Positions 1 through 64,000 of a stretch of 64,000 nt of DNA are shown piece after piece; positions within the stretch are counted from its first letter, which is position 1; each line of letters starts with the position of its first letter. The notes below the pieces were generated by a model. The model searched no databases. It had not been told where the DNA came from and saw only the letters and a program-made list of their open reading frames with translations. Origin of the DNA: Pocillopora damicornis (taxonomy: Eukaryota); the NCBI RefSeq assembly GCF_003704095.1, contig NW_020847569.1, positions 310,001 to 374,000 on the forward strand, written 5' to 3'. Made by a program: the position numbers and the translations under genes.

Positions 1-106
1 CGTCAGAGCCATAGACGAAGGGCAAAAGCTCAAAAGGTCAGCTTTAAAACTCTTTACGGTGGCCAATTTACATTATCAACTCAGTTGATAATACTCAATT
101 ACCCTG
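1..106 (+). mobile_element. Degenerate right arm of the Penelope-type palindromic repeat (same family as 43345-43505 and 44690-44935)
   Basis: cgtcagagc..gacgaagggc..gctc..gtcagc..tttacggtggccaattta..tcaactcagttgataatact..aattacc matches 44829-44932. The hammerhead core is mutated. Truncated by the window start. Confidence 0.7.
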
Positions 107-1866
107 GTATTATCAAGTAGCTTAGGACCTTCGATGGCGTTCCTGGTGTTTTCAACGACTTTTCGAAGATAAGGAATGCTTTCTTCATCAGATGTAGTGT
201 ATAATGTCACTATCAGTTGGAATTGTATTCTATTGAGTGTGACTGATGATTTCGATTTGGGAAAATGAGCCAAAGTGGAAAGATTAACGACGGCAAACGA
301 ATTCGAGTTAAGAATTCAACAGTCGATTGAAGATCATACACGTAAGAACAGTGAGTCAATAATAATACGCCAGAATAGTATGGGCTTTTCTTACAGAGCT
401 ACTCTTGAAGTCGCCAGGTATGACGACTTGATCCACCGTTTTTCCATAATGTTTCAGCGTCCTCTGATAGGCGTAGAAAATTGAAAGGAAAAGTCATCTT
501 CACATTTTCGACACCTTTTTAAATCTATTAATTTTAATAACATTAATAGTAACAGATACTAGGAGATCAAAGAATTTTCAAAAGAGTATAACATTTTGTT
601 GAAAGAATTTGAATTCGGTGTTGGCCGGATAAACAAGATTCTTAGAAAAATAAACGTTTACTAATGAACAAACGAAGAGAAATTCTTTACAACCCCTCCC
701 TGTAGCTGTTCGGCTTGTAGTAAAGTTATTCGAAGTAGCCACAATCCCGGTTTTAATATTGAAAACATGCACACGCATGCAGATTACCTATAAACCTGTA
801 GTTCAAGCCTTCCATAATTTCAAAACTTTGATGCACACCTCAAAAGGAGAAAATATATGTCTCAAGGTTCTCTTTAATTGGTTTAGTTAGTCAGGTAAAG
901 TGAGTCAATTTTGCTTGTGATGACAGGATCAAGATATTTTGACAACTAATTATCAAAGTTAGCCTACTTGGAATGATAACCCTCATGTTCATATTAGAGC
1001 AGGTTTGTACCGATAATGGGAAAAATAACCTTCTTATTAAAAGAAAGTAATGGTCGAGAATTGGTAGCAAACCACAGCCCTGGGTCTACCAGTAAGAGAG
1101 TAATTAAAAATAGCAATTTGCTCATGCACAAAAGAACTATCCATGGTAAGAGGGAAGGCTTTCCTTTCTTTATTTAAATATGTAGAGAGGTTATCATTTT
1201 TCCATGAGTTCAGTGGACATTGAGAGTGGATGAGACTGACAGTGGCCATGTTATTTGAACAAATTTCCAAAGGAGGATAAAAAGTACGATATGGTCAAGG
1301 TGACTCTCTTAATTTAATTTTTAACCTCTAAAGTTAACGTACTAACAATCAATTTTACTTCTATGCGTCAAAATACAAAAGAATGTTCTATTCATCTTCG
1401 TACTCTAAACGCTAAAGGGGAGAAGGCAGGTCAAAGTAAAACCAGGAATTTAAATAGAAGCATCCCAATTAATTCCAGTCCTAATTAATGGAGGATCCTT
1501 GCTTTTCCAGATTCCCACACTTTAAAACTCACAAATCGTGCGACCAATTCCTTACATCGATTTTTAGTTTGGATATGAGCATTTTTTATAACATCATGCA
1601 CTGTTGAAAGCTTAAGCAAGTAGTTTTTGAAGCAGTTTGAATAATATCACATGTTAAAATTATATAATCATACAGTTCTAAAGCGAGGAGGTCAACTTAC
1701 TTAAGACTCGCCTGCTTCAACTTTTGACAGCTTGACCTTCAGAGAAATAGATATCGTAAACAATTACAATTAATACAAAGATGAACGTTTGAAAGCCAAA
1801 AGGTATTGTATTATTGTATTTTTGCTTTGCAAGTTGATTAGAAATTGCAAAATAAAGAGAATTACT

Positions 1867-2302
1867 TGAATATCAAAGCGATCTTCGCAGTAATGAACAC
1901 TACTTGAGAAGTAGTGAAAATAGAAAATTTCTATTTAGGCCTTATTTTCACTACTGCTCAAGTAGTGTTCATTACTGCGAAGATCGCTTTCATATTCACG
2001 TCTTTATCCGCACTTTACACGTATGATTTTCATATATTCACGGTCATTTATTCATCACTTCACGGGTTTATATGGAACCAACATACTGACCAGCTCCCAG
2101 TTGGCTTGCTAGCTCAGTTGGTAGAGCACTGCACCGGTATCGCAGAGGTCATGGGTTCAAATCCCTTACAGGCCTGAATTTTTTTCAGGCCTTATTTTCA
2201 CTACTGCTCAAGTAGTGTTCGTTACTGCGAAGATCGCTTTCTTATTCGCGTCTTTATCCGGAGTTCACATATATGATTTTCATATATTCACAGTCATTTA
2301 AT
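1867..2302 (+). mobile_element. tRNA-derived SINE insertion with tandem body, 5' inversion and 10-bp TSD
   Basis: tRNA-like head at 2103-2175 with A box TAGCTCAGTTGG, B box GGTTCAAATCC and GGT anticodon position. Body repeated at about 1938-2050 and 2188-2300, with an inverted copy at 1875-1922. GAGAATTACT occurs at 1857-1866 and 2303-2312. Confidence 0.8.
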
Positions 2303-2809
2303 GAGAATTACTGTTCAACTACAACCTCACCAGTTTGACTTCCCGCTAAAAACACGGGTTGCAAATCCTTGGCCTGCGCGGCCTCACATCTTCTAGCCCA
2401 CTCAAGGCTCTCGTGTGATGCCTAACCGTGTGCCCGCGGTACACTACACTAAAGTTCGGCACTCGAGTATGCGCACTTCATTATCATCTGCCGGTGTTTC
2501 CTGACGCCTACCTTTCCCTCACTCCTCGGATTACATAATGGCTTAACTAATTCCCGCAATGCAGTTGGCTGCGCATGCTAAAGGTAGCACCTTGTGAGGT
2601 CGGTAGTACGATCGTAAGTCCAATGTTTTCTGCCTTGATAGGTTACTGGGTCACTACTGTTACTTATAAGAATGCGAGCTCCGCTAATATTATAGCGAGT
2701 ATTTTAGTTTCTGATAAAATGTAACGTTAGTTTTGTATTGCGTTTGGATTTGCCACGTGGTTAAATAAAATTCTCATGGTTAAAGCGTAAACAACAGGCT
2801 TCGGTTTTT

Positions 2810-2948
2810 CGAAGGTCCAATAACACTATCCACAGGATAAATCTCTATCCGGTGGATAACACAGTACGTTTTGCTATCACTTAGCCGCTGGATAGCGATT
2901 TATCCGTTGGATAGAGTTATCCACCCGGCCCTTTCTACAACTGGGCCC
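2810..2948. mobile_element. Palindromic MITE-like repeat
   Basis: Internal inverted tatccN3ggata motifs (ctatccacaggataaatc / gatttatccgttggatag) and a caactgggccc terminus. Confidence 0.55.
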
Positions 2949-4273
2949 AGATGGGGGATTTTTTGTTTTGCAACCACTGTTTGCTAACGTCTCCCAAATT
3001 TATTCATTCCAAGATGTAGGTGTTGCTATATTCACGTTTTTTACGTCTAAAAAGGGAACAGATTCGCCAACCAAGATACCATCACTAATGAGGAAGTGCT
3101 TTATCTTGCACACGGAGAGGTGACAAGTTTTCTTTCTGCGATTCTTATTCCAAGCTTACTGTAAATGATTCTCTCAAAGATAATCGAACCGAATCCAATC
3201 TTGAAATAGGCCATTAAAAATTATACCAATTAAAAGCTGGAAGGGTAACTGAGGGGTTGAGTTAGAGCGACAAGGTTCTACTCATGGATTTGTTGTCAAT
3301 GTATATATATGTATATTCTTTTTAGGAAAGTTCATTATCGGTTGTATAGTTCAAACCAACAACAGGCTCGACTTTTAATATAGGTAGGGATCACTGGTGT
3401 TAAAACTAATCTTGTGTTTAATTTTCATTTTAACTTCGGAAGAAATTAAGTAACGTTTGGTTGCATTACTGTGCTAAAAACAACGGAAACTGAAACACAA
3501 TCGGCATCTAAGCCTTGTTAATAACAGAAATTATCCGTTGTTACGTACGAAGCATTTTTCACTCAACCTCATTGTGCTCAGTGGCACAGAAGAGTGGCCT
3601 TAGAAAGGTTCTTCCAAATTTCAATTTAAAATTCTTTGTCAAAGACGATCGTCTTGCGTAATATGCGTCATGATGAAATTATAAGAGCTTGTATGGAAAT
3701 ATATACACCCGCTCTTGGAAATAAAAAAACACAGTCAAATTCTCAATAAAAATACTTCACCTTACTTCCACAGTGCACTGCTTGTTGTCTGACCGATTAC
3801 TTTGCTGAAACGGGGCCATTTTAGCGAGTTAACCATTTCTTGGTTTCCTACTCCTAAGATAAGATAACAAGGCTGCACACTCCATTTCCAAACGCCCGAT
3901 CCGAAAAGCGAAAAATGTCCGAGCGGCCACAAATTGAACGCAGAACCCAAGTACATATACTGTAGTTTCATTTCAATTCCCTACCAGCTCAATCCTTCCC
4001 GTGAGACCGACGCAAAACGGCAGTTTGCTTCCAAAATTTCCATTTTCCACGTTTCTTGCGAACCGTGTACACATTCACCACGACACACGACCAATGAATC
4101 CAGACTGGTAACCCTGCCTCATTTGCAAACTGAGCCCAACCTAGGACCACACGGTCACTTGGCATCAACAAATCAAAATCAATAAAACTCTTGAAGCGGT
4201 CAGACATTTAAGTCCTAATTTGAGATCAGATAACTTTAAACTCACACATTTTTCGTTTGATCGGCTCGACGAC

Positions 4274-6812
4274 GATAGATAGATAGATAAGGTTTACAAA
4301 CGCGAAATTTCCAGCTTACTAAATTACAACTAATTAATTAATTTCCTAATTAAAAACTGTTACAGAATGACAAAATTACAAGCATGCGTCGAATTCCTAT
4401 GTAAAATAAGAGACAAGTTAATATCTAACTATCACCTACGATAAACGTAACTTAAGAGAAAGCTATTCTTGCATCTTTCAGTTTTACAACTCGGACGAAT
4501 AAATGTTCTTTGTTCTCTCAGATAGTAGCCGGGTTGGTATTTGCTTGGAAATAGTTTATGAAGACTGTGAGATTGATTTGCATATATTTCATTGAACAAC
4601 TTTGCTGCGATTGCCTCTCTTCTATCATACAGCGTTAAAAGTCCAGATATTTCCAGAGCCTTGGTATACGAAAGCTCGGGATAAATAATCTTCATAGCAC
4701 GTTTTTGAAGTCTTTCTAGGTCTTCGCTTAAATAACTTGGAATAACCGAATGCATGTAATGTAAAATATAAGAAGCTCTTTTGTGGCGACATGCGATCTC
4801 TTCAACTGTCTTAGAAAATATAGCCTTGTAGAAACCTTCCTAACTAGCTCTAACACATGGGCATTCCATTTTAAATCACTACTTTTATTGAGTCCTAATA
4901 ATTTTATACTTTTCACGGTCTCAAGGGTCTGACGGTTAACCCAGATAGGATCAAATTCTGGTTCGTTTTTTGCGAAGCTAATCCTAAGCTCTTTACATTT
5001 CCTTTCGTTTAACTGAAAACCATCTTCCCTTGCTTGTATTGCGAGATCGTCTACCATTTGCTGAATACAGTTCTCTTGGCCTTTAACCTCTGAAATTGTG
5101 GTATCATCAACATATTTGTAACGAATGTAACGCCATTCGGAGAAGCAATCCTCGGCCAGTTTAACTCTCTGTCTTCTATCCGATAAAAAGTCAACAATCC
5201 AGCATAATATGTGGTTCGGAATATCGTAATCTAAGAGTTTACCCACTAAGATGTTGAGATCAATAAGATCGAACGCTTTACGGAAATCAAATAGAACCAC
5301 CCTAATCACGGCCGAATTCCCATCGGAGCTGACGTGCCAGTTATGGATCATGCTAACAAGTGCGTGCGTAGTGCATGATTTAGGTATTGTCCTATATTGT
5401 CTTTTGTCGATTTTCTTTAACACGGCAGGTATCACAAATTCATGAACAATGTAATCTTCTGCAATCTTGGAAAGGATGGGCGTAAGGGAGATAGGGCGAA
5501 GGTGCTTATTGATGTCTTGGATAGGTCTTTGCTTGGGGACAGGGACGATATCTGCCTCTTTCCAAGATAAGGGCAAACGGCCTTCACGAAGGGAGGCATT
5601 CATGATATCCATGATGGATGGCGCCAAAAGATCCGCATTCTCCTTTAAGAGCCATCCGGGGATACCGTCCGGTCCTTGTGCCTTAGCTGGATTAATAGAG
5701 CATAACTTTCTAAGGATAGAAAACGCTGATATTGGTGAGAAATCATCATTCATAGTTCTGCTCGAAGACACAAAATTGTCTCCCCTAAATAGATTGTGGG
5801 TAAGCGGTTCAAAAACCTCCATTGGGGCCAAGAAAGCGGTGTTGATGTGGCTTGCAAGGTCAGCTGCTGATAGACCACGAGCACCTTCTAAGTGATGAAC
5901 GGACTTTAGGACATTATCACGTGACCCCTCCATTCCACTAAGTTTCTTGATTTCGCCCCACTACTTAGCTGGGGAACATCCCTTTAGATGTTGCACTTTA
6001 CACTCGTAATACTTCGTACGACATCTTTTACGTTCTCGGTTAACAAGATTTCTCAGATGGTTAAACTCCGCTCAGTCTCCTCGGTTTAAGGCCACTTGTC
6101 GCTTTCGAATCAAGGTCTTAACGGTTGAATTTATCCATGGTGGTTCTGTTCGGTGGAAAATTTTGGGCTTCATCGGCGGGTAAGATAGAATCAAGGCCAG
6201 TTTTGATGATCGTTTGTAACATCGACACCTTTCCTTTGCAAGTGGTCATAGCTCTGATCATCGCCGCAGTAACATCGACTTCATATAAATACGTTTGCAT
6301 TGCAACACGATTACTTGGTCGTAATTCCCTTGAAATAACAGTTTGTATTGTTTGCGATGTTTTAACCCTTTGCTTTGGCTGTACTTCAACTGAGCTATGA
6401 TCTGAAAGACCAAAAGCGGGACGTTCAACCGGGGTGTCGTAGTAATCCTGGAGGTTGGTAAGAATCTTGTCGAGAGTGTTTTGCCCACGAGTAGGAAAAT
6501 GCACAATCTGCTTCAGTTTGAAGTTTGATTTGCGCCTTGGATCGTTCAGATGGTTAAGGTCACCGAGTACTAGAAAACCGCAATTTTAGTATTTAGACTC
6601 CAAGTCCATTAAACACTTAGTCAAATAGTCCAACATCATAGAATTTGTTGCTTTTGGTGGATGATAAACAACACCAGCAATAATACTTGAGATGCCCCTT
6701 GGGAGACGAGTCGGGCGCATTTTAATCCACAATACCTCAAAAGAACATTTTTCGTCCTCGGGATCCTCCAGAACAGTAAAAGGGATTGATGATTTTATAT
6801 ACATGCACACCT
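4274..6812 (-). mobile_element. 5'-truncated, inactivated non-LTR retrotransposon (CR1/L2-group LINE) with APE endonuclease and reverse transcriptase remnants
   Basis: Endonuclease fragments VCMYIK, EVLWIK, GVVYHPP, PTRGQNTLDKILTN and GLSDH (6118-6810). RT motifs KAQGPDGIP, LRPISLT, DFRKAFD and KYVDDTT (4728-5933). C-terminal LERLQKRA..TERCKNSF (4432-4755). Several stops and frameshifts. (TATC)n tail at about 4274-4289. Confidence 0.93.
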
Positions 6813-7628
6813 ATAGCCTATGATAGCCGATAGCCTCTGTCTTTGCAATTTCTGAGGAAAGGAGCAACTTGCAGTGAAACTGCCCGACGACTTTTCAGCA
6901 AAAAATCATCGCGCCTCGTAATACAGCTGATTCTTTCGTGAAAATTTCGCTTTTTGTTTGCTGAGGGGATTACTCCACAGGGACGAAACTCAAGGGAACT
7001 AACCGAGGGGAACCTTCGCCGCACTTAGTGCAAAGAAATAAAATGTTCTGGCCACAGAAACGAACACAGCATTTATTCTTAACAAAGACTTCGCCATAGA
7101 AAACAAAACACAAACTAACCATTCAGCAAAGGGAGTTTTTTGTTGTTTGATGCACGTGGTTCTCTTTCGTAGGACTGAATCGTACTCGCAACTTCCATTT
7201 CTTCTTTACCTCTTCTTTACTTTACTTGAGTAAGATGAATCACATTTCTCGGTAGAGCTTGCTGAAGGTAGGTATACATAGCTTTTCTTTCAAGAGTATT
7301 TCAACGCCGAATGATACAAAATTACGAGAGACGTGAGAGATTCGTAAGTGTCAAGAGACGGTTTTCTCAGTTTTCTACTTCATCACTCGCTTATTCGTTA
7401 CCAGTCCACGGGACACTTTCAGACAAAATAGGAGCACTTTGGGGCCCGGAAAAACCGATTTTTGAATTCTTTGAAATTTTTCTTCTATCAGAATTGCTCT
7501 TTACGTGTGATAAGCTAAATATTTGCGTAAAAAAAAATCGTCTCGAAGGCACTTTAAGAAAGTTTGTGAATCGGCAAAAACGATAAATAAGAATGACACG
7601 TCCCAAAATGGACGCTAGTAATGTCTAA

Positions 7629-10600
7629 TTACTGAACAAATATATATCCCATGACTGCGACATTTCTGTTTCCGTTGTCTGCTGTGTGTGCTGCCACGTT
7701 TCCACAGGTGTTGGCACCCGGTGCTGTACCAAAACCGATTCTAGAATCACAGCTTTCGCAGTCATTTTGGTCGTTACCAAGGATGCCAATTCTTGCCTTA
7801 GCTTGGTTACCTCGCGGGCTGATTGTATTAAACCCTTCTTTATTACAATTAAGTTGCAAGGAGCCCTCGGAACCGAGAAGCGACTTCCATGCATCACGAC
7901 CAAGTGACGTATTACGATATTCCCCGTCGGCAATCAATGAGTGCAAAGATTCAGCCGTCTTGTTCATCAACATAAAGTTTACTTGTCCGCCGGTTTTCAT
8001 ACCAAGGCAGATCTTAGTAAAGTTTGTCTTCCAGTAAGTCGGTAGCTTGGTCTCTTGGTCATCTAACCCTGTCATCCCCGCCTGAATGTTCAATCCGGTC
8101 TTATTGCTCCAGATCTCAGAATCATAATTGAAGGTGTTCTGCAAAATAATGGTAATATTGTAAGTTAAAAAAAAATAGGTTTTGTAATGGAAGATTACAC
8201 GAGTTTCCATCTTTCGATTATCATTTCACCTTAGATCCATTTATCTTCATAACCAGTGTCCAACCACCGTCTCCACACAAACCAAGACTCGTCGTGTGAC
8301 AGTAAACTAAAATTTTGGTTGATCCAAACTTCAGAGGGAAGGATTGGTTAATGACAGGACTGAAAAATAAGAACGTTTCCTTTAATAGAAATCCCTATCT
8401 TTGGTGTGATAAATAGGATCCAAAGGTGATTTTAATAACTTTTCAGAGACAATGAAGAAGTGTGCTATAAGCATTTACTTACCCAAAGTACCGTTGCGAA
8501 GTGCAATGTTTAATATTTTGTCGATTTCTCAAATGTTTCCATTAACTATTGTGTTTCGTTCACCTCGAGAGTCCAACGAGCAATGGCTTGCCATAAGTTC
8601 GATAACATATTTAGAGATAGCACAAGTTGTTACTGAGTTTTAAGTCCCCTTAAAAGATTGAGATCATGGCGCTGGAGATTGATTTGCCCTCAGATTGCAA
8701 ATTAACTTGCTCGTCCACCTATGCTATCGCTGTCAACTTAAGTTGCACTCTTCAAAACATTTCGAAAGACGTTGAGAGAATTACTATAAACTACAGCGAA
8801 TCTGAGGAATGCAACATATTAATTTTTCTAAGGTAGAAAAGCACCGAAATAGGAAGCAGTAACCAGACAAGGATGAAGAGGTGAATAATGTCTGTCAAAA
8901 CGCTATGCTTAACTGCCATCATGCATCCATGGCGTTGTGAAAGTCTGGAAAGATTAATGCTATCACTTTTACGTATTGCTTCGAACACTACTTACAAGCC
9001 CTTTCCTTTGTTGTCGTCGTTAATCTCCTTACAGTTCTCAGCAGCTTGGACAAATTGAACACATCAGAAAGTTGATTAGACGCTTAACTAAGTATGCATA
9101 TTGATGCCTACATACTGCTAATTCTCCAAGTCTTTCATTTAATTCGCGTCAATGTATTTTGCAAGTGTCGAAACTGTAATCATGATAACTGCGAAGCTAA
9201 AGCTCAGATCAAAATTACCGTGAAATTTTTCAAAATTCACGTGCACCCGAAACTCAATTTTTACTAAATACGAAATAAGTGATATTTGCACTGACCTTAT
9301 AAAGGAAAAGATATAGCGTCACAGAGGTAAAAACGGTCATCCCCGATAAATATTTTATCGTTCAACAAAAATTGTAGCTTTATGGTAATAAGTAAGAATA
9401 ATGCTGCCATTATATTCTACCCCATTTTCTGCTAATTATTAACTTAGCAGTTTACCCTACCCACAGCTATAGAGGAAAAAATTATAATGCGGTTTTCTGT
9501 AGAAATGATATTACCTTTTTCACATTTTTCTCCAACAAAACCTGGAGCACAAGCACATATGAATTTGCACCTCTCGTTCGCTAGATAGCAGGTCCGTCCG
9601 TTTTTGCACGGGTTAGAACAGCAGGGATACTTGAAAAAGGGGAAAGTACCATGTATTTTTAGTCTTTTCTATACATGAAAGTCATTAACAATAGCCTCAT
9701 AGCATTTAGACGTTTTCCATTTGTTTTTTACGCTATTATACTTTCACATCATATGGCAAACCTTTCTTAAAGTTTCGTTGATCTCTGTGACGTGTGTGTT
9801 TGTTCTATTCAGTGCAGACTTGAGCTGATTCAAATATGAATCGAGCTTTTCTACCTGAAAGAAAAAGATGAAAGATTAAATGTAAGGAAAATCTCGTTCG
9901 TTCGTTCATTTAGCTGATTGGGTGTTACTTGCTTTGTCGCTTTGATTATTACGTGGGCTTTCTATGGTAGACTGCGTTACAAATTTGGTTGAGTGTCGGT
10001 GTAGTCAGAAATGGAAATTAACCACGCGCTTTTTTTGTCAGTTAAGTTAAGCCCTTTTGACTTGGAGTTACTCTGACTCGGATGGATGACCGCATATAAT
10101 ATCTCATGTTGTTTATTTTTTTTCCTGTCTTAATTTTTTGATTTTATTCCTGAATCTTGAAGAGTCACCACTAGATTTGTCATATTCTACCTAAAACCAG
10201 ATTCACTGCAAATAACGACCAATGCATCCTGCGTCAACACCTCCAGGAGTCTTGTTCCGTGACGAATTCTAAAATCTCTACAATCACTAATATAATGTAA
10301 TAACTTCAAACCTCATTAACAAAGGATGAATTGACTGCTGCTAGTGTTTTCCTTGTTTCTTTTTCAGACGTCATGAGTAATTTCTTTGAATTGTCCAAAT
10401 CGTTTCGAACAGAGCTAAGTTCTGCATCAGTCTATGCAGAGAAAATACAAAACTTATTTAGTAAGTAAAGATTTCGAAGGTTAAACTTACTCGTCTGGAA
10501 CTTGATCAATCTCATCGAGTACTTGATTGAATGATGATCCGATCAACGTAAGTCGAGAAAATTAGCCCTACAACTTACTTATCTTTGATCGTCTAGCTGG

Positions 10601-13600
10601 TAAAAGGAAAAGTCTTTAAAAGTTAAATGGAACAGTCTTATCCCCGTTATTGGAAAGAACTTCAATATTAAATTTAATATTTAAAAAAAACTCGCATTCA
10701 AACAAAGATTGCATCACTTTGATCACACTTTACTTTTCTGTTGTTCATTGTTTCTATACATTAAAAAAAAGCCTTCTGAATTCGTTACGGTATAATACGG
10801 CAATATCCGGAAACATTAATCATAGGCGAGAAAATTCTCAATATTGCTCACGATTATGAAAAGAGTCGGTGCAGTAGATCTCACTCAGATATCGGAGCTT
10901 CAAAAATACTAAAAAGTCTCATCATAATTGCTCACTACGCCGTTAGATGCAAAAGTAGAACTCAAAACCACCGCTTGTATGGACCGATAATGCCAACATC
11001 GCAATGTTAATTCATTCCAAAGTGACATTTGATACGAATCCGTCTCACCTCCAATAAAGTGCTGTTAACTTCGTTAACGCCAACGTTTGTCCTTTTTAAG
11101 TAAGTCGTCAACTGAGACAAGGCAGCATCAAGGATATTCAGCTGAGTAAAGAAAAATTGTGAACGATATTTATTAGGTATGGCATTGGTTCGTTTCGAAG
11201 GAATAACCCTTACCCAGACTTTTTTCTAAATACTTTCGTCCTTTTAAAACCTTAAGAAAATCAACATGTCAGCCAAATCCGAAGGGAAACTTTTTAATTT
11301 CCTTTAGCAGAAAGCTTCAAATCCCAGTTTCATTTTCAAAGTTGCACAGCACATTATTTTAGGGTCCGTGACGCAGACAATCGCAGTAAATTAATTTTTC
11401 TAAAAATTTAAGAAGTCAAAAGGGAAAAGCAAAGATGAGCGATTTATCTTCTTCTTCCGGCAATGACACATACTGCCCTGGCATTCAGATCATGAGTATC
11501 CAAAAACTATATATTAAATCAACAGCTTAGACAAACCAACCTATATCACACGAGTAAAGAAGTGAAATAAATCTTAGAATACTGACCTTTAGTGTCTTAG
11601 TTGTGTTAACTGCATCCAAGGCTACTTTTGCATCTGCATCAGAAGCCATTAGTTGAATCCTTGTGCTGTTCGCATCATTTCGTATGGTGTCTAACCATGC
11701 CTTGGTCTGAGGGAAGAAGACTCATGCATTAATCTGAATAACTATGGATTCACCATACGTATGGAGTCATCATTTGTGATTCACCAATTCCGATTCAACT
11801 CAAATTGCTCTTCATTTTTGTGAATATTTCATTAACAGTAGACTTAATTTGGAAAAAAGTAAATTCAATTCATCCTCTCTTTCATACTGTTCTTTTCCTT
11901 TTAGACCTTACGAAAATCCTATCTTTCTACAACTGAGAAAAAAAATTTCGGACATTTTTCATGGTTTTCGGTCTAGTGTTTCAGACTTTGAACAAATTAC
12001 CGTGAGTGTGGTCAAGGAAACAACAAAATGCTCTTCTTTACAAGAAAAATTTCTAATGAGTGATGAAGAAGCCATTTCCATAAAATAATCATGTTTCTTA
12101 CATTTATCATTATATGTGATTATTAAATGGTAATTTTTTACCATTGCATGTATGTTTCAAATCATCTCACATCTTAAAATTGTTGACACTTCTAAAACTG
12201 TTGACTTTCAAATCTTTAAATTTCTGTAAAGATTTTACAAGTTCATATGGCATGCAAGATAATGTAAACTCCTGTTAAAGAATGATAAGCTGTGTAAATT
12301 CAAGACAAATTGGGGTAAGTGTAATCTTGCAGCTCACCTGCGAGTGGAACGTATGGTTGCCTAAGCATTTGAATCGTTTCATCTTTTTTGTGTGTGAATA
12401 AGTTCCCCTACCTTTTCACTTAAGTTGTTGTGTTCTTCTTGAAGGTAATCCAAGGATAAACGGGTACTGTTTAACTCGGCCTCTTTCTCTATCTAAAAAC
12501 ACACAGCGAAATTTACAATAACAACTTTCATGAACTTGGCAGTTTGCAACGCATTCGTCGTTTAAGTACTTCTTATTAACCGAGTTTGAGGTCCGCACTG
12601 TAAAGTACGGACCGCTGTTTTTTGGCCGCATGGAAAAAATGGCGCTCCGTAATTTGGAATGGATAGAGGTGAGATGAATCAATTTGTCTAAATGTGAACT
12701 TTTTTTCATTCTATTTACAGGCTACTCTGGGAAAGCTGAGACAAATTTTCTGACATCATTAAATTTTACAAGTGCGGATGGTTTGTTGCTTCTAAACAAA
12801 TTTTGTCCGAGGTGGTAAAATTTTTAAACGTGCGGCCGACTAAATTTTTCCTGACAAAGCCGCGTATTACCAGGCAGGCGATAATTTGTTGGAGAACTCG
12901 CGTATATTTAAAACTTTCAAACGACTTCAGATGAATCCTGACTATAGGAGTTTAATATCCATTGGCAAATTTCGCCGGCTGGTCTTTTGAGCAGATCAGG
13001 CGCTGACGGAATTTGACAGCTTGAAATACGGGTACAACAGAAGAGACAAAAATTTGTCCATTGATATTCTTGCGACAATTCTAGTTTTCTTTGCTAGTAA
13101 AGGTAATATAGACCCTAAGGTGGGATTTTTTGGCAGTTACATTACGCGTCTCGCTCGTGTCAGCCTCGTTTTCTTGCTGTGAACGATTCTCCCTGTGGGG
13201 CTCTTGTCTCACTAATTCCTGCTCTTTCTAGGCTAAAATGTCGGGTCTACTTATGCTAGGTTAAAACTATGGCCAGATTCAGGCTCTATTGCGGCCAAAC
13301 AATTTTGTGCAAATTTTGTGTAAACGCTGCAACAAGAGGTCCTTTTATATGATCACTAATTAGCGGCCTTTTTTCTGACGAGGTGTAAATAGGCGTCAGG
13401 AAGCAAACCGCCATCGTCACGATTTAAAGGAGCGTGGGCGGAGTTAATATGCCAAGCCTCCAAGATCACCCCTGATGAAGGCACTAGACAGGAGTGTCGA
13501 AATGTTGGGTCTATGAATCGTAACTTCTTCGGTTACATTCATTAAATCTGCAAACCAGAGTGGCGTCAAACTATGTCTGATTGTCCAACTGGTTGCCGTG

Positions 13601-14774
13601 TTAACTTTAATATATATTAACAAAGAATTGAAAAACAAAAAGGCCCCGCATCCCCAGGGGAAACTCGAGAGCTAGTGAAGACCTAAGGTTAATTTTTCAT
13701 CGCAAATCACTTTTTAAAATTTGTGTTCAATGCCTCTCACCAAATCTCGCTGAAAGCGCGTCATGTTCTCTTCCAAGGAACTAATCTTGATTACATCAGC
13801 AGACAGCTTTTCAACGGACGTAGTGAGTGCTGAAAAAAATAAAAGATTCCTTTCAGGCAATTCGTTTGAAATTGAATGAAAGAAGAGCTATGAAATTGCC
13901 AATCAAAAATATCTTCGTCAGAAAAAATGAATTCGCCTAAATTTGAATCAAAATCGATTCCTCCTCGATTCAAAAGTTACAGCATTTATCCAAAATTGTT
14001 ATTACCAGTATTATCATTATTATCAGCATTGTTATATATTTATTGTCTATAGTCAGGCCACCCGGTGCGAAGAGTTTAAAAACAAATCATCAGTTTTCAT
14101 AGAGGAAAAGAGTTATTACTTGCGGATATTTTGCGAGTTCCGCAGTATTTTTCCGAGCCCTGTAAGGATGATGAAATACAACAGCGACGATTAGATGTCA
14201 AACCATTGAATGAAGGATTTCTTATTCCACTACCATTTCATTTTGTAGTCTTTTAACTTATAATTTTAGAACTAGTTTGCAGACTGCGTGACATACGATT
14301 GTCAGACCATTGAAATGTGTTTTATGACTAACAAAAAAACTCTGATGCACTTAGTTGCTTTTAAGGTCAAACCTGAGAAAAGGAATAAAACCAAATTTTG
14401 GATGTTTTAGTGCGGCCATTTTGTTGCTTCGCTTTCAAATTATTATACTAACATATGTCTACTTGCTAACCTTCAGTTTTGGAGCAATCACATTTTTCAC
14501 CGAAATTCCCCCACAGCGACAGCAAACTCAGAATAATGGCGACGATGGAAAGTAAACACGCAAAAAAGAACAAGGGCAAATATCTCCCGTTCGATCGCCT
14601 TGCCGGGTGTGGTTTCTCCTCATGCGTTTCGTAAAGTGCGCTCCCTGGATCACTTGCTGCTCCAAAATTGGCCTCTTTTAAACTAATTTGTTTTAGTCCC
14701 AGCGACTCATTCGTGGCAGAATCGTCTCCGACATAACCTTTGTTTATAACGATTTTTCGAGATGAAGTAGGCAT
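7629..14774 (-). CDS. Gene A: type II transmembrane protein with coiled-coil stalk, EGF and USOMP5-like (fibrinogen-related) C-terminal domain, about 567 aa
   Basis: 11 phase-compatible GT-AG exons: 14774-14471 (MPTSS..tail, TM, CDC), 13829-13741, 12492-12412, 11706-11587, 11141-11049, 10431-10312, 9854-9762, 9629-9515 (EGF), 9044-8996 (AENCKEI), 8359-8230 ([14 protein letters not shown]), 8138-7629. The total is 1704 nt, open, and exon sizes match gene B. Domain name is from recall of coral protein annotations. Confidence 0.85.
13468..13510 (+). ncRNA. Minimal type I hammerhead ribozyme motif in a probable Penelope-like pseudo-LTR fragment (about 13444-13620)
   Basis: ACCC-CTGATGA-A-GGCACT(agacagg)AGTGTC-GAAA-TG-TT-GGGT: intact core, 6-bp helix II, 4-bp helix I and a loopless helix III. 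Confidence 0.65.
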
Positions 14775-16084
14775 TGCGATAAAGTGCAAGTCACTCTCAG
14801 CCAAACCGAAAGGTGAAATCAGATCACACCCTGAATAGGTGTTATTCTGCATATCACACCTCTAAGTTAAATCACAGCTAAGCGCAAGCGAGGCGTGACA
14901 GCCTTTGGATTAAATTCGTCCGGTTAACAAGCTAAATTGATAATATCGCCAGAGCAATCAACCTGAACTTGCTGTTAAATTTGGTCATCCTTCGATCTGA
15001 CTAGGCTCGTTGTGATGTTCGGTCAACGAACTCTATTTCAGCCTTTTTTAGACGGTTGGTTTCAAGATTTCGCAAAATTTTAAATTTGATTAATGGTTCT
15101 CAGAAAGACGTCGTCAGTTCGGCTTAAAAAAAAAAAACAATCAACAGTGTAATGATGGATTAACTCTTTTGTTATTATCTCTATCAATCCATTTTTTTTC
15201 ATTTTTTTTCGTTTGCCCACCCGATTTTAGTCGTTGCAAACCATTTCACTCATCACGAGAAGACCCGTTTTTTTTTTTTTCGTGATTGAAAAAAAAAAAG
15301 AGAACAAAAGTGTGTTGAAGGATTCACTCTTTTGTTCTTGTCTTTAAACATTCCATTCATCGGACGCGATTAAATTTTTGGTTTTGCTTTTCGTTTAGAA
15401 TATTGTCTTGACTTCAGTTTTATGCACGTGTGCATTACTTGTACTTTTTAAAGCCCTCTAAAACGTCACTTCGATTTGATAAGAGGGCATGTTTTGAAGC
15501 CTTTTCGAATGTCAAAATAAACAGGGCAAGATCGGGCGATTTTGAAGTGCTTTTGAAAGGCATTTGTCAATACATCGACTGTCACTAAATCATCATACAG
15601 TGAGTAAATGAACAACTTTGAGTTGTCAAATTTTGATTTGATATGAGGACGTGTTTTGAAGCCCTCTTATGTCAAAGTTTCAGGATTGGGTGATTCTTAA
15701 GACTCGACTGAAGGCCATCCAAGCGCCAATAGCTTAAATTAACCACTAGCTTGCTTTATTAAATTCGGTGCGCTATTGTCTCAAAATATGTTTTTCTAAT
15801 CAAAATTGCAAAGGATTTAAAAGCCTTTCAGCGGAAAACTAGTTTAAACAATGGAATTAATAGCTGTGTTTTACATAGAATTAGTAAAATTTCTACGTAA
15901 AGACTTGTGAATCAAGTATTATGATGAAACATTCATGACAGAAAACAACTGTTTTGCTGTAGAGATCCATTCATTCTGTTCATCTCACAAATTGGGACGA
16001 TGAAGTCAAAGTTGGAGTGTGAGAGCATTGGAAGGATGTTGGCCCCGATGGGACCTCAATTGTAAGTTTGTACGCCGAGTTAAT

Positions 16085-16265
16085 GAAGTTTGACACTCTT
16101 TTTAGGTGTCAAATCGCTGTGTTCCCCTATCGTAATTATCAAGAAAAAAACCGCTTGGCGGTAAAATCGATGATGTCAGTCGTTTGGTCACGTGCTGTTT
16201 TGTATGATGTAAGGTAATTACAACTCAACTCGTGCACAATTTGTATTCTGATTGTTTCCTGACAG
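16085..16265. promoter_or_regulatory. Conserved non-coding block upstream of gene A
   Basis: Aligns with 32562-32840 upstream of gene B: TTTGACA..TGTCAAA inverted pair, TCACGT, taattacaactcaac and ctgattgtttcctga. Confidence 0.5.
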
Positions 16266-17008
16266 TTTTAATAAAGTTCACAGGGAGGCAAAGAGTCAGT
16301 GCGTGAGGCGAGATTAAGCTAAACATTTCTACGTGACTAAGTGACAATTGAATTTACAGAAAGGCAAGTGACCTGAAATTTAAAGTTTTTCCTTCACAAC
16401 CATGACACTTAAAAAAATAGTCTAACGGGCACGTGAATTTGTCTAACCCATCCGTTCTAGAGGCGATATCTTCTACAAGTAAAATTGAAAGGTGTTGCTC
16501 TATGTCTCGTTTTTAGCGTCCACTAAGATAATTTTTTTCACGACTCATGAACCTTGTACATAGGGTATGAATCTCTGAACCTGTAAACGTTTGAACATAG
16601 GGTATCTAGTTTGTGGCTTCGCTCACCGTTTGATAGTAGACAATCATACTTCGAATCCTAATGAGGGTTCACGCTCGTCACAAATGTATAACTCTTTTTG
16701 ATCGACCTAACCAAAGAGTAGCCTCAGATCGATTAGGTTAGCTGCAACAAATTCATCTTAGTTCTACAAGACTATGCAGGTTTACATTATTGATTGCACC
16801 GAGAGAAAGAATTTCAGCTATGAATGTACGGACAACGTGCAACCTTAACTTAGCTTTATGCGAGGACATCAACAAGAAGTATGGGTCACCTTTTGCTCAG
16901 AAGAATACCACTCTCTGGAGCTTAAGAAACGTTTTAAATCGGCAAAAACGACAAATAGGTGCAAACCGTTATGGAAAAAAATTGACGCTAACGAGAACTC
17001 ATGTATAG

Positions 17009-20000
17009 TTACTGAACAAATACATATCCCATGGCTATGACATTTTTGTCACCATTGTCTGCTTGCAATGCTGCCACATTTCCACAGGTGTTGGAACCCG
17101 GGGCTGTACCAAAACCGATTCTTGAATCACAGCTACTGCAGTCATTTTGGTCGTTACCAAGGATGCCAATTCTTGCCCTAGGGCGCACAGCAGACGGTGT
17201 GCGTGCATTAAACCCTTCTTTATTGCAATTCAGTTGTAAGGAGCCGTTGGAACCAAGAAGCGACTTCCATGCATCACGACCAAGCGACGTATTACGATAT
17301 TCCCCGTCAGCAATTAATGAGTGCAAAGATTCAGCCGTCTTGTTAATCAAGATAAATTTTAATTCTTCGCCATTTTTCATACCAAGGCAGATCTTGGTAA
17401 AGTTTGTCTTCCAGTAAGTCGGTAGCTTAGTCTCTTGCTCATCAAACCCTGTCATTCCCCCCTGAATGTTCAATCCGGTCTCATTGCTCCAGATCTCAGA
17501 GTCATAATGGAAGGTGTTCTACAGAATGAGGATAGCATTATCAATTAACAACTATACTTTGCGATAAGAGATTACCCAATGTCAATTATCAATATTTTCA
17601 TTTTTTTTCATACGTTCGTTAGTTTCATTAATTTAAAACAATTTTCGTTCATTGCTCAAAAACTGAGTACAAATTTATTCTGGTAATCAGATACTATATC
17701 GTCTGTAGGCGAACCTCCGAGAAAATAAATCATTGTGCGCCGATGAAATTTATAAATCACCCGTTAGACACTTGAGTTTCTAGCAAGATGATCTAGAGAT
17801 GCAACATCTGTGATAACCATTTGTGTAGGGTGCAGAGACATCTCAGAAGCTTCTTATTTGTTAATGGCGAGAATAGAATCTAAAACGATTGTTATTCTAA
17901 CTTGAAAACCAAAATTTCTAAAAGAGTGACTTAAATCTCGTACATATTTATCAAACTATTCACAAGCGGCTTTCTTTTAAATTGATCAATACAAATACAT
18001 AAAAAGTGTAAAACTTAGCCGAGGAAAAAAACAAAACATTCCATTGCGTGGTAAATTCCTGTAATAGTTTTCTTCCGAGTTCCCTTTTTTCTTTTTCTTT
18101 TTGCTTATTTATTGATTCGTTTTGGCCTCTGTTTAATTTATTACTATAATGATTGAAAACTTGAATAAATTCTGTGCACCTTAGATCCATTGATCTTCAT
18201 AACCAGTGTCCAACCACCGTCTCCACACGGACCAAGACTCGTCACGTGACAATAGACTGAAATTGTATCTGATCCAAGCTTCAGAGGGAAGGATTGGTTA
18301 CTGACAGAGCTAGAAAAAGACGAATTTTGCTTTCAAAAGATATTGCTCTCAGAGGTATATTGTGGAGAATTTAAACTCGTAGGAATTGCATTGAACACTA
18401 CTTACATGCCCTTATCATCACTGTCATCGTTGATCTCCTTGCAGCTCTCAGCAGCTCAGGCAAAGTGAACATACCAGAAAGATTTATTAGACTCGAAGCT
18501 TAAGATGCATAATGATGCGTATACTTTAAGATTTGAGAGATAGCCTTACTTATTTAAGGATGGCCGGAAATGGTTGTCTAGAAACTGCTTTAGTAATGCT
18601 TATCTAGATAAACATTTGCTAGCAGCCAGAGGGCGAAAGTGCCCATTGAGATTCACATGTGTACCAGTTAATAATTAACACGTGCATAAAGTTGGCTGAC
18701 TTCATATGGGAAGCGAAAAAGCGTAAGAAACTGTCGTTCTCATGATTCTATTATCAACTGAAGAAAGTTATAGCTTTGCAATCATACCTTTGAAAATTGC
18801 TACCATCATATTACACTACATTTTTATGAATAACTAGTTTGCCTAGTTTACCTTACGCACATCTTTAAGCCAGAAAAAGTAATTGAGCAGTTTGTTGTAG
18901 AATTAATCTTACCTTTCTCACATATTTCTCCAACGAAACCTGGAGCACAAGCACATATGAATTTGCCCCTCTTGTTTCCTGGATAGCAGGTCGCTCCATT
19001 CTTGCATGGGTTGGAATAGCAGGGAAACTTGAAAAAATGAGGAAAAGTTGCTATAGAGAGTTCCTAATAACAATTATGAATAATGACAGATTTCTTCAGC
19101 GCCATATTCATTGGCGAGTCATGGCGCTTTACAACACGTTGCGAGGGACTCTGGCTAGACTGAATTGAGTAGATTAAAATTTTTGAAGGAAATTTGGGCA
19201 GATGCCCCCAATTTTTAGAATTAATGCAAGACCACAAATCGGGGAGCTACATCCCCTACTCCTTGCTGACCAGTACAGGGAAGATGCAGGAGACGAGACC
19301 TACGGATTTTCATTCTTATCCGAGAAGACTAGCAAGTCTAAATGTCATTTCAAAGGCAGCACATTCTCCTCAGCTAAATTTAAGATGCTGGGTGTTGTTC
19401 CAGTCTGGGGCTTCAACCTTCGACCTTCCGCACGGCAGCTCAGCCCGGCACTTTACAATACTGGCCAGGCGGCGGTTACAACAAGTTTATTGCATTGTTG
19501 TATTTTGACATTATGACAAACCTTTCTCAAAGTCTCCTTCAGCTCCATGACGTCAGAGTTAGTTCGATTCAGTGTAGAATTTAGCTGATACAGAAACGTG
19601 CCGAGCTTTTCCAGCTGAAAGAATAAGAAGACTGTACAGTCTATGAGAAGAGATTCTGTTGGAAATTGTATTCTTACTTTGATCGGCTGATTGGTAACTT
19701 ACTTTGGTTGTTCGATTGTTGTTTGCTCTATTTGCCGGTTGGACGTCACGTACTTCTTTTTATTAATTATCTCGCGATGAATTCTTAGATTTTTAACCAA
19801 CACCGAGATTAAAAAAAAAAAATTGCACCTCATACGCAAAGGATGTGTTGACGGCTTTTAGTGTCTGTCTTGTGTCATTGTCAGACGTCATGAGTTGGAA
19901 CTTTGATTGGTCCAAGTCTTTTCGTAAAGAGCTGACTCCTGAATCAGTCTATGCAGGGGAAAGACAAACTAATTGTTTCATCTTTTAAGAATTAGCGATT

Positions 20001-23000
20001 ATGTAATACCCATTTAACGTTAGAACATATGGGAATCTAATGTCAACAAATGCATAAAAACACTCTGGAGAAGGATCTAACTGTCAATCGTTCGCCGAGT
20101 TGGATATAATCTCGAATCGCGCGCATCAATTTTTGAAAAGAATGAGGTTTAAAAAATTAGATCAGAGTGAAACAGCGCCGACAACAAATTAACAAAAGAT
20201 TGAAAACCAAAGAGGTGCTATCTCAACAACCGAAGCGCGAGAGTCCACAAACGCTACAGTAGAGCTTAATGCAATCTATTTCTGAAACATGAATTAAATG
20301 CTCCTCACCGAATCTCGCTGAAGGCTGGTTATTTTCTCTTCCAAGGATTTTATCTTGCCTACATCAGTTATCAGTTTGTCAACGGACGCAGACAACGCTA
20401 AAAGAAAGAAAATTATCAAACACTCCCTCTGGGAAGTTCATTTAATTTAGCACAAATGAAGAGATATCTAATGAATTAGTTGCCAGGAATCGGATCCTTG
20501 TGTTTGCGGCAAAAGTTTTGGGATCGCCACGGGGCAAACATTGCAACTCGCTAGAAAAAAATGCATGCATATACAAGGAAGCGTAAGTTTTTGTTTGAAC
20601 AACCATGATCTATGTGGTAAAATCTACTAACTTTTCTCCATGCGCAATAGTTATTGTGAAATTGACAACGTGTAATGATCTCGGTTTATTGATATATTTT
20701 ATAATATATTTCACTGCAATTCTGAAAAAAAACCTTACACTTCCCTCGTATAAACATCATCTACATCCACTTATGATAAAAGTGCGATAAAAAAAGCGTT
20801 GATCTCTCTCTAAAATCGTTTTCGAACGTCGAAACAACCTTTCGCCATATATTTCCTTCTAGCAACTTGCAATGCTTGCCCAATGGCCATCCCAAAAATA
20901 TTTGCGCAAACACAAGGATCCGAATACTGGCAACTCATTCATTTTCACTCAAAAAGAGCATGCAATTCATTTAATTTATTTCTAAAGAAGAGATACAAGA
21001 ATTTAAGTTTTCATTCAAAATATCTTCGTAATGGAATACAAATTTTATTCCTCTTCGATTCAGAATTTTAGAAATGCATTTGATATCATTATGACTAACG
21101 CCTGTACCGCTAATTAAAGATTTCAGACTTCCTCTAGACTTTCATTTCCGAGAGAAATTAACTTCGATAAAATTAACCATTGAAAGGCTTCTCATTAGAA
21201 CCAATTGTTTCCCTTTTTTCACTTTACATTTTTTGCGATCAGTTATGCAATTTTGCCCGGATTGAACGATCGAATGTGATTTGAAGCGAGTTGTGCGAAA
21301 TCATCGTCACGCAATATCAGAAGCCGTTGTGATTTGAAGCCCAAGTTTTAGTAAACACGAAAAAGGAGATAAGAAATGTTTAATTATGTCACATTCTGGT
21401 ATCAGATGTAACCAGTGAGGCTCTGCAAAAGGTGAACAGACTCTGAAAAACCAAGTTCGTTTTGACCTTCCCGCTCATACGTTTTTCTATAGTTTTCCCA
21501 AGCGCGCGAACGTTGCATTTTCCAAGCGTTTTCCCCACAGAATTACTAACGGTGAATGCCATGAAAACATGTTGCTTGTCCATTGTTTTCCTGCTCTATG
21601 GAAACAGAAGTAAACAGCTTGCATTGTTTTTTTGTAGACTGAAGGAAAGTATAATCGTCCTAATACTCGATGTCTACGCTGCACGAGAAAAACGAGCGAG
21701 TCAAAAAAATCATTATCTATCCGAAAGAGTTCACACCTCTAAAAATTATTTCATGTCAAATTTTGCCCATCGTTATGGTTTGAACCTTATTTAGGACAAT
21801 GGCCCTATTTTTCCCTAGCCTCGAGGACTTTTTCATCGGATGTTTATGTCAAGCTCAGAAGCTAAAGCTCAACTGCCTCAAATGACCCAAACGGCTCAAA
21901 TGACCCAATCGTTGTCAGTACTCTGAATATTAAACAAGCTATTCACTGGCGTTTTCATGAGGCAGGATCAAGAGCAGGAAATAATGATCACGATCGATGA
22001 ACATGTTGTTTTCATGGCGTTTCAGAAAACAAACTGTTCATTAGCGTTTCCATGGAGCAAGAATATAATGGACGAACATCATGTTTTCTTTACGTTCACG
22101 TTCGTGTGTCAAAACACTTGGAGAATTCAGCGCTCGTACGCTCACGAAAACTACAAAAAAACAATGCAAGCTGTTTACTACTGTTTCCATAGAGCAGGAA
22201 AACAATGGACAAGCAACACGTTTTCATGGCATTCACCGTTAGTAATTCTGTGGGGAAAATGCTTGGAAAATGCNNNNNNNNNNNNNNNNNNNNNNNNNNN
22301 NNNNNNNNNNNNNNNNNNNNNNNNNNNNNNNNNNNNNNNNNNNNNNNNNNNNNNNNNNNNNNNNNNNNNNNNNTTTTTCAACCCTTTTTGTTACCAATTA
22401 ACCAAAGTAGTATTCGCCTAGCTACATCAGCTCTTGATTATACAAGATAACTGAATTGCCTCAAATGACCTAATCGGCTCTAGTCGCCCAACTGCCTCAA
22501 ATGAGCTAATCAGTTCCAGTGNNNNNNNNNNNNNNNNNNNNNNNNNNNNNCAACCAGCTCAGATAACTGAATTGCCTCGAATGACCCAATCGGCTCCAGT
22601 GGCCTAACTGCCTCAAATGAGCTAATCAGTTCCAGTGACCCTACTGCCTCAAATGACCCAATCCACATAAATGACCCAATTAGCTCAACTGCCTCAAATG
22701 ACCCAAACGGCTCAAATGACCCAATCGTTGTCAATACACTGAATATTAAACAAGCTATTCACGGGCGTTTTCATGGAGCAGGATCAAGAGCAGGAAATAA
22801 CACAGGACGAAATTGCAAGAATCCGTAAACGGAAACGTGGCAGAAACATGTTAAACCGTTCTGGAAACACGACGGATAACCTGTGTTTCCGTTACCGGTT
22901 TCGTGACGTTTTCTCGCGTTTCCGTTGCTGCGTATACAACGGAACCGGACCACTTTTTGTGCATGTTAAACATAACGGAAACATGGAGTTGCATGTTTCC

Positions 23001-26000
23001 GCCACGTTTCAGAAATACGGAAACATATGATTTCGTCCTGTGTAATGATCACGATCGATGAACATGCTGTTTTCATGGCGTTCTGGAAAACAAACTATTC
23101 ATTAGCGTTTCCATGGAGCAAGAATATAATCGACGAACATCATGTTTTCTTTACGTTCACCATTAATAATTGTGCGTGAAAACGCTTGGAAAATGCAGCG
23201 CTCGCACGCTCACGAAAACTACAGAAAAACATTCTGATAAACATTGCAAGCTGTTCACTACCGTTTCCATAGAGCGGGAAAAACAATGGACGAGCAACAC
23301 GTTTTCATGGCCTTCACTGTTCGTGATTCTGTGTGAAAACTCTTGGAAAATGCACCGTTCGCGCGCTTGGGAAAACTATAGAAAAACGTTCAGGAAACAA
23401 GCTGTACACTAGCGTTTTCGTGGAGCAGGAAAACAATCAACAAACATCATCTTTTCATTGCATTCACCGTTGATAACTCTGTGGGAAAACGCTTGGAAAA
23501 TGCAGCGTTCGCGCGCTCGGGAAAACTATAGAAAAACGTTCAGGAAAACAAGCTGTACACCAGCGTTTTCGTGGAGCAGGAAAACAATCGACAAATATCA
23601 TGTTTTCATGACATTAACCGTCAGTAATTTGTAGCAAAACACTGGGAAAATTTAGCGTTCGCGCACACAGGAAAACTATAGAAAAACTTTCAAGAAAACA
23701 GGCTATTCATTGGCATTGCAGGGTAACATGTGATGAACTGCGTGTTTTTCTTGAGTTTTACCGAGGGTGAACAGTAAATTTGCCATCCGTTTTCAGATAT
23801 CAGAAAACATTAGTATGATGTTGAATTTTTCAGTCTTTCACCATTTCGGAAAATTAACGATCTGTGTCAAAGCGCTATTTAAATTAGGCAATGCGCCATG
23901 TTCAATGAGCTACTATGTTCTAAGTCTAATTCGTCCTTAACTTGCCCCGTGCGCTCGAACTGCTAATTTGACCCTGGAAAAACACTTAACCCTCAAATAA
24001 GATCTGAGTACTTGCGTCATGTTAATAAGGAGAGGACTGAGTGGAGGATACACATCTGCCTGCATGCATTTATATATGAATCCTCTGATTACGTGCAATT
24101 AGTTGCTTCAAATTTAGTCCGAACCATTCAGGCACAGTTCACAGCTCGTTCAAAACGATTTTGTTTATATAGATGATGCCATAATGTTTTTCGTGAATCG
24201 TCTAGTAACACTGGTCAAATATTTTAATCGTGGCAAACCGGATCAACCTTGAGATTTCACCATTCCACATTATCGGATGGTCACCAAAGTTAAAATAATG
24301 GAAGCAATGATTATGATGAGAAACAAAATTTGTTAATTTCGTGATAGGCGTCTGCCTCGATAGCGATTCATGAGTCCTCTTTTCACGTGGAGTTATATTC
24401 CTTAAAGTCAGTCTGTACCACAGTGGCGCAGATCACATGTGCACGGTGGCTGGAAAAGTTTATAGATATGGCAGGATCCATATTTTATACTTTAATCTGA
24501 TCGGTAGCTACAGCCTATACTTTTGTGTGTAAAGTAGACCTTCCTGTCAACTTCCCCATCTTCCATTGCGGGATTAGCACCACTTAACCCTTTAACCCCA
24601 AAGATCTGATTGTTAATTCTCCCTTCAAGGTGCTTCACATTTCCTTATGAATTAGCTTAGAAGAATCAGGGAAACAACTTTTTCCTGATAGTTTTGGGTA
24701 TTCTCATTACCTATTTCCTGGATAATGAATGGATTTTGAAGGGAGAAGTAAGAGGTTAATCGCCTCTGGGAGTCAAAGTGTTAAGCAGCCTGACGTGGCT
24801 TTACCACATTTAGAACTATCTACGCAGGTTGTTGGAGTTCTAGCTCCTACAGCCTTCACAAAACGGTACCATCCTCGAAGAGCTGTGTGTCACAGAACGC
24901 TGCACCAAGTAGCGGTGTATCGTCAATGGTATTTCTATTGTCGTCACTCTGTTTCATAACAGGGACCGACTACAAATTTAAGAATTAATCTTAAAATAGT
25001 TGTAATCATTGCTATTGAGAATAAATTTTTGAAACGTCATTTAAGTTTGATAGTTTATTATTGCCCAGGATATGTTGATAACAAGTTAATTGCATCGCTT
25101 AGTTTTGTCTCAGAGATACCAATTCTTTGAGATTTCTTGAAAAGATCTTTCCTATCAAATAATTGACTAAAGGGAGAATTGATCAACGAACTGTTTCTCT
25201 CAGAAATTCTTCTTGATAAATTCAAGATGAAATCTCATTTAAAAAGCCAATCAAACCTAGATTAGTATATTTAAAAGGTGTCGGAAGGCGATTGGTGTAT
25301 CACCAATTGGTGTATCAAAAAAGGAGACAGGTATCTCAAAAAATCATCCTCTCACTTCCTAAAATTGGGAAATCCCTCCGAAGATTACACCCGAAAGGAA
25401 CAGTGGAATCGGTTTTGTTTTACTGAGGTCTGAAAAGTGAGAATTCATTGTCTCATGTAACCTTAAACTGATTACATGAAGAGAATTTGAATAGCAGGCG
25501 ATAGGAGGGTATGGCCTTTGGGAAAGTCATGTAGATTGATAACTGCAGCAGAGACACGTAAACTTATGATTACTTAGACGTGCTAATTGTCTTAATTAGG
25601 TTCAGTGTCGGTTATAACAAAAGCAACCAGAGTAACAGATCACACCTTCTCTGTTACCGGTCACATACACACAAATAAGCTTGAAAAGGTTATTTAATCA
25701 GGTTTCAACTGGTCGTCATTTCGGACCTCTTTCTGGTGTTGTTTTGTTTTTGTTAGAAAGGCTTGTAGAAGAGCTACTAGCGTAGAAATCATTGAGATTT
25801 TACCCATTTCACTCAACACGCTTTCCTACAAGATTCACCTGTTAAGGTATGATTTGGTCGAAATAAGGAATACTATACTCCTAAAATTTAAACTATTTTA
25901 TTAAACAACTTGTAATGATTCTTTCTCAGGAGCTACTCCTCTAGGCGATATACTCCTACAGGCAATACTCCTTTAAGCTTACTTGAGCCCACTACAGATT

Positions 26001-29000
26001 ATAACTTAGCTCTTTACTAACGTCAAAGACTCACTCTTGCCTCAAAATACGCAATCTTTGAAGTATATCGCAGTACTAAGCAATATTTTGGTAGAGCTTC
26101 TTAGTATTGTTTTTGTATTTTCTGACAAAAGAACTACTACTCCTAGCTTAGTCCTTATATACATTCCCAATGTATTTTAAAATATTTGGTTATTCGAATC
26201 TTACAACACAACTATTGTGGTAGAAATAGATCATAACTACATGAACTAATAGAATGTTTTAGTTTTCCAAGCTATGTCATCAGAAAGTTCGATTATCAAT
26301 GTCTTAGTGACTAAAAATTCTAGAAATTGTTTTCAGACTCCATCCATAACGCACCTAACACGATTTAGAAATCCTTGTAAATGATGATGCATGACTAAAC
26401 ATAATAAACAATTGGCCTATAATCACGGATCGCCGTGACCCATCGGTGAAGGCTTTTCGACAGAATAACAACTACATGTAAAGAAGGCTTGGGCATCAAA
26501 AGCTGCTTTAGTTTGTAACGACCTGAGTAAACAACAAGAGTTCAAAACGTTTAGTAATAAGCAAAATGCAATGCTCAAAGTTGTGCTTAAGACTTACTTA
26601 GTGAAGCACTTGATTGGAATAGATAGAGATGAAATTAAGATTATTTGGAAGCTTACTAATGCCCATGGTTCTTGACATTAGCTGAGGGAGGGCTGGGGGG
26701 GTTTGTTCTAATACTCGGATAAAAACAGTTGTTCAGTCGCCTCTAATGATGATTTCCGCTTAGGCTAGAGAAACGTCAGTCACTATTACTACCACCTCGA
26801 GTCACAACTTCTCATGAGTACTCTTACGTGAAAGATCAAACTACGCGGTCCAATGGTACTCCTCTATTCAAAATTCTCACTGTTTAATATTAACCATAAA
26901 CAGTGGATCATGTGAAATTCATTAAGTCCCTGTTATACATTAATGTACTTGTGTGAATCCTTTCGCTGTGCAGAATGACTTGCTTACAGCATTCAGTCTG
27001 TGCCACAGTAGCGCAGATCACAAGCAGGTGGCTTTAGTAGTTTGTAAATAAAGTAGGATCCGCAGTCTTTCACATTTATGTCAATTGATTTCTTGCAACA
27101 TTCTCTACCTCTGGTAAAGCAGACCCCGGNNNNNNNNNNNNNNNNNNNNNNNNNNNNNNNNNNNNNNNNNNNNNNNNNNNNNNNNNNNNNNNNNNNNNNN
27201 NNNNNNNNNNNNNNNNNNNNNNNNNNNNNTTAGGCGGGTTAACCCACCTTGACACGTTTACATGGCAAATTGTCACCCCGGCTGACCGGGCTACTCTACC
27301 TGGCAGACCGGGCAACCCACCCAGGCGGGTCACCCCACCTATCATGTAAACGTGATCAAAAGAAATTTTATGGTCAGGCGGGTTACCTCACCTAGGCGGG
27401 TTACCTTACCTACCTGGGGTCCTCCACCTCCATGTAAACTGGCCCTAAAGGGAGAATTGATCAACGAACCTGTTTCTCTCAGAAATTCATCTTGATAAAT
27501 TCAAGATGAAAGCTCATTTAAAAAGCCAATCAAAGCTAGATAATATTTATTATATTTAAAAAGTGCCGGAAGGGAATTGATGTATCAAAAAATGAGACAG
27601 GTATCTCAAAAAATCAACTCCCTCCGAAGATTATTGATCATTCACCCGAAGGAACAGTGGAATCGGTTTATTTTTACTGACATCTGAAAAGTGAGAATTC
27701 ATTGTCTCATGTAACCTTAAACTGGTTACATGTAGAGAATTTGAATAGCAGGCGATAAGAGGGTTTGGCCTTTGGGAAAGTCATGTAGACTGATAAGTGC
27801 GACAGAGACACCTTCTCCGTTACCGGTCACATACACACAAATAAGCTCGAAAAGGTTATTAAATCAGATTTTAAATGGTCGTCATTTCGGACCTCTTTCT
27901 GGCGTTGGTTTGTTTTTGTTAGAAAGGCTTGTATAAGAGCTACTAACGTAGACATCATTGATATTTCACACATTTCACCCAACACGCTTTCCTGCAAGAT
28001 TCACCTGTTCAGGTATGATTAAGGAATACTATACTCCTACAATTTAAACTATGGGTGACTTGAAATGATTCTTTCTCAGGAGCCACTCCTATAGGCGATA
28101 CATTAATTGTCCTTTAAGCTTACTTTAGCCCACCAGAGACCATAACTTAACTCTCTACTGACATCAAAGACTCACTCTTGCTTCAAAATCTCCCCAAAAT
28201 ACGCAATCTTTGAAGTATATCGCAGTAATGAGCAATATTTTGGTAGAGCCTCTTTCTCATCACCTGAATAATAAATGGATTTTGTAGGAAGAAGTAACAG
28301 GTTAATCGCCTGTGGGAGTCAAAGGGTTAAACAGCGCAGGTTGGCTTTACCACATTTATAACTATCCANNNNNNNNNNNNNNNNNNNNNNNNNNNNNNNN
28401 NNNNNNNNNNNNNNNNNNNNNNNNNNNNNNNNNNNNNNNNNNNNNNNNNNNNNNNNNNNNNNNNNNNNGTGTCTCAAGCAAAATCGACCGGACCGCTCTT
28501 ACAGAGACACTCTCTTAAGGTTAAAATAGCAGAATCTTATTTGCCAGAGCAGCAATACATGTTTTACTTTGCAAGAGTGAATTGGTACTCAGTTCATCTG
28601 GAACGTTTTTCACATGGAGTGCCAGTGGAAATCTGGTGTAACTCATTTGATCTGTTTGGCCAAGCATGTTTCATGCCAGTTCAGAGAATTAAATCCAACT
28701 GTTCTTTAGGAGAAAAAGTTTACAAACAAGAAAATGTTCTCGGAGTAACAAGTTAGACTGATATAAGGCTGCATTGCACTGATTTTTTATTTTGAGTTTA
28801 AAAACTACTGACGTACAAGTTATTAAAATGCAATGATAAAATATAATGATTATGTCTTCCACGTCGTTGTATTTTGCATATGCTTAGCTCATATACTGCA
28901 TGCGGAGAGACTCAGCAAAATTCTATTTCTGATATAACTACCCATTAACCACAAATTACCAAACTGGTACAAATGAGCCATGGGACCAGCAATACCAAAC

Positions 29001-32000
29001 TGGACATATGACCCAATTGACACAAATGATCCAAGAGACACAAATGATCAAAGAGACACAAATGATCCAATAGACAAAATGATCCAACAGACAAAATGAT
29101 CCAACAGACACAAAATGATCTAAAAGGCACAAATAATCCGACAGACTCAAATGATACAACAGAAACAAACAACCCAATAGACATGAATTATCCAATAGAC
29201 ACTAATGGCCCGCTAGACCACAGGATATGATTGGCCATATCTCTAACAGATACAAATTATGTAATCATTTGATCCAATCAGACTCAACTGCCTCAAATGA
29301 CCCAATCAGCTCAAATGACTGAATTGCCTCAAATGACCCAATCAGTCCCAATTAGCCAACTGCCAAAATGACCCAACCAGCTCAAATAACTGAATTGCCT
29401 CAAATGACCCAATTGGTTCCAGAGGCCCAACTGCCTCAAATGAGCTTTTCAGTTCCAATGAGCCAACTTCCTCAAATGACCCAATCAGCTCAAATAACCG
29501 AATTGCCTAAATGACCTTATCAGTTCCAATGAACCAACTGCCTCAAATGACCCAACCAGCTCAGATGATGGAATTGCCTCAAATGAGCTAATCAGCTCCA
29601 GTCGCCCAACTGCCTCAAATGAGCTAATCAGTTCCAGTGACCCAACTGCCTGAAATAACTCAATCAGTTCCAATAAGCCAACTACCAAAATAACCCAACC
29701 TGCTCAGATAACTGTATCGCCTCAAATGGCCTAATTGGCTCCAGTGGCCCAACTGCCTCAAATGAGCTAATCAGTTCCAGTGACCCAACTGCCTCAAATG
29801 ACCCAATCCACATAAATGACCCAATAAGCTCAACTGCCTCAAATGACCCAAACGGCTCAAATGAACTAATCGTTGTTAATACTCTGAATATTAAGCAAAC
29901 TATTCACTGGCGTTTTCATGGGGCAGGATTAAGAGCAGGAAATAATGATCACGATCGATGAACATGTTGTTTTCATGGCGTTCCAGAAAACAAACTATTC
30001 ATTAGCGTTTCCATGGAGCAAGAATATAATGGACGAACTTCATGTTTTCTTTACGTTTACCGTTAATAATTGTGTGTGAAAACACTCGGAGAATTGAGCG
30101 CTCGTACGCTCACGAAAACTACAGAAAAACATTCTGTTCAACAGTGCAAGCTGTTTACTGCCGTTTCCATGGAGCAGGAAAACAATGGACGAGCAACATG
30201 TTTTCGTGGCCTTCACTGTTCGCGATTCTGTGTGAAAACACTTGGAAAATGCAACATTCGCGCGCTTGGGAAAACTATAGAAAAACGGTCAGGAAAACAA
30301 GCTGTACACTGGCGTTTTCGTGGAGCAGGAAAACAATCAACAAACATCATGTTTTCATTGCATTCACCTTTGATAACTCTGTGGGAAAACGCTTGGAAAA
30401 TGCAGCGCTCGCGCTCGGGAAAACTTTAGAAAAACCTTCAGGAAAACAAGCTATACACTAGCGTTTTCGTGGAGCAGGAAAACAATAGAAAAACATCATG
30501 TTTTCATGGCATTCACCGTTAGTAATTCTGTGGGGAAAATGCTGGGAAAATGCAGCGTTTGCGCTCTCGGGAAAACTATGGAAAAACGTTCAGGAAAACA
30601 AGCTCTACACTAGCGTTTCCGTGGAGCAGGAAAATAATAGACAAATATCATGTTTTCATGACATTAACCGTCAGCAATTCTGTGGGAAAACACGTGGAAA
30701 ATGAAGCGTTCGCGCGCACAGGAAAACTATAGAAAGACTTTCAAGAAAACAGGCTATTCATTGGCATTTTCCTGGTGCAGGGTAACATGTGATAAACTTC
30801 GTGTTTTTCTTGCGTTTTACTGAGGGTGAACAGTAAATTTGCCATCAGTTTTCAGATATCAGAAAACATTGGTATGATGTCGAGTTTTTCAGTCTTTCAC
30901 CATTTCGGAAAACTAACGATGAACAAGGGTTTTTGTGCCATGAAGTGAATTCGAAAGAGAACAAGCCTAAAGGACAGGTCATTGAAAGTCAGTTTTCTAC
31001 AGTCTCCCCTTTAGAATCTGTTGATGACGTCTGATCCTCTATCCTTTTCCCCTGACAACCATATGATTCCCCCAAAAACTGCTCTCCCCCCCTCCTCCCC
31101 CCTCCCCTTAACCAGGCGATAAGTAATGAATGATCCCTAACTTAATCTGATGAATCCAATTTTCCTCATTTTCCTTGTTTTTGTAATGATTCAATGCTTT
31201 TTTTTTATCTTTAGCCTTATCGCCGAAGCAATTTACGACTTTTTTCTTCGATGGTGGATCCTATTTTTTCATTCTTTGATAAAATCGACTTTACTTGCCG
31301 GTAAAGAAAATTGTTTCNNNNNNNNNNNNNNNNNNNNNNNNNNNNNNNNNNNNNNNNNNNNNNNNNNNNNNNNNNNNNNNNNNNNNNNNNNNNNNNNNNN
31401 NNNNNNNNNNNNNNNNNAAAACAATAGAAAAACATCATGTTTTCATGGCATTCACCGTTAGTAATTCTGTGTGGAAAATGCTTGGAAAATGCAGCGTTGC
31501 GCTTGGGAAAACTATGGAAAAATGTCCAGGAAAACAAGCTATACACTAGCGTATTCGTGGAGCAGGAAAACTATCGACAAATATCATGTTTTCATGACAT
31601 TAACCGTCAGTAATTCTGTGGGAAAACACGTGGAAAATGAAGCGTTCGCGCACACAAGAAAACTACGGAAAAACTTTCAAGAAAACAGGCTATTCATTGG
31701 CATTTTCCTGGTGCAGGGTAACATGTGATGAACTTCGTGTTTTTCTTGAGTTTTACCGAGGGTGAACGGTAAATTTGCCATCCGTTTTCAGATATCAGAA
31801 AACATTAGTATGATGTCGAATTTTTCAGTCTTTCACCATTTCGGAAAACTAACGATGAACAAGGGTTTCTGTGCCGTGAACGTGTTGATTTTAGGCGAAA
31901 TATTTTCGGTCAAACAACTTTTGCCAAACAGTAGTATCCTTTGACCTTTTTTATGGCCCAAGAGAATTTAGGATAAAATCTGGGATGATTTTACAGTTTA

Positions 32001-32391
32001 AATATGAACACGACACGAGACTAAAAAATCCTCATTGATGTAACAAGAAATTCTCTTTTGACTGACATTTTTTTCTTTACTAACCTTCAGTTCCGCAGCA
32101 ATCACATCTTTTGCCGAGTTTACCCCATACCAGCAGCAAAGTCAGTAAAAGGGCAGCGGTGGAAACCAAACACGCAAAAAGAATTAAGCCCAAATATCCC
32201 TCGTTTGACCGCCTTGCTGGGTGTGGTTTCCTGTCGAGCGTTTCGTAAATTGGATCATTTGCAGCTCTAAAATTTGCGATGTTTTCTTTTGAATTTTCTC
32301 TGATTTGTTTCAGTCGTGTCGGTTTTTCAGTGCCAAGATAGTCTACGATGTAACCTTCGTTTAAAGCGGGTTTTCCAAAGGAAGAAGTCAT
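17009..32391 (-). CDS. Gene B: type II transmembrane protein with coiled-coil stalk, EGF and USOMP5-like domain, about 470 aa; tandem paralogue of gene A
   Basis: Exons 32391-32085 (tail, TM, CDCC), 20397-20309, 19948-19829, 19614-19522, 19027-18913 (EGF), 18454-18406 (weak GAG acceptor), 18309-18180, 17518-17009. The total is 1413 nt, open. The first intron is 11.7 kb, repeat-filled and gapped, so linking exon 1 relies on homology and phase. Confidence 0.82.
19075..19480 (-). mobile_element. tRNA-headed SINE, probably of the Nin/Deu-domain type, in a gene B intron
   Basis: Central gagacctacgg..ttatccgagaagactag..aaaggcagcac..ctcctcag block, degenerate tRNA head at about 19400-19475 and an AT-rich tail. 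Absent from the equivalent gene A intron (9630-9761). Confidence 0.65.
21860..23861 (+). repeat. Two partial copies of a composite element (18-bp-based minisatellite, linker, ~150-bp tandem units, tail); an inverted fragment lies at about 21478-21640
   Basis: ctgcctcaaatgacccaa arrays. ggagcaggaaaacaat units at 23422 and 23573 (period 151). Linker and tail are the same as in 29870-30942. Confidence 0.85.
22801..23042. mobile_element. 242-bp MITE with CACAGGACGAAAT terminal inverted repeats and TAA target duplication
   Basis: TAA[cacaggacgaaat...atttcgtcctgtg]TAA. The empty site ggaaataatgatc is seen in sister copies at about 21977 and 29938. Confidence 0.9.
24584..24784. mobile_element. piggyBac-like MITE of about 200 bp
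   Basis: TTAACCCTTTAAC...agtcaaagtgTTAA, same family as 61556-61768. Confidence 0.7.
25167..28250 (+). repeat. Local direct duplication: about 25167-26098 versus 27445-28250
   Basis: Collinear diverged blocks beginning ctaaagggagaattgatcaacgaa and ending gcaatattttggtagagc. Also 24410-24480 resembles 26993-27062. Confidence 0.85.
27231..27445. mobile_element. PIF/Harbinger-like MITE, right part; the left part is in an N-gap
   Basis: GC-rich ggcgggttacc subrepeats and the terminus catgtaaactggccc followed by TAA. The paralogous site (about 25168) has TAA without the element. Confidence 0.65.
28469..30942 (+). mobile_element. Probable CACTA/EnSpm-type DNA transposon 3' remnant: transposase C-terminus, minisatellites and terminus
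   Basis: ORF 28469-28756 ([24 protein letters not shown]) resembles the C-terminus of animal EnSpm-like transposases (recalled, not searched). 18-bp-based array at about 28980-29870 and ~150-bp units at 30171, 30322, 30471 and 30623. The sister copy ends ...TGTGCCGTG. Confidence 0.55.
31418..31878 (+). repeat. Further copy of the 3' end of the composite element
   Basis: Closely matches about 30479-30942. Ends aagggtttctgtgccgtg about 200 bp from gene B exon 1. Confidence 0.85.
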
Positions 32392-32561
32392 CGCTATGAA
32401 GTGCGACTCAGTCTTCAGACAAACTGAAAAATGACTTAAAGCACTGGACAGGTTTGATTATAAATTTGCCTATCACACCTTCACCTTAACTTGACCTTGA
32501 ACTAATTGGCCCCAAATTCAAGGGGCTGTGTTACACTGAAAGTCTGGGCATTATGTTCATT

Positions 32562-32840
32562 CAGGTTTGACATTTGTAGCTGTCAAATTACCATTGTTCC
32601 CCATCGCAATTGGCATGACAGCAGAGTGCACGACGGTAAAAGTCGACGATGTCATGATCCTTTCATCACGTACTGTTGTCTATGATGTTAAAAAATTACA
32701 AATCAACATGTAGACAGTTTGTGCTCCGATTGTTTCCTTCATTAGAGTTATACAGTGTCTTGCTTACGCGTTGTTGTGTACGTTTCCAAGTAATTACAAC
32801 TCAACATGTAGACAATTTTGCTCTGATTGTTTCCTGAGGG
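32562..32840. promoter_or_regulatory. Conserved non-coding block upstream of gene B, partly duplicated
   Basis: Homologous to 16085-16265. The aattacaa..caacatgtagaca..gattgtttcct segment occurs twice (about 32693-32739 and 32792-32837). Confidence 0.5.
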
Positions 32841-35800
32841 CTTTCACTCTCATCGGAAACAATATTTTTTAATTCCGCCCGTCTAAGGCATTAAAAAAAG
32901 TATGAAAGCTAACCCTCACGTGCGTTATCTTTAGATCGACCAAACACATACATGACATTTTTCCCAGGAATAGGTGTTTTGGAAAAGTAGTTTTAATTTA
33001 CTATGAAGACAATTAGAGCTCTAATTAATAGCTGAGGGTTTCAACAAATTTCAGGGCCTTCTCTCTCTTCGAAAACACGCTCTGGAAGTTTCTACACTGT
33101 CAGTCTAAAGGAATAGATAAGAATAAAAGCTAACTCTCACTCACGTAACAGCAAATCAACAGAACGCAAACACAAACAATTTCCAAGAAGGATTGCTTTC
33201 TAGACATAAATATCATAAAAAGTTCATGTAAAAATTCAGTACTAAAAATAAAAAAATCCTTGAAAGAAAAGGAAAACGAAAGGACGACGTTTACCTATTA
33301 AATATTGGGTTTCAATGATACATGGGACATGTACTCAACACTCTACTCAGCATGTGCACTGAGTCAGTAACACAAAAATACGGAGTATTCAGATGAAATT
33401 ATGCACAGAATGGGAGGAGTGTTAATAATGCAGTTCGAAGCAAGGAGTGTCCATAAAGTTAAGTTGTTTAACAAAAAATCCTCAGGAGTTCGATGCCATC
33501 AAGAAATTGTATCCTGGAAGCTTATATTATGAAACCGATTAGGTCCGTGAAGAAGTCAAACGCATCGTTGCTGCAAGTCACAAATTGCACGCCACAAAGT
33601 TCATTTTCCACTTTAATTGATACATCTGTTTTGATATCGCAAGGGTTAGTGTGAGGTTTACAATGACAATTGATAGCCGAATGAAAGGTGAATGAACATT
33701 GATAGCTGAGGGTTCGAAACAGGCAAGAATTGTTAATCGTGGTAGTTTTAGTCATTTTTCATAAATTCTTCATCGAACCTGTTTGAAAAGAACTGGTATT
33801 TTGTCTTCCTACATTTGAGAGATTCTTGGGCTTTTCGCTGTTGGTTGTGTCCCGTTTGGACAGGAAACTAGTAACATAGATTGAAAGGCCGCTCAGCGAC
33901 CTTTCAATATTCTGGACCGATGGCATGTCTGTACTGCACTACGTAAACAACGTATTGTAATTTCGTCGTTCAAACCCTGCACTTTGGGGCCGGATTTATG
34001 TAAGGTCTAAGCGCTTGCTGACTATTTTTCGTGTGATTCATATTTATTTATTTCGTTCTTTGTGTTTTTTTGATACCTCCTCGTTAGCTTTTTCTCTTAA
34101 GTTTGTTAGCGTTTTTCTTCGTCAGTTACACCTTTTTTATTTCTCAGTCCTCTTGTATTTAAAGCCAGTAGTTTCTTTGATAACCAATTTCCACGTCAGC
34201 TTACCTAAAGTCGCGCTTGGCGCAGTTCCCTGTTTTAGCAATCAATTTTTTTGCATTTACATATGAAGCGTTATCAAGGTAAGTATTTTTCCGTTTCGCT
34301 TCGTTTGTATTCTTTTTTTGTTTGTAATTTGTTTGTCTAAATTTGCTAACTCAACTTTCATTTATGTTTTTAGTTTCAACCTACCACTACTGCTGCAATC
34401 TAATATACAGCATTATATCGGAGTAAGCTTCAGCCCACCATGGGGAGCTAAGAATGTTGTATTGATTTTTTGCATCCAGAATGTACTGAACTCCTGGGTC
34501 ATGATTTGTTCATATAGAGCTCCGTACCCTTTACTCGTACTATATACACTTACGTTTACTGAGTAGATAACCTGGATTCGAAATAATGACTCCTGAGACT
34601 AATTGGAGATACCAGCACAAAAAGCATTTCAAGTTCAAATTCTTACATAGAGCTGTATTGCTTTTGATATAGTTTACCAGGAATGACAACGATACGCCCT
34701 GACGCTTAAGGCAGAGAGCTTCTGACTAAGCCAGTTATTTCGGAAGCAGTAAGTTATCAATGCAGTGTCTATTAAATTTTTTTTCATTTTTTTGTAAGAA
34801 GATCTTCATGGGGTTAACCCTCCTATAATTCTACAATTGTGATTTACACTTGTGCACTGACTCGAGATACACGTGTAAATTCCAGTGTGGAATATTGTGT
34901 TATTAAATCCTTGTATTTACAAGTCGGACTTTACCCGTGTAAATTACACGTGTAAAAGCTACAAGTGCCCCTGATGTATCTAAGTCATACTTTTATAGCA
35001 GTGCTGATTGCAGAATACGAAGTTTCAATTTATCCAGATGCTTCCATCTGACCCAAGTGTAGTCCATTTGCCAGCTCTTCCGAAAAAAACGCATGTTTTA
35101 ACTAGTTCATACACATGCCATGGTGTTCACGGAGCTCACTTTGAAAACTTCGTCAGAAAACATTACAAACTGCTACGAATGGCTCACATTAAGAAAAACA
35201 AAACCAAGCTACCATTTCGCATTTTTCTCGTCGTAAAGATCATTCCGGCGTCTAATATGTTTGTAACATACTTTAATGAGTTTACATCAGTACATCACAA
35301 AACGATAAGAAAAATAACAAAAACTTAAATGAAACGCATTAAGAGATACACAAAAAGAGCACGAAAAATGAGAAATGTTGTTTGGAAACGGTAAAACCGA
35401 TGCAATACCGAAACTGAAAATTGCTTTGTGTAAACATGCTTACCGGCAAGAATTCACTGAACGCAAATCAAGAAGATAGCAAACGACACCTGACTAAGCC
35501 GTCAAGGTCAAGATTTTCATGCCCTTTGCATTAGACAAAGTGAATTTTCTTCTTTTTCTCTTGTTAAGATTATAGACTGATACGGAACTGAGATAAATTA
35601 CTACATTAATTGCATGCATCATCTGATCAAATACTTGTTCCTGGGCCTGCACTATCGGAAAAATATTGTTTTGGAACATTAATTACGAAGGTATCGTCCG
35701 TTACGGGGACAGCCCTAAAATAAAAAAAGAACGAACATAAAACACGTATTCCGCGAATAAACAAATGCTAGACTTATCTACAAATGATCTTTACCAACTC

Positions 35801-36955
35801 GAAAAACTAAGCGATTAACTTCAAAACCGAGCCTGTGTTTACACATTAAATTTCTATACAACTGTAAGTAGATTTCACCCACATATTCCATTTGATTTGA
35901 GTTGCGGTACAGTTTCTGAACTGATCATGCAATCTCAAGAGAGCTCGCTGAAAGGGAAGCATGTTCCAGAAACCATATAATTTTTATCTCCACTTGAAAA
36001 AAAAATATGTATGAAGAGAGTAGAGTAACCCAACCCCTCGAAAATTGTCTTCAACCATACTACAAAATGAGACCATAGACGCCGCCATTTTAAATCGGCT
36101 TAACAGCTTGGCCGTTCTTATTCCTCCTCGGTGATCTACTTTAACAATTGGATGCTGTACTAAGAGGTATCCTTGACTCCAGTAACCTTGACTCAAATAA
36201 CAAGTTTTACCATGACCGAGCAACACATTTGGCGAACGGTTCAATGACTCTTCGGAATCTCAAAACGTGGTAGAAAGTAAATTTTTATACTTTCTTTCTG
36301 ATTTTCTTTCCATTGCCTCAAATTCCTTTCCCTTAAATTATCCTCTTGGCATAGCTTTCACAATTTAAGAAGCTAAAGGCAATTTCTGTCGCTCATCTCT
36401 AACAATTCCCAACATAAAAGAGGAAACATCCTTACTTTGGTATATAGGAGCAGTGTGGTCCCCCTACTTTACTCCAGTAATTGTCACAGTAGAAGCACTC
36501 ACATCCCATCTGGGGATTTTCGCCATGATCAAAAGCAAACCGACCAAAGATCACGTTCCGGACAAACTTTATATCCATTTCAAAAGTGGGCATCATATTC
36601 TTGATTGGAAAGGTTTTTGTGTCAAGGGAAATCAACTGAGTAAAACAAAGAGATTTCAGTTAAAATAAAGGAGGATTAAAACAACCACAATAAGGCATTG
36701 TAGGAGTCCAGAATAAACATCATCATCGTCATCATAACAACGATTCCGGTAACGAGAGCTCTTTTGACCAGGTACAATAAAAGTTTTGTTCTTGTCGTAG
36801 CAGAGGGTAACCACGAGTTTAAATGGGTGTTTTAGTATGGACTAAGAAGTGTGACGACGAAAATGTGATATTGCTTAAAAACGACTATTTTTTTAAGATT
36901 CAGAAAGATATCGTCATAAATTGAAATCGATTCTTATGTCTTCAACCAATCTGTT

Positions 36956-49135: not shown

Positions 49136-51063
49136 GTCCGGCTAACTCTCACTTTTTTTCTCTGCTGAACGGGATATTTTTGTTAGTTAATTTGAAGGCT
49201 AGTGCAACTCTTTATTTCACTTCCGTTCCTCTTTATCTGTCCGCTCACTTTCACTCGTTTATTTAGCCCTCACATGCGTTGAAATCTTCCCGTATACAGT
49301 AGAAAAAATATATCAATTAAAAATTTTACATTTAGGACTTAAAATGGCTGAATGTAGCAACTAAAAGCACCCTTTAGTGACTTAGAATAAGGTCAAATCA
49401 TTATCTCCAACTGATGGAAACTGACGTGTCCACCAATGAGCGCGGGAGAAATTTTCCAGTATTTGTAGATTATCTAATGATCTCCACAGGAAGTCTCTGA
49501 GCATGTTTTTCTGTAGATTAATTGACTTCTTATTCCTTTTGACAGCGCTTTCAAAACATTTGCTATCAATAGAACAACGCACAATCTACACGAAATTTGC
49601 ATTTAAATGCAAAAATCAATTTCGCTCAAAAAAACGAAATTTAATTTTAAAAAATGAAGGGAACACCGATGCAGGCTCGCATCCGTGTAGAGGTACTGTG
49701 GCCGAGTCATAACCAAATTGAAAATTATTTCTGCAACTTGATCCCTAATTCATATCATTTTCATGTAAAATTTTATAAACACCGTCGACTTGCCTACGCC
49801 TAAAACTTAATTTTTGGTTTAAAATTTTCCTCTCGACATCAAAGCCACCACCAACTTGTCAAAATCACAAATGCAATGACAGCGGGAAAAAGGCTTTTAG
49901 CTTCACAATGAACAATTATATTTCATATTTTCAAACAACTTTATACTTTCAAGATAAACAACTAGAAAATTATTGGGTAATTGGTTGGGTGCGAGTTGGT
50001 CTGTTGCTATTGAGAGCGGCTGATAAGTAAATCGTTCCTTATCATTAAATTCAGTGGATTTCAAATGAGAACACTTGCAAGGTGCGACGTCTAAAATCAG
50101 TAATATTCACAAATGGAACGGATTTTTCAAATCATAACTAGTTGCAGTAGAACTCTTTATATCTAGAGAATCTCTTATTAAGTTTTTAAATTAAGCTAAA
50201 TCCATGCTGTTTTAAATTAACTCTAACTAATGACATGGTTCAAAGAAGCATCTCTGAACGCAAATCATTCATTGTGATGCAATTGTGACGCAATTGTGTG
50301 CACAGCGGGTGACAAATTTTGTAAGTACAATGCACTTCAAAAGGTCACTGGTTGATTCAAAATCATTCCAACGAAACAGCTGCAATATTTGAAAATGCTT
50401 GAAAGACGTTGACAACTGAAAAAAATACGCAGCTCTCTTCATTGTTTTGTTTTCGATTTAGTTTTTTTTTTTTTTTTTTTTCAAACAAGCTGCTTTGTGG
50501 ATAAAAGCCAGACTAAGAGATAATATTTTAATTCCCTTCATCATGACCTACTGAATATAAATTAAACAGAGAAAGTTCCAGAGCCTCACAGGAGGCAAAA
50601 GATTTTTCGTTTTCGCTACCAGTCCATTTCACTTCAAGCTCTCTCGACAACTATGCTTTAGGACTGAAGCTTGCTCGGTACTGATAGGCGAAGAACGATC
50701 TCTCGCTCATCACACGTTCCCACAGATTTAGCAGTGGCCCTTTCTTCTTTGGAAAATAGGTCAAACTTATTCCATAGCTTGATTTGCAAATACTTGCATG
50801 CCACAGAGACATGTTTTCTTTTGCTGCCACGGAAACGACATCGGCAATACAATGGAGGTTTGATATACATTATTACTGATTTTTAGCACTGTTTGCCACA
50901 GGCTTTCCGCCAAGGGAGACAGTTTTGAAAATGTTTTAATTCCTAGAAAATTTCATTGTTTTTATTTAGTGGGTGGCTAACTATTGCTAATCCAATGTAT
51001 CTGCATTATTTCCTATAATTATTATGTAACCTGCATGCTTTCCTATAACTAGCATGTAATGAT

Positions 51064-51152
51064 CGTTTTTATCCACTGCAGCGCAGCTTATAAACGATCC
51101 TGACAAGTTCAGGGCCTTGGAAGAGGACATAACTAGTCTGGGATGAGGCTTA
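51064..51152 (+). pseudogene. Decayed homologue of the 89-nt exon 2 of genes A and B, upstream of gene D
   Basis: Reads AFLSTAAQLINDPDKFRALEEDITSLG*GL versus [30 protein letters not shown]. In-frame TGA at 51144-51146, donor GCGAGG, and no AG at the homologous acceptor. Confidence 0.65.
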
Positions 51153-51461
51153 GCGAGGAATATACATATTTTGCAGTTCCACAGGCGATTAGAGTTAAAA
51201 TAATATTGAACAATGGGCAATGGGAATAGACTTCCCGGCGTTAGTTACATGATGACTCCTTTACAAGTTTTTATGATGTGATAATTTTCAATCGGCAATA
51301 TTTTTCCGTTATTTCATGAAGGATGCTTTCAAAGCACGTGTGTTCACTTTCTTGGGGGGGGGGGGGGAAAGCAAATATATATGATTTTGAGGTTAATCAG
51401 TTAGGGCCATTTTTAGGATTAGTGCAAATTCTTTGGGTAAAAAACTCTCCAAAAATGTCTT

Positions 51462-51668
51462 TGATCCCTTCCCCCTAAGAGTGGCTAGCATATAATTTCT
51501 TACAATATCACCCCTGAATCACACATTAAGGTCGTGAAAATAAAGGAAAGGATCACCAACTTAAGAGGCTCTTGATTCTTAAACAAATTCTCCTCGTCAG
51601 CACCCTAACAAATGTATAGAGAACAGTATGGAGAATATGTATACTGATGTAAGGGTGTTGAAGATTAA
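51462..51668. mobile_element. piggyBac-like MITE; related copies at about 52041-52229, 53983-54203, 57087-57279, 58800-59008 and 60303-60513
   Basis: Shared core tacaatatcacccctgaatc..ataaaggaaa..gatcacc..aaattctcc..gagaatatg..atactgatg, in either orientation. Confidence 0.7.
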
Positions 51669-52353
51669 CCTGCGGTCATAAAAAGCCTCTATGACAAACT
51701 CCCCACCACAATCACCTCAATAAAGATACAGAGCTCAATATTGACGATTAAGTAAGAAAAAATGGTCAAAATATGGTCCAAAAGAATGGTCAAAAAAATC
51801 TTTCAAAAGTGGTCTAACAGCTCATGTTTTATCCTGTACGACTTCAGCTCCTTTAGTTCAATTTTTTTATTCTAGTGTCCATGCCCTATTACATGCTTCC
51901 GAAATCTTTCCCTTATGTGCTTTCACTTTCTGTTCGACAGGATGGCTATAAACTTGTATTAGGAATTTACCTCTTCTTAATACCATGTATACCAATTTTC
52001 TATTCAGTGAATTTTATTTTTAAAACAGTTCACAAACCCGTTAAACCTTTAGAGTGACCAGCATTCAAATTCTCCTTACAATAATACTGTGGCGCTCATT
52101 AAGATCACGAGAATAAAGGAAATGATCGCCAACCAACGACGCTTTGATTGATAAACGAACTCTCCTTGTCAGTCCCAAATGAAAATATATAGAGAATATG
52201 GATGCTGATGTTAGGAAGTAAAGGGTTAAAAACAGCAGATATGGCTGCTTAGACTTACCCACCTGACTGAATTGTTCATGTGCTTGATTATTGACGAAGT
52301 CTGTTAGTGATAATTTGAACTCATTGCTGTAGTTTCGTATTTTCACAACACAG

Positions 52354-55300
52354 ATAAGTTCGGGGCTTAATTCTTTACGGGATGATTTTGACCAATCAAA
52401 GATCAAACTCATGGAGGCTGACACCGAGACAAGGGAGTCACTCACAAGCGTCAACTCCTCTTTAACTGAGAAGGTTTGAAGTTGTCTGAATTAAACGATG
52501 AGTGTCACTTTCGTATCAATTAGTAAACCCGTCGGAATGAAAAATTTCTATAAGCGACCATGACAGAATTTCTCTTTATAATATCAATCGAAGAATAAGA
52601 GAGATGGAAAGTTTTGAGCTCGGTAAAGAAATAGAGAAAGATTATTTTTGTCTTGTCACGAACGTAGGACAAAGAAAAAATTCTGAGTCCCCAGGCTCGA
52701 TTCCGCATAAGGACTCAGAATTTTTTCTTTGTCCCACGCTCGTGATAAGATGAAAAACATCTTTCTTAATATCAATACGATATCAAGAAGACGATGACGA
52801 AAATTAAGAAAAAAATCAATTAGGAAATTATAAGTTGATTCGATACCAAATTCTCCGAATTAACATCACATGAATTGTATGAGAGACAGAAAGAAGAACT
52901 ACTTATGAGATCTAGGGAGTGAAAGAGTTAAAAATTAACCAAAAAATCCTCCCAGGGCCCCAACTAACACCCAATCGACTAAATTGAACTAACAAGCTTA
53001 CATTGCTAAGCAACGTGCAAACTCGCCAGGCAACCGACCACTAAGAGGCCAAATGAAAAGTGAAATTTAGAAAAAACCCTCAAAATGACACAAAATACAA
53101 AAAAGACTAGACACCGACCAAATCAACGACAACTGAAACCAAAAAAATTATAAAAGGAAGGAAGCAACCATTACCGATTTTTCGTCCAAATGGAAATAGA
53201 AATTTCGTACGGACAGTTCGCATGCAAACCATAAATTGCTAACATGGGGCTAAACAAACGTTGCATTACTTTCCTTGATCTCCTCCTTCCCCCCTAAGGG
53301 GTGCAAGTATTCCAGGCTAAGCACTTCAACTTTAAGACTGGGACTCATGGGATCTCTAATCATGTTGTCATTTCAGCTTCAAAAGCCGGACTCCTCTCTG
53401 AAGCAGTTGACCTCTGCACTAAATATAACAAGCAACAAGCTAGCTAAGATCAACGACACCTTAAAAGAGGTCGGTGATATGATATCTGGTGATGATTTTT
53501 TCCGAGTAAGGCATCAGATTAATTCAGTCATCAAGAAATTATGCACGTCAAAAGACAAACTGAAAGCGTTCAATTACAAGCTGTTAATATTTCTAAATTG
53601 CTTCCCCTTTCAAGGCTTATTGCTGTCCCAATCCTTGCCAAAACGGAGGAACCTGCTATCCAGGAAACGAATGGGTCATATTTCAATGTGTATGTACTCA
53701 AGATTTCACAGGGGAAAGATGTGAATCACGTACGTTATTTCTCTGGAATATGCATGCGTTTATATCAATACATTTTTTAAAAAACGCAGGCCAAAATAAT
53801 CTAATCCCAATGACAAATTAAGAGCCGCCTGTTGGCAACTCATTGAAAACAGCTAATATCAATGAATTTCGGTACGAAGAAAAAAACATGTTTTATTTGT
53901 TTTTTTATATATATATATCTATCAGGCCATCTTATAGAGTGGCTTAAAATGAGAACTTAGGTTTGCGATTTCTTTGGGGCAGATTGATCCTTTAACATCT
54001 TAGCTCTCAATATTAGATTATTGATTCTCCACTCTACCTTCCGCAAATTTCCTTGTGAATCAGTAACGAGAATTGGTGTTACATCAAGATAAAAAGCTCT
54101 ATCTGATAAGCCTGAGTTCTCTCTTTACATGTTTGCTGGATAATGTATGAATAGTACAAGGAGGAGTCACATGTCAATCACTTCTGTGAGTTAAAGGGTG
54201 TATAAAATGCTGGGGGTAATTTTGCGATGGATAAGCAGCTCATCCATGGGGAACGCCCAGTCATGCGTCCTTCCTTAGTATAAGTTTCAGTAGAGTGACT
54301 TCATCTTTCTTTACTTGAAGGTCCTGCCATTCATGTTGTCATCCGAAGCGAAGGTTGCGAAGATAACGCGCCAGGCGTATGTGGCAAAGCTTACATCCAA
54401 GTGAATGGAGCGGAATACTCCCAAAAACATAATGTCGTTGTTGTGCAGGGAGCGACAGGTAAAGTGTCCACGCACATTATATGAGATCAATCGCGCAACT
54501 GCGTACCAACGCCTCCCTTAAACCAGCGATCGTCAACTGATAACAAGTTAGGGTTGACGTTTGGTTAGAGGAGGGGTAGGTGCCCAGTTGCTCAGATACT
54601 AACATTGATCCAATGTTGGTGATAAAAGAGAGGTTTGTCTGTTTTAGAACATTGAACTTCTAAAGTCTTATTTTGGTTCGGCATTTATCTTCCATTTTTT
54701 AATTTAATTCAATTTCGTTCCGGTCAAGTGTTATCCAACCGTGCATTTGACACCCATGGAAGTCAGTCCGAAGGTGTTCGCCTCAGGGACTATCTCAATG
54801 CCATAAGAGGAAAGTATGTAGCCTACTGCATGGGTTCACTCATCGAAGCAGAGCGCGACAATAAGACAGCGCGATCGTAGCAGCGGACTCAAAAAGAGAG
54901 AGAGACTGGTTCGGGTCGGGTCGAGAGTTAACCTAGATGTCTGTTTTTCTCTTGAGCCAACAAAAGACATATGTAGTTTTTATTACCCTTTTTGAATTGA
55001 AAGTGCATTGCGATTGTCGAAACATTTCAGGAATGCACATCACACCATCATACTCTTGCCATGACCTAGAAAAACTTCATCTGCGTGTTTTTATTCACCT
55101 GCATATTAAATCATGTAAGGAACCAATGATTTAGTGATAGCCTGGGAAAGGGAAGGAGTTGGAGAATTTTAAGGGGGGGATAAGTCATCGCAAATAGAGT
55201 ATAAAGGGGGTCTATAAAAAATTGACTATCAACTAACTGCCCATGGGGGGGGAATCATAAGGATATTACAGAGCGGGGGGGAGGGGGGGGTCAGGTTAAT

Positions 55301-58300
55301 ATTATCTTGGCATAACCAAAATCCCCCCAAACTACCCCTCCCCTCGAAGGCTAATGACCAGTCCCTAAACTGGAATCATTTTTTTTATTATTTTGGACTT
55401 AGTTTATAAGCCTCTTTTAATAAACCAGTCAAATGCTTATTCATTTTTAAGTTACATCGTTTTGGTGGCCATTGGAGACGAGGGTTCATTACATGTATCA
55501 CCAGCAATCAACGCTCTTAAGAGATTGGGCGCAAGTGATCCCGACGTTACAGTGAAGTTGAGGGAGTCGTATGCTCTTATTGGCTACGCAGGAGACAACA
55601 AACCATCTTGGATTGAACAAAAAAGTGCCAGAAAAGCAAATGGACCCAGTATTATATCTTCTAGAATTCTCCTAAAATTATGTAAGTTGAGGCATTTTAC
55701 ACCACAAACTTTACTTGATATAAGATAATGATCTATTTCAAGTTTCAAAAAACAAATATTTTTTCTAAATTCAAGAAGCATACAACTGATTTTCTGGAAT
55801 GTGTATACATGTATTCATGCATTTTTGTTGTAATATCCGCCGTAAATACTATCATCTTGTGCGAGAATTAAATCGGTCCCAGAAATAACACATAGCTACA
55901 ACGTACAAGATTAAAAGGGCCGGTTATTTATACGAGGTCAAATCCAAATCACGGTTTTAAGCAATCAGTGGGCCTTACGCTCTCTCTTTTAAAGAGGGTT
56001 GATTTAACGAAATAAATGTCCTTCCACTGTTAACTTTTGGCCATTTTGACACTGTTCACAAAATTAAATGTCCGATAATAGGTTCAGAAAAATTGAGTAA
56101 TTTTCAGAACGCGGTTTTGTTAAACAATGGCTAAACTTTGTTTAAATAGCTGGCCCAAAGCATCCTGCTGGCTGGAAAAACGGAGAATGAGTTGTGGCGG
56201 ACTTTTTTAATATTTTCAATTTCTTGTTTTATTTTTTATTTGTCATGTCATTCCTCAAACCTCTCTTTTTGGTCACCCTTTAAATATGACGTCAGCCCAG
56301 TTTTTCTGCCATTGTCGCCAAATTCTTCCAAATTGGCAGGAGATTCGATCAAAAAAAGCTGATCATTGGTGGTTTACCACTGCCTGTTTAGCCTACGGCC
56401 AAACTCTCACGTTTGGGTTTCCTGTGGGCTTTCGCACGACTAAGGTACGAGCCGGGAGGGGGATCTTGAGACGAGAGTCTCTCCACAAGCCAATGAATTT
56501 ATAATTTTCTGAGTTTATCCACGAACGTAGCATTATGACAATGGTCAGACAAATTACAGAGGAATCAGCAAAGGTTATTGCAAACAACACTCTTTTTGAT
56601 GCCCAGAATGCTGGAAATTACATTCCCAAGCCTCTTACGGCTCTTTTTCAGGCACATCTTCAATAACACTACCAGCGGCCACTTATGAAAAAAGTTGTCA
56701 AAGCCCCTTCACTGTAGACAGTTATTCCCACACTGTAAGTTTGGAGAACCTCATCTCAGTAAATATCTTCATCGTCATTTTTGATGCCAATAACCAACAA
56801 AATAAGTAGAATTGGAATTAAACTCATCGGACATATTTACTTCCTTAAAAATATGAGATATGTTTTTCTCCTTAACTCAGATTCTAGGAGCTGCATGGAA
56901 CTCTATGAATACAATACGTATAAGAACAAGTAAGTAGCATTTATTCACCCAAAAGTGTTGAAAATCTCAAGGTGAGGTGCAATTCGATGTTACGCTTTAA
57001 TTTCGTTGCCTTTCAAATAACCAAAACTAAGCTTTGTATGGGAGAGCAGATTCACAAGCAGACCAGTTTTGTTGGTAGTACCTGAGCCATTTTACTCTTA
57101 AGATCTCATTAGTAATTCACCTTCCTGACTGCCATTTGTTAGCTTGGAGAATTTGATATTGGATCAACTAATAATCCCCTGATTGATATTTTTTTTAATT
57201 CTCGTCTGCTTGATGTTGTGTTGATATTGTAAGGAGAAATCCTGTCAGTCTTGGGCACTTCTTGAAGTAAACGGGTTAGATCAATTTTAAGCCTTCATAT
57301 TTGACAAATCTACTTTGAGGTAAATGATACATCCATCATTTTATTGAAATCATTTCTACTTAGAATAACTGCATTCGTGGTTCATCCTCTTCTCTTCCTG
57401 AAAAGAGTCTTTTTTTCATCAGCTTAGATAAAATACTGTATTAAATTGGAAAGGGGATACCCTATGATCTTTTACTCTTTTATTGTGCTTTATTAACTTT
57501 TAAAAGTACAGTTTTTTAACTTTTTTCGAAAGCAATGTCAGTGACCAAGCCTATCCTTTGAAGCTTGGATCAGGCATTTATCCAGTTTACTGTCAGATGA
57601 CTACTATGCTTAATGCATGTGGAAGCGGCGGTTGGACTCTGGTTATGAAGATGAATGGTTCTAAGGTGAATATTCATAAATAAAATCACCGTTTGGGATC
57701 GAGTGTCCTAAAACCAAAGCCAAGTATTCACAAATGCCAATCAAAATAAAGGAAACTACCTTTAAGGACCAATGAGAACTTAAAGTCCAAACAACAAAAC
57801 TGTCTAAAGCGCGGGAAAAAGCGGGCGTGATTGGTTTTTGTTTTGAATCTGATTGGTTGAGAAAAAGGCGCAAGTTTTCTGGACCAATCCCAAAGCAAAG
57901 TAAAGTAAACTTTCGACATCCATTTGAAAGTCTCCTACGCACGGTGTCTGACAGCAGCAGACTTCATCAAGTAGTTTTCAGAAGTAAGATTAAAAATATC
58001 GCTCATATACTGATTTTAAATTATATGCCTATTTCAACCTCTGCACGAGTTAGGAGGCAAGCGAAAAATACTCTCAATGTTTGCCAAAGGTGTTGTTAGA
58101 TGTTAGAGTGAGTCATGTGTTACCCGCTTTTTCACACTTAAATTCTTTTATTTTTAAGTTCATTACCCTCGTAAGTGAAAATTTGTTTTACCTAAATAAA
58201 CAAACAAGCTAAGAAATTGACAAGATAAGAAAGTAAGAGTACAAACAAGATAAAAGCTTTGTTAACGAGTTTTGTAGAACTGTTTTCGATTTACACCGGC

Positions 58301-59725
58301 TTTCATCGAGAGCATAAAAGTCTATTATATAATGGGCGATCTTTGCAAAATAAATGAGTTACTGCACAGGTTTTTTTTGAAGAGTATCTTTATAAGATCT
58401 TATCATCTCTATTTTTTCCTGCCTATAGTTTTAAAACTATACAGGAAGCTTTAAAAATTATCGTATTACCCGCACCTTCCTATAACCCGCACTAACAACT
58501 GTTTGCGGAAAAATTAACAGATTACCTGCGGGTAATCGGCCGGAAATTACGGTAAGGGGCTACGTGTGAAAACTACCTGAACACGTCTGCTGTTCAAACG
58601 CGATTAAAAAAGTTTTAAAAATTTAAGAGCTTTCATTGCTTCCAACTAGTTTAAGTTATCATTAAAAAAAAATTTTTAGAAAAAAACCTCAAAAAAGGAA
58701 CGATCAAAACCTTTTGGAGGGTGGTGGGGGAGAGGGGGGGTGTTAGGGCTTCCATGCTCCTGGATACCGATCCAAGCACCCTAGCAGTCACCCAACTGAT
58801 TGACTCTTTACACCCTAACATCAGTATGCATGTTTTTTATACTTTTCTCCATGCCTTCCCTGAGTTGTTGACAAGGAGAATTTTTTAACAATTAACAACT
58901 TCTTTAATGGGTGATCATTTCCTTTATTCTCGTGACCTTGATGCTTGATTAAGTGGTGACATTGTAAGGAGAAAATAGAAGTTAGTCATTCCCAGGAGTT
59001 AAGGAGTTCGGCTTCCTCATCCTGGATACTGATTATTGAAGCTTAGTAGCCACGCAACTGATTAGAAAATGTCGTGGAAACCAATTGATTGTTGCTTCTC
59101 GGAGCCCACAATACACTCGTCGTGAGGTAAAACTCATGATAATCCTCTTTTTTTTTTACATCAAAGCCGCCATTACAGTAAACTGTTGTAAATTGATAAT
59201 GTCATTATTCTCCAGGACACCTTCCAATATGATTCCGATCTCTGGAGTAATATGGTGGAGTTTGACAGTTTTGCGGGGATGACAGGATTTGACGAGCAAG
59301 AAACCAAGCTACCAACTTACTGGAACACAAGTTTCAGCTCGATATGCCTCGGCATGAAGAAAGGCAATGAAACCAACTTCATCTTGATCGATAAGCCGGC
59401 TGAATCTCTGTACTATTTGATAGCGGATGGGCAATACCGTAGCACTTCACTTGGTCGCAACGCATGGAAGTCGCTGATTGGTGCAGAGGCCTCTTTGCAA
59501 AACAACTGCAATGCAGAAGGGTTCAACGTACACCCGAATTCAAACAATTCGAAGGCGAGAATTGGTTTGATTGCCAATAATGAAGGAGACTGCGGGACCT
59601 GTGAATCTAGAATTCGCTTTGGTTGCGCAGGCACGGTTCCAAATACATGTGGAAATAGGGCCGCTCATGATGCAGACAATGGAGAAAAAAATATCAAAGT
59701 GATGGGTTACATCTTTGTTCGGTGA
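52354..59725 (+). CDS. Gene D: coiled-coil, EGF, ILEI/PANDER (GG-type lectin) and USOMP5-like protein; 5' end missing or decayed, possibly a pseudogene
   Basis: Exons 52354-52473, 53377-53469, 53615-53729 (EGF), 54321-54458, 54729-54813, 55452-55681 (ILEI: [39 protein letters not shown]), 56881-56929, 57533-57665, 59216-59725. The total is 1473 nt, open, and exon sizes 120/93/115/49/510 equal those of A and B. Confidence 0.75.
57688..57930. mobile_element. MITE-like interspersed repeat
   Basis: Imperfect inverted ends (atcgagtgtc..aaaaccaaa / tttcgaca..ttgaaa) and mirrored ccaatc/gattgg motifs. Confidence 0.45.
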
Positions 59726-61139
59726 AAAGCATTTTATTTGATAATCAGGGTACACGCTTTCTATAGCTGCATATATCACCAACTACATGAGAAGTGCACT
59801 TAATGACATAGAAGTCACACAGTGGTCAAACGTGGGGCATGTGCAAGGGGATCAACTTTGAGCGCACACGCACCAATTTCCCGCGCAAAATTTCTAAGGA
59901 ATACATAAGAAACCGCCGTCTCGCTAAATAACGATGCAAAAGAAAATCTAAGCGTTCATGGGAATCATGGGAAAGGAACACTCGATGGGTATTCCGTTGA
60001 TTTACTAGTCTATTTTGAACTTTACAAAAAACGTTATACGCTTCTAAAACACCGTGACTAACTGGCTTGTGCGGTAGTTTGTAAATTTGGAAAACAACTT
60101 GGTTGTAACAGCCTGAAATCTTCTTTTCATTACAACGTTTGCACATGCGCAGAAGTTTGACTGCTGTCTTTGTAGAAGTAGTAGATAACGAAGTCTAGAT
60201 ACTTGTGATGTTTAGTGTTTTTTAGACAAGCAAAGTTTGAATAGTTCAACTTCATTCACCAAATAAAAAAAAAACTTCCTCTATGTTTGTTACCAGTGAT
60301 TATCAACCCTTAACACTCTAACCTCAGTATGCATATTCTCCATACTCTTCTCCATACATTTGCTGAGGTGCTGACAAGGAGAATTTGTTTAACAATCAAG
60401 AGCTTCCTTAGATGGTGATCATTTCCTTTATTCTCATGACCTTAATGTGTTATTCAGTGATGATATTGTAAGGAGAAATTAGATACTAGTCACTCTTATG
60501 GCTCAAAGTTTAACAGTGGCTGCATCATGTCACTTTTATTTTCATGTGTAGCTTATTGGCAAAGTGTAGTCAGGTGTGTTCATCAATGTAAACACCACTT
60601 CATTATGAGAGTAGATATTTGTTAAAGGTCTAACACCTCCAAACCAAGTGTTGTTTTCTCCGGCAACTCTTTAGATTTTCCAGAAATTAGAAAATTGTAA
60701 AATTTAAGATGGCTTGAGGCCTACCACCAAGGAAGAGTCATCTCATAAACAAATAGAAACAGGTATATCCTCCAAAAAATTTTAATTTCTGTGATACATC
60801 TATCAACTCTTCTTAAACTGGACAGCAAGTCTGCCCATGAAAAGAAAAAACCAAGAGATAGCTGATCTGTTGTCAATATTTTGAAGAAAAATTGCATAAT
60901 TTAACATACAATTATCTACTTTCATAATTCATAAAGAATTTCTATCTATGGTAGTTTTACTGTGTAAGCAAGAAAGCATTTTCTTTATCCAATATCAAGT
61001 GTTCCCACGAATTCTAGGGCACTCCTCTTGGTTGAGACATTTTCACAAATTCTTCATCAATGTAATCTCTTAAGAGTCAGAGTCGTTGCTTAGAGGTTTT
61101 TGGGATCTAGATCTGTTATCAGCTCATACCCTTCACCAA

Positions 61140-62533
61140 CTAAGGCTTCTTCTGTTTGTTCTGCTTATCAATGCACGCCTTGAAAGCTTTTACATGGTCT
61201 TGGCACTTTCTCCAGTCTTTATATTCATCCATACAATCCTTGAAGAGATAACATAATGCAGACAAAAAACTTAATATGTCTCTCTGATTCTAGCTGACCC
61301 AGAGCTCTAAGCAAAGCACTTTTTTTAAGGTACCATCCAGCCACTAAGATCATAAACCCCTAACTGAAATGATTGGCATGTAGAAGATTGTTAGTAAACA
61401 TACAGTTTACAAGATAACACAAGTAAGCTAATTTAGATGTGGAACCTGTATTAAGCAGCACCATATTAGGTGGTCACCCTGTATTAAGCAGCACCATATT
61501 AGGTGGTCACCCTGTGTTAAGCATTAAGTTGTCAAAGTCCCAGATTTCCTTCCCCTTAACCTTATAACTCCCAGAGGTGATTAACATGTGGCTTCTCCCT
61601 TAAAATATCCATATATAATCCAGCAAACATGTAATGAGAATAATCAAACTTATCAGGTTTAAGCTATTACCTCGATCTAACACAGAATTCTCATGACTAA
61701 TTTACAAGGAAACATGTAGAAGTTAGAGGGGAGAATTAACTATTAGATCTTGGGAGTTAAAGGGTTAATCACTGTAATTTTCATCTCTATTAAGCAGTCA
61801 CCTCTATCAAATGGTCATGGTCACCTTTTACTATATTTCCCAAGAATCCCAACAACCTGTTTGTATTGTCTTCCACCAGGATTGGATGGTCACTTAAAGT
61901 AGAACCACTCAAATAAAATTTTAAATATCTTTCAAGTAACTTTTCAATCTCTTTTTCTCTGCCGAAATCAATGTAAGTTGTATTTTTGAGCAAGTTTTTT
62001 GTACATCGAGTGATCAATTACGGCATAAAATAGATCTTTTCATTGTTTTTTAAAATACCCTTTTCTGTGGAATTTATATTTAGCGGTTAACCTGCATTAG
62101 GCGGTTACCAACCATTCCATGTGAGTGACCGCTTGATACAGGTTTCAACTGATTGCCCCTGCCTTGCGGTCAGTGGAAAAATCACCAGGGTCCCCCGCCC
62201 CACCACAAATCATGCTTCCCCGCCCCCCATTTTCGATCGACCACAAAAACTAATTTCCTGGTGAAGTCAAATTTATAGGTTTACCACGGTGTACACGGTG
62301 CAAAATCTGCGAATTGTGTCGTCGCAGGTTGCAGGTTCTTACACTTGGGATGAACATTATTTACCCACCATCAGAGCAAAGTGAAGGTCCGAACATCCTG
62401 AGTTTTTTATCCTAGTATCAAAGGGATCTTCCTCTTCTTCTTCACCTTCTCCTACTTCCACATTTCCCTTCTCGGGATCTTGTTTTCCTAGTTTTCCATG
62501 ACCATGGGACGATCTTCCGCCATGATGTGACAT
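61140..62533 (-). CDS. COA4: Cytochrome c oxidase assembly factor 4 homolog (twin CX9C), 87 aa
   Basis: Exons 62533-62369 and 61238-61140: ...EEEDPFDTRIKNSGCSDLHFALM|DCMDEYKDWRKCQDHVKAFKACIDKQNKQKKP*. Twin CX9C with the DWRxCQ signature. Confidence 0.92.
61556..61768. mobile_element. piggyBac-like MITE nested in an older Tc1-like MITE (about 61437-62150) in the COA4 intron
   Basis: TTAA[CCCTT...AAGGG]TTAA. The host element has ends gtggaacctgtatt / gatacaggtttcaactg and a 33-bp internal duplication. Confidence 0.8.
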
Positions 62534-62626
62534 GACTAGCTATAGAGACATTCTGTGGATAAAACATGAATGATAATTCTGACATAACCGCTGCTAAGGC
62601 AGGCTCACAACAAAATAAAAACAAAC
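62534..62626. promoter_or_regulatory. Compact bidirectional promoter region between COA4 and ZFYVE19
   Basis: 93 bp between divergent ATGs. YY1-like CATGGCGG on both strands (62626-62633 +, 62516-62523 -). Confidence 0.6.
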
Positions 62627-64000
62627 ATGGCGGGCCTACAATGCTTTGGTTGTGGACAAGGATTTGGCTTCTTCAGACGAGAGGTTAGTTTCACATTTCT
62701 CCTTTGAATGAAAACTCTTAGGCGCTTTATTTTTCACGATATATTCTGCGAGTCTTTAATGAACGGTGGCCTGTGTCTGGCTTACAAGAACTAAATTTCT
62801 TTGTGAGCTCTCTTCTCAAAAGTACTAGTGACACTACGAAAAGTTTACGTTTGCTGTACAGTTTTGTAACTTACTGTTACATAAGATCCAACTTTATTGT
62901 GCACTGTGTCAAGATTCATGCATTCTTCTCCCAAACTCGGTTCCCCACTTTTGTGGACAATTTGATCGATATCAACTAGATATTTGTTGCAAAGCGCGCT
63001 AACTTGTCTCTATTTTTTTTATCATTACTATCTGTTGTAACCTCAGCATGGATGTAAGAAATGTGGACGACTTTTTTGCTCTGGATGCACTTCTCAGTCA
63101 ATTATTCTACCACAACATGGATCAAAGAAAATGAAAGTCTGTGATCAATGCTACAGGACTTTGACGAGGTTAGTTGACTGCAACTAAATCTACAAAATTG
63201 TTGTGTTTCTGCAGTCATATCTTGCAGTTTAGATATACATCGTCATAAGCAGAGAGGTTCAATTTTTTACCTAGTACCAAAACTCAAGTGAACTGGTTCT
63301 GAGTCCATATGATTTCAGTATACTCTAAGAAAGTGGGCAGTCATACATTAAGTTAATTGCTATGTCTTGAATAAGGGTCGTTTCCTTCAATTACCTTTAC
63401 TACTAGACACATTTTTTGGAAAATTTACTACCTCCCCTGCCCCAGCCAATGTTGGTCTGCAAGATGACATGGATATAATATTATTGGTAATTAACAACAT
63501 TGGGAGAGGGAGGAAGGCAAAAAAAAAATCAAAGACATTGTTCTGGAGAAGTGCCCCAACTAATTATGACTGGGAGGGTACACTTTAGTTCATGTTCATT
63601 AAAAATAATCTTAGGCTCATGCTTAAGAGGAAGGTTGTTGAATGGATTTTTTCCTTTTTTTCTGTTACAGAGACTCACAAAAACAAACTCAAACCAGAGA
63701 TAGAAGCGACTTAAATGACCTAAACAAAAACACTGCTTTACACAGACCTGTTTTAAGCACTTGTGAGGTAAATGACAGTCTACACTCATTATTGATTTGG
63801 TCCTTTTGATACTAGTTATTTTTGAGAAATAATGCATTTTTTGAAGATGGCAATATAAAAACAATGAAATCAAACTAATGAAAGTTTTCTGAATTATTTT
63901 TCAGAAAGGTGATCCACAAGATGGATTAGGAAAAACAGTCATTACAAGAGCTGAATCTTTAGAACATGAAAATTCTTCAATAGATCCTGATGAGGCAATT
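62627..64000 (+). CDS. ZFYVE19: Abscission/NoCut checkpoint regulator (atypical FYVE zinc finger), 5' partial
   Basis: Exons 62627-62683 (MAGLQCFGCGQGFGFFRRE), 63047-63168 (HGCKKCGRLFCSGC..KVCDQCY), 63671-63767, 63905-64000. The N-terminal FYVE lacks WxxD and has REHGC in place of RRHHC, as in ANCHR. Runs off the window end. Confidence 0.85.

What the first reader, a model, noticed from the sequence alone, without database searches (positions are those of the whole stretch)
14471..14774. Type II receptor layout with conserved cytoplasmic tyrosine motifs
The A and B tails (about 65 aa) are divergent but keep NxGY (INKGY / LNEGY), a YET motif (ALYETH / PIYETL) and KPHPARRSN before the TM, plus CDC/CDCC just outside it. 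This resembles FIBCD1, class A scavenger receptors and type II C-type lectins (disulfide-linked oligomer, glycosylated coiled stalk, distal head). B has a complete YxxL while A has YxxH, suggesting paired receptors with different endocytic or signalling output (inference).
Basis: partly seen in the sequence, partly recalled or inferred. Interest (0 to 1): 0.7.

Follow-up and report, generated by a model that had tools for sequence, protein, structure and literature searches.

The report
Coral membrane-anchored intelectin-fold receptor pair
Two neighbouring coral genes encode membrane-anchored proteins (splicing shown for one) with a stalk and a head predicted to fold like the microbe-binding lectin intelectin; their inner tyrosine signals come and go between relatives, so they are likely uptake receptors rather than an on/off signalling pair.

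Summary
The motifs are all present as described. The window is Pocillopora damicornis-type coral DNA, and 14471-14774 is exon 1 of gene A. Public contigs join this exon through stalk and EGF exons to the head, so the anchor is spliced to the ectodomain. The head belongs to the USOMP5-like family (149 matches in this genome). Its predicted fold is closest to intelectins (Z 12.2-12.7), not to FIBCD1 (Z 7.1). The tail-TM-CxC exon and one stalk exon are shared with collagen-bearing type II genes of the same genome. A and B are therefore likely exon-shuffled chimeras: a scavenger-receptor-like front end on a normally secreted head. The tyrosine claim is weaker than stated. The tails are 55% identical, so drift alone would keep both tyrosines 7-22% of the time. 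The Stylophora orthologue of B has lost the YETL tyrosine, another homologue has NEGF, and KPHPARRSN is limited to A and B. No ITAM, ITIM or charged TM residue is present. The better-supported signal is a family-wide NxxY/F sorting-type motif near residue 11. Best reading: endocytic or recycling lectin-type receptors, ligand unknown; classical paired signalling receptors are unlikely.

The parts
14471..14774 (-). Gene A exon 1: 64-aa cytoplasmic tail, signal-anchor TM, CxC; phase-1 intron follows
   Evidence: 100% identical to RefSeq LOC113685321 X1/X2; joint 14471-13829 in 4 of 4 runs
14733..14750 (-). A: VINKGY, hydrophobic-x-N-x-x-Y sorting-type motif (N at residue 11)
   Evidence: sequence; same motif class in 10 of 16 related exon-1 tails
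14622..14639 (-). A: ALYETH, incomplete YxxPhi (His in place of Leu)
   Evidence: sequence; Leu in 4 of 5 close homologues; no difference listed at these codons in 4 of 4 runs covering them
14589..14615 (-). [10 protein letters not shown], basic juxtamembrane segment
   Evidence: identical only in A and B among 5 close homologues
14499..14582 (-). A: uncharged run, residues 65-92, the only TM-level hydrophobic segment
   Evidence: maximum elsewhere 0.78 Kyte-Doolittle
14484..14492 (-). A: CDC; both Cys invariant in 7 of 7 aligned exon-1 relatives
   Evidence: residues 94-97 lie in the predicted trimer interface
13741..13829 (-). A exon 2, stalk
12412..12492 (-). A exon 3, stalk cassette (27 aa), alternatively used
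   Evidence: joint 13741-12492 in X7; skipped by joint 13741-10431 in X1 and X4
11587..11706 (-). A exon 4, stalk cassette (40 aa); repeat of exon 6; homologous to a stalk exon of collagen-type gene L036
   Evidence: RefSeq X1
11049..11141 (-). A exon 5, stalk cassette (31 aa); repeat of exon 7
   Evidence: RefSeq X1
10312..10431 (-). A exon 6, stalk (40 aa)
9762..9854 (-). A exon 7, stalk (31 aa); phase-0 intron follows, the likely graft point
   Evidence: graft point is inference
9515..9629 (-). A exon 8, EGF-like module (AAG acceptor)
   Evidence: joint 9762-9629 in 4 of 4 runs, joint 9515-9044 in 2 of 4; EGF call from the Cys spacing
8996..9044 (-). A exon 9, start of head
8230..8359 (-). 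A exon 10, head N-terminal subdomain (YC..GGGW)
7629..8138 (-). A exon 11, USOMP5-like head, intelectin-type fold, stop codon
32085..32391 (-). Gene B exon 1: tail with LNEGY (32350-32364) and YETL (32236-32247), TM, CDCC (32095-32106)
   Evidence: splicing not tested with reads
17009..20397 (-). Gene B exons 2-8 (20397-20309, 19948-19829, 19614-19522, 19027-18913, 18454-18406, 18309-18180, 17518-17009): short stalk, EGF, head; 470 aa open with exon 1
   Evidence: model by homology to A and GT-AG ends

Best explanation
Genes A and B encode type II membrane proteins (splicing shown for A, predicted for B) with a short inner tail, a predicted trimeric coiled stalk, an EGF module and a head predicted to have the intelectin fold; they likely act as uptake and recycling lectin-type receptors, and likely arose when a scavenger-receptor-like front end was spliced onto a normally secreted head. 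Shown: exon structure and splicing of A, alternative stalk length, homology of exon 1 and a stalk exon to collagen-bearing type II genes, and homology of the head to the USOMP5-like family. Predicted: intelectin-type fold and parallel trimer. Inferred: N-in/C-out topology without cleavage; CxC disulfides between chains; three heads binding a surface ligand, probably a glycan, in a probably calcium-dependent way; the N-terminal NxxY/F motif engaging PTB/FERM sorting adaptors such as SNX17 without needing phosphorylation; and YETL in B adding an AP-2-type internalisation signal that A (YETH) has weakened. The ligand is unknown.
For: Splicing: run X1 shows 7 of 7 GT-AG joints of the short path from exon 1 to the head; the exon 1-2 joint is absent from the DNA-type run X19. 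Topology: one hydrophobic segment after 64 residues; sequons 15 of 16 (A) and 11 of 11 (B) on the C-terminal side. Stalk: 3.55-3.6-residue periodicity, 0 of 2000 shuffles as strong. Trimer of A 60-229: score 0.49, best of 3 controls 0.00, runs agree in at least 93% of contacts, pLDDT at least 77; the mark was reached by 21 of 30 solved pairs and 0 of 23 single chains in microbes, and by 17 of 29 (animals 7 of 16) and 0 of 30 in eukaryotes. Fold of the Stylophora orthologue's head: five intelectin-type chains at Z 12.2-12.7, rmsd 3.7-3.8, 189-195 aligned; next 7.6; FIBCD1 7.1. A head profile finds 5 solved sequences, 4 of them intelectin-type. Front end: a profile of 7 collagen/coil-type TM-CxC segments scores A 25.6 and B 30.3 bits against a top of 10.4 in 300 block-shuffled controls; A exon 4 against the L036 stalk exon, 0 of 2000 shuffles; Pfam Collagen above cut-off at 4 of 4 collagen exons scanned. 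Motif: hydrophobic-x-N-x-x-Y/F in 10 of 16 tails against 1.1 shuffled, and 7 of 12 against 0.85 after removing near copies, with Tyr and Phe interchanged. SNX17 binds NxxY/F (PMC11589680, passages), and an SNX17 FERM_C match above cut-off is in this genome.
Against: No experiment on ligand, topology or trafficking. The orthologue of B in Stylophora (P0012) has neither complete motif (HEGY, AHEKL), so the receptor can persist without them. Tail dN/dS of 0.72 is weak constraint. NxGY lacks the Pro of the NPxF/Y seen in 5 of 16 relatives. The motif pattern was chosen after seeing the sequences and the tails are kin, so the shuffle counts overstate significance. The intelectin ligand-site pattern N-x-E-H is replaced by E/S-x-C-D in a weak (-3.7 bit) alignment, so diol binding cannot be transferred. 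No contig spans the whole transcript, contigs also cover several 3' introns, and RefSeq models X1 and X2 end headless in retained introns. Only three copies were modelled, this is unlike the tool's two-copy calibration, and trimeric coils are solved in numbers, so the pass may be from memory. The family's named member was isolated from coral skeleton (PMC6824150, passages), which points to a matrix role. One origin of the anchored heads has support 99/88 in a 42-row tree but only 50 for the nearest node in another.
Confidence: 0.5

Rival explanations
1. Cell-surface adhesion or skeletal-matrix anchor, or precursor of a shed matrix protein: the head binds matrix glycans or mineral, and the tail motifs only set polarity or turnover.
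For: The head family is named after a skeleton-derived protein. Usomp5 isoforms change during skeletal regeneration (PMC12019164, passage). A long, variable, heavily glycosylated stalk suits a spacer.
Against: The nearest solved folds are microbial-glycan lectins.
Confidence: 0.2
2. The tail tyrosines of A and B are inherited remnants under little selection; the genes are young duplicates in a family that turns over, and the YETH/YETL difference has no function.
For: Tail dN/dS 0.72 and a 7-22% neutral chance of keeping both Tyr. Loss in P0012. Decayed copies in the window (gene C) and on C804.
Against: YE at the same place in 4 of 5 close homologues plus L004 at about 29% identity, with Glu in 5 of 5. 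NxxY/F with N at residue 9-11 in 8 of 16 tails. Both frames are open, and overall dN/dS is 0.55.
Confidence: 0.18
3. Paired signalling receptors: B's DPIYETL is phosphorylated and recruits Syk or another SH2 protein as a hemITAM in a trimer, while A shares the ligand and gives no or another signal.
For: Heads 82% identical while tails are 54%. B matches (D/E)xxYxxL. The heads look homogenised after the duplication, since B groups with P0012 by front end (97) but with A by head.
Against: 0 of 6 tails have an ITAM, ITIM or ITSM, and the hemITAM-like match is in 1 of 6. No charged TM residue. B's own orthologue lacks the Tyr. Tyr-to-Phe exchange at the distal motif argues against phosphorylation there.
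Confidence: 0.12

Closest known systems
USOMP5-like ('uncharacterized skeletal organic matrix protein 5-like') family of corals
   Same: Head 50-75% identical to the 120 listed proteins, several so named; fibrinogen-related subdomains already noted in sponge homologues (PMC6824150, passages).
   Different: Most listed members are secreted or carry PAN/EGF N-termini; only 2 of 120 have this tail-TM-CxC front end, both from Stylophora.
Intelectins / X-type lectins (human intelectin-1, Xenopus XEEL, lamprey serum lectin)
   Same: Best structural match of the head (Z 12.2-12.7) and 4 of 5 sequence-profile matches.
   Different: 12-15% identity; the head is about 65 residues shorter; the ligand-site N-x-E-H pattern is apparently not kept; intelectins are described as soluble, and the placozoan ones lack coiled coils (PMC6321704, PMC9316650, passages).
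FIBCD1
   Same: Type II membrane protein with a C-terminal fibrinogen-superfamily head that internalises ligand (PMC6888979, passages); the closest analogue in how it may work.
   Different: Canonical FReD, tetramer and S1 acetyl site in FIBCD1; Z only 7.1 here; an EGF module is present here; likely independent origin.
Class A scavenger receptors and the collagen-bearing type II genes of this genome (L036-L039)
   Same: Tail, TM, CxC, phase-1 intron and coiled stalk; exon 1 and a stalk exon are homologous to the coral collagen-type genes.
   Different: No collagen, SRCR or CTLD in A or B. Homology to vertebrate SR-A was not tested.

Membership tests
USOMP5-like family | C-terminal head homologous to USOMP5-like proteins | tested here: met
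   170 proteins at E <= 1e-10, 120 listed, 50-75% identity
USOMP5-like family | Presence in the skeleton organic matrix | not testable with these tools
   needs proteomics
Intelectin (X-type lectin) | Intelectin-type fold of the head | tested here: met
   Z 12.2-12.7 against 7.6 for the next family, on the model of orthologue P0012
Intelectin (X-type lectin) | Ligand calcium / diol site N-x-E-H (role of these residues recalled) | tested here: inconclusive
   weak alignment puts E/S-x-C-D there; Asp in 37 of 39 family rows; no residue-level structural alignment available
Intelectin (X-type lectin) | Soluble protein with N-terminal signal peptide | tested here: not met
   64-residue tail before a 26-28-residue uncharged anchor
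FIBCD1 | Type II TM with stalk and C-terminal fibrinogen-superfamily head | tested here: met
FIBCD1 | Canonical ficolin-type FReD (Pfam Fibrinogen_C) | tested here: not met
   no Fibrinogen_C match for the head exons or whole P0012 and P0010; Z 7.1 to 4m7f
FIBCD1 | Tetramer and S1 acetyl-binding site | not tested
   only a three-copy model was run
Class A scavenger receptor | Type II TM, tail and coiled stalk | tested here: met
Class A scavenger receptor | Collagen domain | tested here: not met
   longest G-X-Y run is 3 triplets in A and in B; definition from PMC5119243 (passages)
Class A scavenger receptor | C-terminal SRCR or CTLD | tested here: not met
   no such Pfam match; other fold
Type II C-type lectin | C-type lectin domain | tested here: not met
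Paired activating/inhibitory receptors | Closely similar ectodomains from linked genes | tested here: met
   head exon 138 of 169 identical; tandem genes
Paired activating/inhibitory receptors | ITIM/ITSM in one partner | tested here: not met
   0 of 6 tails
Paired activating/inhibitory receptors | ITAM, or a charged TM residue for an adaptor, in the other | tested here: not met
   no ITAM; TM runs free of D/E/K/R/H; a hemITAM-like string in B only

The most novel reading that the evidence does not exclude
Pocilloporid corals made a membrane-spanning intelectin-fold receptor by exon shuffling: a scavenger-type tail, anchor and modular trimeric stalk grafted onto one branch of a secreted lectin family of about a hundred members. 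The large 'skeletal matrix protein 5' family would then be the coral intelectins, and A and B their cell-surface uptake receptors for microbes or symbionts, with reach tuned by stalk cassette exons and trafficking tuned by gain and loss of tail motifs.
Probability: 0.3. Interest if true: 0.65.

Novelty: new variant of a known kind. Interest (0 to 1): 0.42.

Why it matters
Which host receptors corals use to recognise and take up microbes and symbionts is an open question, and the passages I saw of surveys of coral pattern-recognition receptors did not mention intelectin or FIBCD1 (PMC8260672: 0 hits each). The result ties a very large unannotated coral family to the intelectin fold and singles out its few membrane-anchored members, which current annotation cuts short (RefSeq ends gene A at 199-242 aa). 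These are direct candidates for glycan-array and uptake tests. The tyrosine motifs themselves are ordinary trafficking-type signals.

Tried and rejected
Pfam and NCBIfam gave no family above cut-off for exon 1 or the head exons. The head exon alone matched no solved sequence (0 hits). The Atlas gave no hit at 0.9 or more for tail, TM and stalk (best 0.82). Word-based searches with exon 1 found only the two RefSeq isoforms among 240 candidates and only P0010 among 7997, which is weak evidence of absence. The representative search was meant for exon 1, but the profile took in the head (443 positions), so only 4 of the 150 listed of 1627 hits matched exon 1 (P0010, P0001, P0151, P0255). The range outside Pocilloporidae is therefore poorly tested. 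No listed sequencing run is on record as RNA; spliced joints are the only sign that they are. Joints into A exons 4 and 5 were not among the rows shown (24 hidden). Splicing of B was not tested with reads. The full 128-row head tree finished only as a quick tree; searches used 42 rows (8 window and locus heads plus 34 of the 120 proteins). L035/L042 was left out of the 16 tails as a different layout (N-terminal signal peptide), and the C804 pseudogene was left out for its stops. The ectodomains of L003, L006 and L043 could not be assigned. An upstream in-frame ATG in A (27 more residues) was rejected as the start, since B has none and RefSeq and homologues begin at the same Met. Earlier-findings look-ups returned nothing. 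The intelectin-1 structure paper was not held. Ten literature searches showed no paper, by listing or by the passages read, on a membrane-anchored USOMP5-like or intelectin-fold coral protein. Most subscription papers are not searched, and I did not read the supplements of PMC6824150 (fig. 1) or PMC9673494 (fig. S4, tables), which may already note the fold.

Full report
Observation. The stretch 14471-14774 on the minus strand is the first coding exon of a gene (A); its twin is 32085-32391 (B). Exon 1 of A is identical to RefSeq LOC113685321 of Pocillopora damicornis, whose two isoforms stop in the stalk at 199 and 242 aa. The tails are not very divergent: 34 of 62 aligned residues, 75% of bases, dN/dS 0.72. 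Neutral drift at 25-40% base difference keeps both tyrosines in 7-22% of simulations. The nine-residue identical run is rare under that model (0.4% or less) but arises in 7.6% of shuffles given the overall identity. A against B alone therefore says little about selection.

Anatomy. A has 11 coding exons giving 567 aa without a stop, and B has 8 giving 470 aa: tail, one uncharged segment of 26-28 residues, CxC, stalk, EGF-like module and a head of about 225 residues. Contigs of four public runs, guessed to be RNA, show GT-AG joints at the modelled places. The joint 14471-13829 is in 4 of 4 runs, 13741-10431 in 2 of 4, 13741-12492 in 1 of 4, 10312-9854 in 4 of 4 (printed as 9852-10310, cut +2), 9762-9629 in 4 of 4, 9515-9044 in 2 of 4, 8996-8359 in 4 of 4 and 8230-8138 in 4 of 4. 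Run X1 holds all 7 joints of a short form (469 aa, like B), though no single contig spans it, 24 joints were not shown, and contigs also cover several 3' introns. The DNA-type run X19 lacks the first joint. The second refuter, that the anchor is not spliced to the stalk, fails for A. B's splicing is modelled only; the predicted Stylophora proteins P0012 and P0010 also hold tail, TM, stalk and head in one chain, without the EGF module. Type II topology is inferred from the single hydrophobic segment and from 15 of 16 and 11 of 11 sequons lying on its C-terminal side. The charge difference across it is modest (4 against 2 in A, 4 against 3 in B).

Stalk and oligomer. Hydrophobic periodicity peaks at 3.55-3.6 residues, and 0 of 2000 shuffles reach it. 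A's stalk holds a 40+31-residue exon pair twice (0 of 2000 shuffles each); B holds it once. Three copies of A 60-229 scored 0.49 against a best control of 0.00, with at least 93% agreement between runs and pLDDT of at least 77. The mark was reached by 21 of 30 solved pairs and 0 of 23 single chains in microbes, and by 17 of 29 (animals 7 of 16) and 0 of 30 in eukaryotes. Residues 94-97 are in the interface. The job is unlike the two-copy calibration, the alignment was not used, the pass may be from memory of solved coils, and dimer or tetramer were not tried.

Head. It is 50-75% identical to 120 listed coral and unnamed proteins, several named USOMP5-like, and has 149 matches among 150 scored candidates in this genome, fragments and broken copies included. 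A model of the Stylophora orthologue P0012 (87-row alignment, head pLDDT mostly above 90) matches intelectin-1 best (Foldseek E 6.6e-4; Z 12.6, rmsd 3.7, 193 aligned among 48,161 chains). In the second look, five intelectin-type chains score Z 12.2-12.7, the next chain 7.6, and FIBCD1 7.1. A 39-row head profile finds 5 solved sequences, 4 of them intelectin-type, mainly over the N-terminal subdomain. A weak further stretch aligns XEEL's C-N-V-E-H with C-(E/S)-S-C-D here, the Asp being kept in 37 of 39 rows. That N, E and H form intelectin's ligand site is recalled, not from a call. The fold is thus intelectin-like while the ligand stays open. Fibrinogen-related subdomains in USOMP5 homologues were noted before (PMC6824150, passages); the passages read did not name intelectin.

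Front end. Searching the genome with exon 1 gave further exons of the same plan, a tail, a TM, G..CxC and a phase-1 donor. One (L004/L007) is followed by the same head. At four loci (L036-L039) stalk exons and a collagen exon follow (Pfam Collagen above cut-off, 4 of 4 such exons); their splicing was not tested, and two of these loci hold two candidate first exons. A profile of 7 such TM-CxC segments scores A 25.6 and B 30.3 bits against a top of 10.4 in 300 block-shuffled controls; L006 scored only 6.5. A's exon 4 matches a stalk exon of L036 (0 of 2000 shuffles), and exon 1 ends in the same GAAG|GTTAG in A, B and L036. I infer that a scavenger-type front end was joined, at the phase-0 intron after the stalk, to an EGF-plus-head unit of the secreted family. 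The six anchored heads fall on one side of a branch with three unassigned neighbours (support 94 with one further row; 99/88), but one search gives only 50 for the nearest node, so a single origin is compatible, not shown. Only 2 of 120 listed head proteins carry this front end, both from Stylophora.

The tyrosines. Among five close homologues (A, B, P0010, P0012, P0255) the proximal motif reads YETH, YETL, YETL, HEKL and YETL, and the distant L004 has YEDL. The distal motif reads NKGY, NEGY, NKGY, HEGY and [13 protein letters not shown] is in 2 of 5. P0012 groups with B (97) and is 66% identical to it over exon 1, so B's own orthologue lacks the YxxL tyrosine, and the first refuter is partly met. 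YETL is the likely ancestral state and A the one that changed; no difference at Tyr14, Tyr48 or His51 is listed in the four runs laid, where they cover it. None of 6 tails has an ITAM, ITIM or ITSM; B alone has DPIYETL. Across 16 first exons, hydrophobic-x-N-x-x-Y/F occurs in 10 (1.1 shuffled), in 7 of 12 after removing near copies (0.85), with N at residue 9-11 in 8 of 16 and a full NPxF/Y in 5 of 16. YxxPhi in general is not enriched (8 of 16 against 5.7, P 0.14), and YExPhi is enriched only before near copies are removed (5 of 16 against 0.57; 2 of 12 against 0.46, P 0.07). The patterns were chosen after inspection and the tails are kin, so these figures are generous. The Tyr/Phe interchange fits NxxY/F sorting motifs bound by the SNX17 FERM domain (PMC11589680, passages), and an SNX17 FERM_C match is in the genome.

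How it most likely works. The chain is inserted by a signal anchor (inferred) and trimerises through TM and stalk (predicted), probably locked by CxC (inferred). It holds three intelectin-fold heads away from the surface at a height set by cassette exons (splicing shown). Bound ligand is probably taken in and the receptor recycled through the NxxY motif, with YETL as a second, dispensable signal present in B and weakened in A (inferred; the AP-2 role of YxxPhi is own knowledge). I give this 0.5, a matrix or adhesion role 0.2, non-functional remnant motifs 0.18, and phospho-tyrosine paired signalling 0.12.

Known and new. It works most like FIBCD1, a type II fibrinogen-superfamily receptor that internalises ligand (PMC6888979, passages), but fails FIBCD1, class A scavenger receptor (PMC5119243, passages), C-type lectin and paired-receptor membership on tested features. 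It is a membrane-anchored variant of the USOMP5-like family. Placozoan intelectin-like genes are described as secreted and without coiled coils (PMC6321704, passages; PMC11452194, passages). Other papers seen as passages: PMC9673494, PMC10236652, PMC8260672, PMC12019164, PMC9316650; the rest only as search listings; no supplements were read. Ten searches showed no description of this layout in the held library.

Verdict. The feature is real and the receptor layout is confirmed for A. The 'conserved tyrosines, paired receptors' reading is only partly right. The more interesting result is the chimeric, intelectin-fold membrane receptor. New variant of a known kind, interest 0.42.

Noticed in passing
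window 10967-11778: An unspliced contig of run X1 joins 10966 to 11779, which would remove stalk exons 4 and 5, while X12 covers 10829-11078: a possible presence/absence allele for one stalk repeat.
   Followed up: partly
window 10580-10597 (-): An 18-base segment with good AG/GT ends and an in-frame stop lies between stalk exons 5 and 6; a possible poison exon, with no joint among the rows shown.
   Followed up: partly
window 9629, 9044, 19027, 18454 (-): The EGF exon and the next exon use uncommon AAG (A, B) or GAG (B) acceptors; contigs cover the neighbouring introns in A and RefSeq ends in retained introns, so headless forms may be made.
   Followed up: partly
window about 50800-59725 (+): Third paralogue C: stalk, EGF and head exons look intact, exon 1 and 2 equivalents look decayed (frame break, stop), and ILEI-like exons (PF15711 above cut-off at 55372-55725) lie between EGF and head.
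   Followed up: partly
window 45627-49135 (-): Gene D: apparent signal peptide, PAN-like, two EGF-like modules and the same head; the secreted form of the family, distant from A and B in the tree.
   Followed up: partly
L036-L040 (G000 C903, C4204, C1890, C2390): A family of type II genes with Tyr-rich tails (up to 6 Tyr, NPxY/F, YEDP, LYEPT), coiled stalk, collagen and a small Cys-rich C-terminal domain with no Pfam match above cut-off; scavenger-receptor-like and possibly undescribed.
   Followed up: partly
window exons 8138-7629 and 17518-17009: A and B are sisters by head but not by front end, and dS is lower in the last exon (0.20) than in tail and stalk (0.39-0.49): possible gene conversion of the head.
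   Followed up: partly
L026/L041 (G000 C804): Broken copies of this gene type with several stops, one close to Stylophora P0010.
   Followed up: partly
P0075, P0109: Two unnamed head-bearing proteins with a hydrophobic segment at residue 27-29 and no CxC front end, apart from A and B in the tree: perhaps a second, independent membrane anchoring.
   Followed up: no
window 4432-6585 (-): Fragmented reverse-transcriptase/endonuclease-like frames, by eye a LINE-type remnant; not scanned.
   Followed up: no
window 20398-32084: B intron 1 is 11.7 kb, with arrays of about 150-base repeats, shorter tandem repeats and five N gaps.
   Followed up: no
window 40172-41981 (-): Exons of another gene with a hydrophobic segment near its end (40172-40567), likely a type I membrane protein; not identified.
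   Followed up: no
L010/L011 (G000 C4306): Head exons in inverted duplicate around assembly gaps next to the L006 first exon; gene structure unresolved.
   Followed up: partly

What the first reader, a model, noticed from the sequence alone, without database searches (positions are those of the whole stretch)
54321..55681. ILEI/GG-lectin domain inserted as a symmetric phase 1-1 cassette
In A and B the EGF exon splices directly to the 49-nt SCKE exon. In D, three exons encoding a complete ILEI/PANDER-type domain (FAM3, POMGnT1 stem, CEMIP GG family) lie in that intron, flanked by phase-1 introns. This is a clear exon-shuffling event with the uninserted state present in neighbouring paralogues. 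It places a putative carbohydrate-binding domain in tandem with the head.
Basis: partly seen in the sequence, partly recalled or inferred. Interest (0 to 1): 0.7.

Follow-up and report, generated by a model that had tools for sequence, protein, structure and literature searches.

The report
Shuffled lectin cassette in decaying gene
A three-exon module for a FAM3/ILEI-type, likely sugar-binding domain sits in frame inside one coral cell-surface gene whose neighbours lack it; it likely entered by ordinary exon shuffling long ago, and this copy of the gene now carries several breaks and is likely dead.

Summary
Three ILEI exons (54321-54458, 54723/54729-54813, 55452-55681) lie in frame between two phase-1 introns of gene D, in a slot that is a plain 470/458-nt intron in paralogues A and B. 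The same three-exon module recurs in this genome in other settings (tandem arrays, after EGF, before F5/8-type-C domains). D is the only one of 150 scored USOMP5-like head matches found beside it. A Stylophora orthologue model holds the middle exon in the same slot, so the insertion likely predates the Pocillopora/Stylophora split. One polyA contig splices exon 1 to exon 2.

No transmembrane exon was found, there is an in-frame TGA at 51144, a GT>GC donor, and the middle exon's acceptor reads CG. A 9-nt deletion removes the Arg equivalent to POMGnT1's sugar-binding R129. Other Pocillopora records carry different lesions. No full-length ILEI-plus-head protein was found.

Verdict: real class 1-1 exon shuffling of an ILEI/GG module into a fibrinogen-related type II membrane gene, likely once functional, now likely a pseudogene in Pocillopora. 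The mechanism is textbook; the module's mobility in corals was not found in my literature searches.

The parts
51082..51152 (+). First surviving stalk (coiled-coil) exon of gene D; in-frame TGA at 51144-51146; donor reads GC
   Evidence: Homologous to exon 2 of A and B, which have CGA and a GT donor there; 16 of 23 residues identical to Stylophora P0277, which has Arg at the stop
52354..52473 (+). Stalk exon of D (120 nt, phase 0-0), open
   Evidence: 27 of 39 aligned residues identical to P0277; AG/GT ends
53377..53469 (+). Stalk exon of D (93 nt, phase 0-0), open
   Evidence: 24 of 31 identical to P0277; homologous to A and B
53615..53729 (+). EGF exon of D (115 nt, phase 0-1)
   Evidence: Pfam EGF 27.3 bits; 57% identical to A and B and the same length
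54321..54458 (+). ILEI exon I1 (138 nt, phase 1-1); lacks 2+3 codons against other copies, including the RG motif
   Evidence: no gap against runs X1, X8, X10 over the 9-nt deletion; the RG motif is present in P. meandrina record P0308
54723..54813 (+). ILEI exon I2 (91 nt from the homologous acceptor, which reads CG here; 85 nt from the cryptic AG, start 54729); phase 1-2
   Evidence: Pfam ILEI 16.6 bits; acceptor comparison; RNA joint 54457>54722 in X1; 19 of 29 identical to P0277
55452..55681 (+). ILEI exon I3 (230 nt, phase 2-1); keeps the D179- and R207-equivalent residues
   Evidence: Pfam ILEI 30.3 bits, over cut-off; alignment to POMGnT1 stem
56881..56929 (+). 49-nt SCKE-type exon, start of the head (phase 1-2)
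57533..57665 (+). Second head exon (133 nt, phase 2-0)
   Evidence: 32 of 42 identical to P0277
59216..59725 (+). Last exon: USOMP5-like, fibrinogen-related head
   Evidence: 81% identical to Stylophora P0127/P0277; profile hits to serum lectin, fibrinogen beta, intelectin-1
7629..14774 (-). Paralogue A: complete 10-exon, 541-aa TM-stalk-EGF-head gene, uninserted state (intron 9514-9045)
17012..32391 (-). Paralogue B: TM-stalk-EGF-head gene, uninserted state (intron 18912-18455); not assembled exon by exon

Best explanation
A three-exon ILEI/GG module bounded by phase-1 introns sits in the phase-1 intron between the EGF exon and the head of gene D; it likely entered by intronic recombination before Pocillopora and Stylophora split, likely gave a type II membrane protein with a predicted sugar-binding ILEI domain in front of a fibrinogen-related head, and the Pocillopora copy is now likely a decaying, weakly transcribed pseudogene. 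Shown: exon positions, phases and open frame; ILEI identity; the same module in other genes of this genome; absence from A, B and the wider family; one spliced I1-I2 junction; the lesions in this assembly. Inferred: direction (insertion, not loss), the recombination mechanism, the age (from one automatic gene model), past function, sugar binding, and pseudogene status across the genus.
For: Phases and frame. Module is generic: phase-1 acceptor and donor at exon 1 in 9 of 9 other copies inspected, AG at the exon-2 acceptor in 10 of 10, phase-1 donor after exon 3 in 8 of 11 (2 end in a stop as terminal domains, 1 runs into a gap). Direction: D's head groups with Stylophora P0127/P0277 (support 0.99) and is sister to A, B and P0012 (0.91) in a 135-row tree; 0 of 120 listed family proteins carry PF15711; ILEI matches (19, 31) and 150 scored head matches share only the window's contig. 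Age: P0277 holds the I2 peptide between stalk and head and it groups with D's module (90/71, weak). Past constraint: branch to D dN 0.15-0.22 against dS 0.27-0.88 in 9 of 10 three-point estimates (the tenth pairs two near-identical copies: 0.32 and 1.33); a neutral module of this size stayed stop-free in 57 of 2000 runs at 0.3 substitutions per site. Decay: TGA at 51144, GC donor; no transmembrane exon within 20 kb or in the genome search, which found only A's and B's, with no N gap in the region; CG acceptor and 9-nt deletion also in run X8; a 604-nt skip without splice ends that removes the EGF exon in X1; P. meandrina record P0308 starts in another frame; 12 of 16 exonic variants taken from the read tables are non-synonymous, near the 3.3:1 neutral ratio.
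Against: All cassette lesions in this assembly keep the frame, and all three exons are stop-free, which fits continued selection as well as recent decay. X1 splices I1 to the homologous I2 acceptor, so some haplotype or species likely keeps AG there. 20 of 30 listed D-head records end normally; the 5 frameshifts near the end fall close to an A run and may be assembly errors, and no intact paralogue served as control. Variant counts come from low-depth contigs and a cut table (151 rows hidden). The stop at 51144 and the missing transmembrane exon were seen in this assembly only. P0277 is an automatic model that skips EGF, I1, I3 and the SCKE exon, so the Stylophora cassette is not shown to be whole. 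The dN/dS signal cannot be split into time before and after the insertion, and dS is near saturation.
Confidence: 0.68

Rival explanations
1. D is a working gene in at least some Pocillopora haplotypes; this assembly carries a null allele or has lost the first exon, and the full TM-stalk-EGF-ILEI-head protein is made.
For: Spliced I1-I2 junction at the homologous acceptor in a polyA run, and a second haplotype at exon 2 shared by X1 and X10; RNA contigs in X1 and X4 start at 59214 with 161 and 51 further letters, as spliced heads would; frame kept through the cassette; RG motif kept in P0308.
Against: No D-like protein of 295 aa or more among 120 listed hits, best identity 65%; named records of D are partial or split (P0001, P0279, P0308); different lesions in different records; X1's own allele carries the RG deletion and X1 also holds the EGF-exon deletion.
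Confidence: 0.17
2. The cassette arrived by shuffling but was never part of a useful protein: it was skipped or harmful, and its conservation dates from the donor gene.
For: No contig joins EGF to I1 or I3 to SCKE, and X1's contig runs on 73 nt into the intron after I2; D's module lies on a long branch (0.44+0.16); the Stylophora RefSeq record P0127 holds only the last two exons.
Against: I2 is kept in both genera at 66% identity, like the stalk exons (69-77%); all three exons remain stop-free with intact GT donors; RNA coverage is too thin to show skipping.
Confidence: 0.1
3. The three exons are a separate small ILEI gene nested in D's intron, as the automatic annotation (P0001) has it.
For: P0001 and P0308 are annotated as stand-alone 186-aa models; stand-alone secreted ILEI proteins exist in corals (P0129).
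Against: P0001 is marked partial, has no start or signal peptide, and reads through a consensus phase-1 donor; both outer boundaries match D's intron phase; the Stylophora model links I2 to D's exons.
Confidence: 0.05

Closest known systems
Class 1-1 exon shuffling of extracellular modules in Metazoa (Patthy 2021, PMC8001218; passages read)
   Same: A domain bounded by phase-1 introns, inserted into a phase-1 intron of an extracellular modular protein, uninserted state in paralogues.
   Different: The module is ILEI/GG, split by two internal introns; the words ILEI, PANDER, FAM3 and coral do not occur in that review's main text.
ILEI/PANDER domain PF15711: FAM3A-C, POMGnT1 stem, TMEM2/CEMIP GG domain
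   Same: Pfam hit over cut-off; profile hits to TMEM2, FAM3B, POMGnT1 stem, FAM3C, FAM3A at E 3.5e-21 to 2.3e-14; a confident model of coral relative P0129 (pLDDT 89.6) matches these folds at TM 0.58-0.70.
   Different: Carries an extra Cys pair in exon 1 shared with other coral copies; lacks the R129-equivalent in this haplotype; embedded in a different protein.
Coral USOMP5-like proteins (name from database records; USOMP-5 is a skeletal-proteome orphan in PMC3748352, passages read)
   Same: Head 49-65% identical to the 120 listed members; TM-stalk-EGF-head layout as in A and Oculina P0080/P0085/P0099.
   Different: None of the 120 lists an ILEI domain; D is the only head found beside one in this genome.
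Coral and other EGF-ILEI, PAN-EGF-ILEI and ILEI-F5/8-type-C proteins (P0318, P0319, P0139, P0157, P0004; automatic records)
   Same: Same ILEI module, often directly after an EGF.
   Different: There ILEI is the terminal head or precedes discoidin domains; no fibrinogen-related head follows.

Membership tests
ILEI/PANDER (PF15711) | Score over the Pfam gathering cut-off (27 bits) | tested here: met
   I3 alone 30.3 bits; record P0001 63.5 bits
ILEI/PANDER (PF15711) | FAM3/GG beta-beta-alpha fold | tested here: inconclusive
   Shown for relative P0129, about 50% identical in alignment A1, and for the Atlas's model of P0001, TM 0.60-0.70 over its 7 rows, 0.68 to the POMGnT1 cluster; D's own spliced peptide was not folded
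GlcNAc-binding FAM3/POMGnT1-stem lectins | Arg129, Asp179, Arg207 triad (PMC9802357, passage read) | tested here: not met
   Mapped by the 50 and 28 residue spacing in the 5ggj alignments: Asp and second Arg present in I3; first Arg deleted with its Gly in this haplotype; all three present in P0308
GlcNAc-binding FAM3/POMGnT1-stem lectins | Measured carbohydrate binding | not testable with these tools
   Needs a binding assay
Class 1-1 shuffled module | Phase-1 introns at both domain boundaries | tested here: met
Class 1-1 shuffled module | Same module with the same boundary phases in unrelated genes | tested here: met
   C4317 tandem array, C2136 and C847 before F5/8-type-C domains, C4013 after EGF
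Class 1-1 shuffled module | Uninserted state in close paralogues, insertion as the derived state | tested here: met
   A and B introns 470 and 458 nt; head tree; midpoint-rooted fast tree, no topology test run
Class 1-1 shuffled module | Module included in the mature mRNA of the host gene | tested here: inconclusive
   Only the internal I1-I2 joint seen, one contig at depth 3.6; outer joints not seen in the 4 RNA-type runs laid
USOMP5-like / fibrinogen-related head | Sequence homology to USOMP5-like records and to fibrinogen/intelectin N-terminal subdomain | tested here: met
   profile E 1.3e-4 serum lectin, 3.2e-4 fibrinogen beta, 3e-3 intelectin-1; Atlas features 0.92-0.94; no Pfam hit
Functional type II membrane protein gene (as A) | Transmembrane exon and open frame from start to head | tested here: not met
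   No transmembrane exon found; TGA at 51144; A has both

The most novel reading that the evidence does not exclude
ILEI/GG is an undescribed mobile class 1-1 lectin module of stony corals, and in Stylophora or other pocilloporids gene D still makes a type II membrane, coiled-coil receptor with two sugar-binding heads in tandem (ILEI, then an intelectin-like domain), an architecture not found in any other family member examined.
Probability: 0.3. Interest if true: 0.5.

Novelty: new variant of a known kind. Interest (0 to 1): 0.3.

Why it matters
It is a clean, datable example of class 1-1 exon shuffling in a non-bilaterian, with before and after states side by side. It shows that a domain known mainly from vertebrate FAM3, POMGnT1 and TMEM2 behaves as a mobile building block in coral extracellular proteins. 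If an intact orthologue exists it would be a candidate glycan receptor (symbionts, mucus, microbes; my inference). The mechanism is textbook and this copy is likely dead, so the practical interest is modest.

Tried and rejected
A suspected frameshift near 52400 was my misreading; the exon is open. The two stalk exons of P0277 missing from D are not counted as a lesion, since B also appears to lack that pair. The first read-laying (4 runs, 11.7 kb) was swamped by intronic repeats; absence of cover over EGF, I3 and SCKE in RNA contigs is not evidence of skipping. Two scans of metagenome contigs found nothing. The AlphaFold model of the head was poor (pLDDT 46.6) and was not searched. The donor gene was not resolved: D's module falls in an open group with the C4013 copies and Oculina P0129 (83/85). 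No homology between D's flanking introns and the A/B introns, so the insertion point cannot be mapped. A blastp cross-check found 0 proteins with both domains among 124 head and 126 ILEI proteins of 276; P0277 was fetched afterwards and does hold the head plus one ILEI exon. Earlier findings: four look-ups returned nothing. Literature: searches listed no paper on a coral ILEI module (listings only); supplements were not opened and could hold domain tables that mention it. No complex prediction was run, as no binding between proteins is claimed.
Full report
Setting. The window is G000:C4204:310001-374000. Its ILEI reading frame is identical to a record named Pocillopora damicornis pdam_00002367, partial (P0001). 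Four genes end in the same head exon: A, B and C on the minus strand, D on the plus strand. Database records call this head USOMP5-like. A profile links it weakly to serum lectin, fibrinogen beta and intelectin-1 (E 1.3e-4 to 3e-3), and the Atlas places it with fibrinogen-C/intelectin clusters. A is a complete 10-exon, 541-aa gene: cytoplasmic tail, transmembrane segment, coiled-coil stalk, EGF, head.

The observation. In A and B a 115-nt EGF exon is followed, across 470 and 458 nt, by a 49-nt exon, with no ILEI remnant. In D the same interval is 3151 nt and holds I1 (54321-54458, phase 1-1), I2 (to 54813, phase 1-2) and I3 (55452-55681, phase 2-1); the joined frame is open. Pfam ILEI scores I3 at 30.3 bits (cut-off 27), I2 at 16.6, and P0001 at 63.5. 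A 37-sequence profile hits TMEM2, FAM3B, the POMGnT1 stem, FAM3C and FAM3A. A confident model of coral relative P0129 matches the same folds. D's own spliced peptide was not folded.

The module is mobile. I3 has 19 matches in the genome and the Pfam family 31. The copies lie as seven tandem units on C4317, before F5/8-type-C domains on C2136 and C847, and after EGF exons on C4013. Boundaries are shared: phase-1 acceptor and donor at exon 1 in 9 of 9 other copies inspected, AG at exon 2 in 10 of 10, and a phase-1 donor after exon 3 in 8 of 11, with 2 terminal and 1 at a gap. This is the class 1-1 pattern described in PMC8001218 (passages read).

Direction and age. D's head groups with Stylophora P0127/P0277 (0.99) and is sister to A, B and P0012 (0.91) among 135 rows. 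None of 120 listed family proteins (of 159 passing the threshold) carries PF15711. Of 150 scored head matches in the genome, only the window's contig also carries ILEI matches. Insertion into D is therefore the parsimonious reading (inference). The Stylophora model P0277 matches D exon by exon (66-81% in the six exons it shares) and holds the I2 peptide between stalk and head, so the insertion likely predates the split of the two genera. That model skips EGF, I1, I3 and the 49-nt exon, so the Stylophora cassette is not shown to be whole. The donor is unresolved. Along D's branch dN is 0.15-0.22 and dS 0.27-0.88 in 9 of 10 three-point estimates, and neutral decay would usually have put in a stop (57 of 2000 stop-free at 0.3 substitutions per site). 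This shows long constraint on the module but not how much came after insertion.

Its first surviving exon has an in-frame TGA at 51144 where A and B have CGA and P0277 has Arg, and the donor reads GC. No transmembrane exon was found within 20 kb either side, in the gap to gene C, which has no N, or in a genome search that found only A's and B's. The I2 acceptor is CG. I1 lacks 6 and 9 nt. The 9-nt loss removes the Arg-Gly that aligns with POMGnT1 Arg129, one of three sugar-binding residues named in PMC9802357 (passage read; mapping); the Asp179 and Arg207 equivalents remain. Run X8 has no difference from the window over the CG acceptor and the deletion, so these are not assembly errors. Other records show other lesions: a 604-nt skip without splice ends that removes the EGF exon in X1, an apparent frameshift in I1 of P. 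meandrina P0308, and altered ends in 10 of 30 listed head records (5 frameshifts, 3 lost stops, 2 early ends). Some of these may be errors or contig ends, and there was no control gene. Of 16 exonic variants read from the tables 12 are non-synonymous (5 of 6 in the cassette), near the neutral 3.3:1; the sample is small and one table was cut.

Expression. One polyA contig of X1 (depth 3.6, 73 letters on the short side) joins I1's donor to the homologous I2 acceptor and then runs 73 nt into the next intron. The cassette exons are thus recognised in at least one haplotype, which likely keeps AG there. Joints EGF-I1, I2-I3 and I3-SCKE were not seen in the 4 RNA-type runs laid (X1-X4; X1, X2 again), but cover was thin and the tables were cut.

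Mechanism. Most likely (0.68): intronic recombination copied the 1-1 module into D's phase-1 intron, a permissive slot that in gene C holds a calcium-binding-type EGF exon of 123 nt (read). The product would be a stalked type II membrane protein with a GlcNAc-type lectin domain before a fibrinogen-related head. In Pocillopora the gene has since been decaying. Rivals: still functional in some haplotypes (0.17), never functional (0.10), separate nested gene (0.05).

Novelty. The mechanism is known. The ILEI/GG domain as a mobile coral module and this architecture did not appear in five literature searches (listings only, supplements not opened) or in earlier findings of this scan. PMC3748352 (passages) already names domain shuffling as a route for coral skeletal proteins. 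New variant of a known kind; interest 0.3.

Noticed in passing
window 47530-47408 (-), gene C: A 123-nt phase 1-1 exon that looks like a calcium-binding EGF (label from recall) fills the same EGF-to-head slot in gene C, a PAN-EGF-head gene; the slot takes different 1-1 modules.
   Followed up: partly
G000:C4317:81262-113402: Seven tandem three-exon ILEI modules, apparently one or more poly-ILEI genes.
   Followed up: partly
G000:C2136:76760-87321 and G000:C847:323482-349527: ILEI module followed by repeated F5/8-type-C (discoidin) domains, like protein P0004.
   Followed up: partly
G000:C4013:180992-183629: A damaged ILEI copy: exon 3 follows an EGF exon, exons 1-2 were not found in between. 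Its exon 3 shares motifs and the first 10 intron letters with D's I3, a possible closest relative, but the tree does not join them.
   Followed up: partly
window 53439-54042: Run X1 holds a contig that skips these 604 nt without splice-site ends, removing the EGF exon and part of the stalk exon; likely a deletion allele.
   Followed up: partly
window 51473-51659, 52051-52227, 57137-57260, 58810-58968, 60305-60501; 52635-52766: Copies of a very abundant short dispersed repeat in D's introns, and a 132-nt imperfect palindrome.
   Followed up: no
window 4435-6810 (-): Broken frames that look like a LINE-type endonuclease and reverse transcriptase (label from recall).
   Followed up: no
window 38839-41981 (-): Several open frames of 55-133 codons between B and C that may belong to another gene.
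   Followed up: no
G000, many contigs: The USOMP5-like head family is very large: 196 candidates, 150 scored, in clusters, a good number with internal stops, which fits birth-and-death turnover.
   Followed up: no
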